This document shows, piece after piece, positions 1 to 32,000 of a DNA stretch of 32,000 nucleotides. The notes under the pieces are model-generated. The model saw only the letters and a list, made by a program, of their open reading frames with translations, did no database searches and was not told the DNA's origin. The stretch spans positions 2,970,001 to 3,002,000 of the forward strand of contig NC_017448.1 of NCBI RefSeq assembly GCF_000146505.1. Reading direction: 5' to 3'. How positions within the stretch are numbered: the stretch's first letter is position 1; each line of letters opens with the position of its first letter. The translations under genes were made by a program, and so were the position numbers. The DNA is from Fibrobacter succinogenes subsp. succinogenes S85. Its GTDB lineage: Bacteria; Fibrobacterota; Fibrobacteria; Fibrobacterales; Fibrobacteraceae.

Positions 1-1
1 C

Positions 2-349
2 CATGCCGTGGAACAGCTCTTCTGGGAACTTGGACAGCGCTTGCCGAGCTACATCCGTGGCGAAGACATCCCGTGCCGCTATTCCGATGACGTGTTCTGC
101 GTGATTATGCCGGGCGCCGACCTCAACATCACGAGAAACCGTGCCGAACGCATCCGTAATGAAATCTCGCAGCTCCAGATCGCTTACGGCGAAGGAATCC
201 TCGCAACCACGCTCAGCATGGGCGTTGCTGTGATGCCGACCCACGCAAATGATGCCGGCTCGCTCATCTACACCGCAGAAGCCTCCCTCCAGATGGCCAT
301 GCAGGCCGGTGGCAACCGCGTCGTCGTCGCAAACTCTGTGATGAAGTAA
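2..349 (+). CDS. GGDEF-domain protein, C-terminal part (5' end lies outside the window); GG(D/E)EF motif degenerate (SDDVF)
   Basis: The frame is open from the window edge. The translation ...YIRGEDIPCRYSDDVFCVIMPG...LSMGVAV...AEASLQMAMQAGGNRVVV follows the canonical diguanylate-cyclase layout RxxD-x5-GG(D/E)EF ... SxGxA ... A(D/E).AL..AK..G(R/G)NR. A hairpin terminator follows the stop. Confidence 0.8.
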   Translation, partial: HAVEQLFWELGQRLPSYIRGEDIPCRYSDDVFCVIMPGADLNITRNRAERIRNEISQLQIAYGEGILATTLSMGVAVMPTHANDAGSLIYTAEASLQMAMQAGGNRVVVANSVMK

Positions 350-374
350 GCGTCAATCCAGTTAAGTCTTGTAA

Positions 375-398
375 AGCCTCCCTCGGGAGGCTTTTTTA
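375..398 (+). terminator. Rho-independent terminator of the GGDEF gene
   Basis: Stem agcctcc (375-381), loop ctcg, stem ggaggct (386-392), then a T-run to 397, about 25 nt after the stop. Confidence 0.75.
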
Positions 399-634
399 TA
401 TGTATAGTCGTGCTAAAATGGAAGTGGACTTCCTAGTTAGTGCGAATTTTTAAATTTAGACCGGAAAAAATGCGTGATTTGGGCGATTTTAGCCCGGAAA
501 AAGTGCTGAAAAGTGTGGAAAATACCTTTATGTTGAAATAATGGAATTTTCAGCTATTTTCTATATTGAAATTTTGTAACTTTTGGTGTATTTTTATATT
601 GAATTTTTGGAATATTTCTTAAAGAGGCGAATAA

Positions 635-1969
635 GTGTTGTTCAAACGTAAGGTTTACGATAAGTTGCTGGAATGGAAAAAGTCTTATTCGGGACGGTAC
701 GCTTGCTTGTTGGAAGGAGCCCGTCGTGTGGGAAAAAGTACCATTGCTGAGGAATTTGCGAAAAATGAGTATGACTCCTATATTGTAGTGAATTTTGCAA
801 ATATAACGGAGGAAATGCTTGATGTTTTCAAAGATATAGCGAAGTTGGATGTTTTTTTCTTGCGACTTCAGGCTGAATCGGGAATATCCCTCAAGGAACG
901 AAAATCTGTCATTATTTTTGATGAAATCCAGCTGCAACCCAAAGTTCGGCAGGCTATCAAGTTCTTGGTAAAGGATGGTCGTTACGATTATATTGAAACT
1001 GGATCACTCATTTCTATAAAGAAAAATGTTCAGGGGATTGTAATCCCCTCAGAAGAACATCGGATAAGTGTGTATCCCATGGATTATGAGGAATTCATGT
1101 GGGCTATAGGGAAGGACCCGAATACCATCCGAGAGATTTATAAGGCGAATACGGCTATTGGAAACTCGACAAACAGAAGTTTAATGCGAGATTTTAGGCT
1201 TTATATGGCTGTAGGCGGTATGCCCCAGGCCGTAGAAGCGTATATTCAAAAAGAAAATTTTGAATATATCGATAATGTAAAAAGAAAAATATTAAATCTG
1301 TATTTTGAGGATTTGAAAAAAATTGATCCGACAGGTCGATTGTCTAATATTTATAAGGCAATTCCTAGCCAATTAGCCTTAAAAAAGAAACATTTTGTCC
1401 TATCTTCTGCGATTGGAAAACGGCAAACCACAAAAGATGAAAGTCGTTTCTTTGAATTATTGGATTCAAAGACTGTTCTTTGTTGTTATCATGTTGCTAA
1501 TCCCGATTCGGCCCTTGCTCAAACAAAAGATTTGGACCGATTTAAACTGTACGCGTCTGATACCGGGTTGTTTATTTCTTTGATGTTCGACGATTCGAAA
1601 CAAGCTAATGAAATATATGCAAAACTTTTAAGCGACAAATTGGATGCTGATCTTGGTTATCTGTATGAAAATGTTGCAGCCCAAATTATTACCGCTAGTG
1701 GCAAAGAACTTTATTACCATACCTGGTTGAAAGAAAACAGTTCCCATTATTTTGAAATAGATTTTTTGCTTTCTAAAGGAAACAAAATTATTCCTCTGGA
1801 AATTAAGTCTTCTGCTACACGAAACCACGAATCTATTGAAAACTTTGTAAACAAATATTCTAAAAAAATATACAAGGAATATCTGTTTTCTCAAAAGGAT
1901 GTTGCTCATGTGGGACAATTGCTGTTAAAACCGCTGTATTTGCTGCCTTTTATGTTGGAAGAATTTTAG
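635..1969 (+). CDS. AAA+ ATPase with C-terminal DUF4143 (PD-(D/E)XK-like) domain
   Basis: Walker A GARRVGKST and Walker B VIIFDEIQ are present. The C-terminal EIDFLL...IPLEIKSS is a D...ExK nuclease-like motif typical of the AAA_14+DUF4143 family. GTG start at 635 (or TTG at 638), with aaagagg 8-14 nt upstream. Confidence 0.85.
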   Translation: MLFKRKVYDKLLEWKKSYSGRYACLLEGARRVGKSTIAEEFAKNEYDSYIVVNFANITEEMLDVFKDIAKLDVFFLRLQAESGISLKERKSVIIFDEIQLQPKVRQAIKFLVKDGRYDYIETGSLISIKKNVQGIVIPSEEHRISVYPMDYEEFMWAIGKDPNTIREIYKANTAIGNSTNRSLMRDFRLYMAVGGMPQAVEAYIQKENFEYIDNVKRKILNLYFEDLKKIDPTGRLSNIYKAIPSQLALKKKHFVLSSAIGKRQTTKDESRFFELLDSKTVLCCYHVANPDSALAQTKDLDRFKLYASDTGLFISLMFDDSKQANEIYAKLLSDKLDADLGYLYENVAAQIITASGKELYYHTWLKENSSHYFEIDFLLSKGNKIIPLEIKSSATRNHESIENFVNKYSKKIYKEYLFSQKDVAHVGQLLLKPLYLLPFMLEEF

Positions 1970-2055
1970 TTTTTAGTGATAATTATCTTTGAAAGTAAAG
2001 AATCTTAAACAAATGGGGCTGAAATTGGTGTGATGACCATCACATTTCCGATGTT

Positions 2056-2076
2056 TATATTCCAAATTGGAATATA
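2056..2076. promoter_or_regulatory. Perfect 10-bp inverted repeat TATATTCCAA-a-TTGGAATATA upstream of the pilin-like gene
   Basis: Read directly from the sequence. The half-site TTGGAATATA recurs at 2181-2190, and TTGGAATATT occurs at 607-616 upstream of the ATPase gene. Confidence 0.35.
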
Positions 2077-2314
2077 AAAAACAGATGAAAATCCCTTTTT
2101 CGTAAAAAATTATCTATATATAGTTCATCGGAAAGTTTGGTTAATATTTGCGAAATTTTGCGAAAAACGGCACTTTTAAGTTGGAATATACTGAGTCATG
2201 ACAAAAACGTGACAAAAGTATTGCTTTTCGGAAAAAAAGTGGATATATTACTGAATGTAAACGAGCAATAACGCTCAAAACAAGAATGTGTCACAAAAAC
2301 AAGGAGAACACACT

Positions 2315-2818
2315 ATGAAGAAGCAAGGTTTTACCCTTATTGAATTGATGGTCGTTATCGTGATCATGGGCATTCTCGCCGCCGTCGCAGTGCCGAAACT
2401 GTTCGGTATGATCGCTAAGTCCAAGGCATCTGAAGTCGGTCCGGCAGCCGGTACCTACGTGAAGTTGCAGGATGCTTATGTTGCAGAAAGCGGTGTCTAT
2501 GTTGGCAACTGGAAAACGATCGGCTATAATATGCCGGGTAGTAACAACTTCACCTATGCGGAAAAAGATTTGACTGCAAATACAACTACCCTTGCTGGTC
2601 TTTCTGCAAAAGTTGGTTGGAAAGCAACGAATAATTCCAAGCTTAACGACTGCGTAAAGGATTCTGAATGGGATATTTCCATTTCCGAAGCTGGAACTGA
2701 CGACGCTTCAAAGGGATCCCCCATTGCATATAGTGCAACAACTCCGTCAAAGAGTGGTGATGATGATACCAGTGATTGCGCTGCTCTTACCCCGAACTTC
2801 ACAAAGATCGGCAAGTAA
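2315..2818 (+). CDS. Type IV pilin-like protein (prepilin N-terminal cleavage/methylation domain)
   Basis: MKKQ-G|FTLIELMVVIVIMGILAAVAVPK is the GFxxxE prepilin signature. A C-terminal Cys pair (NDC...SDCAALTPNF) fits a pilin disulfide loop. aaggag lies 8-13 nt upstream of ATG 2315, so the track start at 2288 is rejected. The gene has its own terminator. Confidence 0.85.
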   Translation: MKKQGFTLIELMVVIVIMGILAAVAVPKLFGMIAKSKASEVGPAAGTYVKLQDAYVAESGVYVGNWKTIGYNMPGSNNFTYAEKDLTANTTTLAGLSAKVGWKATNNSKLNDCVKDSEWDISISEAGTDDASKGSPIAYSATTPSKSGDDDTSDCAALTPNFTKIGK

Positions 2819-2847
2819 TCGTTTGCTATAGAACAATTACAAAAAAG

Positions 2848-2876
2848 GCTCCTCTCCAAAAGAGGAGCTTTTTTTT
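2848..2876 (+). terminator. Rho-independent terminator of the pilin-like gene
   Basis: Stem gctcctct (2848-2855), loop ccaaa, stem agaggagc (2861-2868), then T8 (2869-2876). Confidence 0.85.
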
Positions 2877-3095
2877 GTATCATCGAAAGTCTTGTTTCAA
2901 TGTTCTTCAAAACTGATTTGTCTATAGCCTCAAAATCGGATACCAACTTCACAAAATGCACCGCATTCAGCTTGGAAAAACAATATTTTCCCGAACGAGA
3001 AAAATCATCGTTCCGGCCGGCAATATTTTCTGAAATATTCCCGAGTGGGAATATTTTTATGCGCATTTTCATGCTTTAAAGTTTGGACTGTCAAA

Positions 3096-3127
3096 AACGT
3101 TAAAAGCCCTCCTGTCGGGAAGGCTTT
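3096..3127 (-). terminator. Possible (weak) terminator of the Rpn-like gene
   Basis: On the minus strand: aaagccttccc-gaca-gggagggcttt with one mismatch, followed by TTTTAACGTTTTT. It lies about 25 nt after the stop at 3151. Confidence 0.4.
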
Positions 3128-3150
3128 AGTTGTGCCATAATCGTATACTG

Positions 3151-4182
3151 TTATTTATCGGCTTTAGTTGCCAGCGTCTTTTGTAGGTCCAATATTTTTT
3201 CTTTAGGTAGATGCGAATATTTTACGATTTCTTCAATGGGTTTGTCATCTGCGAGCATGTCAAGCGCAGTTGCTGTACGCTCGTTATCACGCCCTTTTTC
3301 AAAGCTTTCATCAATAGCATCACTATATGCATAGAGAAAATCTTTCATATTCGCCTGCCTGATTAAGAGTTCATCGCTTGCCGTATCGCATTCAATTCGC
3401 CTTAGAGCATCTTCGAAAGTGGGATTGTCAAATTCCGGTAGCGAACTTGAAGAACCTGCATTCTTCAATATGTAAAGCCAACGGTCTTCATCCGTTTCGA
3501 GTTTGTCTTTCGACTTGTCAAACTTGGTAAGGTCTACAATAATATACTTATTTTTCGTAGAAATTGGAATGCAGCTTTCCTTGCCGACACTGGACAGGTT
3601 ATAAAGGCCGACTTCATCTCTATAAACATTCTCCATAAACTGAACAGGGTAATCCATAATCCAAATAGAATAGATTTCCGGTAATTTGTAGCGGAACATT
3701 TTCTTTTGGGCGTCTGGCATATTCTGAAAGTCAATTTCCTTATTGTAGTCGTTCTTTGCCCGCAACAGCAAAAAAGCATTGTATATCATCATTCGGTCAA
3801 TGTAATCGTTCAATTTGAGCTTTTGCATTTCAACATCAATCCGCTTTCCCGCTTTGGTCTTAGCACCTATATCAAACTTAACACGGTATGGTTCAGGCAA
3901 ATGAAAAATTTCGTCCTGTTGAACGGTATAAGTCAGTGACTGAATTGCATTTTCGCCTTCAAAATGCAGAATTGCGTTCAGAAAGTTCACGAGCGCGTCT
4001 TCGCTGTCAAGCAGAGCCCTAAATGCGGGATCGCATCGAGGATCCAAATATTTTTGCCCCTCGAACTTTTTCCTAGCGCTTTCGACATCATTTATTCGGT
4101 CGTATGTTTCGAACAAAGATTCGTCATCTATATTCATTCTAAAATCTCCATTTTTATGAACGAAGAAACTTTCTCCATCCAT
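3151..4182 (-). CDS. Rpn/YhgA-like PD-(D/E)XK nuclease family protein ('putative transposase' PDDEXK_2 type)
   Basis: N-terminal YLDPRCDPAFRALLDSEDALVNFLNAIL... and the core FDIGAKTKAGKRIDVEMQK (D...D/E-x-Q/K) match my memory of this family. The start could instead be the internal MNIDD. Confidence 0.7.
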   Translation of the reverse strand: MDGESFFVHKNGDFRMNIDDESLFETYDRINDVESARKKFEGQKYLDPRCDPAFRALLDSEDALVNFLNAILHFEGENAIQSLTYTVQQDEIFHLPEPYRVKFDIGAKTKAGKRIDVEMQKLKLNDYIDRMMIYNAFLLLRAKNDYNKEIDFQNMPDAQKKMFRYKLPEIYSIWIMDYPVQFMENVYRDEVGLYNLSSVGKESCIPISTKNKYIIVDLTKFDKSKDKLETDEDRWLYILKNAGSSSSLPEFDNPTFEDALRRIECDTASDELLIRQANMKDFLYAYSDAIDESFEKGRDNERTATALDMLADDKPIEEIVKYSHLPKEKILDLQKTLATKADK

Positions 4183-4246
4183 ATAGTTAACACGTTTTTT
4201 TGGAGATTTTGGCTCACCTAATTTTGAAAAACTTTTGTAAAAAAAA

Positions 4247-5446
4247 CTAGTTCAATATCACGAACGGAACCCATCGCTTGTAGAATCGTTCCTGAAATTT
4301 AATAGGGGATAAGATGGGGTTATGGTCTCCTTGAATGATGAATCTTGTTTTGGGATGCTTACTGGCTAGATTGGCTATTTGTGTGAGTGTGTTGGTGAGT
4401 AGCTTTGTATAGGCAGAGTCAACTGCATTTGGATTGCTATTATAAATGCTAGTGAATCCTAACAATGGAAATTTTGTATCCAAGGTTGTCCATGCAATAA
4501 AATGCTTTTGCGCTGTGTCTGCGAGTAGGCTATCAATTTTGCTAATTACTTGAACATCGTTTAATATACTGTTGTTTGCATCTTTTCCGTAAATGGCTTC
4601 GTTAAAACCAATGTTCTTGATATACTTGTATCTTAGATGTTCTAGGCTGTCGCTCCCGAAAATGAATGTTGTCTTGTAGCCGATGCTGTTAAATACTTTG
4701 GGTAGAAATGTTGTGTCGCGTTTTCTGGTGATGGAGTCGCGTGTGATTGATTGAATTAAATCTTCTCGTTCGGCTGTGCGGGTGCGGCTGTACATGCGAT
4801 TGTGAATGCCTACAACGGTTGGGTTGTTGAATACTTTTAACTGCTCTTCGAATCGCTGAATGTCTAGTGGAACACCCCAGCTTTCAACAAGGATGATGAC
4901 GTTGTTGCGGGTTGTGTCTATATAATCACGAGTAATGGTCACTGAATCCGTAACTGTGAACCTATCGTTAAATTTGTTGGCGATTTTTGTGCGTTGGATT
5001 GGCTTGGGTGCGGATCTTTCTAAATAGTCGATTGTTGGAAATTGTGCGAGCGGTTGCGCTGCATATCGGTTGTTCGCTTCTAAATGCAGAATTAGTGCAA
5101 CGAAGAGAATGAAACATATTGCATTGAATTTGAAAGGCTTGATTTGCCAAACCATCGCGATGGCGAGTCCACAAGTGACGAATGGAATCAATCCGTACCA
5201 ACCTGTGCTCCAATTTTTTATGGCTAGGAGATTCTGTAAATCAATCCAGGCGATTATGAAAAGTAATGCGATTGATGGTATTAGGAACCATCGTATTTTT
5301 TTGAAAAATACGATAAAGAGCAGAATTGCAAAATATTCGAAGCCAAATAATCCGCGAACGATATCCTGCCCTTTTTCAAACGTGAGTAAGAATGGAACGA
5401 TTGTGATGAGTGCGCTTGCAATCAGCGGGTAGAGTAATTTTTTCAT
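4247..5446 (-). CDS. Membrane-anchored LtaS/sulfatase (alkaline-phosphatase superfamily)-like transferase
   Basis: About four N-terminal TM helices are followed, in family order, by VIILVESWG, RTRTAERE, LPKVFNSIGYKTTFIFGSD...NIGFNE and RFIIQGDHNP. These resemble the metal, nucleophile and GDH motifs of LTA-synthase/phosphoglycerol-transferase enzymes. The ATG overlaps the upstream stop (TAATG) and ggaggg sits upstream. Confidence 0.6.
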   Translation of the reverse strand: MKKLLYPLIASALITIVPFLLTFEKGQDIVRGLFGFEYFAILLFIVFFKKIRWFLIPSIALLFIIAWIDLQNLLAIKNWSTGWYGLIPFVTCGLAIAMVWQIKPFKFNAICFILFVALILHLEANNRYAAQPLAQFPTIDYLERSAPKPIQRTKIANKFNDRFTVTDSVTITRDYIDTTRNNVIILVESWGVPLDIQRFEEQLKVFNNPTVVGIHNRMYSRTRTAEREDLIQSITRDSITRKRDTTFLPKVFNSIGYKTTFIFGSDSLEHLRYKYIKNIGFNEAIYGKDANNSILNDVQVISKIDSLLADTAQKHFIAWTTLDTKFPLLGFTSIYNSNPNAVDSAYTKLLTNTLTQIANLASKHPKTRFIIQGDHNPILSPIKFQERFYKRWVPFVILN

Positions 5447-6243
5447 TATTTACCCTCCGCTTGTTGAACGCTTGAATTGACAAGTCTGTATTTAAAGAAT
5501 GTCATATCACCAATAGACTTGAGTGTGTCAACGGCTACGCTGTCATAATAGTGGCGCTGCAAAAATCCTGCAAGACCAGGCTCGTTTAGAACGATGACAT
5601 TGTCTTTAATGACGTCTTTTATAGGATTTGTGATGTAGAATTCATTGAGGGCGTCGGTTACTTCGGGTAAATAGGGTGTCCAATATCCGAAAGATACAGT
5701 GCGTTTGAATGAACCTGCTGGTGTTGCTAAATAGGGCGGATTGCGGTGGTGGCTGAATCGCATGAATGCGTTCATTGAAAGCATGAACATCTTGTCGGGT
5801 TGATTATCTATATAATCGAAAACTTGTGTGTAATCTGTGGAATCTTTGATGGTTATTGTTCCTGCATCTCCACTAGTAGGATTTCTTATTGTTGTACCTG
5901 TTGTTGCGTATGAAAATATGTTTATTAAAGCAATTATGCATAGTATAGATAAGGTGATTGTTTTAGATAACTTTTGTTTAAATTGACCAAATTGAGGAAT
6001 AGCTAGGATTGTTGCGTATAACCAAAATCCGCTTTCTACTCGGTATACAACTCGACCTATTGTGATTAAATAGGCTATTAATGTTAATATAAGTATTAAA
6101 GAACACCAAGAATAGAATGTTTTTTTTGAATTTGTAAAATAAATGAATAAACAGAAGATAAACCAAATCCAAAAACTGGAGAATGAATGGAATGAGAAAG
6201 AGCTTTTAATAGATTGTGTGGAATTATGTGAATTGAACTTTTG
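5446..6243 (-). pseudogene. 266-codon open frame with no ATG/GTG/TTG before Met at 5790; probably a frameshifted or degraded continuation of the upstream membrane-protein gene
   Basis: My manual translation of the frame ending at 5446 is open up to 6243. It encodes TM-like segments (FYSWCSLILILTLIAYLITIG, GFWLYATILAIPQF, TITLSILCIIALINIF), then a soluble tail. The first canonical start is ATG 5788-5790. A T8 run (A8 on the coding strand) lies at 6120-6127. Confidence 0.35.
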
Positions 6244-6277
6244 TCATTGTATTGTTGCACGATTTTTGTGTAGCTTT

Positions 6278-7168
6278 CTAGACTATCAATTGCAAAACTT
6301 TGGTGTCATAAAAAATCCATTCTGTTAATAAATGGAAATCTTTTCCTGATAAGCCAAGTTCTTCTGCGTCTTCGTAAACGGCGTTTTTATTGTAGTTGTT
6401 TTTATCTCCCAAAATAACGCGAGGACTTTGAAATTTATTGAAGGCTTCGTAAGCGGGGGACTGGTAAATCTTTTGGTCGAATGCGTGCATGCTGAATGCA
6501 CCTGCAAAAAGAATTGCGAGACCTGCAATGACGTGCCACTTGGCAGACCAGCATTCGCGTAGAATAAAAAGTAGTCCGAGGCAAAAGAAAGGCAAACCCA
6601 TCAGGAACGCTTGCCAACGCATTACAGAACCCCAAAGCATTAATGCTACGCCTAAAATAAACGGAGCTAAAGCTTGAATGTTTCCCCAAACGTCATTGCG
6701 AGCCCCGTTAGGGGCGTGGCAATCCTGTGAAATAATGCCATATGCAAATAACAACATTCCTGCAGCGCTCAAAATAGAGGCACATTGCGTAAATTGAACC
6801 ACCAAATAAAAATCACTTGCGAAAAGGGCGGTAAATAGAGCTGCTAAAATAGCCCCCCAATGTTCTCCGCATCGCTGTAATAATATGAATCCAATGACTG
6901 TGAACGAGAGAAAAACCGAGAACATTTCGCCAATGTAATACCAGCCTATTGCGGGAAATAGGTGGTAAAGAGGCAAAAGAGCGTATCCGTAAATGGCATT
7001 AACGAAAATCAAGTGCGGGTTATAATCGGTGCCGAGAGCGCCTGTGAGCCGAGCAGCCATAAAGTAGTCGTCAATTGCCCCGAATTTGAGGTCTCCGAAA
7101 AGGAGGCATAATGCTAAAAAGAACAGATTGATGACTAAAGAGTATGTGAGTGCGCGTTTAAAAGGCAT
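6278..7168 (-). CDS. Polytopic inner-membrane protein (GT-C-like or Wzy-like; family not recognised), possibly truncated
   Basis: There are about 8 hydrophobic segments. An acidic DDYF motif follows the first TM (LKFGAIDDYFMAARL), as in the first periplasmic loop of GT-C glycosyltransferases. The gene sits in a glycan locus. Confidence 0.55.
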   Translation of the reverse strand: MPFKRALTYSLVINLFFLALCLLFGDLKFGAIDDYFMAARLTGALGTDYNPHLIFVNAIYGYALLPLYHLFPAIGWYYIGEMFSVFLSFTVIGFILLQRCGEHWGAILAALFTALFASDFYLVVQFTQCASILSAAGMLLFAYGIISQDCHAPNGARNDVWGNIQALAPFILGVALMLWGSVMRWQAFLMGLPFFCLGLLFILRECWSAKWHVIAGLAILFAGAFSMHAFDQKIYQSPAYEAFNKFQSPRVILGDKNNYNKNAVYEDAEELGLSGKDFHLLTEWIFYDTKVLQLIV

Positions 7169-7193
7169 AACGAAAATATATATTATCTATGTA

Positions 7194-7961
7194 ATGTCTA
7201 TACCCAAGATAATTCATTATTGCTGGTTGAGCGGCGACCCTTACCCGGAGTTGGTCCAATTTTGTATGCAGAGCTGGAAGGAAAAACTTCCAGATTATGA
7301 TTTTGTTCTTTGGGACAAAAGTCACTTTGATATTCACTCTGTGCCGTGGGTGGAACAGGCGTGCTTTGCGAAAAAGTGGGCTTTTGCAGCCGATTACATC
7401 CGTCTCTACACACTCTACAATTATGGTGGAATCTACTTGGACAGTGATGTGGAAGTACTCAAGCCGTTTGATACTTTGCTGGATAGAAAATATTTCTTTG
7501 GGCGGGAACATACTCCTGATTCCATTGAAAATCAGGAATCGATTGAAGCTGCAACTTTTGGTTCGGAAAAAGGTCTGTCATTCATAAAAAGTGTTATGGC
7601 TTTTTATGAAAAACGTGATTTCTGTGACAAAAACGGCTTTTTGAACACGACAACACTACCAACTGTTATGGCGAGATGTTTGCGCGGTAATCCTCTTGAA
7701 GTATTCCCTATGGACTATTTTAGCCCTAAAAATACACGAACGTTAGCATTGGAAACGTCGAAAAACACCTACAGTATTCATCATTTTAATGGTTCTTGGC
7801 ATTCTTTGGCTCAACAAAAACACGTTGCTCTGAGAACCAAACTTTGCAAAGTATTTGGTGAACGAGTGGGTGAAATATTGGCGTCTTTTTGTGCTGTTTT
7901 TATAAATTTTCGTTACGAAGGGGTGTTTGTTACGATGAAAAAAATATTGGCAAAGTTATAA
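7194..7961 (+). CDS. GT32-type glycosyltransferase (DXD sugar-binding region / capsular synthesis type)
   Basis: IPKIIHYCWLSG...LPDYDFVLWD...FAADYIRLYTLYNYGGIYLDSDVEVL, with DSD as the DXD motif. The start is taken as ATG 7194, because the track start at 7086 would overlap the divergent gene. Confidence 0.8.
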   Translation: MSIPKIIHYCWLSGDPYPELVQFCMQSWKEKLPDYDFVLWDKSHFDIHSVPWVEQACFAKKWAFAADYIRLYTLYNYGGIYLDSDVEVLKPFDTLLDRKYFFGREHTPDSIENQESIEAATFGSEKGLSFIKSVMAFYEKRDFCDKNGFLNTTTLPTVMARCLRGNPLEVFPMDYFSPKNTRTLALETSKNTYSIHHFNGSWHSLAQQKHVALRTKLCKVFGERVGEILASFCAVFINFRYEGVFVTMKKILAKL

Positions 7962-7972
7962 CGGAATGGAAT

Positions 7973-8839
7973 ATGACAATATCGTGTGTTATTGTAAATT
8001 ATAATGATGCCGTTACGACAAAAAAATTGGTTAAACGGATTGAGGATTATCATTCTCTTAATTATGTTGTCATTGTTGATAACAACTCGCAGGATGATTC
8101 CGTGGCGCAATTAACCACGCTTGTTTCATCTAAGGTTGTTTTGATTAATGCAGAAAAAAATGGTGGTTATGGTTTTGGAAATAATCTTGGTGTTGAGTAT
8201 GCGTATGAAAAATTAAGATCGGATTATGTATTAATTGCTAATCCTGATGTTGAATTTGATGAATCTTGTTTGCTCAAACTTCTTGAATCGTTGAAAAAAA
8301 ATGAAAATGCCGCAATTTCTGCAGGACCTCAGATGAATGTGGATGGACGCCCTTGGCGAGATGTATCTGTGTGGAAGTATATTCTCAATATGAGCTTGTT
8401 TTTTGATGAATGGTTACATATTCGCTCGTATTCCTATAAGTTTTTTGAAGGAAAACAAGAATGTTTAGTATATGCAGTTCCTGGATCCTTGCTGTTAGTT
8501 GATGCCAAAAAGATGATGGAAGTTGGTGGCTATGATGAAGATTTCTTTCTTTATTATGAAGAACATGTGCTTGCTGAAAAAATGAAAAAAGCTGGCTATG
8601 GAACGGTTTTTAGACTTGATGCTGGTTATATTCATAATCATCATGTTAGTATTAGGAAGGCGTTTAAGAAATGGGGGCCACAACGGTTGTTGAGATGCAA
8701 AAGTTGCATGTTGTTTTTGAAAAAGTACAAGAATGTTTCTTGCTACACATTGTTGCTTGCGAAGTTATTTGTTCAATATGTGAAAATTGAAATGTTTTTC
8801 TATGATTTCTATCGCTGGATAAAACCCCTTAAGAAGTAA
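7973..8839 (+). CDS. GT2-family glycosyltransferase
   Basis: ISCVIVNYNDAVTTKKLVKRIED...VVIVDNNSQDDS...NGGYGFGNNLG...LIANPDVEF is the classic GT2 (rhamnosyltransferase-like) N-terminal fold pattern. Start at ATG 7973. Confidence 0.8.
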   Translation: MTISCVIVNYNDAVTTKKLVKRIEDYHSLNYVVIVDNNSQDDSVAQLTTLVSSKVVLINAEKNGGYGFGNNLGVEYAYEKLRSDYVLIANPDVEFDESCLLKLLESLKKNENAAISAGPQMNVDGRPWRDVSVWKYILNMSLFFDEWLHIRSYSYKFFEGKQECLVYAVPGSLLLVDAKKMMEVGGYDEDFFLYYEEHVLAEKMKKAGYGTVFRLDAGYIHNHHVSIRKAFKKWGPQRLLRCKSCMLFLKKYKNVSCYTLLLAKLFVQYVKIEMFFYDFYRWIKPLKK

Positions 8840-8849
8840 TGGTGGAATT

Positions 8850-9017
8850 ATGAAACGTACATTCCTTTCTCTTGATATTTTTGATACTTGCTTAATTCGC
8901 AAATGTGGAGAGCCTCGTAAGATATGGGATTTGATGGCAGATGAACTCTTTGATAAAGAAGATTATTGTGGCAGATTGTCTTTTGTAGGTAATAGAAGTG
9001 TTGTTGAAAAAAAATGA
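8850..9017 (+). CDS. 55-aa fragment carrying HAD-like motif I (LSLDIFDTCLIR); N-terminal piece of the next ORF
   Basis: My manual translation from ATG 8850 is MKRTFLSLDIFDTCLIRKCGEPRKIWDLMADELFDKEDYCGRLSFVGNRSVVEKK*. The stop TGA 9015-9017 overlaps ATG 9014 (ATGA), directly after the A8 run at 9007-9014. Confidence 0.5.
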   Translation: MKRTFLSLDIFDTCLIRKCGEPRKIWDLMADELFDKEDYCGRLSFVGNRSVVEKK

Positions 9018-10771
9018 TGGATGAAAATTTTTACCCTACATTGAATGATATTTATGATGAGTTGAATGTATCTCAATGGGGATTTGAATCTAGTCAAATT
9101 ATGCAATTAGAGATGGAATTAGAGGAAAGAGAACTTTGTCCTAATCCCCAAATGTTAGATGTTGTAAATAAATATCGATTAGAGGGTTTTTCTGTTTCTT
9201 TTATATCAGATATGTATTTGCCGTCTGTTTTTCTAAAAAAAATATTGGTGAAATATGGATTCTGCAAAGAAAATGAAAAAGTGTATGTGTCTGCAGAATG
9301 TAAGGCTTCTAAAAATGATGGTTCTTTGTTTGATTATGTATTTAAAGATACGGGAACAAAAGCAAAACAATGGATTCATTATGGTGATAATGAAAAATCG
9401 GATTATTTGGAACCGAAGTCTAAGGGCGTAAAGTCATTTTGGATAAAAAATACGTTGTTTACTGACGAGGAAAAAAGTTGGATAAGTGATGCTCGGTTTT
9501 ATACTCATAAACATGAAATTGAATTGTGGGCGGGATTGTGTCGATATGCTAGGGTTAACCTAGATGATTCTGAATGTACTGAACGTGCTGTAGATTTGAT
9601 ATCTAGTTTGTACATCCCTTATGTCCGATATATAATGGATGAGTCAAAGGAACGAAATATAAATGTTCTTTATTTTCTAGCTAGAGACGCTCATATTTTT
9701 TTGCAAATCGCTGAACAGTTCAAAAATCGTTATCCCAATATTGAATTAAAATATTTAAAATTGTCTAGACGCTCTTTATACCCATGCGTTTTTTATGAAG
9801 TAAATGATTACGAGATGGAATTGACCATATGCCAATGTATTGCGCAAACGGCAAAAAAGAGTGTGGAGTATATCGGGTTGGAATGGGAATCTCTTTCCCC
9901 AAAAACACGAAACCAATTTAAAGCTGATTATCGTTTTACGTCGGCCAGGAAGGCAAAAGCTTTTGCAAAGTGCCTAATTGAGAATGACCGCAAAATGATT
10001 CTAGAAAAGTCATCTAATTATCGTGGAATGCTTTTGGGATATTTAAGACAAGAAGGAGTCTTAGGCTTCAGAAAAATAGCATCTGTTGATTTGGGGTGGA
10101 TTGGCAGTTGCCGGTGCATATTGAACTATATTCTAAGGAAAGAAAAATATCGAACTTGCGATGCGTTTTATTGGGGAGCGAGTAATATATTGATGAAGGG
10201 AACGATTGAAGATCGATTGTATGTATTTCAACGACAATACGATATTAGTTATTATTCAAATGGAAGTGTCCTTTTTTTTGAACATTATGCATCGATAAAT
10301 GATGAAGAGTCTACTGTGGGATATAAAAAAAAGAAGAATGATTTTTTCCCTATTAAGAAGAAAACTAATGATGTTAATAAAGAAATGGTTGTTCAAAATG
10401 AAAGAGTTTTGACTTGGTTTGCAAAAAAATATATGTCAACCGCATTTGATCGCGAGGCAATGCGAGATATCTTTTTGTGTTGTGGTATGCGGCAACTTCA
10501 AAATTTACAGGATAATCCTAAATCGCGGGATTTAAAATTTTTTTCTTTTATTACGACAGAAAATTTTGGATGTGTTATTAAACTTGTTCAGCCGCTCTTG
10601 CTAAAAAATATTTTTGCTTTGTTGGTGTGGGGGATACCGGCAGAACCTCAGTGGTTGCCTGCTGCGGTAAAAAAATCTTTCGGTCCCTTTGCTGAATTAT
10701 TTGTAAAAACGTACAATTATACATCGCGAACAAAATTGGCTCATTTGCTTCGTTGGTGGTGGAATAGATAG
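9014..10771 (+). CDS. HAD-superfamily-like protein (remaining HAD motifs) with a large uncharacterised C-terminal domain
   Basis: FSVSFISDMYLP (motif II-like S), ...ECKASKNDGSLF (K) and IHYGDNEKSDY (GDxxxD motif IV-like) lie within the first about 130 aa. The rest is not recognised. Adding one A to the A8 run fuses it in frame to 8850, giving about 640 aa. Confidence 0.65.
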   Translation: MMDENFYPTLNDIYDELNVSQWGFESSQIMQLEMELEERELCPNPQMLDVVNKYRLEGFSVSFISDMYLPSVFLKKILVKYGFCKENEKVYVSAECKASKNDGSLFDYVFKDTGTKAKQWIHYGDNEKSDYLEPKSKGVKSFWIKNTLFTDEEKSWISDARFYTHKHEIELWAGLCRYARVNLDDSECTERAVDLISSLYIPYVRYIMDESKERNINVLYFLARDAHIFLQIAEQFKNRYPNIELKYLKLSRRSLYPCVFYEVNDYEMELTICQCIAQTAKKSVEYIGLEWESLSPKTRNQFKADYRFTSARKAKAFAKCLIENDRKMILEKSSNYRGMLLGYLRQEGVLGFRKIASVDLGWIGSCRCILNYILRKEKYRTCDAFYWGASNILMKGTIEDRLYVFQRQYDISYYSNGSVLFFEHYASINDEESTVGYKKKKNDFFPIKKKTNDVNKEMVVQNERVLTWFAKKYMSTAFDREAMRDIFLCCGMRQLQNLQDNPKSRDLKFFSFITTENFGCVIKLVQPLLLKNIFALLVWGIPAEPQWLPAAVKKSFGPFAELFVKTYNYTSRTKLAHLLRWWWNR

Positions 10772-10773
10772 TT

Positions 10774-11844
10774 TTATTTTCGAAAAAGTAATTTTTTTCG
10801 AAGTTGTGTGTCGGGTAATTTTAAAGCCTTCCAAATAAAAGCAATTAGACTGCCTTTTTCTCCGAGAATAACATTTCTCGCTATTTTTTCTGTGCTAAAT
10901 TTACATAGAATGCTGTAAAACTTAATGCATATGTTTAAATGGTTGACAAAAAATTTTACGCTTTTTGTTTTAATATGTTTTTTGAAAACTAAAATATCTT
11001 GTTTATGAATGCCTTTATTTACTTTATTTTTTGATTCAATGATATAGAGGTATATTGCGTTTCTTGTATATTGATCAATAAATAAATTTGCAATGTCGAT
11101 TCTCGCTTGGTCTAAAAAAAATGAAATCCGTTCTCTTAAATATTCGAATTGGATGTAGTTATCTCGAATTGGATTTTTTGCGAGATTGTTGACGATGCTC
11201 CCCTCTCTTGTTCGGTAATAATATGTTATTTCGTTTGTGAGAATAACTTTTGATGCTGAAAAAAAATATTTGTAAGTTGTATAATGGTCTTCGCAAATAG
11301 CGCCCTTAGGGAATAACCATTTTTTTGCAATGTCTTTTTTTATTAATTTATTCCATGCGACGACAACTTGTGTGAATAGAGGATGGCCAGGTTGATGGCA
11401 TTTTAATAAATTGAATAAAGACATCTCTATGATTTGTTTAGATGTCGTTTGATTTTGGTAATTTCCGGATTCTGTTGCTGTTATGTAATCTCCAATAACG
11501 ATATCTGGTTTTTGGGTCTGTACAATTTTGTAAAAAGACTCAATGGAATTGGTGGCAATCCAATCATCGCTATCCACAAAAGAAACGTATTCGCCTTTGC
11601 ATATATCCAACCCGGCGTTTCTTGCATCCGATAACCCGCCATTTTCCTTGTGAATTACCACAATGCGCTTATCTTTAGCTGCGTATTCATCGCAAATTTG
11701 CGGACAACCGTCAGGCGAACCATCATCAACCAGGATGATTTCTAAATTGGTATAGGTCTGGTTAACGATGCTGTCTAAGCAACGTCGAAGGTATGGTTCA
11801 ACGTTGTATATGGGGACTATGATGGAAACTAGAGGCTGGAACAT
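10774..11844 (-). CDS. GT2-family glycosyltransferase
   Basis: VSIIVPIYNVEPYLRRCLDSIVNQTYTNLEIILVDDGSPDG...GGLSDARNAGL...FVDSDDW is the textbook GT2 signature. Confidence 0.9.
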   Translation of the reverse strand: MFQPLVSIIVPIYNVEPYLRRCLDSIVNQTYTNLEIILVDDGSPDGCPQICDEYAAKDKRIVVIHKENGGLSDARNAGLDICKGEYVSFVDSDDWIATNSIESFYKIVQTQKPDIVIGDYITATESGNYQNQTTSKQIIEMSLFNLLKCHQPGHPLFTQVVVAWNKLIKKDIAKKWLFPKGAICEDHYTTYKYFFSASKVILTNEITYYYRTREGSIVNNLAKNPIRDNYIQFEYLRERISFFLDQARIDIANLFIDQYTRNAIYLYIIESKNKVNKGIHKQDILVFKKHIKTKSVKFFVNHLNICIKFYSILCKFSTEKIARNVILGEKGSLIAFIWKALKLPDTQLRKKLLFRK

Positions 11845-11846
11845 TG

Positions 11847-12764
11847 CTAATCCTGTTGGCTTAAATATAACTCAAGTTTCTCTTGTTGCTGCTTAAATTT
11901 TTGCTTGTTTGATTTTCGTAGACGTTCTAAATTCTGGACTTTCCATTGAATTGCGGGTAATGCTTGTACGTTGGGAATTGGAAAATTGGAGAAATCTTCA
12001 TTTAGCGCGAGAAAATCTAGAAATAGCTTTTTATATGGAACGAGATGTTCTTTGAGGTCTTTTTTCAATCGCAACAAAAAGTCCTGTAATTCAGAATAGT
12101 TGACCTGCTCGTCTGTCATGCCTGTGAATTCATTTTCAAATATGTCCTGATGGTCCTGAATTTCGCAATCTAGAAGCTCATGAATGGGTCGATTATGACC
12201 GAGTAGGTAAATGATGAAAATTTGAATTAATTTGTCGTTGATTCCGTGCTGAGCTTCATAGAATTTTTTTATATCAAATAGGTCTCGCGGGTGTTGTCTA
12301 TCCAATGCTGCGCAGAATTTTCCTGCATAAAGTTCCTCGAATGTTAGAATTCTCATTTTAGCGAATCCAAAGGAGTTTTGTACTTTCTGCGATACGGCTA
12401 ATTCTGTTGGTGTGCAAAGTGTTCCACGAATTGTGTAGTTTGGTTCGATTTTTATAGTAGCTTCGTTGTTGGAACAGATAATCTTCTTTTCGTTTGCCTG
12501 ACCTGTAATCGATGCTTGTAAGCCTTTTTTCTGAAGATTGCCTTGAATGCGTAGAAGGGCATTGTTTATGTTTTCAATTGCTGTTGTTCTTTTGTCGAGT
12601 GGTAAATACACCAAATCAAGATCAACGGAAAGTCTAGGCAAGTCCTGGTAAAACAGATTTATGGCGGAACCACCTTTTAGCGCAAAACAGGTCTCGTTTG
12701 CTACAATTGGAAGTGCGTTAACCAATAATGAAACTTGTTTTGTGTATTTTTCAGCGAAACTCAT
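11847..12764 (-). CDS. abiEii: AbiEii/AbiGii-family nucleotidyltransferase toxin (DUF1814)
   Basis: FALKGGSAINLFYQDLPRLSVDLDLVYLP is the GS-x(n)-DxD NTase motif of AbiEii. The gene lies immediately downstream (1-nt gap) of an AbiEi-like gene. Confidence 0.85.
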   Translation of the reverse strand: MSFAEKYTKQVSLLVNALPIVANETCFALKGGSAINLFYQDLPRLSVDLDLVYLPLDKRTTAIENINNALLRIQGNLQKKGLQASITGQANEKKIICSNNEATIKIEPNYTIRGTLCTPTELAVSQKVQNSFGFAKMRILTFEELYAGKFCAALDRQHPRDLFDIKKFYEAQHGINDKLIQIFIIYLLGHNRPIHELLDCEIQDHQDIFENEFTGMTDEQVNYSELQDFLLRLKKDLKEHLVPYKKLFLDFLALNEDFSNFPIPNVQALPAIQWKVQNLERLRKSNKQKFKQQQEKLELYLSQQD

Positions 12765-12765
12765 A

Positions 12766-13530
12766 TTAACCTAATTTAGGAATAACCAAATTGTATTTAG
12801 GGTAAAGTACACCTTCTTTGCCTATTTTGCGGATTCCGGAGCCGAGATCTATGTTGCTTTTGTCTAGAACGTTAGACCATTGCAAACCTGCGGTTTCTGC
12901 AAAACAGAGTAGAAGTCGTTTGACCTTTATAGAACTACATTTTTCCAGAAGTTCTTGCAATAGGGCTGTCTTTACGGAAATTATGGTTTCCGTTATGGCG
13001 AATGCTTCGGAAACAGTTATTTTTTTAGGGACGAGGTATAGAAGTTCTAACAGCGCTCGTTCCATTGACGGCACTTGTAATTTGAAATTTTCTCCTTTTT
13101 TCGTTTCCAAACCGATATCGGCAGGAAGGAAATCGGAATAGTTGATATCGGTGTTGTCCCCATAAACTTTCGTAAACCATGTAGGAACTTTCTTGCCGAG
13201 CGGGGTGAACAATTGAGTCCTATTTTCTGACTTTACATAATGCAGTTTGCCGTAATACAGGCTCAGTGCAGATGCTGCTCCTATATGGATGGTTGGTATT
13301 AGCTCTGCTTGAAGAGCGAATAGTGCTCCCATTATATCGGCGACTTCGTTTAGGCGGGTGTATGCCCCTGGCGCAATTCGGTTAAGCCAGCCTGATTTGA
13401 CGTATTCTGCGGCAAGCATGCGGCTAATCCCCATGGTAGCAAGCTGTCGTGAGGTTACTACCGTGTTTGCCGGTATCTGCTTCAATAGTTGTTTTATTTT
13501 TTTACTGTTTTGTATGTTCACAATATACAA
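12766..13530 (-). CDS. abiEi: AbiEi-family antitoxin / transcriptional regulator (type IV TA)
   Basis: The N-terminal wHTH VVTSRQLATMGISRMLAAEYVKSGWLNRIAPGAYTR is typical of AbiEi, and the protein is paired with AbiEii. The start is non-ATG (TTG 13530 or GTG 13521). Confidence 0.8.
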   Translation of the reverse strand: MYIVNIQNSKKIKQLLKQIPANTVVTSRQLATMGISRMLAAEYVKSGWLNRIAPGAYTRLNEVADIMGALFALQAELIPTIHIGAASALSLYYGKLHYVKSENRTQLFTPLGKKVPTWFTKVYGDNTDINYSDFLPADIGLETKKGENFKLQVPSMERALLELLYLVPKKITVSEAFAITETIISVKTALLQELLEKCSSIKVKRLLLCFAETAGLQWSNVLDKSNIDLGSGIRKIGKEGVLYPKYNLVIPKLG

Positions 13531-13565
13531 AATACATTATTTTTAAAGCAAAGGTCCAAATTTTT

Positions 13566-14525
13566 TTAGATAATGTTTACATTTTCTAAATCTGTTAGCC
13601 ATGTATCGTAAAAGCTAAAGTTCTTGCCGTAGGAATTGTCCATAAGATATACTTTTTTACCCATCATGGCCGATGCTATAGCTATATGTAGGCGGGTGGA
13701 GTAAATGGTGTCGTATTGGTTGATAAATTTAATGCAGTCTTTAATGTATTGTGGTCGATAAAAATGGGCTCGAATCAGGTCGATAAGACGATTGACGGAC
13801 TTGATGCCTTTTATGTTTGCAAAAAAGTTTAGCCATCCGACAATGTAGTCGGCGTGGGCATATTTGGGGGCTTTGTGCTCGATTGTCGGCCAATCGTGAA
13901 CTTCGGCGTTTTGTGGAATAAAACTTGGCCAAATGTCGTTCTTAAGTTCTTTATCGACTCTTTTGGCGTATAAAGATCGTTCTGTCTTGGCAGTGTTGAT
14001 TTTCCCAAATTTATCAAAGTCAATGAAAAACGCCATGTCGGGGACGAGAAGCACTTTGTTCTTGGGAAAATGTTCTTGCATAAATTTGAACGAAACCTTG
14101 TCGCGGGCGCACATTGTCACATTTGTGTGGTTTGCGAAAAAGAATTCGTCGGCCTTAATGTTTTCTTGGTGCTCGTACCAGACTGTTTGCGGGAAAATGA
14201 TGACTTTGTTGCTAGGGTATAGCTCAATGATTTTTTTGCGGAATGAGTGGGGGCCATTCCAGAGATCTCCGAAGTTTCCTCCGCCTTGCAAGAGAAATAA
14301 TGTGTGCTGTGGAATCTTATGGTTGTAAAAGGTAGTGCTGCCTGCACTATACAAACATTTGTATTTTAACTGTTTTAGGAATATTCTCGTTCCTTCCCAA
14401 ATGAGAGTATCGCCAATGTTTTCGTAATAAGGCAATTCAAGGTATGCGTAATCGGAATCAATCAACGTCAGTAGTTGATTGTTTATGATGCTTCGAAGTA
14501 GTTGGATTTTATCGGAATGTGTCAT
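13566..14525 (-). CDS. Polysaccharide pyruvyl transferase family protein
   Basis: NIGDTLIWEG...LLQGGGNFGDLW...IFPQT...ARD..S...STRLHIAIASAMMGKKV matches the PS_pyruv_trans (CsaB/WcaK-like) pattern. Confidence 0.8.
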   Translation of the reverse strand: MTHSDKIQLLRSIINNQLLTLIDSDYAYLELPYYENIGDTLIWEGTRIFLKQLKYKCLYSAGSTTFYNHKIPQHTLFLLQGGGNFGDLWNGPHSFRKKIIELYPSNKVIIFPQTVWYEHQENIKADEFFFANHTNVTMCARDKVSFKFMQEHFPKNKVLLVPDMAFFIDFDKFGKINTAKTERSLYAKRVDKELKNDIWPSFIPQNAEVHDWPTIEHKAPKYAHADYIVGWLNFFANIKGIKSVNRLIDLIRAHFYRPQYIKDCIKFINQYDTIYSTRLHIAIASAMMGKKVYLMDNSYGKNFSFYDTWLTDLENVNII

Positions 14526-15631
14526 TTGTGCCGAATTTTATTAAGTGTTGAGAATCCTTTTTGCAGAGCTTTGTTTGCTGATTCACGGATGCTCATTTCT
14601 GCATTGACTAATATTTTTTTCAATGCGCTATATTCTTCATTGTTCTCGTAAAGCTTTTGGGAGAGGAATTCCTTCATTTGTGGTTGAAGCCACTCTGTTC
14701 CATTATTGCATACTCGATTGCGTAAATCAGCGTATGTTGGAGCTTTTAAATCAGGTATGGTTCCGAGAGCAATCCAAGCATGGCCATTGAAACAATGGGG
14801 CTGTTGGCAATGACAACCTAAAGGTTTAAATTTTATAGGTTTTTCTACATCTTCCATGATGTTTTGGGAATATAGTCCATTGTAGCATTGGCCTAATATC
14901 CCGTTACCCATATCAAGACTTAACGTCCAATCACCGGCATGACAAAATTCCTTGCGTGGTTCGCCGAAAATGGAAAATTTGTAATCGAAAAGACTAGAGT
15001 TAAAAACACGCCATGTTTTTTTGTATTCTTCTCGGTTCATTTGTGTTAGAATATTCAATTTAGACATGTCGTGTTCATCACGTGCAACGGTGACGTGGCA
15101 TACAGCTCCGACTTCCTTGATTGCCAAATCCTGCATTTCTTGGATGTAGGGAATGAGCTCATCGGAAGGTGTTGCTTCTAACGTGAATGAGGCTCCTGCA
15201 TCGCGAACTTTGCGAATGTTATTGAAAAATTTATCAAACCAATTGCGTTCTTTTAATTGCAAGTAATGGTATGAAAATTTGAAAAAAAGTCTATTTAGCA
15301 GTTCTTTCGGAAATTTGGAAAATTCATCAAAAGCTTTGTCTATGGTTGCGTTGGTTACAACCATCACATAATGTCCTTCTTCAAGGACTGCTTTGATATA
15401 GCTAGGCATTTCTGGCGGTAATAATGTTTCTCCTCCTCCACAAAAATTTAGAAGGCATGTGCCACCAAGTCGTTCTTTAGAAAGGGCTTTACGAAATGTT
15501 TCTACGTCGTACTTGAATTTAGGAAGCTTGTTTGCGAATAATCTATGATGCGTGATGTAGCAATAGTGACACCTTAACGTGCAGGCTTCAACTGGAACAT
15601 AAATGTCGATAAACCTTTTCAATTTGTCCAT
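14522..15631 (-). CDS. Radical SAM enzyme with C-terminal Cys-rich (SPASM/twitch-like) region
   Basis: CTLRCHYC is the CxxxCxxC motif at residues 17-24, with GGGETLL downstream. The C-terminal CHAGDW-x-GNGILGQC has C-x13-G-x4-C spacing and is followed by GCHCQQPHC. The gene has a 4-nt ATGA overlap with the pyruvyl transferase gene. Confidence 0.85.
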   Translation of the reverse strand: MDKLKRFIDIYVPVEACTLRCHYCYITHHRLFANKLPKFKYDVETFRKALSKERLGGTCLLNFCGGGETLLPPEMPSYIKAVLEEGHYVMVVTNATIDKAFDEFSKFPKELLNRLFFKFSYHYLQLKERNWFDKFFNNIRKVRDAGASFTLEATPSDELIPYIQEMQDLAIKEVGAVCHVTVARDEHDMSKLNILTQMNREEYKKTWRVFNSSLFDYKFSIFGEPRKEFCHAGDWTLSLDMGNGILGQCYNGLYSQNIMEDVEKPIKFKPLGCHCQQPHCFNGHAWIALGTIPDLKAPTYADLRNRVCNNGTEWLQPQMKEFLSQKLYENNEEYSALKKILVNAEMSIRESANKALQKGFSTLNKIRHK

Positions 15632-15634
15632 TTG

Positions 15635-16402
15635 TCACTCCATAATAAAAGTGCATCCGTAAAATGCAAGGTAGTAAACAAGTATGCGGAACATTGCTGC
15701 GTTCCAAAAATTAAGAGCCCATTCGTGCGTAAATATGACTAAAACATTGTCTTGTATATGGGACCATACTTTTAATAACGGGAAAAGATGGTGTTCTGTT
15801 CTAAAATCAGTTTTTTCAAAGGTCATAGATGCGTACGATATCGCTTGCTTTTGTAGTAAGGAATCGTTTACTGATGGCGGTAGGGAGTAGCTGATTCGGT
15901 TGTCATCTGCGGAAAGTAATTTGGTTACCCCTTTACTTTTTAGAAAACTGATATCATCAAAAGAACTGTGAAAATAATGCAGTCTTAATGTTTTTGCTAT
16001 TAGGGATGGTGGGATATTGTTTTCAAAATAGAGATAACCGTTTTGAAAGTTTGAAGAATTGTCGTTTTTAGATTCAGGATTGTCGCTGTGATAGCCGATT
16101 TTGATCCAATTTGATTGGTTTAGCTCTTTTATGTACTTTGTTGGAATTTCTGATATGGCCCAATTTTCTGCGTTTGGAAATGTATATAGTGTGAATTTTG
16201 CTTCGGTAATGTCGTGGATTGATTTAAGATAGTGAAATGTCGGTTGGTCGTATATGGAACCGTATTTTTCGTTTTTCAAGTCAATAAATGATGTATAGAA
16301 ATCATCAATGGATAGATGTACCTCTTTCCCGTTTAGAAATGAAAATGGGAATGCAAAAAATAAAAAGAATAGAATTATTGGTATGATATATCTTTTTTTC
16401 AT
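15635..16402 (-). CDS. Signal-anchored hypothetical protein, possibly NodB/CE4-like polysaccharide deacetylase fold
   Basis: There is an N-terminal hydrophobic anchor (IIPIILFFLFFAFPF). Motifs in order are HLSIDD, GYHSDNPE, LRLHYF, SADDN and IFTHEW, loosely paralleling NodB motifs 1-5. ATGA overlap with the flippase gene. The functional call is weak. Confidence 0.45.
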   Translation of the reverse strand: MKKRYIIPIILFFLFFAFPFSFLNGKEVHLSIDDFYTSFIDLKNEKYGSIYDQPTFHYLKSIHDITEAKFTLYTFPNAENWAISEIPTKYIKELNQSNWIKIGYHSDNPESKNDNSSNFQNGYLYFENNIPPSLIAKTLRLHYFHSSFDDISFLKSKGVTKLLSADDNRISYSLPPSVNDSLLQKQAISYASMTFEKTDFRTEHHLFPLLKVWSHIQDNVLVIFTHEWALNFWNAAMFRILVYYLAFYGCTFIME

Positions 16403-17928
16403 TTTTTCAGCTTTTGCCGGAGTATAAGATATATCGCTCCGCGTTCTTCTTTAGAGAAGATGAAAAATAAATTGATTGATAATGCTACGATGGATATGAT
16501 GATGAATGATGATATAAATGAAAACCATGTGTCAATTGGCAGAATATTTTTAACTCCGTAACTAGTCAGGGTGACAATCAGCATGCCCAAACAACCTTTA
16601 CCCATGACGGGGAAGAATGTGTACCATTTTTGATTAAGACATGTGGCCCCATAAATAGTGGTGAAAAACATATTGCGTAATCCTCCCTGAATAGCCCCTG
16701 TAATGGCAATCGTCCAAACTCCTAGGTCTGTTGTTGCTAGGAGAATGAAGATTGCTAGGGTGTTCAAAATACCAGCGATTAATAGGACTATGGATGGAAT
16801 TTTAAGTTTATTCGTTGCTGGGAAAACTCCAAATATCGGATTGACGCTCCCGCCAATAATCATTGGTAAAATTGTTACCACGGTAAGCCAGTAAAGAAAA
16901 TTTGCATCTTCTCCAGGAACCCAAAGTGTATAGAATTCTTTGCTGTAAACTAATAAAAATCCTATCGGTATTCCGATTAGCAATCCGACAATTTTCATTG
17001 ATTTTTTGATTTCATATACAAGTTCTGACGTTTTATCTTGTGCTAATAGAATGTTGAATTGAGGAAAAAACGTTCCAGAAAGCATTGCCAATGCACTATA
17101 GATAAAAAGTGGTGCGGTCTTGGCTATGGAATAGCTTCCCATGACAGAAACGCCGATGAAAATATTAGTGATTAGTAAATCAACTTGCTGCAATAAAATG
17201 CTGCTTAATTGGTTTACGGAATTCCATATGCCTGAGAAAAAGACTTCTTTTAGATGAATTAAGGAAAAATGTTTTTGTGGGGCGAAGGTTAGTTCTGGTA
17301 ATAATTTTTTCTTGAAAGAAAGATTAAAAAATAAAAACAGGATAGCTGAAAAGAATGCTCCGATGCTTAAATAGACGATAGATGGTTTTAGGAAGTAAAA
17401 CAGGGCAAGGATGACTGCAACTCTTGCGCATTCAGCAATGACACTTCTTGATGCGGTCATATCAACTCTATTTTTTACGAAAGTTCCGATGCCTAGAATT
17501 CCTGTAAGAAGTCCGATGATTAACGATGCTGAACCAAATCCAAATAAATAGCGAACTTCGGTGATGAGATTTGTTGGTACAGTTATGAATGCGTCTGTAT
17601 AAATGATGAAAATGATTGCGGTGATTGTGAATATTACCGATAACAGTGTGTTTGCTACCCAGACTGAGTTAAAATATTTATTGGCCCCATCGATGTCCTG
17701 CTTGTATATTCGCATCGTGATAAAACGACCTGCCATGGAGCCGATTGCGGTTGTCAGTATGGACGAATAACCTATGATGCTGTTGATGAGGGGGATAAAC
17801 CCGTAAGCTTCTTTTCCGACAGTTCTAATGAGGTAGGGAGTTAGTAAAAATGAAATGATAAAATTCACCCCAAACGAGGTGATGTTGAAAAGAAGATTCT
17901 TGAGGGTTTGTGAAGAAGATGATGACAT
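16399..17928 (-). CDS. Wzx-like oligosaccharide flippase (MOP/polysaccharide biosynthesis protein family)
   Basis: A 509-aa protein with about 12-14 TM segments and short loops. It is the first gene of the glycan operon, with the size and topology of Wzx flippases. Confidence 0.7.
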   Translation of the reverse strand: MSSSSSQTLKNLLFNITSFGVNFIISFLLTPYLIRTVGKEAYGFIPLINSIIGYSSILTTAIGSMAGRFITMRIYKQDIDGANKYFNSVWVANTLLSVIFTITAIIFIIYTDAFITVPTNLITEVRYLFGFGSASLIIGLLTGILGIGTFVKNRVDMTASRSVIAECARVAVILALFYFLKPSIVYLSIGAFFSAILFLFFNLSFKKKLLPELTFAPQKHFSLIHLKEVFFSGIWNSVNQLSSILLQQVDLLITNIFIGVSVMGSYSIAKTAPLFIYSALAMLSGTFFPQFNILLAQDKTSELVYEIKKSMKIVGLLIGIPIGFLLVYSKEFYTLWVPGEDANFLYWLTVVTILPMIIGGSVNPIFGVFPATNKLKIPSIVLLIAGILNTLAIFILLATTDLGVWTIAITGAIQGGLRNMFFTTIYGATCLNQKWYTFFPVMGKGCLGMLIVTLTSYGVKNILPIDTWFSFISSFIIISIVALSINLFFIFSKEERGAIYLILRQKLKK

Positions 17929-18042
17929 TAGGGATGATTATTTTGGCGAATCGCGGTCATAATATGGTTGTAATATAGATTAAAAGTCCTATGATGCAGC
18001 CTATATATGTGGAATATGGTCAAATTTTGGCTTTTTGCGGTT

Positions 18043-18066
18043 AAACCCCTCGAAATCGAGGGGTTT
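18043..18066. other. Perfect 10-bp stem / 4-nt loop hairpin between divergent transcription units
   Basis: aaacccctcg-aaat-cgaggggttt read directly from the sequence. No convincing T-run follows on either strand. Confidence 0.5.
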
Positions 18067-18124
18067 GGTTTATTGAAAAGTGAAAAAATCCGGTTTAGGT
18101 TTGTTTTTATATATTTTATTAACG

Positions 18125-18346
18125 ATGGACGAAAAATCGCAAATCATCTATATGCAGACTAGGCTTACGCGTCTTGCGGCGGAAAGGTGGAAAATGTCGA
18201 TTCCGCAGGTTGCAACCCTTTTTGAAGAAAAGGGGGTGTATCATTATATCGCGAAGATGTGGGATTTGTTCCATGTAGAGGGTGATTTAGCTGTACTTGA
18301 CGATGTAAAGCAGTATCTTGACGCGAAGGGGGCTATCTGTGGTTGA
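18125..18346 (+). CDS. DUF3791-like small protein
   Basis: MDEKSQIIYMQTRLTRLAAERWKMSIPQVATLFEEKGVYHYIAKMWDLFHVEGDLAVLDDVKQYL matches my memory of DUF3791, which partners with DUF3990. Start is taken as ATG 18125, not the track start at 18080. Confidence 0.65.
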   Translation: MDEKSQIIYMQTRLTRLAAERWKMSIPQVATLFEEKGVYHYIAKMWDLFHVEGDLAVLDDVKQYLDAKGAICG

Positions 18347-18902
18347 TATCTTGAAAGATGGAGACATCCTTTACCATGGTAGCTTTTGCGAAGTACAAAC
18401 TCCTGATTTACAGATGTGCGCTCGTTATAAGGATTTTGGTCAAGGCTTTTACCTGACAACTGACAAGAAACAGGCCGAATCCTTTGCTAAAATTTCTACG
18501 CAGAAGGCTATAGAAAATGGCGTTGTCGCAAGTCAAAGATTTGGCGTTGTCTCTGCATTTCGGTATAATGTAGGCGTCAATCTTAATATCAAAATTTATG
18601 AGACTGCTGATTCATCTTGGCTTCATTGTGTAGTCGCTCATCGGAAGAAAAATGTTTTCGCTGATGTGCTGGGAGATTGCTCTAAATATGATGTTATTGG
18701 GGGCAAAATTGCAAATGATGCAACCAATAGTACGATTGTGACTTATATGGCGAATGCGTTTGGCGAGATTGGCTCTGCCTCTGCAGATGATATTTGCATT
18801 CGGTTGTTACTTCCAGAGCGATTAAAGAATCAGTATTGCTTCAAGTCTAATGCCGCATTGAACCAACTGTCGTTTATGGGGAGTGAACGTGTATGGATGT
18901 AA
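18339..18902 (+). CDS. DUF3990-like protein with ADP-ribosyltransferase-like H-G-S / G-x-G-F-Y motifs
   Basis: ILYHGS (His codon at 18375-18377), DFGQGFYLTTDKKQAESFA (18435-18458 and following), YDVIGGKIANDAT, ...LKNQYCF. The start is ambiguous (TTG 18318, GTG 18339 or TTG 18351). It overlaps both neighbouring genes. Confidence 0.7.
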   Translation: MVDILKDGDILYHGSFCEVQTPDLQMCARYKDFGQGFYLTTDKKQAESFAKISTQKAIENGVVASQRFGVVSAFRYNVGVNLNIKIYETADSSWLHCVVAHRKKNVFADVLGDCSKYDVIGGKIANDATNSTIVTYMANAFGEIGSASADDICIRLLLPERLKNQYCFKSNAALNQLSFMGSERVWM

Positions 18903-19147
18903 TGACTGATCGCATTAATGCAGCCATTGACTTGCTTACTACGATGGTTGTTGAAAGCATAGCAAAAGAGGATGGTTGTGATGCATCCGATGTTTTGCCT
19001 GGCTTTTTACGCTCGCATACGGGACAAATGCTCTATAATGAAAGTAGCAAGCTTTGGTGGGATGGCCCCGCATTTATAGAGGAACTATACCGTCAGGAAC
19101 TATCTAAAACGTCCGTTCGCGCACAACGTATTGCGGTGACTGGTTGA
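18893..19147 (+). CDS. Second DUF3791-like small protein
   Basis: ...FLRSHTGQMLYNESSKLWWDGPAFIEELY resembles the DUF3791 C-terminal pattern. The ATG overlaps the DUF3990 stop (ATGGATGTAA). The last about 14 codons run into the 3' end of the convergent GT gene. Confidence 0.55.
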   Translation: MDVMTDRINAAIDLLTTMVVESIAKEDGCDASDVLPGFLRSHTGQMLYNESSKLWWDGPAFIEELYRQELSKTSVRAQRIAVTG

Positions 19148-20024
19148 TGCTGATGTAGATGCGGCCGATGTATTCGCCGATGAGCCCTAGCAAAAGCATG
19201 ATCATGCCGCCGGTAAAGAGTATGGTGGCGAGCATGCTGGTGTAGCCAACGGGGACTTCGGGGAACATGAGTTTTTTGTAAATGACAAAGAGGCCTGCTC
19301 CGAAGCCAACGAGGGCGCAGAGAATGCCGATGAAGGTGGCGGCGCGGAGGGGCTTCACTGAGAATGCGGTAAATCCGTTAATCCAGAGTCGAATGAGGCC
19401 TGTGAGGGTGTAGCCGGATTCGCCTTCTATGCGGTGGCGGTGTTCGACTTCTACGTTGCCGAGGCTCTTGGTGGCGCGGAAAACGAGGCCACTGATGTAG
19501 GCGAAGGGGTGGGGGTAGCGCACGATTTCATCGGCGATGAACTTGCGCATGATAAAGAAACTCGTTGTGTGGAGTGTCTTGGGTTGGCCGATGATGGCTT
19601 CTGCCATTTTCTTGTTGACCCAGCTGCCAAAGCGGCGGAACAGGTGTTGCGCGGAGTGCCTGTAATAGCCGTAAACGACGTCGTAGCCTTCTTCGATTTT
19701 GTCGACGAGCTTGAAACTTTCGCTGGCGGGCGTTTGTCCGTCGTCATCGAGGCTAATGATGTAATCGCCTGTAGCTTGTCCGTAACCAGCCATCAGTGCG
19801 CTGTGCTGACCGAAATTTTTGGCGAGGCAGATTCCCTTGATGTGCGTGTCTTCGGCGGCGAGTTTCTTGATGACTTGCCATACGTTGTCTGGGCTGCAGT
19901 CGTTGACGAGTACGATTTCGTATTCGGTGCTTGGGCGCGTGGCGATTGTTTCGCGGATTTCTTGGATGACAGCCGAAATTGTGTTTTCGCTACGGTAACA
20001 GGGAATTACAAAAGAGAGTTTCAT
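19104..20024 (-). CDS. ArnC/GtrB/DPM1-like polyprenyl-phosphate glycosyltransferase (GT2 with C-terminal TM hairpin)
   Basis: LSFVIPCYRSENTI...EIVLVNDCSPDN...LAKNFGQHSALMAGY...ISLDDDGQTP, plus two C-terminal TM helices, matches the ArnC/GtrB architecture. Confidence 0.85.
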   Translation of the reverse strand: MKLSFVIPCYRSENTISAVIQEIRETIATRPSTEYEIVLVNDCSPDNVWQVIKKLAAEDTHIKGICLAKNFGQHSALMAGYGQATGDYIISLDDDGQTPASESFKLVDKIEEGYDVVYGYYRHSAQHLFRRFGSWVNKKMAEAIIGQPKTLHTTSFFIMRKFIADEIVRYPHPFAYISGLVFRATKSLGNVEVEHRHRIEGESGYTLTGLIRLWINGFTAFSVKPLRAATFIGILCALVGFGAGLFVIYKKLMFPEVPVGYTSMLATILFTGGMIMLLLGLIGEYIGRIYISINQSPQYVVRERTF

Positions 20025-21164
20025 CTAGAACCTTTGCTGAACGGATTCCCACTTGTTGCTTTGGGCGGACTTGGCGGCGGCTTGCATCATGGCAAGGCCT
20101 TCGAGCGATGTGCGGATGCCGCATACGTACTGGCTTTTGAAACTGCCTGTGGCAAAATACTGGTTGAGGCAATCGGCGATGTCTTTATAGTAGTTCGCGA
20201 ATGCTTCAATGAATCCGGCGGGGTGGCCTGCCTTGAAGCGGTTGTAACGCTGCTGGTTGGCTATCTTGACGTCACCGGTGCGGTCGCGGAGGCTAACGTT
20301 GCCGCGCAGGTCGCACGTCTTGAGCGTTTCGGGTTCTAGCTGGAACCATTCGGCGCTGCCTTCGCTGCCGTAAACGCGGATGCGCAGCCCATTGCGGTTG
20401 CCGAGTGCAGTCTTGCTGAACCAGATTTGTGCGCGGACGTTGTTCGTGTATTGCACGAGTGCGCCCACGTTATCAACGATTTGCGGGAAGAGTCCGAAGG
20501 TTGTCTGGTCGGCGACGATGTGTTCCGGGCGTTCGCCGGTCAAAAAGTAAATCATGTTGTGCAGGTGGCTGCCAAGGTCAAGCGAAATCTTCGGAATCAC
20601 GGTGTCCTTGAGTCGCCAGCTTTGCGGCTTGGGCGGTTCGCCGCCTGCGCCTAGGCGCATAAAGCCTTCTTGCGGCATTTCGACTTGCACTTGCTGGATT
20701 TTTCCGAGCTTGCCATCGGCGATGAACTGCTTGAGTTCGCGGATCATCGGGTAACCGGTGTAGTTGTATGTGGTGCAGAAAAATCCTTTTGTCTCGGCAA
20801 CAACTTTTGCAATGGCTTCGCCTTCGGCTACGCTTGTGGCGAGCGACTTTTCGCAAATGACGGGGAAGCCTGCTTTGAGTGCGTCGATGACTATGTCTTT
20901 GTGGTAGTCTGTCGGTGCGAGCACTACGATGGCGTCGAGTTTGCCTTTTTCTGCTTGCAATAAATCTTGATATTTCGCGTACGTGCGTTCTTCGGAAACA
21001 CCCCAGGTGCGGGCGGTTTCGCGGTTTGTTTCTTCGTGTGTGCTGAATGCGCCGGCCACGAGTTCAAAATGGCCGTCCATCTGGCTTGCCGCCTTATGGA
21101 CTTCGCCGATGGCTGAATTGATTCCGCCTCCGATAAACGCAATTTGGTAAGGTTCTTTTTTCAT
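20025..21164 (-). CDS. Gfo/Idh/MocA-family NAD(P)-dependent oxidoreductase
   Basis: The Rossmann N-terminus YQIAFIGGGINSAIGEVH is followed by ...CEKSLA.... Start is taken as ATG 21164 (MKKEPYQ), because the 28-codon upstream extension looks non-coding. Confidence 0.85.
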   Translation of the reverse strand: MKKEPYQIAFIGGGINSAIGEVHKAASQMDGHFELVAGAFSTHEETNRETARTWGVSEERTYAKYQDLLQAEKGKLDAIVVLAPTDYHKDIVIDALKAGFPVICEKSLATSVAEGEAIAKVVAETKGFFCTTYNYTGYPMIRELKQFIADGKLGKIQQVQVEMPQEGFMRLGAGGEPPKPQSWRLKDTVIPKISLDLGSHLHNMIYFLTGERPEHIVADQTTFGLFPQIVDNVGALVQYTNNVRAQIWFSKTALGNRNGLRIRVYGSEGSAEWFQLEPETLKTCDLRGNVSLRDRTGDVKIANQQRYNRFKAGHPAGFIEAFANYYKDIADCLNQYFATGSFKSQYVCGIRTSLEGLAMMQAAAKSAQSNKWESVQQRF

Positions 21165-21188
21165 CGTTTTTGAATATAGTAAAGGATT

Positions 21189-21216
21189 AGACGAAAGACG
21201 AGAGACGAAAGACGAG
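21189..21216. repeat. Perfect 14-bp tandem duplication (agacgaaagacgag x2, plus partial aga) in a 90-bp intergenic spacer
   Basis: Read directly from the sequence: 21189-21202 is identical to 21203-21216. Confidence 0.9.
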
Positions 21217-21254
21217 AGAATGCTCCCTGAGCTTGCCGAAGGGTGCATCTTAAA

Positions 21255-22478
21255 TTACTCGGTGATTATTTTCACGAGGTCGACCATTCTTGCGGTTTTG
21301 TCTTGCATTTCGGCGAGGGTGTTGAACTTGAAAAATACGATGCCTGCTTTGTATAAAAGCTTATCTGAAATAGATTCGCCCGGCTTGTACCACAGAAATT
21401 TTTCAACGATGTTCTTTTGAATTTCTGGAGCAAAGGTGACATCGCGGACAATTCCTTCTCGATCCGCCATAATGCAGTGCCTGAGCCAGAATCCTTGCGT
21501 GGGAATATCGGCGATACCTGAAATATCCATTCCTGTTTCTGCCATCACGATGAATTTTGGGTAGTCGATTCCGGTGGCGTATTTGACGAATTTGATGTAC
21601 AGATCTCCTGGCGGTCGGCGACATATCTCAATGATGACTGGCGTGCCGTCAGCACGCTCGATGTACTGGATATGCAAAATGCCATCGACGAGGTGTAATT
21701 CGCGGGCGATGCGTTCGCTGTAGTCACGGAGCTTGGCGAGGCCTGCTGCACTTGTGGTGCTTGGCGTGTTTGCTCCCGAGACCATGTACTTGTTGAGGTA
21801 ATACTGTTCGTTGTCGGCAAAGGCGAATGCGACTTTGCCATTCACGAGCATGGCGGAGAATCCATGGTTTGTGCCTTGTACGAATTCTTCGACTACAATG
21901 TGGTCTTGCCGGGTGCGGCTGCAGGCATCTTTGTAGGCCGCGCGAGCTTCTTCGATGTTGGCGGCTCGGTGGATGCCTTTGCCACCAGTCAAATCAACGG
22001 GTTTGACGATGATAGGGAAGGTGAGCTGCGCTATCGCTGCGTCAAAATCCGCTTCGGTTTCCCCCGCGAAATCCGTGCTGGCAACTTTAATTGTAATTGC
22101 CCGCGGTGTCGGAATGCCGAGTTTGGTGGCTAGTGCGCGGTACTTGTCCTTATGGTGTAGCTCAAGGCTTGTCGCGTAGGAATCGTGCCCTGGCAATCCC
22201 AATTTTTCGCAAACGTAAACTGTTGAAAGCAAAGCGAAATCGTTGCATCCGGAACAAACGGATTGCACGCCTTCATTGCTGGCTAGTTTTAGCATGGCGT
22301 CCTTGTCGCTAAAGTCTGCAAAAACGGTCTTGTCGGCGTAAGGGTGACCAAGTCCATCGCGGTTGTTGCCCGTGGTAATCACGTACCAGCCGAGTTCATG
22401 TGCCGCTTGAATGAGCGGAATTTCAGCATGGCTGCCGCCTAATAGCAAGAGTTTCTTTTGAGGATTGCTTTGCTCCAT
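21255..22478 (-). CDS. ATP-grasp domain ligase
   Basis: KKLLLLGGSHAEIPLIQAAHELG (pre-ATP-grasp), then FPIIVKPVDLTGGKGI, IVVEEFVQG and VIIEICRRPPGD follow the ATP-grasp pattern. Confidence 0.8.
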   Translation of the reverse strand: MEQSNPQKKLLLLGGSHAEIPLIQAAHELGWYVITTGNNRDGLGHPYADKTVFADFSDKDAMLKLASNEGVQSVCSGCNDFALLSTVYVCEKLGLPGHDSYATSLELHHKDKYRALATKLGIPTPRAITIKVASTDFAGETEADFDAAIAQLTFPIIVKPVDLTGGKGIHRAANIEEARAAYKDACSRTRQDHIVVEEFVQGTNHGFSAMLVNGKVAFAFADNEQYYLNKYMVSGANTPSTTSAAGLAKLRDYSERIARELHLVDGILHIQYIERADGTPVIIEICRRPPGDLYIKFVKYATGIDYPKFIVMAETGMDISGIADIPTQGFWLRHCIMADREGIVRDVTFAPEIQKNIVEKFLWYKPGESISDKLLYKAGIVFFKFNTLAEMQDKTARMVDLVKIITE

Positions 22479-22484
22479 TTCTTT

Positions 22485-23618
22485 TTACTTCCCGAAAAAT
22501 TCCTTTACTTTATCACACACGAATTCCTGATCGTCTGGCTTTAATCCGTAGAACATGGGGAGTCGTAACAGACGGTCGCTTTCGTGGGTGGTGTAACGGT
22601 CTTCGCCATTGAAACGCCCGAAACGTTTACCGGCGGGGGCGTTGTGGAGCGGCACGTAGTGGAATACTGCGAGAATTCCATTTTTGACGAGATGCGCAAT
22701 GAGGGCTGTTCGTGTTTTGAGATCGGCGACTTTCAGGTAGAACATGTGCGCGTTGTGGCAACATTCTGCCGGAATGTACGGGAGCTGTAGCTCGCCTGCA
22801 TCGGCGAGCGGCTGTAAACGTTCTCGGTAGGCCTTCCAGCTTGCCATGCGATTGTCGAAAATTTTTTGAGCGTTTTCGAGTTCTGCGTAGAGGTAGGCTG
22901 CGTTGAGTTCGCTCGGCAAGTAGCTCGAGCCGAGTTCAACCCATGTGTACTTATCGACTTCACCGCGGTGGAATTGCACACGGTTCGTTCCTTTTTCGCG
23001 GATGATTTCGGCGTGGTCGGAATACTTTTTGTCGGCGATGAGAATGGCTCCGCCTTCGCCCATGCTGTAGTTCTTTGTCTCGTGAAAACTATAGCAACCG
23101 AAATCCCCGAGTGAACCAAGCGAACGACCTTTGTAGGTGGCCATCATGCCTTGCGCGGCGTCTTCGATGACGAATAAATTGTGCTTTTTGGCGATGGCGT
23201 TGATTGTATCCATTTCGCAGCCGACGCCTGCATAATGCACAGGGACGATGGCGCGAGTCTTTTCTGTGATGGCGTCTTCAATCAGTTTTTCGTCAATATT
23301 CATGGTGTCGGGGCGGATGTCCACAAACACGCATTTTGCACCGCGCATGGCAAAAGCATCGGCGGTCGAGACGAACGTGAACGACGGCATGATGACTTCG
23401 TCGCCGGGCTGGATGTTGCACAAAAGTGCGGACATCTCAAGAGCGTGGGTGCAACTTGTGGTGAGCAATGCGCGGGCGACACCCGTTTTTTGTTCCAGCC
23501 AGGCGTGGCATTTTTGGTTGAATTGCCCATCACCGCAGATACGGCCGCTTTCAACGGCCTTCCGTACATAATCAATTTCAGGCCCCACGAAGGGAGGCTG
23601 GTTAAAAGGAATTCTCAT
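22485..23618 (-). CDS. wecE: DegT/WecE-type PLP-dependent sugar 4-aminotransferase (dTDP-4-keto-6-deoxyhexose transaminase-like)
   Basis: Long collinear similarity to E. coli WecE/RffA as I remember it: IPFNQPPFVG.EIDY...GDGQF...C..WLEQ, PGDEVIMPSFTFVSTA, GAKCVFVDIRPDTMNIDE, VPVHYAG, FHETKN, IREKGTNR, DKYTW, NAHMFY, FHYVPLH, RYTT.ESDRLLRLP. Start is ATG 23618. Confidence 0.9.
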   Translation of the reverse strand: MRIPFNQPPFVGPEIDYVRKAVESGRICGDGQFNQKCHAWLEQKTGVARALLTTSCTHALEMSALLCNIQPGDEVIMPSFTFVSTADAFAMRGAKCVFVDIRPDTMNIDEKLIEDAITEKTRAIVPVHYAGVGCEMDTINAIAKKHNLFVIEDAAQGMMATYKGRSLGSLGDFGCYSFHETKNYSMGEGGAILIADKKYSDHAEIIREKGTNRVQFHRGEVDKYTWVELGSSYLPSELNAAYLYAELENAQKIFDNRMASWKAYRERLQPLADAGELQLPYIPAECCHNAHMFYLKVADLKTRTALIAHLVKNGILAVFHYVPLHNAPAGKRFGRFNGEDRYTTHESDRLLRLPMFYGLKPDDQEFVCDKVKEFFGK

Positions 23619-23748
23619 TGCTCTACACATCCCTAATTGTTTACAAAGCGTAATATATAATTTCTTTGGGAGTGTTGTGCAATTTCTTTGAGGTTTATTA
23701 CAATACCAATATGGTTTTTATAGGAAGCTTTGATTTTAGATGTAGTAC

Positions 23749-25224
23749 TCATTTTACCTCCCAATGGCCGCCTTTGTCGGGGCCTACACGTTTAATGATT
23801 CCTTTTTGTTCCATTTTTTTCATATTCTTATTTACATGAATGCGGCTGATTCCTACGATAGTTGCAATTTCGTCTTGAGACACTGACGGATCTTGCTTAA
23901 TTATCAATAAAATTTTTCTTTGGTTTTCTGTAACCTTTTCTGTAACCTTTTCTGTAACCATTGGTGAGTTTTCGGATTCGTTTCTGGAAATTTCTTGTGT
24001 CTCTTTTCTCCAGATGATGGTTTTAAAGTCGTCGTCATCTTGGAATAGAGGCTTTTTTAAACCGTATTGTAGGCATTGCTTTACAATGTCTCCTGTCCCG
24101 GTTCCCGTCTTTTCTATGTATCCACAACGTTGCATGGCTTCTGCGATAAGAGGATTATGAGGAAGAGATTTGTGAGGCTTGTAGAGCTTATCTATTGTTA
24201 GTCCATGTGGTAATTGTCCTGGATTCCAAATTTCTAGACGATTTCTGAAAAGCATTACTTGAACGCTTGCTTTACTTGTGTAGTCGCGGTGACAGACTGC
24301 GTTGACAATGGCTTCTTTTACGGCCTCCATAGGAAGTTCTGGATGTGTGGGGACTGCTGCGGTTAGGCCTTGTGCTCTTGTTCCTATCCAATTGTCAACG
24401 CGGCTCAGTACAAAACTCGTTGCTTGGTCAATCAGTTGAAAGACATCGCCTTTGTAGATTTGTAATGAAGGAATTGGTTTTTCAACTTTGTTTCCATAAA
24501 ATTGGGCGCATTTTACTTCTGAGGTGATAAAGAATTTTTGAGGTTTTTTGCCGAAAAGGAGAATGGATGCGTTGGCTAATTTGCCTTTTTCATCAATCAT
24601 ATCTAAATGTCGTAAGAAGTTCTCAACGGGGGTGTCGGAACTTAGTTTAAAATTACGTCTTTGTTTTGAAAGCTGGATGAAATTTCGAACTTTCTCTTCG
24701 TCAATATCGTCTATGGTAGCCTCGTTATTTTTGGCTTGATCAAAAGGACCTGTTCGAATGAGTTCTTTCTCTTCCATGTAAAGAACAAGGGCTTTATATA
24801 CAGCATTTTTCAATTCATCATAGTCGGTAAATGAACGCCTCACGTTGTTCTTTTCAACTTTTTGAATGAATTTTATCTCTTTGGGGTGTCTTTGTGAATT
24901 GTCTTTTTTGATGAATATAAGGCATGTTTTATGTAGCTTGTTTGCAAGATTGTATTCCTTTTCTGTGGGGGATATGCTGTTTTTCGATGCCGTGCCATAT
25001 TCGTTACCCAAAAGTCCTAGATATATATCGCTTTTCTCGACTTCTTTAAGATAAATGTCATAGGTTTTGCTGTTGCTTGCTGGATGATTTTCAAAGATGA
25101 ATGGCTTGAAAAATAACGACAATATTGGGTCGTTCGTTAAGTATGAGAATAGCTGTTTGCGTTCTTCGGCAAATTCCCTTTGTACGCTTGAAATAAATAT
25201 TTGAAATTTCATAAATCCTTCCAT
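23749..25224 (-). CDS. DUF4062-like N-terminal domain fused to a COG2865-type HATPase_c_4 domain and C-terminal winged HTH
   Basis: The N-terminus KFQIFISSVQREFAEERKQL...SDIYLGLLGNEYG fits the DUF4062 pattern. The middle is ...ASILLFGKKPQKFF...CAQFYG. EAIVNAVCHRDY...LEIWNPGQLPHG...HNPLIAEAM...GYIEKTGTGTGDI fits the HATPase_c_4 pattern. The C-terminus is ENQRKILLIIKQDPSVSQDEIATIVGISRIHVNKNMKKMEQKGIIKR. aaggag lies 6 nt upstream of ATG 25224. Confidence 0.7.
   Translation of the reverse strand: MEGFMKFQIFISSVQREFAEERKQLFSYLTNDPILSLFFKPFIFENHPASNSKTYDIYLKEVEKSDIYLGLLGNEYGTASKNSISPTEKEYNLANKLHKTCLIFIKKDNSQRHPKEIKFIQKVEKNNVRRSFTDYDELKNAVYKALVLYMEEKELIRTGPFDQAKNNEATIDDIDEEKVRNFIQLSKQRRNFKLSSDTPVENFLRHLDMIDEKGKLANASILLFGKKPQKFFITSEVKCAQFYGNKVEKPIPSLQIYKGDVFQLIDQATSFVLSRVDNWIGTRAQGLTAAVPTHPELPMEAVKEAIVNAVCHRDYTSKASVQVMLFRNRLEIWNPGQLPHGLTIDKLYKPHKSLPHNPLIAEAMQRCGYIEKTGTGTGDIVKQCLQYGLKKPLFQDDDDFKTIIWRKETQEISRNESENSPMVTEKVTEKVTENQRKILLIIKQDPSVSQDEIATIVGISRIHVNKNMKKMEQKGIIKRVGPDKGGHWEVK
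23924..23959. repeat. 12-bp x3 perfect tandem repeat (ttttctgtaacc) encoding VTEK-VTEK-VTEN in the linker before the wHTH
   Basis: Read directly from the sequence. It is in frame within CDS 23749-25224. Confidence 0.9.
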
Positions 25225-25328
25225 TTTTACTCCTTTAATTTTTCGAAAATTTTAACGCCCTTAAATTTATACTCCTCGCAATTTCACTGTCAAGGGGGCG
25301 GACTTTTGTTGGTGTGTTTATTGAAATG

Positions 25329-25376
25329 ATGCACCTCTTGCTTCTATTAAAATTTTGAATTATATTATAGGTGCAT
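25329..25376. promoter_or_regulatory. 8-bp inverted repeat ATGCACCT ... AGGTGCAT (32-nt spacer) upstream of the XRE-ImmA gene; candidate operator
   Basis: Read directly from the sequence: 25329-25336 and 25369-25376. It lies in the divergent promoter region, ending 18 nt before ATG 25395. Confidence 0.35.
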
Positions 25377-25394
25377 TAAAATTATGAGGATTAA

Positions 25395-26393
25395 ATGCAG
25401 GTTTATAGATGTGATGAATTAGCTGTAGTGACGCCACCTGGGCGGCATCTTGCTGAAAAAATTGAAGAAATGGGCCTTGATGCCAATGATTTGGCTGCAC
25501 GCATGGGCTACACGCCCAAGGCGGTGAATGACATTTTACAGGGAAATTGCCGAATCACGCCCGAATCGGCCATTTCTCTTGAAATGGTTACGGAAATACC
25601 TGCTGGGTTTTGGCTGCGTAGTCAGATGGCTTACGACGAATTTTTGTCGCGTGAGAAAATTAAGGCTTCGCTTATGGATCAGTCCCTTTGGAAAAAGTCT
25701 TTCCCCGTGGAACTTGATGTCCGCGAATGGGTTCGACAAAAAAAGGATGAAAGCAAATCTTTGATGCCTCTGTTGAAGTTCTTTGCGGTGGCATCTCCGC
25801 AGGCATGGGATGGTTATTACAAAAAGGCGCAACTGAAGGTGGCGTTCCGTATTTCGCTTGCGGAGGTAAAGGACCCGTATGCGACTTCGGCATGGATTCG
25901 CCGAGGCGAGATTCTGTCGGATCAGGATCCGATGGAAAAGCTGGGGCAGCCTGCGGTTCGTAAAAAGCTTAAGGCGGCGCTTCCTGAAATTATTGCGTTT
26001 GCGGCTGCAAACAAGAAGTTGCCGAAGCGCGAAAAGCGTATCACCTACTGGACGCCTGAGGCGGAAGTGGTTGACGACTGCATGACTGGCTTGCAAGAGT
26101 TATGCCGCAAAATAGGTATTCGCGTGCTTTTTGTACAGAATTTCAAGAGCTCGCCGATTCACGGCATGTACCGTTGGTACAAGGATGTCCCGCTAATCCA
26201 ATTGCACGACCGCTTTAAAAAGCGTGAAACGATGTGGTTTACATTCTTCCATGAACTTGCGCATGTGCTTTACCATGGCAAGAAGGGAATCTGTTTACAG
26301 AACATCGAAATCACGCACAACTATCCCGAAAAAGAGGACGAGGCCAACTGCTTTGCGCAGAAGTGCATGCTGGAGGCGGGTTTCGACGCTTAG
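25395..26393 (+). CDS. HigA-type XRE HTH domain fused to an ImmA/IrrE (COG2856, M78) zinc metallopeptidase domain
   Basis: PGRHLAEKIEEMGLDANDLAARMGYTPKAVNDILQGNCRITPESAISLEMVTEIPAGFWLRSQMAYD fits the HigA/VapI antidote pattern. C-terminal FTFFHELAHVLYHG carries HExxH. gagga lies 5 nt upstream of the ATG. Confidence 0.8.
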   Translation: MQVYRCDELAVVTPPGRHLAEKIEEMGLDANDLAARMGYTPKAVNDILQGNCRITPESAISLEMVTEIPAGFWLRSQMAYDEFLSREKIKASLMDQSLWKKSFPVELDVREWVRQKKDESKSLMPLLKFFAVASPQAWDGYYKKAQLKVAFRISLAEVKDPYATSAWIRRGEILSDQDPMEKLGQPAVRKKLKAALPEIIAFAAANKKLPKREKRITYWTPEAEVVDDCMTGLQELCRKIGIRVLFVQNFKSSPIHGMYRWYKDVPLIQLHDRFKKRETMWFTFFHELAHVLYHGKKGICLQNIEITHNYPEKEDEANCFAQKCMLEAGFDA

Positions 26394-28426
26394 TATGTCA
26401 ACCCGAATCCGTACGGGTAGAGTCCCTTTTTCCCATCGCCAACGTTGATCGGGATTTGCTTGGCGTCTTTGGGCCAAGTGTGCGGGAGTTTGCCCGTGGG
26501 CTTGACTTTGCCAAAGAGTACATCCGCAACGCCAGCTCCTTCGCTTCCGGGGAGCCATGCGACGACGAATGCGTCGGCTACGTTGATGAGCGAGGTGATG
26601 GGGAGCGGGCGGCCGGTGATGAGCACGACGGCCACTTTATGGCCTGCTTTTTGCCATTCTTTAATTTGTGCGATGTCGTTGTCGGTGCTGTTGAACGACA
26701 TGTCGGTTCTGGCTTTCTTGGTGATGATTTTGTTGTTGAAATCGTCGCCGCGGTAGTCGCCGAACCACTCGGCGTACGGAACTTCGCCGATAACATAGAC
26801 GATTGTCTTTGCTTCTTCGGCGGTGGCGACGCGTGCGCCATTTGCGACTTCGTCAAAGCCTGCCTGGATAGATGTTGCGCCGGGGACGTTTTCCATGGTG
26901 CCTTGCCAGCCTTGTGTCCATGCGCCGCATTGTAAGCCGGTGTTGTTGGCGTGGCTGCCGGTGACAAAAATCTTGTCTGTAGTCTTGAGCGGGAGTACTT
27001 TCTTGTTTTTCAAAATGACGAGGCTCTTTTGCACAGCTTCGCGGGCGAGTTGGCGGTGCTCTGCACTGCCGATGTTCTTTGTGACGCCAACGTAAGCGGC
27101 TGGGCCGCTTGGATTGTCAATCCTGCCCGCGCGGATTTTCGCACGTAAGATTCTGCGGCAAGCGTCCTTGACGCGTTCTTCGCTAATCGCACCCGATGCA
27201 ACGAGCTCCTTCATGCTGCGGACAAATGCTTCTGCTGATTGCGGAACCATTGCCATGTCGAGGCCTGCGTTGATGGCGTTCTTGATGGCGTCCTTCGAAG
27301 AAATTCCGGTGACGAGTCCGGGCGAGTAATCGCCTGCGGCGCCTGGCGTTGTAGAGCTTTCGATGCCTTCCCAGTCGGCGATGACGTAACCGTCAAATGC
27401 AAGTTCGGTCTTGAGAATGCCCGTGATTTTTGCGGAGTCCACGTGCTGGTGGATGCCGTTCACCTGGTTAAAACTTGCCATGACGCTGAGGGCGCCTTGT
27501 TCAACGCCTGCTTCGTAAGGCGGTAAATACTTTTGGCGGAGGACTTTGTCTGTCATCGTGGCGTTCCCGCGGTCGTAACCGTTATCTGTGGCACCGTCGC
27601 CAATGAAGTGCTTGAGCGTGGTGATGACGCGCCATTCGGCATCATTGTTGTCTCCCTGCTGGCCGCGTACAAATGCGGCTCCGAGGTCAACGGCGAGTTC
27701 CGTTGTTTCGCCAAATCCTTCGTACACACGGCCCCAGCGTTCATCTTGCGGAACAGTGATGGCGGGGGCGAAGTTCAAGTCAATATGCGCGGCCCACATT
27801 TCTTCGGCGACGGCCTGTCCGATTTTACGAACGAGTGCGGAATCTCGCGTGGCGCCGAGCCCGATGTTATGCGGGAAGATTGTTGCGTTATTCACGTCGG
27901 CGACGCCGTGGACGTTGTCCTTGCCGTAGATGACAGGTATTTTTTGTTTCCAGGCGTTGGTATAAAAGTCTGCCGTATATGCACCGCCGCCTTCGAGTGC
28001 GGATCCGCAGATGCTGTTGCCGCATTTTACGGCCGGAGCTTTGGCTTGCGTCATTTGTGCAATCATGTCGTCAAGTGTCATTTTTGCCATGATGCTGTCG
28101 ATGCGGTTTTCAATCGGGTCGCGCTTTAGCGTGATGTTGCCGTAGTTCTTTTTGCCGGGAATGACGCTGAGTGTTTCGGGTAAAAATCCCGCTTTGCGTA
28201 CGACGATGCTTTGGCCTTTCTTGGCATTATTCAAGCTGAATGCACCCTTGTCGTTTGTGAGTGTTCGCGCGTTGGCGATGAGCTTCGGAAGAGTTCTAAC
28301 GGTGACAGCCGCGTTGTGGATGGGAGCGCCGGATTCATCAACGATAGAACCGCTAATTCCAGCCTGTGCTGCGGAGATAGCGGCGAGAGTTGCAAATGCA
28401 AAAATGCCGATTTTTGAAAGATTCAT
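26390..28426 (-). CDS. Secreted GH3-family beta-glycosidase with N-terminal CarboxypepD_reg-like domain
   Basis: Signal peptide ...AAISAAQA|G, then the beta-sandwich-like ISGSIVDESGAPIHNAAVTVRT. GH3 motifs are GKDNVHGV, FPHNIGLGATRD, KHFIGDG, SVMASFNQVNG and GYVIADWEG (nucleophile Asp context). Confidence 0.9.
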   Translation of the reverse strand: MNLSKIGIFAFATLAAISAAQAGISGSIVDESGAPIHNAAVTVRTLPKLIANARTLTNDKGAFSLNNAKKGQSIVVRKAGFLPETLSVIPGKKNYGNITLKRDPIENRIDSIMAKMTLDDMIAQMTQAKAPAVKCGNSICGSALEGGGAYTADFYTNAWKQKIPVIYGKDNVHGVADVNNATIFPHNIGLGATRDSALVRKIGQAVAEEMWAAHIDLNFAPAITVPQDERWGRVYEGFGETTELAVDLGAAFVRGQQGDNNDAEWRVITTLKHFIGDGATDNGYDRGNATMTDKVLRQKYLPPYEAGVEQGALSVMASFNQVNGIHQHVDSAKITGILKTELAFDGYVIADWEGIESSTTPGAAGDYSPGLVTGISSKDAIKNAINAGLDMAMVPQSAEAFVRSMKELVASGAISEERVKDACRRILRAKIRAGRIDNPSGPAAYVGVTKNIGSAEHRQLAREAVQKSLVILKNKKVLPLKTTDKIFVTGSHANNTGLQCGAWTQGWQGTMENVPGATSIQAGFDEVANGARVATAEEAKTIVYVIGEVPYAEWFGDYRGDDFNNKIITKKARTDMSFNSTDNDIAQIKEWQKAGHKVAVVLITGRPLPITSLINVADAFVVAWLPGSEGAGVADVLFGKVKPTGKLPHTWPKDAKQIPINVGDGKKGLYPYGFGLTY

Positions 28427-28460
28427 AATTTACCCTTTCTACAGAATAAATCTACATTCA

Positions 28461-28494
28461 AAAAAGCGGGCGTGAAAACACGAGCCCGCTTTTT
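28461..28494 (-). terminator. Rho-independent terminator of the second pilin-like gene (A-tract/T-tract flanked, potentially bidirectional)
   Basis: Plus strand: aaaaagcgggcgtg-aaaa-cacgagcccgcttttt (2-nt bulge). On the minus strand the stem is followed by TTTTTT. Confidence 0.75.
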
Positions 28495-28518
28495 ACTGTG
28501 TACGTCTGGAAACAATTT

Positions 28519-29013
28519 TTATTCTTTTCCGCCGGGTGTTGTGATGGGCGTAGTCGTGTTGCTCAGTCGTTTAAAATTCGGAGTCAATGCGTCACTGCAT
28601 TTGGTGACGTCGGTGTTGGAGGCCCAGAAAAAGACGTGTTGGGAGCCACCTTCGAGCGAGTAGTTGATGAACCATTTGTTGCCAGTCGTGCAGTCGTTCA
28701 GGTTCACGGTAGATTCTGCGGCCCAGTTGTAAATGCCTTCCGTGGCGTCGTAAAGGAAATTTGTGGAGCCCGCAATTCCTCGGCTGTTACCTGCGGGAGA
28801 CTTGTAACCGATGTCGTGCCAACTGCCCCCCTTGCCGTGTTCTGAAACGTATGTCTCTAGTAACTTGGTGTAGGTGCCTGCGGCAAGGCTGATTTCGGAA
28901 GCTTTGGCTTTGTCGAAAAGACCGAAAAGTTTCGGTACGGCGATGGCTGCAAGGACGCCCATGATGACGACTGCGACCATTAATTCGATAAGGGAAAACC
29001 CTTTTTTCTCCAT
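28519..29013 (-). CDS. Type IV pilin-like protein, paralogue of 2315-2818
   Basis: MEKK-G|FSLIELMVAVVIMGVLAAIAVPKLFG...KAKASE...AAGTY.KL...YV.E.G...W..IGY..P...LNDC...C.ALTPNF is shared with the first pilin, including the C-terminal Cys pair. Confidence 0.85.
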   Translation of the reverse strand: MEKKGFSLIELMVAVVIMGVLAAIAVPKLFGLFDKAKASEISLAAGTYTKLLETYVSEHGKGGSWHDIGYKSPAGNSRGIAGSTNFLYDATEGIYNWAAESTVNLNDCTTGNKWFINYSLEGGSQHVFFWASNTDVTKCSDALTPNFKRLSNTTTPITTPGGKE

Positions 29014-29076
29014 ATTGCTCCCTTGGACTTGTTTTTATAAAAATAAGTTATTTACCGATGAAAAGGATTGGAAAAG

Positions 29077-29107
29077 AAAAAAAAGCACTACCTTGTTAGG
29101 TAATGCT
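29077..29107 (-). terminator. Rho-independent terminator downstream of the tRNA
   Basis: Minus strand: AGCATTACC-TAACAA-GGTAGTGCT followed by T8. Confidence 0.8.
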
Positions 29108-29112
29108 TTTCG

Positions 29113-29186
29113 TGGGGCCTCCCGGACTTGAACCGGGAACCAACGGGTTATGAGTCCGTGGCTCTAACCGATTGAGCTAAAGCCCC
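29113..29186 (-). tRNA. tRNA with CAU anticodon (elongator tRNA-Met type; lysidine-modified tRNA-Ile2 not excluded)
   Basis: Minus strand: GGGGCTT TA GCTC AATCGGTTA GAGC C ACGGA CTCATAA CCCGT TGGTT CCCGG TTCAAGT CCGGG AGGCCCC A. It folds as a 74-nt cloverleaf with a G1-C72 pair (not an initiator) and one A31/C39 mismatch. CCA is not encoded. Confidence 0.85.
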
Positions 29187-30610
29187 AGTTCACCCAAAAT
29201 TAGTAAATATTTTGAAATTGTCTTCGCCCATTCGTAGTGGAATCCGCTGTACGCATTCACGACACATTTGTCCCAATCGGCGACTTCCGTGTTGTACACA
29301 GTGATCGCGTCCTTGATACGGCGCAGCATCTGGTGCGGGGCGTTGGCATCGTCGACGAGGAACGCATTTGCTTCGCCTGCGGTCTCGAGCGTGTAGTCGG
29401 TGAGCATGCTGGCGATGCCTACGTTACGGCCCGTGAGTGGGAGCGTGCCTGCGGCCATGGCCTTGAGGATAATCGAGGCGGACGGCTCTTGCAGGTTGGC
29501 TGCAAACAAAAGGTCTGATGCGGCGAGTGTATCGCGCAATTTTTCTCTGTTGTTCGCTTCTTCGGAATCGAACTGGAGGATGCGGATGAAGTTGCCGTAC
29601 TGGTGAGAAACTTCCTGGTAGTAGTTCCACTCGGGGTGTTCCGGCGGGATGCCCACGATGATGAGGGCGTTTTCCTTCGCGATATCCGAAAGGATTGTGG
29701 CGAGCGTTTCGGAGGCGTTGCCCGAATCCATGTCCATGTGGCTGTAGATAATCAGCTTGTTCGTGAGATCCATGCCGAACTGGCGGCCGAGGCTCGCCTT
29801 TGCGGTGCGTTTCGCTTCCTTGATGGGGCGCTTTGCTTCGTCGTTGAAGTCCCAGAACTTGTAGTTCACGCCGAACTGGATGCCGAGGAGCTTTTCGCTG
29901 TTGCGGTTCAAAAATCCGCTGAGGCCGCCGGGGAGGTTCGTGTTGAGCATGGCGTCGCGATAGCCCGAAGACGGGAACAGTACCTTGTTTGCATACAGGA
30001 TGCCCGCCTTGAGGAGGCTGACCTTGCCCCAGAACTCGTAGCCGTCCATGTTGAAGTCCTTGCGTGGGAGGCCAATCTTTTCAATTTCGCTCGGCTGCAC
30101 GTGGAAGTCGTAGGTGATGTTATGGACGTTGAAGAAGAACGGGATGTTGTGGAATGTTTCCTGGTAGACCGTGTGGCAAAGAGCGCCGACGAGTGCTCCG
30201 CCCCATTCGTGTCCGAGAATTGCCTGGAACTTGAAGTCGCTTTGGGCGCAGTACGTGAGTACGGCGGATGCGAACATGGCGAATCTCAGGTGGTTGTCGC
30301 TGTAAGGCAGCGAGTGCGGTGGCCCGTAAACGTAGGGTCTGCCGAAATATTCCTCGTTGTATATATAAGTGTGGAGTGGATCGTCGTCAGAACGCCAGAC
30401 CTCAAACGGCTTGTCCTGTAGCGCTTCGACGCCCTTGAAAACGCAATGATACTTGTCGGGGTCTACAATATGGTCTTTGTAGAACGGCGAACAGGTAATA
30501 ACCTGGGACCCGGCATTGGCAAATGCCTGTGTCATGCAGTTTACTGCAGTTGCAAGGGGGCTCGGTACCTTCCAGTTCCCCGCTTCTGGAGTTACGACGA
30601 GTATATTCAT
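29177..30610 (-). CDS. Glycogen/starch-synthase-like glycosyltransferase (GT5-like), divergent
   Basis: The N-terminus NILVVTPEAGNWKVPSPLATAV...GSQVITCSPFY parallels the GlgA MKILfV.sE..P..KtGGLaDV...G..V.v..P.Y. HEWGGAL, GIQFGVNYKFWD and the C-terminal QEPSASIILKAMAAGTLPLTGRNVG parallel GlgA blocks. Start is ATG 30610 (or GTG 30625). Confidence 0.7.
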   Translation of the reverse strand: MNILVVTPEAGNWKVPSPLATAVNCMTQAFANAGSQVITCSPFYKDHIVDPDKYHCVFKGVEALQDKPFEVWRSDDDPLHTYIYNEEYFGRPYVYGPPHSLPYSDNHLRFAMFASAVLTYCAQSDFKFQAILGHEWGGALVGALCHTVYQETFHNIPFFFNVHNITYDFHVQPSEIEKIGLPRKDFNMDGYEFWGKVSLLKAGILYANKVLFPSSGYRDAMLNTNLPGGLSGFLNRNSEKLLGIQFGVNYKFWDFNDEAKRPIKEAKRTAKASLGRQFGMDLTNKLIIYSHMDMDSGNASETLATILSDIAKENALIIVGIPPEHPEWNYYQEVSHQYGNFIRILQFDSEEANNREKLRDTLAASDLLFAANLQEPSASIILKAMAAGTLPLTGRNVGIASMLTDYTLETAGEANAFLVDDANAPHQMLRRIKDAITVYNTEVADWDKCVVNAYSGFHYEWAKTISKYLLILGELGL

Positions 30611-30768
30611 TGTTTTTTTATACACTCCAAATAAAAATTTACCTATAAAAATAGGTATGTATAAATTTATTTATTTAAATTTCAACTGAAAGGGTGAATT
30701 TTATTTTTTAACCTGATAAAGAGTCCTTTTCAATATTTTTTACCAAAACTTCATCTGAAGGATACAAA

Positions 30769-31824
30769 ATGAAGAAGATTTTCATTGCTGCTTTGGCTAC
30801 TGCCGTCGCCTTGACGATGACTGGCTGTAAGGGTACTAACGAAAAGCGCGGCGACGAACACCTTAAGGAAGGCCGTTTCCGCAATGCTATCAACTCTTAT
30901 CTTGAGGCGAAGAAGAAGGGCAAAATGTCCGATGAATTCTTTGACAACTTCACCCTCGCTCTCGTGCGTGCCGGTGATATGGAATCCAAGAAGGACTTGA
31001 GCAGCGATCTCATCAACAACTATTTTGAAAAGGCTGCTTCGAACATCGGTAAGGTTAAGGAAGACGCCACTGTTGAAGAATACGTCAAGACGCTCGGCGA
31101 TATAGGTAAGCGCCAGGCCGCCCAGGAAGGCGTTGACTACGCAACGATCATCAATGCTTTTGCAAAGATCGACTCTGCTGAATCTGTCGCAAAGACCCGC
31201 CACATTGCAGAATCTGCCATCAAGAGCATCCGTGAAGAAACTGAAAAGCTCTATGTCGCTCGCAACTTGCAGGAAGCTTTGGGCGAAGACGATCCGGTCG
31301 TGAAGGAATACTTGCTCCTCCGCATGGCTGAAATGGCTCCGACCAACCAGGAAATCCAGACTGCCTTGAACAAGAGCCGTAAGGTCACTCGCGGTTACTT
31401 CCTCATCTTCGGTGAAAACGTTCCGGACTTGAGCGGCAAGCAGCGCGTGGACAAGTGGGGCTACGTGATGGCTCTCCCGACGATCAAGCCGGCTAAGAAT
31501 GGTTTCTCTTGTGAACTCCAGTTCTGGGCTTCTACGGGTAACAACACTGAACTCGACCCGTCCCAGATCAAGCTCGTTTCTACCGATGGCAAGGAAGTCT
31601 ATGCCAAGGGCAACACGGGCTGGTGCGAAGCCGAAGTTCTCGTAGGCAAGAAGGGTGATGAAAAGATTGAAAAGAAGCAGAAGAAGTTCAAGGGCAAGGG
31701 CAAGTTGATGAACGAATTCCAGTGCTCTGTGAACGTAAGCTTCTCTTACCCGAAGGGCTTTGTTCCGGACTACATCGAATACAAGGATAACTTCGGCATT
31801 GGCCGTAAGTACCTCGGTCACTAA
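30769..31824 (+). CDS. Lipoprotein of unknown function (Lys/Glu-rich)
   Basis: MKKIFIAALATAVALTMTG|C is a signal peptide with a lipobox-like TMTGC. Codon bias is strong, and a strong terminator follows. Confidence 0.75.
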   Translation: MKKIFIAALATAVALTMTGCKGTNEKRGDEHLKEGRFRNAINSYLEAKKKGKMSDEFFDNFTLALVRAGDMESKKDLSSDLINNYFEKAASNIGKVKEDATVEEYVKTLGDIGKRQAAQEGVDYATIINAFAKIDSAESVAKTRHIAESAIKSIREETEKLYVARNLQEALGEDDPVVKEYLLLRMAEMAPTNQEIQTALNKSRKVTRGYFLIFGENVPDLSGKQRVDKWGYVMALPTIKPAKNGFSCELQFWASTGNNTELDPSQIKLVSTDGKEVYAKGNTGWCEAEVLVGKKGDEKIEKKQKKFKGKGKLMNEFQCSVNVSFSYPKGFVPDYIEYKDNFGIGRKYLGH

Positions 31825-31854
31825 TTCGTAACGGATTTTAAAGACTGTTTAAGG

Positions 31855-31886
31855 CTCGCCGCGGATGCGCGGCGGGTCTTTTTTTT
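31855..31886 (+). terminator. Rho-independent terminator of the lipoprotein gene
   Basis: ctcgccgcg-gatg-cgcggcggg (one G-U pair) followed by tctttttttt. Confidence 0.85.
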
Positions 31887-31936
31887 GAGCCGTAGAATAC
31901 GGCTTTATATAAACTAAAATGTGATTTTTCGCTGTT

Positions 31937-31976
31937 TTACGTGAAAAGCGGAATAAAATGAGTGATTTTCACGTAA
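31937..31976. promoter_or_regulatory. Perfect 11-bp inverted repeat TTACGTGAAAA-N18-TTTTCACGTAA in the intergenic DNA at the window end
   Basis: Read directly from the sequence: 31937-31947 and 31966-31976. Confidence 0.35.
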
Positions 31977-32000
31977 TTTTGAATATAAATTAAGCTAAAT

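Follow-up and report, generated by a model that had tools for sequence, protein, structure and literature searches.

A mobile three-gene cassette of Fibrobacter succinogenes encoding a DUF3990 protein of predicted ADP-ribosyltransferase fold and a putative two-part partner

Introduction

A cassette of three overlapping genes in Fibrobacter succinogenes subsp. succinogenes S85 is read here, with a probability of roughly 0.55, as a self-contained mobile module of the toxin-antitoxin-like or abortive-infection kind, in which an NAD-using effector is encoded together with a bipartite neutralizer. The cassette lies in a stretch of 32,000 nucleotides, which was analysed as a whole and is called the window below; all positions refer to it. 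In bacterial immunity and toxin-antitoxin biology, effectors with an ADP-ribosyltransferase (ART) fold, such as DarT, CmdT, and ParT, are an emerging major theme. The family of the middle protein, DUF3990, is large (3,866 clusters at 50% identity) and belongs to one of the commonest candidate systems in rumen genomes, and the catalytic triad proposed for it below is unusual. The copy in the window is an ordinary one, a further instance of a catalogued candidate. Now that the partner appears to consist of two halves of one protein and the residues of a candidate active site have been listed, the system becomes testable with a few constructs and point mutants.

Organization of the cassette

The three genes, g1, g2, and g3 (Table 1), are flanked on both sides by glycan genes of the minus strand: a flippase gene (16399-17928) on the left and, from 19104 onwards on the right, genes for a GT2 protein, an oxidoreductase, an ATP-grasp protein, and a DegT protein. 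At the first junction (GTGGTTGA), the GTG of g2 lies 8 nt within the end of g1, whose stop codon occupies 18344-18346; at the second, the ATG of g3 lies 10 nt within the end of g2, which stops at 18900-18902. The first-pass annotation had described three plus-strand open reading frames, linked by overlapping stop and start codons, that separate one minus-strand glycan operon from another and lie where AT-rich DNA meets GC-richer DNA, and the coordinates, both overlaps, and the base composition all agree with that description: the GC fraction rises from 0.375 upstream, through 0.419 in the cassette, to 0.524 downstream. An SD-like AAGGGGG (18326-18332) lies 5' of the g2 start and an SD-like GGGGAG (18878-18883) 5' of the g3 start, and g1 has no SD-like motif. 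A start of g2 at GTG-18339 agrees with the lengths of the homologues, most of which have 186-189 aa; the key residues, earlier counted from TTG 18318 as H20 and Y45, are H13 and Y38 when counted from this GTG.

Table 1. Features of the cassette and its immediate surroundings (positions in the window)
Feature	Position	Strand	Description	Basis
Hairpin AAACCCCTCG-AAAT-CGAGGGGTTT	18043..18066	+	GC-rich, with a T-rich run after it; close to the left end of the cassette	
Conserved mobile DNA block	18096..19101	+	Cassette proper	blastn against close Fibrobacter loci
Leader GTTTTTATATATTTTATTAACG	18096..18124	+	AT-rich, directly 5' of g1; presumed promoter or leader	
g1	18125..18346	+	73 aa; DUF3791; proposed first half of bipartite partner (putative antitoxin)	PF12668
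g2	18339..18902	+	187 aa, GTG start; DUF3990 with predicted ART fold; putative NAD-using effector or toxin	PF13151
g3	18893..19147	+	84 aa; unnamed family; proposed second half of bipartite partner	PADLOC PDC-M13B/C
Tail of g3 SKTSVRAQRIAVTG	19102..19147	+	Non-native C-terminal tail; antisense to 3' end of convergent GT2 gene	

The extent of the cassette was taken from comparison with close relatives. By blastn, locus L002 has only 18096-19101 in common with the window (84%), and L003 has 18103-19101. The flanks vary among Fibrobacter genomes and the block itself is kept; in L001 it stands between an ABC-2 transporter gene and a GT2 gene, and in L003 it stands outside the ABC-2 gene. Judged from these alignments, the cassette appears to travel as a 1-kb block among Fibrobacter relatives, and its site is a recombination-prone boundary between glycan operons. 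The leader is the sole upstream sequence common to the window, L002, and L003, and a scan of the cassette for promoters (including sigma-70) and terminators scored no better than shuffled sequence. The hairpin farther to the left is present in L001 and absent from L002 and L003, and it is uncertain whether it should be counted as part of the cassette.

The right-hand end of the block falls inside g3. Homology to L002 and L003, whose g3 proteins end in ELARGH or ELAHGH, stops at 19101, so that the native part of g3 comprises residues 1 to about 70; the tail beyond it is antisense to the 3' end of the GT2 gene, whose stop codon lies at 19104-19106. In another locus, L077, g3 likewise runs on into the adjoining gene, which encodes an AMP-binding enzyme; we considered this as an informative fusion and set it aside as an apparent read-through at the cassette junction. 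An AbiE system is also located in the glycan locus that holds the cassette.

Distribution and conservation as a unit

The trio spans six phyla, on chromosomes, plasmids, and some prophage-like contigs. The order g1-like, DUF3990, g3-like is kept in 74 of the 75 genome loci that are uncut by a contig end (the exceptions were re-checked) and in 19 of 20 viral-contig loci. Counted separately over 80 loci, a g1-like frame lies upstream of DUF3990 in 76 and a g3-like frame downstream in 76; the g1/g2 overlap is found in 71/76 loci and the g2/g3 overlap in 56/76. The DUF3990 module is carried by 86 plasmids, and on one of them, pBF9343, it adjoins a zeta-toxin module. With small, adjacent, overlapping genes that are mobile and plasmid-borne, the trio agrees with the gene architecture of type II toxin-antitoxin systems.

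The surroundings are not shared in the same way. Across the 80 loci the neighbours are unrelated to one another: 142 of these proteins represent 162 Pfam families. Defence genes are a scattered minority of the immediate neighbours, and a conserved defence-island context was looked for and not found. The first-pass annotation had proposed to look among homologues for a DUF3791 pair around the middle gene and for defence genes nearby: the recurrence of the trio holds, whereas the downstream gene is not DUF3791 and the defence context is mostly lacking. The same survey bears on whether the cassette belongs to the glycan-biosynthesis loci on either side of it, for instance by regulating capsule or O-antigen genes. 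It is indeed surrounded by polysaccharide genes in the window, L001, and L003. However, almost none of the neighbours across the 80 loci belong to glycan synthesis, the block changes its position relative to the same genes between L001 and L003, and in the window it differs from the flanking genes in strand and in GC; we regard this explanation as very improbable.

In a few loci one of the genes is decayed or seems disrupted. In L057 and L060 the decayed gene is g2 itself. In L034 and L045 one partner gene is apparently frameshifted and g2 looks intact, which could reflect sequencing error or could mean that g2 is tolerated alone. In addition, GP30 of Geobacillus virus E3 is a solo DUF3990 protein with no partner nearby.

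The DUF3990 protein and its predicted fold

The product of g2 matches Pfam DUF3990 (PF13151) over profile positions 2-152 of 152 (E 9.4e-35, 120 bits, cut-off 32.2), as had been expected from the sequence; the earlier grouping of this family with ADP-ribosyl folds is also correct, since Pfam places it in its ART clan (PMC7955679). A search of the literature found no experimental function for DUF3990, in line with what the annotation had stated. The AF2 model of g2 has a pLDDT of 91.6. When it was compared with the PDB by Foldseek, the best 16 matches were all ARTs, and the top 12 had probabilities of 0.94-1.00; they include PARP2, ParT, tankyrase, PARP12, pertussis toxin, and diphtheria toxin, and thus the PARP and diphtheria-toxin folds with which the first-pass annotation had proposed to compare it. 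The TM-scores against these solved ARTs are modest (0.36-0.5). Sequence searches of the PDB, with the single sequence and with a 55-sequence profile, returned nothing meaningful, and PHROGs gave only a weak match, to g2. On the evidence of the model, g2 is predicted to have the split beta-sheet fold of ADP-ribosyltransferases.

Among viral proteins, the closest structures (Foldseek against BFVD) are ART-PolyVal domains (E 5e-6 to 1e-4, probability 1.0), together with PARP-like ones. ART-PolyVal (PF18760), from polyvalent proteins of phages and conjugative elements, is the nearest named structural relative of g2, and its Pfam model aligns with the N-terminal HGS...GxGFY half (profile 8-50 of 140), at 19.1 bits, below the cut-off of 31.2. 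It occurs within giant multidomain proteins; g2 stands alone, with 187 aa and two small partners. This relationship raises the question of whether mobile elements use the cassette as a weapon, for offence or against defences, in which g2 would modify components of the host or a competitor for the benefit of the element, as ART-PolyVal does, and g1 and g3 would be immunity proteins or chaperones. The structural kinship, the solo protein of virus E3, and the carriage of the module by conjugative plasmids and by 20 viral contigs would all fit. Nevertheless, free-standing chromosomal copies predominate, with no sign of delivery or of a polyvalent protein around them (over 574 genome loci were found, against the 20 viral contigs), and the ART-PolyVal score stays under the Pfam threshold, so that we think a weapon of this kind unlikely.

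A candidate active site

Residue conservation was read from an alignment of 55 g2 sequences reaching down to 26% identity. The key residues are H13-G-S, D32-F-G-x-G-F-Y38, W94, R102, D118, G122, D127, and N164-Q165. H13 is found in 55/55 sequences and the S/T of its H-x-[ST] motif in 51/55, on strand 1 (residues 10-15); Y38 is found in 54/54, on strand 2 (37-40). Farther along, D118, at the front of strand 119-124, is D or E in 54/55 sequences, D127 is kept in 51/55, and Q165, in N-Q-Y-C-F on the penultimate strand, is found in 55/55. Two helical inserts, 89-117 and 125-160, are specific to the family and bear the invariant W94, R102, and D127.

In fold, in HGS, in G-x-G-aromatic-Y, and probably in an N-[E/Q]-Y-h-h strand, g2 corresponds to the catalytic domains of PARPs and tankyrase (H-Y-E), from which it differs by an identity of about 10%, by a probable Gln in place of the catalytic Glu, and by having no helical regulatory domain. 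The N-Q-Y-C-F strand is collinear with N-E-Y-I-V of PARP, and Q165 was equated with PARP E988 from strand order and this local motif; most likely, then, the position of the PARP catalytic Glu is held in g2 by an invariant Gln, giving a putative triad H-Y-Q. The first-pass annotation had assigned the protein to the H-Y-E clade and had looked for a conserved downstream acidic residue. The His and Tyr stand as it had supposed and two acidic positions are indeed conserved, but the likely catalytic position carries Gln rather than Glu. D118 or D127 could act as the acid instead of Q165. An hhalign comparison of the g2 family with an approximate PARP1 catalytic sequence paired LYHGS with LWHGS and DFGQGFY with MFGKGIY at a probability of 2.7%, the C-terminal half of the alignment being unreliable.

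Replacement of the catalytic Glu by Gln weakens classical ARTs. One reading is that g2 resembles an ART but has no catalytic activity left: it would do no more than bind NAD, ADP-ribose, or some nucleotide signal, and the trio would serve as a sensor or adaptor. Inactivity does occur among natural ART-like domains without the Glu, and TASOR (L-Y-Q) and PARP13 are classed as inactive (PMC7955679). On the other hand, the H-Y-[EDQ] clade of ARTs admits Gln variants (PMC7955679), H and Y are strictly kept in g2, the invariant polar residues D32, R102, D118, D127, and Q165 have the look of an active site that selection maintains, and activity is implied by the occurrence of DUF3990 as a toxin domain in Rhs proteins. 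A dead enzyme seems to us quite unlikely.

The two small partners

The first-pass annotation had taken both outer proteins for DUF3791. For g1 this is right (PF12668, E 1.2e-10, 41.7 bits, cut-off 25); its family keeps R16, F33, and H50 invariant, and it also matches the PADLOC models PDC-M13C/A (E 3e-8). For g3 it is not. A Pfam search with g3 gave no match, DUF3791 was matched by 0 of 76 g3 homologues in a Pfam scan (which gave only sub-threshold DUF2164 matches), and hhalign of the g3 against the g1 family profiles gave a probability below 1%; the idea that g3 is DUF3791-like, or a homologue of g1, was rejected by BLASTP, the Pfam scan, and two hhalign runs. Over residues 4-71, g3 matches the PADLOC models PDC-M13B/C (E 3e-9), and S41, W55, G58, and P59 are invariant in its family, which by these searches appears to be a separate one that lacks a Pfam model. 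NCBIfam has no model for g1, g2, or g3. The two partners are mutually unrelated small all-helical proteins.

On Bacteroides plasmids, g3-like and g1-like domains occur in one protein, encoded just upstream of DUF3990. The fused partner of pBF9343 has 149 aa; its match to the g3 family spans residues 17-77 (95%, E 5e-8), that to the g1 family spans residues 86-148 (96%, E 1e-8), and HMMER with the PADLOC models confirmed both halves. This fusion suggests that g1 and g3 are the two halves of one partner. For the Bacteroides fusion protein, the AF2 model is of only moderate confidence (pLDDT 68.8, with 83-88 in the DUF3791 half); compared with the PDB by Foldseek it found nothing (best E 3.2), and in this comparison the partner has no detectable likeness to known antitoxins.

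Proposed mechanism and comparison with known systems

In the mechanism that we favour, g1 and g3 would assemble into one bipartite partner, which would bind g2 and hold it inactive; it would thus be comparable to an antitoxin of type II, such as ParS in its action on ParT. Translational coupling from g1 through g2 to g3 would ensure that no effector is made without both halves of its partner. If a phage infected the cell or the element disappeared, so that the partner was displaced or lost, g2 would be freed; by ADP-ribosylating some essential macromolecule at the expense of NAD+, or by consuming NAD+, it would stop growth, resulting in abortive infection or post-segregational killing. The replacement of Glu by Gln in g2 suggests mono-transfer, and we speculate that this might be directed to a nucleic acid or phosphate nucleophile rather than to chain elongation of the PARP type.

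The closest precedent is ParST. ParT (PDB 6D0H) is the second-best solved match to g2 (probability 0.98, TM 0.45-0.5); it is a small ART toxin, neutralized through direct binding by the small helical ParS, which is the model proposed here. ParST is nevertheless distinguished by RES and ParS/DUF2384 signatures, neither of which Pfam found in g1-g3, and ParT has R-E-S where g2 has the putative H-Y-Q and a partner split into two genes. DarTG and CmdTAC (PMC8120803, PMC11618068) share the concept of an ART effector that is restrained by one or more co-encoded partners and ADP-ribosylates nucleic acid, and CmdTAC is tripartite like the cassette. Their partners are a macrodomain antitoxin and a SecB-like chaperone, whereas those of the cassette are helical proteins of 70 aa from unrelated families; models for DarT, DarG, and CmdTAC (PADLOC, E<=1) matched none of g1, g2, and g3, and Pfam found no macro or SecB domain in them. 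DUF3990 is also found as the C-terminal polymorphic-toxin tip of T6SS Rhs effectors (Serratia Rhs5, Enterobacter bugandensis RhsA), where the likeness is the shared Pfam domain; these effectors are secreted and have a downstream immunity gene, unlike the cassette.

A different account would make the trio a non-toxic enzyme complex. The ART-like enzyme would then have g1 and g3 as its substrates, or as subunits that regulate it or confer specificity, and it would perform some modification, either housekeeping or peculiar to the element (of RNA or DNA ends, for example), or serve as an NAD-linked signalling switch. Such a complex would accommodate the Gln at the likely catalytic position, the loci L034 and L045 with a broken partner gene beside an intact g2, and a partner that resembles no known antitoxin; the ART of CmdTAC, too, is by itself not highly toxic, according to the author correction (PMC11445053). 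Against it, a patchy mobile spread among unrelated neighbours is atypical of housekeeping genes, as is carriage on a plasmid beside a zeta-toxin module, and DUF3990 has been reused as an Rhs toxin tip. We consider it rather unlikely. The toxin-antitoxin-like or abortive-infection reading draws for its toxin and defence context on the PDC-M13 matches, the Rhs tips, the plasmids with the zeta-toxin module, the AbiE system in the glycan locus, and the decay of g2 itself in L057 and L060; it is weakened by the Gln for Glu, the modest TM-scores, the frameshifted partners of L034 and L045, the few defence neighbours, the lack of antitoxin likeness, and the solo DUF3990 of virus E3. More tentatively, the system might be an active H-Y-Q ART that modifies a nucleic acid or phosphate nucleophile, with a two-piece antitoxin encoded on either side of it; anaerobes of the gut and rumen would then possess a new and very widespread system for abortive infection or addiction, whose neutralization and trigger logic would be unlike those of DarTG, ParST, and CmdTAC.

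Relation to PDC-M13

The toxin-antitoxin or defence-module architecture that the first-pass annotation had proposed is matched by a catalogued candidate, besides its agreement with the plasmid carriage and the Rhs toxin domains described above. PDC-M13 in PADLOC has the same three-gene make-up, and g1, g2 (1.4e-34), and g3 all match its models. This assignment, made from HMM matches and adjacent co-directional genes rather than by PADLOC's own system-calling rules, indicates that the cassette of the window is a member of PDC-M13 and not an unrecognized architecture. PDC-M13 is a computational 'guilt-by-embedding' candidate for phage defence, and the PDCs came from genes embedded in RM, BREX, or DISARM (Payne et al., bioRxiv 10.1101/2024.01.29.577857). 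Rumen MAGs contain it in abundance (3,324 calls; PMC13356809). DUF3990 models occur in PDC-M10 and PDC-M42 too.

Gene organization and family assignment

Three plus-strand genes with overlapping junctions, g1, g2, and g3, are present at exactly the positions claimed in the first-pass annotation. The g1/g2 overlap is 8 nt, the GTG of g2 lying inside the last codons and the stop of g1, and the g2/g3 overlap is 10 nt, the ATG of g3 lying within the end of g2. The mechanical ORF of g2 starts at TTG 18318; because g2 homologues are mostly 186-189 aa long, the GTG start is supported, and the residues first numbered H20 and Y45 become H13 and Y38. Both g2 and g3 are preceded by SD-like purine tracts, unlike g1, whose start has none. 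On both sides of the cassette lie minus-strand glycan genes identified by Pfam, and the GC content steps from 0.375 upstream to 0.419 in the cassette and 0.524 downstream, which bears out the setting originally described. Past the flippase, the upstream flank holds an ORF without a Pfam match and radical-SAM, pyruvyl-transferase, and GT2 genes; the downstream flank includes, besides its GT2 gene, GFO/IDH/MocA oxidoreductase, ATP-grasp, and DegT aminotransferase genes, again on the minus strand.

Features of the cassette, its surroundings, and related loci (window positions unless an accession or locus is named)
Feature	Position	Strand	Remarks
g1 (DUF3791)	18125-18346	+	73 aa
g2 (DUF3990)	18339-18902	+	187 aa from GTG 18339
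g3	18893-19147	+	84 aa
g3 C-terminal tail, last 14 residues (SKTSVRAQRIAVTG)	19102-19147	+	antisense strand of GT2
Common block	18096-19101		about 1 kb
Purine tract AAGGGGG	18326-18332		6 nt 5' of g2 start
Purine tract GGGGAG	18878-18883		9 nt 5' of g3 start
Hairpin	18043-18066		divergent intergenic region left of cassette
Polysacc_synt flippase	16399-17928	-	upstream flank
GT2	19104-20024	-	downstream flank, convergent to g3
AbiEii	11847-12764	-	upstream glycan operon
AbiEi	12766-13530	-	upstream glycan operon
585-aa ORF	9014-10771	+	GC ~0.33
255-aa ORF	15635-16402	-	glycan operon
491-aa protein	23749-25224	-	GC 0.39
Two-gene variant (L081)	NC_006873.1 23193-24400		B. fragilis pBF9343; 149-aa g3-like/DUF3791 fusion, then DUF3990
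GP30 (L103)	KP144388.1 25661-26269		Geobacillus virus E3; 202 aa, DUF3990 E 8.5e-30
g3 running into AMP-binding enzyme gene	L077 6533-8485		
Split g3	L034 6519-6784		
Split g1	L045 1527-1979		
Two DUF3990 genes	L079 395-2546		

In Pfam, g1 is DUF3791 (E 1.2e-10) and g2 is DUF3990 (E 9.4e-35), as had been proposed, and the N-terminal 45 residues of g2 give a sub-threshold match to ART-PolyVal. Both outer proteins had been taken for DUF3791, which stands for g1 but not for g3. The latter has no match in Pfam, NCBIfam, or PHROG, and a DUF3791-like identity is ruled out: BLASTP of g1 against g3 found nothing, profiles of 76 g1-like and 76 g3-like proteins did not cross-match, two hhalign runs between the families each gave a probability below 1%, and 0/76 g3 homologues matched the DUF3791 model. 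All three proteins match the PADLOC models of a single entry, the phage defence candidate PDC-M13 (g2 1.4e-34, g1 3e-8, and g3 3e-9); for g2, there are further matches to DUF3990 models, those of PDC-M10 and PDC-M42. The cassette belongs to Pfam DUF3990 and DUF3791 and to PDC-M13; it is a further member of a catalogued kind, already listed as a candidate. The PDC set was drawn up by "guilt-by-embedding", from genes found within RM, BREX, and DISARM systems, and its entries have candidate status only (bioRxiv 10.1101/2024.01.29.577857), and PDC-M13 is among the most frequent calls (3,324) in 6,530 rumen genomes (PMC13356809). The present analysis adds the split-partner (fusion) relation of g1 and g3, the assignment of an H-Y-Q triad and a set of invariant g2 residues, the bounds of the 1-kb mobile block, and the chimeric tail of g3. 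The cassette is a good experimental target within a very abundant family, and no surprise to specialists.

Predicted ADP-ribosyltransferase fold of g2

With 34 homologues as input, the AlphaFold2 model of g2 reaches high confidence (pLDDT 91.6, pTM 0.86) and has seven strands (residues 10-15, 37-40, 68-76, 84-86, 119-124, 163-168, and 177-186). When this model was compared with the PDB by Foldseek, as the first-pass annotation had suggested, places 1-16 were taken exclusively by ADP-ribosyltransferases (ARTs), among them PARP2, the ParT toxin bound to ParS, tankyrases, PARP12, and pertussis toxin; diphtheria toxin ranked slightly lower. The 12 best matches had probabilities of 0.94-1.00, and TM-scores were 0.36-0.5. 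Among viral structures, a true DUF3990 homologue came top; next were the ART-PolyVal domains found in polyvalent proteins of phages, together with PARP-like proteins of viruses (E 5e-6 to 5e-4, probability 1.0). ART-PolyVal is the closest structural relative of g2, which is nevertheless not a member, its score lying below the Pfam cut-off; PARP, tankyrase, and ParT are more distant. A sequence-only search found no solved relatives of g2. Pfam assigns DUF3990 to its ART clan (PMC7955679), which bears out the grouping with ADP-ribosyl folds made tentatively in the first-pass annotation. As modelled, g2 has the fold of an ART, and its pocket is conserved.

The DUF3990 family comprises 3,866 clusters at 50% identity (E<=1e-3), and conservation was assessed on 55 representatives of such clusters, down to 26% identity. 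Both predicted NAD-pocket elements, HGS and GxGFY, hold: H13 (55/55), followed by S/T15 (51/55), lies on strand 1, and Y38 (54/54), preceded by D32-F33-G34 (55/55), G36 (53/55), and F37 (53/55), lies on strand 2, the same arrangement as HGS and YFA in PARP. Also conserved are W94 (55/55), R102 (54/55), D/E118 (54/55), G122 (55/55), D127 (51/55), and Q165 (55/55, with D/N immediately before it in 46/55). The penultimate strand, K-N-Q165-Y-C-F-K, is collinear with the PARP motif Y-x-E-Y-[VI]-[VI]-[FY] (N-E-Y-I-V in PARP1), so the triad, judged from this alignment, is likely H-Y-Q. The proposed likeness to the H-Y-E clade is thus kept at H and Y and fails at the third position, which is Gln rather than Glu; Aravind's H-Y-[EDQ] clade permits Gln there. 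Gln at the likely catalytic position counts against a toxin-antitoxin (TA)-like reading of the cassette, and a pseudo-enzyme is one of the rivals that jointly share the remaining probability.

A three-gene unit with a split partner

Scanning a single genome for each species gave at least 574 DUF3990 loci, of which 80 were retrieved, from Fibrobacter, Lachnospiraceae and other Clostridia, Treponema, Bacteroidota, Anaerolineae, and Eggerthellaceae. A g1-like ORF lies immediately 5', and a g3-like ORF immediately 3', of the DUF3990 gene in 76/80 loci each. On rechecking, five of the loci lacking a partner proved to be contig ends, two (L053 and L077) contain the gene first scored absent, and one (L060) lacks g3 as well as the end of g2, leaving the trio in 74/75 complete genome loci. 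The full trio is also found on 19/20 IMG/VR contigs, some with a second tandem copy. Overlaps occur between g1 and g2 in 71/76 loci (mostly 4 or 8 nt) and between g2 and g3 in 56/76 (mostly 10 or 13 nt). The three genes are kept as a unit and are tightly coupled.

One locus (L079) has two DUF3990 genes, and in 12 viral-contig loci (L088 and L090-L100) a second g1-like ORF follows right after g3, some 800 nt past the first cassette. These second copies suggest tandem arrays of paralogous cassettes.

DUF3990 is present on 86 PLSDB plasmids (42 of Bacteroides and 15 of Clostridium), 28 of them conjugative. On pBF9343, a lone gene for a 149-aa "DUF3791" protein lies 5' of DUF3990 with a 4-nt overlap. 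By hhalign, residues 17-77 of this protein resemble the g3 family (94.9%, E 4.7e-8) and residues 86-148 the g1 family (95.7%, E 1.1e-8); HMMER with the PADLOC models gives the same split (g3-type on 12-82 and g1-type on 81-148; E 1e-13 to 1e-17). Such a domain fusion is a classic sign that two proteins belong together: g1 and g3 correspond to the two parts of a single predicted partner of g2, which these profile matches show to be bipartite and which, in the window's version, is divided so that its two genes bracket that of the effector. In its model (pLDDT 83-88 for the DUF3791 half), the fused protein is helical throughout, and no structural relative was detected for it. Directly after DUF3990, pBF9343 carries a small hypothetical gene and a zeta-toxin family gene, and a 7.6-kb mobilisable plasmid of P. 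vulgatus (L082) carries the two-gene variant and little else beyond replication and mobilisation genes.

A mobile block and its junctions

Three close Fibrobacter loci delimit the unit. L002 has only the common block (84%), its flanks being unrelated on both sides; L003 shares 18103-19101, after which an additional ABC-2 transporter gene precedes the GT2 operon; L001, whose g2 is 96% identical, shares the cassette and downstream operon and has a different upstream gene. The common segment within differing flanks identifies the 1-kb block as the unit of inheritance, and the module is mobile. The conserved AT-rich leader is only ~30 nt. A function in the glycan locus, to which the minus-strand neighbours in the window might point, is very unlikely.

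The right breakpoint, 19101/19102, falls within the 3' end of g3 and 2 nt away from where the convergent GT2 gene stops, so that the g3 tail in the window is translated from the GT2 antisense strand; native g3 proteins have a length of about 72-75 residues. In L077, g3 runs without a stop into the adjoining AMP-binding enzyme gene. Recombination may recur at this end of g3, with two such contexts seen (window/L001 and L077).

To the left of the cassette is a hairpin with a perfect 10-bp stem (AAACCCCTCG AAAT CGAGGGGTTT, then GGTTTATT), common to L001 and absent from L002 and L003; a terminator or a recombination site are possible roles.

Proposed working

The reading we favor, a TA-like or abortive-infection module, has a probability of roughly 0.55. 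By analogy with the ART toxin ParT and the small helical ParS, g2 would be bound and silenced by g1 and g3 together; loss or displacement of the partner would free g2 to ADP-ribosylate an essential target or burn NAD+, and abortive infection or post-segregational killing would follow. The pBF9343 copy adjoining a zeta-toxin module is consistent with this mechanism, as is the decay in two loci (L057 and L060), where g2 itself is the broken gene. In Serratia and Enterobacter, T6SS Rhs effectors carry DUF3990 as their variable C-terminal (toxin) domain, still described as being of unknown function in papers of 2023-2025. In concept, the cassette would work like ART-based TA and defence systems such as DarTG and CmdTAC (PMC8120803, PMC11618068). 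Its proteins gave no HMM matches to DarTG, CmdTAC, or ParST in Pfam or PADLOC, and it lacks a macrodomain, SecB-like, or Xre partner; on these profiles, it is not a member of any of the three.

Further observations count against a TA-like module. In L034 and L045, g3 and g1, respectively, are split by an apparent frameshift or stop beside a DUF3990 gene that looks intact; either these are sequencing errors or the effector is tolerated without a complete partner. A non-toxic enzyme complex is another rival within the joint remainder. GP30 is a solo DUF3990 that retains the H, Y, D, and Q residues and adjoins an integrase-like gene, with no g1- or g3-like ORF within 2.5 kb. An offensive or anti-defence role for mobile elements takes its share of the same remainder. 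Finally, the genes directly next to the cassette vary widely over the 80 loci, their 142 proteins containing 162 Pfam families; a minority of them belong to TA/defence systems (AbiEii-like AAA_21, MADS, AriA, Avs2, and HicB) or to mobile elements (DUF3847). In this sample, co-localisation with defence genes is weak, which also argues against the TA-like reading.

Other observations

The upstream glycan operon contains a complete type IV TA/abortive-infection pair, AbiEi and AbiEii (Pfam 1e-35 and 1e-30; PADLOC 4e-66 and 5e-108), between a GT2 gene and the pyruvyl-transferase gene; with the cassette beside it, the glycan locus has received more than one TA or defence insertion. The 585-aa ORF, in the most AT-rich stretch of the window, and the 255-aa ORF have no match in Pfam (E<=1e-5) or PADLOC (E<=1e-3). 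The 491-aa protein combines DUF4062, HATPase_c_4 ("RecG C-terminal"-like), and winged-HTH domains and partially matches PADLOC models of pAgo-associated SIR2-PNTD and CARF type (E 1e-13 to 1e-5); its gene lies in a low-GC dip between GC-rich blocks and may be another defence or regulatory island. Outside the window, one protein of the DUF3990 representatives alignment (P0259, 281 aa) has an N-terminal segment ending ...LDHLITLHQRKQKLL joined to the DUF3990 domain. This segment looks like the conserved C-terminal end of type I RM specificity subunits, in which case DUF3990 is here embedded immediately after an hsdS gene.

Follow-up and report, generated by a model that had tools for sequence, protein, structure and literature searches.

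Two genes of Fibrobacter succinogenes S85, here called gene A and gene B, are transcribed away from each other over a short spacer. The locus raises the question whether they form one system, in which a sensor protease acts with an effector-regulator as the initial annotation had proposed, or two elements that came to lie back to back. The window, i.e. the whole stretch of 32,000 nucleotides that was analysed, holds the following features of the locus (window coordinates and strand):

23749..25224, minus: gene A, DUF4062(NIR)-GHKL(PF13749)-wHTH protein, 491 aa as called
24760..25212, minus: DUF4062/NIR TIR-like domain of gene A with the helices after it, residues ~5-155 (Pfam, KpSwz profile, Foldseek)
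24952..24972, minus: SPTEKEY motif with the putative catalytic glutamate E88 (alignment to KpSwz)
23995..24747, minus: GHKL-type ATPase module, residues ~160-410 (Pfam, PADLOC, PDB 3lmm)
24280-24315, minus: GHKL N-box EAIVNAVCHRDY of gene A
24085-24117, minus: GHKL G-box IEKTGTGTGDI of gene A
23935..23994, minus: linker with an EKVT repeat of strain-variable copy number (low confidence, pLDDT <50 at residues 410-429)
23752..23934, minus: C-terminal MarR-like winged helix-turn-helix (wHTH) of gene A (HTH_24, MarR; Foldseek matches to the MarR family)
25225..25394, no strand: divergent spacer, 170 bp
25293..25264, minus: candidate promoter TTGACA-18-TAAATT in the cargo-side half of the spacer, which also holds an RBS
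25355-25382, plus: candidate promoter TTGAAT-16-TAAAAT in the B-side half (consensus match)
25395..26393, plus: gene B, HigA-type HTH fused to an ImmA/IrrE M78 peptidase, 332 aa
25395..25403, plus: 9-mer ATGCAGGTT, deletion junction of a 107-aa HigB-like gene
25434-25637, plus: HigA-type HTH of gene B (NCBIfam TIGR02607)
26103-26372, plus: ImmA/IrrE M78 peptidase of gene B (Pfam Peptidase_M78)
26250-26264, plus: HELAH motif of gene B, an intact HExxH (residues 286-290)

The three domains that the initial annotation had read from gene A were confirmed by profile searches. DUF4062 (PF13271) covers residues 8-94 (E 8e-21; 74.5 bits, with the cut-off at 24.7), HATPase_c_4 (PF13749) residues 319-400 (E 4e-22; 78.6 bits) and HTH_24 residues 433-478 (E 8e-13), each above its gathering score, and a MarR match (E 2.5e-7) accompanies the last. 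The Schlafen AlbA_2 domain (PF04326) gave no match in gene A at E ≤ 0.1. The annotation of CP001792.1 includes a protein identical to the gene A product. The true start is probably M5 (position 25212), giving 487 aa, since the N-terminus of the family reads MKxIKIFISS and GGAAGGA stands ahead of that ATG; the protein is seen in lengths of 483, 487 and 491 aa. The gene is full length and every family-invariant residue is intact.

The N-terminus had been taken for a TIR/NDT-like module associated with biological conflict, and this reading holds. The profile of the gene A family matches KpSwz (PDB 10wc_A) over residues 2-179 (E 2e-9). In the AF2 model, which is of moderate quality, strands and helices alternate over residues 7-132, and Foldseek matched the DUF4062 part to TIR-STING (7un8, 9lmq) and to a 2'-deoxyribosyltransferase (7o62, TMt 0.60). 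The predicted fold of this domain is thus TIR/NDT-like alpha/beta. E88 of gene A is aligned with the catalytic E97 of KpSwz (chain residue 82 plus 15) and is invariant in 29/29 aligned members of the family. The single-gene defences Swarozyc, Evangelion and Vulcan, and likewise Avs, use DUF4062 as a TIR-like NADase effector; defence genes are found close to about 20% of DUF4062 effector genes, and the catalytic glutamate is E97 in KpSwz, E87 in Eva01 and E98 in Vulcan. In Swarozyc the DUF4062 domain leads directly into stalk helices, after which comes a small HTH/winged auxiliary domain with the phage portal as its binding partner (10.64898/2026.05.01.722283, 10.64898/2026.06.25.731849, 10.64898/2026.09.04.749371 for all of these statements).

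The remainder of gene A is, as had been proposed, what COG2865-type proteins carry in their C-terminal part. Residues 161-412 align with the PADLOC pAgo model, and PDB 3lmm matches the GHKL module both by sequence (E 2e-6) and in Foldseek (2e-14), where it is the best structural match of gene A; the other fold matches of the protein, apart from TIR-STING and NDT, are to the histidine-kinase core and MarR. The ExxxN box is present, and its E304 and N308, invariant across the aligned family, would by their motif be the equivalents of RzAgo E314 and N318. PF13749 is a GHKL ATPase, and in SLFN-pAgo its ATP binding drives oligomerisation of the effector; the majority of Schlafen-GHKL proteins end in an HTH, and some are encoded within type I restriction-modification operons (10.64898/2026.05.29.728809). 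Gene A has the PF13749 GHKL domain together with the C-terminal HTH by which Schlatpase/COG2865 proteins are recognised, and ATP binding is predicted.

The gene A family is large and has no constant companion. More than 4995 matches were obtained, and PF13271 plus PF13749 were present in 120/120 of the matches listed. Relatives occur in more than 583 species including archaea, are common in gut Bacteroidales and are also found on Legionella conjugative plasmids; the distribution is patchy, a pattern of horizontal transfer. A phage collection held homologues only of the GHKL-wHTH portion, with full-length gene A absent. We surveyed 80 loci of homologues: 147 immediate neighbours, scanned with Pfam and PADLOC, fell into 175 Pfam families, the commonest being type I and type IIG restriction-modification components, which make up about 10-15% of the immediate neighbours. 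All-versus-all clustering of 391 neighbours at positions ±3 gave a largest cluster present in 10/80 loci, and no small conserved upstream ORF clustered in these 80 loci. A conserved partner of gene A was therefore rejected, as nothing recurs beyond restriction-modification (~10/80 loci). Several homologues are flanked by housekeeping genes or lie, like gene A of S85, within glycan clusters, a 63%-identical one lies inside a glycosyltransferase cluster, and many stand in co-directional gene arrays.

We consider it rather probable, by analogy to the described proteins, that gene A is a Schlafen-GHKL-HTH ('Schlatpase'/COG2865) chassis in which the Schlafen nuclease has been replaced by an NIR NADase effector. 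A protein or nucleic acid of phage origin would be sensed by the C-terminal wHTH, alone or together with the GHKL module. Binding of ATP to the GHKL (PF13749) module would lead to oligomerisation, and the oligomers would gather the N-terminal DUF4062/NIR TIR-like domains for hydrolysis of NAD+ via E88. Loss of NAD+ would then stop growth of the infected cell (abortive infection). NADase activity, ATP binding and trigger are all inferred. That gene A alone founds a new and very widespread defence family, an NIR NADase on a Schlafen-GHKL-HTH chassis, is likely, though not by much.

Alternatively, gene A could act chiefly as a COG2865-type transcription regulator, with a wHTH that binds DNA and with DUF4062 and GHKL parts of nucleotide-sensing or regulatory function; its target in S85 may be the wecE glycan operon that lies downstream. 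The C-terminal MarR-like wHTH, the start of wecE 118 bp downstream on the same strand, the 63%-identical homologue in its glycosyltransferase cluster and the numerous co-directional arrays are in agreement with such a role. The wHTH may indeed be regulatory, since restriction-modification accounts for so small a share of the neighbours and several homologues have housekeeping or glycan settings. However, the invariance of the catalytic glutamate and of the GHKL ATP-binding residues favours an enzymatic function, and the neighbours are unrelated between loci, unlike those of a dedicated pathway regulator. Moreover, the glycan operon of sibling strains works with an unrelated gene or none in the slot of gene A, and the auxiliary domain of Swarozyc contacts a phage portal protein, not DNA. 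We regard a mainly regulatory gene A as unlikely.

Base composition separates the two genes. The pair had been described as AT-richer than its flanks and inserted as a unit; the first statement applies to gene A (GC 38%, GC3 36%) and to the spacer (31%) but not to gene B, whose values (49%, GC3 56%) are host-like and resemble those of the flanking wecE (52%, GC3 61%) and GH3 gene (55%, GC3 63%). Since GC is low in gene A and the spacer only, acquisition of both genes as one unit has to be given up. The wecE operon is a portion of a glycan cluster, the distal 18 kb of which are also AT-rich, and the GH3 gene is convergent with gene B, overlapping it by 4 bp. The flanks contain glycan-synthesis, GH3, pilin-like, glycogen synthase and LolA genes, and no integrase or phage genes were found within ±10 kb of the pair. 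A prophage or ICE setting, and with it an ordinary prophage/ICE switch, was ruled out by the lack of mobility genes in this interval. Gene A differs from its L005 counterpart at only 14/483 codons (4 nonsynonymous, 10 synonymous), while in flanking genes 10-17% of codons differ.

Gene B is the expected fusion of a HigA-type HTH (TIGR02607, residues 14-81, scoring 49.7 bits where the cut-off is 47.7) with an M78 peptidase (residues 237-326, E 1e-10, above the gathering score). PADLOC models PD-Lambda-2_B (E 9e-17) and RmrA (E 4e-9) match it. Its orthologues (81-92% identity) occur throughout the genus Fibrobacter. Between gene B and its counterparts in sibling strains 30-33 codons differ synonymously and 0 nonsynonymously, and between two higB-less lineages 33 and 0; by these counts purifying selection on gene B is very strong. 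A 107-aa HigB-like gene lies 8 bp upstream of the gene B orthologue, both in sibling strains and in further Fibrobacter species. Its product is weakly HigB-like (Pfam E 0.0035; PDB HigB E 0.02), an assignment that leans on these weak matches and on gene position, and it gave no significant match to PADLOC and NCBIfam models. As stated in the initial annotation, the 170-bp spacer of S85 contains no HigB-like ORF. In S85 and L005 the sequence 5' of the 9-mer equals that 5' of higB in L008, and the sequence 3' of it equals the start of gene B in L008. This indicates that the HigB-like gene of S85 was precisely deleted at a 9-bp microhomology. All three contigs that bear gene A are without higB.

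The spacer consists of two halves. The B-side half, with ATTAAAATT(T/A)TGA direct repeats, is kept in 5/5 lineages compared, and the cargo-side half, with candidate promoter and RBS, is common to three different cargo genes beside gene B. Both promoter calls are consensus matches only, of which shuffled sequence gives no fewer, and a search of the spacer for operators and terminators yielded only short AT-rich repeats and consensus promoters without enrichment over shuffled sequence. An identical gene B protein adjoins gene A, or a gene pair for 517-aa and 63-aa proteins, or other genes; in sibling strains with the same glycan operon the slot of gene A is taken by an unrelated gene or is empty. 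The three cargoes encode the NIR-GHKL-wHTH protein, a 517-aa GHKL-like/HExxH protein, whose GHKL reading relies on a sub-threshold HATPase_c_3 match (E 0.06) plus motifs, and a 178-aa protein. The 517-aa, 178-aa and 63-aa proteins had no significant match in PADLOC and NCBIfam. One could imagine that gene B and the kept spacer are a fixed sentinel with an expression slot, in which effector genes are swapped under one promoter and RBS and gene B, retained after the loss of HigB, controls or neutralises the divergent cargo (RosmerTA-like, with exchangeable effectors in trans-divergent position). We consider this improbable.

Very improbable is the system of both genes. The HigA-HTH of gene B would repress the shared divergent promoter region, and on a phage or stress signal its M78 domain would cleave itself or gene A, for example in the flexible linker of the latter, and so release or induce the NADase. 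Such a system would fit the divergent arrangement over 170 bp, the strong purifying selection on gene B in the higB-less contigs that carry gene A, the cargo-side promoter and RBS conserved before three different cargo genes, and the capacity of ImmA-type antitoxins to combine with many different toxins (PMC10440598). In a distant Bacteroidota locus (L060) a higB/HigA-M78 module also lies ~1 kb divergent from a gene A homologue. Some functional link may exist, since gene B is constrained in the absence of higB in the gene A contigs and since the two lie close together in L060. However, 79/80 gene A loci have no B-like gene (the one that has is cut by the contig end), a tblastn search with gene B found its type of M78 domain in 0/80, and M78 is not a recurrent neighbour family. 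Gene B orthologues are genus-wide with a variable or absent divergent neighbour and a HigB-like protein as constant partner, and genes A and B are sharply unlike in composition and divergence age. The L060 module retains its HigB-like gene and is separated from the gene A homologue by another ORF, and the identity of the spacer (87.6%) is below that of gene B coding DNA (97%). The initial annotation had itself made the two-gene system depend on synteny of the homologues elsewhere, and as this synteny is lacking the proposal falls; the two genes appear to adjoin by accident and not as a conserved two-gene system. Finally, that gene B is an orphan antitoxin in decay and gene A a dead relic of horizontal transfer, as the lost toxin gene and the foreign composition of gene A might suggest, is scarcely credible in view of the intact HExxH and the 0 nonsynonymous changes in gene B and of the full length, intact invariant residues and 4 nonsynonymous versus 10 synonymous changes of gene A.

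We therefore favour, as fairly probable, two independent elements back to back: gene A as an acquired stand-alone NADase defence gene and gene B as the HTH-protease of a HigB-less module. Gene B would belong to a Fibrobacter-wide bicistronic module of the PD-lambda-2 A/B or RosmerTA type, in which the 107-aa HigB-like gene precedes the HigA-HTH::M78 gene. In the S85 lineage the former would have been excised between two ATGCAGGTT start sequences, so that gene B is presumably now driven by the former higB promoter, with strong selection persisting. Gene A would be horizontally acquired and self-contained, in a variable slot that heads the glycan operon. If it works as assumed, it joins a DUF4062/NIR NADase effector with an ATP-driven GHKL oligomerisation switch, both described separately in 2026, and would be a case of natural effector exchange on a single chassis, that of the very abundant Schlafen-GHKL-HTH proteins. 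Given the size of the family, validation of one member would provide an annotation for thousands of proteins labelled 'DUF4062 domain-containing' or 'ATP-binding'. In turn, the Fibrobacter locus offers natural isogenic-like variants (higB present or absent; three cargo genes, one promoter) for the function of HigA-M78 without its HigB-like partner.

With ImmR/ImmA of ICEBs1 and phage repressor/anti-repressor switches gene B shares the combination of M78 peptidase and HTH. It differs from ImmR/ImmA by the fusion of both in one protein, by its HigA-type HTH and HigB-like ancestral partner, and by a surrounding of ±10 kb without integrase, excisionase or phage genes. Closer relatives are PD-lambda-2 (Vassallo et al. 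2022, PMC9519451) and the RosmerTA/ImmA-antitoxin modules (PMC10440598), and the HigB-like/HigA-M78 architecture of which gene B is part has thus been described before. Like these, gene B combines a HigA-like HTH with a C-terminal M78 domain, and its operon in sibling Fibrobacter strains has a HigB-like gene immediately ahead of it. In contrast to both, S85 has lost this adjacent partner, the 107-aa protein matches no PADLOC model, and the module is chromosomal, genus-wide in Fibrobacter and off mobile elements. PD-lambda-2 defence also needs PD-lambda-2C (PMC9519451). No such third gene was present in the Fibrobacter loci examined, and S85 has none beside gene B since this is followed by the convergent GH3 gene.

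Gene A resembles Swarozyc, Evangelion and Vulcan in its N-terminal DUF4062 domain with the IFISS aromatic motif and a glutamate aligned to the catalytic one, in an auxiliary region C-terminal to the effector domain, and in standing alone with a patchy horizontal distribution that includes plasmids. Gene A has a GHKL module of ~250 aa plus a MarR-like wHTH in place of the small HTH/winged auxiliary domain of Swarozyc, the short one of Evangelion and the HEAT repeats of Vulcan. A classification as KpSwz-type Swarozyc was rejected because the match to KpSwz (326 aa) is limited to residues 2-179 and the GHKL module is inserted before the wHTH. The main texts of the Swarozyc, Evangelion and Vulcan preprints describe no DUF4062-GHKL-wHTH member, and the supplements of the DUF4062 preprints make no mention of HATPase, Schlafen or Fibrobacter. 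With Schlatpase-HTH/COG2865 proteins (DIP2311, PDB 3lmm) and SLFN-pAgo gene A shares PF13749 with ExxxN and GTGT boxes, and with the former also the C-terminal HTH and the occurrence of some homologues inside type I restriction-modification operons. Unlike Schlatpase/COG2865 proteins, gene A carries DUF4062 where the Schlafen/AlbA_2 nuclease domain would be, and it may thus represent an effector swap.

A and B, the divergent genes under study (window source: Fibrobacter succinogenes S85, CP001792.1, about 2.53-2.56 Mb), are separated by a spacer of 170 bp. The initial annotation had read them as a two-gene system of a sensor protease and an effector-regulator, and each domain that it had named was recovered by HMM search.

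23749..25224, minus strand: ORF A, 491 aa
A residues 8-94: DUF4062 (E 8e-21)
A residues 319-400: HATPase_c_4/PF13749 (E 4e-22)
A residues 433-478: HTH_24/MarR
25395..26393, plus strand: ORF B, 332 aa
B residues 14-81: HigA TIGR02607 (HMM score above the curated cut-off)
B residues 237-326: Peptidase_M78
B residues 286-290: HELAH motif, intact

Since the family N-terminus reads MKxIKIFISS, the true start of A is probably M5. The linker before the winged helix-turn-helix (wHTH) domain of A (window 23935-23994, residues ~411-430) contains a 12-nt EKVT repeat, the strain-dependent copy number of which results in A proteins of 483, 487 and 491 aa. No HigB-like ORF was found in the S85 spacer, as had been described before.

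A was acquired recently and on its own. In a comparison of S85 with the sibling Fibrobacter contig L008, the differing segment is essentially the A ORF alone (window 23733-25215); A and its copy in contig L005 differ in 14 of 483 codons, and the flanking genes in 10-17% of their codons. The pair had been described as AT-richer than its surroundings. This holds for A (38% GC, GC3 36%) and for the spacer (31% GC) but not for B, which with 49% GC and a GC3 of 56% is close to the flanking wecE and GH3 genes. AT-richness beside wecE is not specific to A either, because window 500-19000 (~18 kb at 31-45% GC, compared to roughly 53% elsewhere) probably represents a polysaccharide locus that has been exchanged horizontally; its annotated proximal part carries genes for glycan synthesis (flippase, radical SAM, pyruvyl transferase). 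A DUF3791/DUF3990 gene pair (window ~18080-18902, plus strand) at a sharp GC step (about 19000) within this glycan cluster is missing from contigs L005 and L006. L008 and L009 carry an AbiEii gene at the matching place, which makes the site a second variable slot of the cluster, with TA-like or Abi-like genes. Window 28519-29013 (minus strand) encodes a 164-aa protein whose N-terminus has a methylation motif like that of type IV pilins (FSLIELMVAV), in a locus that is otherwise carbohydrate-related.

The A family matched more than 4995 database clusters at E < 1e-5. Both PF13271 and PF13749 were present in 120 of the 120 matches listed (50-63% identity outside Fibrobacter); those with a named source are Bacteroidales. 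Relatives are encoded in at least 583 GTDB species genomes and occur in Bacteroidota, Kiritimatiellae, Lentisphaerae, Gemmatimonadota, Planctomycetota and methanogenic archaea. Legionella conjugative plasmids carry homologues (46% identity) beside parB and rep; a full-length one, annotated as 'ATP-binding protein', is located at 6992-8506 of locus L114 (Legionella pneumophila plasmid NZ_CP021280.1, MOBF/MPF_F conjugative). On several pLPP-type plasmids the homologue is apparently split into an 'ATP-binding protein' and a 'DUF4062 domain-containing protein' CDS.

No recurrent partner was detected among the 147 immediate neighbours of A homologues in a sample of 80 loci, for which 175 Pfam families were matched. 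Type I restriction-modification subunits were the commonest (Methylase_S 6, HsdM_N 5, N6_Mtase 4, HsdR-type about 3), and three neighbours were Eco57I-type enzymes. When the 391 neighbours at +/-3 were clustered, the largest family was present in 10 of the 80 loci at no fixed position. Individual homologues are located in an island with a type IIG restriction-modification system and an integrase, between dxs and trkA, and inside a glycosyltransferase cluster. A heads the wecE operon and could have a purely regulatory function, for example over that operon; we consider this unlikely, as the neighbour genes are unrelated from locus to locus and the catalytic residues of A are invariant.

An exact-sequence look-up revealed the identical 332-aa B protein on many Fibrobacter contigs. 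The gene divergent to it varies: S85, L005 and L006 have A there, whereas L008, L009 and L011 have an unrelated 517-aa gene together with a 63-aa gene. Orthologues of B (81-92% identity) make up the best 120 database matches, and all of these with a source name are from Fibrobacter. In every non-A-bearing lineage inspected, a 107-aa gene is located 8 bp upstream of B on the same strand. Its product appears weakly but consistently HigB/RelE-like by comparison with Pfam HigB-like_toxin (E 0.0035) and Proteus HigB structures (E 0.02). Upstream of this bicistron, the divergent position is taken by A, by a gene for the 517-aa protein, for a 178-aa protein or for an ABC-2 permease, or just by the DegT gene. 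Alignment showed that the 9-mer ATGCAGGTT starts both higB and B in L008, and that in S85 and L005 the higB upstream region joins the B coding sequence directly at this 9-mer: the HigB-like gene was removed by a clean microhomology deletion. B is an old Fibrobacter resident with the HigB-like gene, not A, as its natural partner. It is not decaying, since codon comparison with five sibling contigs (L005, L006, L008, L009, L011), including pairs in which both lineages lack higB, gave 30-33 synonymous and 0 nonsynonymous differences. This constraint is tighter than that on the adjoining GH3 gene (83-93 synonymous, 20 nonsynonymous) and on wecE (5 nonsynonymous).

Approximately 100 bp of the spacer on the side of the exchanged gene (cargo) are common to three unrelated genes divergent to B, encoding A, the 517-aa protein and the 178-aa protein.

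Window 25225-25330; L008 8341-8440; L101 4500-4600: shared cargo-side segment
L008 6787-8340, minus strand: 517-aa gene in the slot of A (same gene in L009 and L011)
L060 3-799, minus strand, and 1088-3349, plus strand: HigB-like (113 aa) and HigA-M78-like module, and A-homologue region

The shared segment contains a CTGTCAAGGG (TTGACA) box, an AAAGGAG ribosome binding site and the first codons (ATGGAAGGA or ATGGAAAGA), and the arrangement resembles a single expression site in which the cargo can be exchanged. The 517-aa protein has GHKL-like motifs (IQNFYDS, GYFGEGFK; HATPase_c_3 below threshold at E 0.06) and a C-terminal HEMSH motif, and its gene is followed by the 63-aa ORF; neither product had a significant family match.

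That cargo-side sequence is one of the points in favour of a functional link between A and B. Moreover, higB is absent from each of the three A-bearing contigs, for which a single event may account given their close relationship, and the strong constraint on B persists in them. L060, a contig of a Bacteroidota MAG from Guaymas, has a module of a complete HigB-like gene and a HigA-M78-like gene (38% identical to B, cut by the contig end). About 1 kb away, in divergent orientation, is a GIY-YIG-like ORF (195 aa), and this ORF is followed by an A homologue; among the 80 loci this is the sole second co-occurrence. A tblastn search with B found no M78 domain in any of the 80 loci; the B-like gene of L060 is the truncated one just described, and one other locus has a HigA HTH at 4.4 kb distance. 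Synteny elsewhere, which the initial annotation had set beforehand as its refuting test, is thus not conserved: 79 of the 80 loci with an A homologue are without B. Together with the genus-wide pairing of B with the HigB-like gene and the fact that A and B differ in age and composition, this makes a functional pair very improbable; the sequence features themselves were confirmed, but a two-gene system was not supported.

The best PADLOC model for B was PD-Lambda-2_B (E 9e-17), followed by RmrA models. In PD-lambda-2, the genes for a HigB-like protein and a HigA-HTH::peptidase are accompanied by a third one; the HTH-peptidase is unexpectedly toxic and is neutralised by the HigB-like protein (PMC9519451). 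In the RosmerTA class, ImmA-type antitoxins are paired with many different toxins (PMC10440598). The HTH-peptidase architecture of B is therefore already known; S85 has only a truncated version of it that is toxin-less and lacks a third gene. B is a toxin-less HTH-protease of the PD-lambda-2/RosmerTA type.

The domain homologies and conserved residues of A, like its genomic behaviour, are direct observations. Its family profile matched the structure of the Swarozyc protein KpSwz (10wc_A) over residues 2-179 (E 2e-9), with E88 (motif SPTEKEY) aligned to E97 of KpSwz; E88, the IFISS aromatic motif and DIYLG are invariant in 29 aligned homologues. An AF2 model (pLDDT 77) matched TIR-STING and 2'-deoxyribosyltransferase, in line with the TIR-like fold suspected earlier for the N-terminus, as well as the histidine-kinase catalytic core, MarR winged helices and the COG2865 protein DIP2311 (3lmm, E 2e-14). 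PF13749 is a Bergerat-fold GHKL ATPase that binds ATP through Glu and Asn residues four positions apart, and ATP binding leads to tetramerisation and activates a fused Schlafen nuclease (SLFN-pAgo preprint, 10.64898/2026.05.29.728809). This explains why A residues 161-412 also align with the PADLOC pAgo and Aga models. A retains the ExxxN box, of which E304 and N308 are invariant, as well as the G-rich box; an HMM search detected no Schlafen/AlbA_2 domain in it. The most economical reading of these homologies is an effector swap, in which a DUF4062 TIR-like NADase domain (NIR) would replace the Schlafen nuclease on a GHKL-wHTH chassis. The GHKL module would then be a nucleotide-dependent oligomerisation switch for the NADase; oligomerisation activates TIR-like NADases. 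The wHTH is a plausible sensor by analogy to Swarozyc, the HTH/winged auxiliary domain of which binds the phage portal (Swarozyc preprint). That A is an NADase, depends on ATP, responds to a trigger and confers defence is our inference.

DUF4062 is the TIR-like NADase effector of single-gene defences, namely Swarozyc, Evangelion and Vulcan (10.64898/2026.05.01.722283, 10.64898/2026.06.25.731849, 10.64898/2026.09.04.749371), and also acts in Vesta and some Avs proteins; the activity of each relies on one glutamate, and about 20% of DUF4062 genes are near defence genes (2026 preprints). About 60,000 prokaryotic proteins contain the Schlafen-GHKL 'Schlatpase' supradomain; most of them have an HTH at the C-terminus, and some are encoded within type I restriction-modification operons (10.64898/2026.05.29.728809). 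A shares the GHKL and HTH chassis with the Schlatpases but has NIR instead of Schlafen, and represents an uncharacterised, very widespread architectural variant of the single-gene defences recently defined by DUF4062/NIR.
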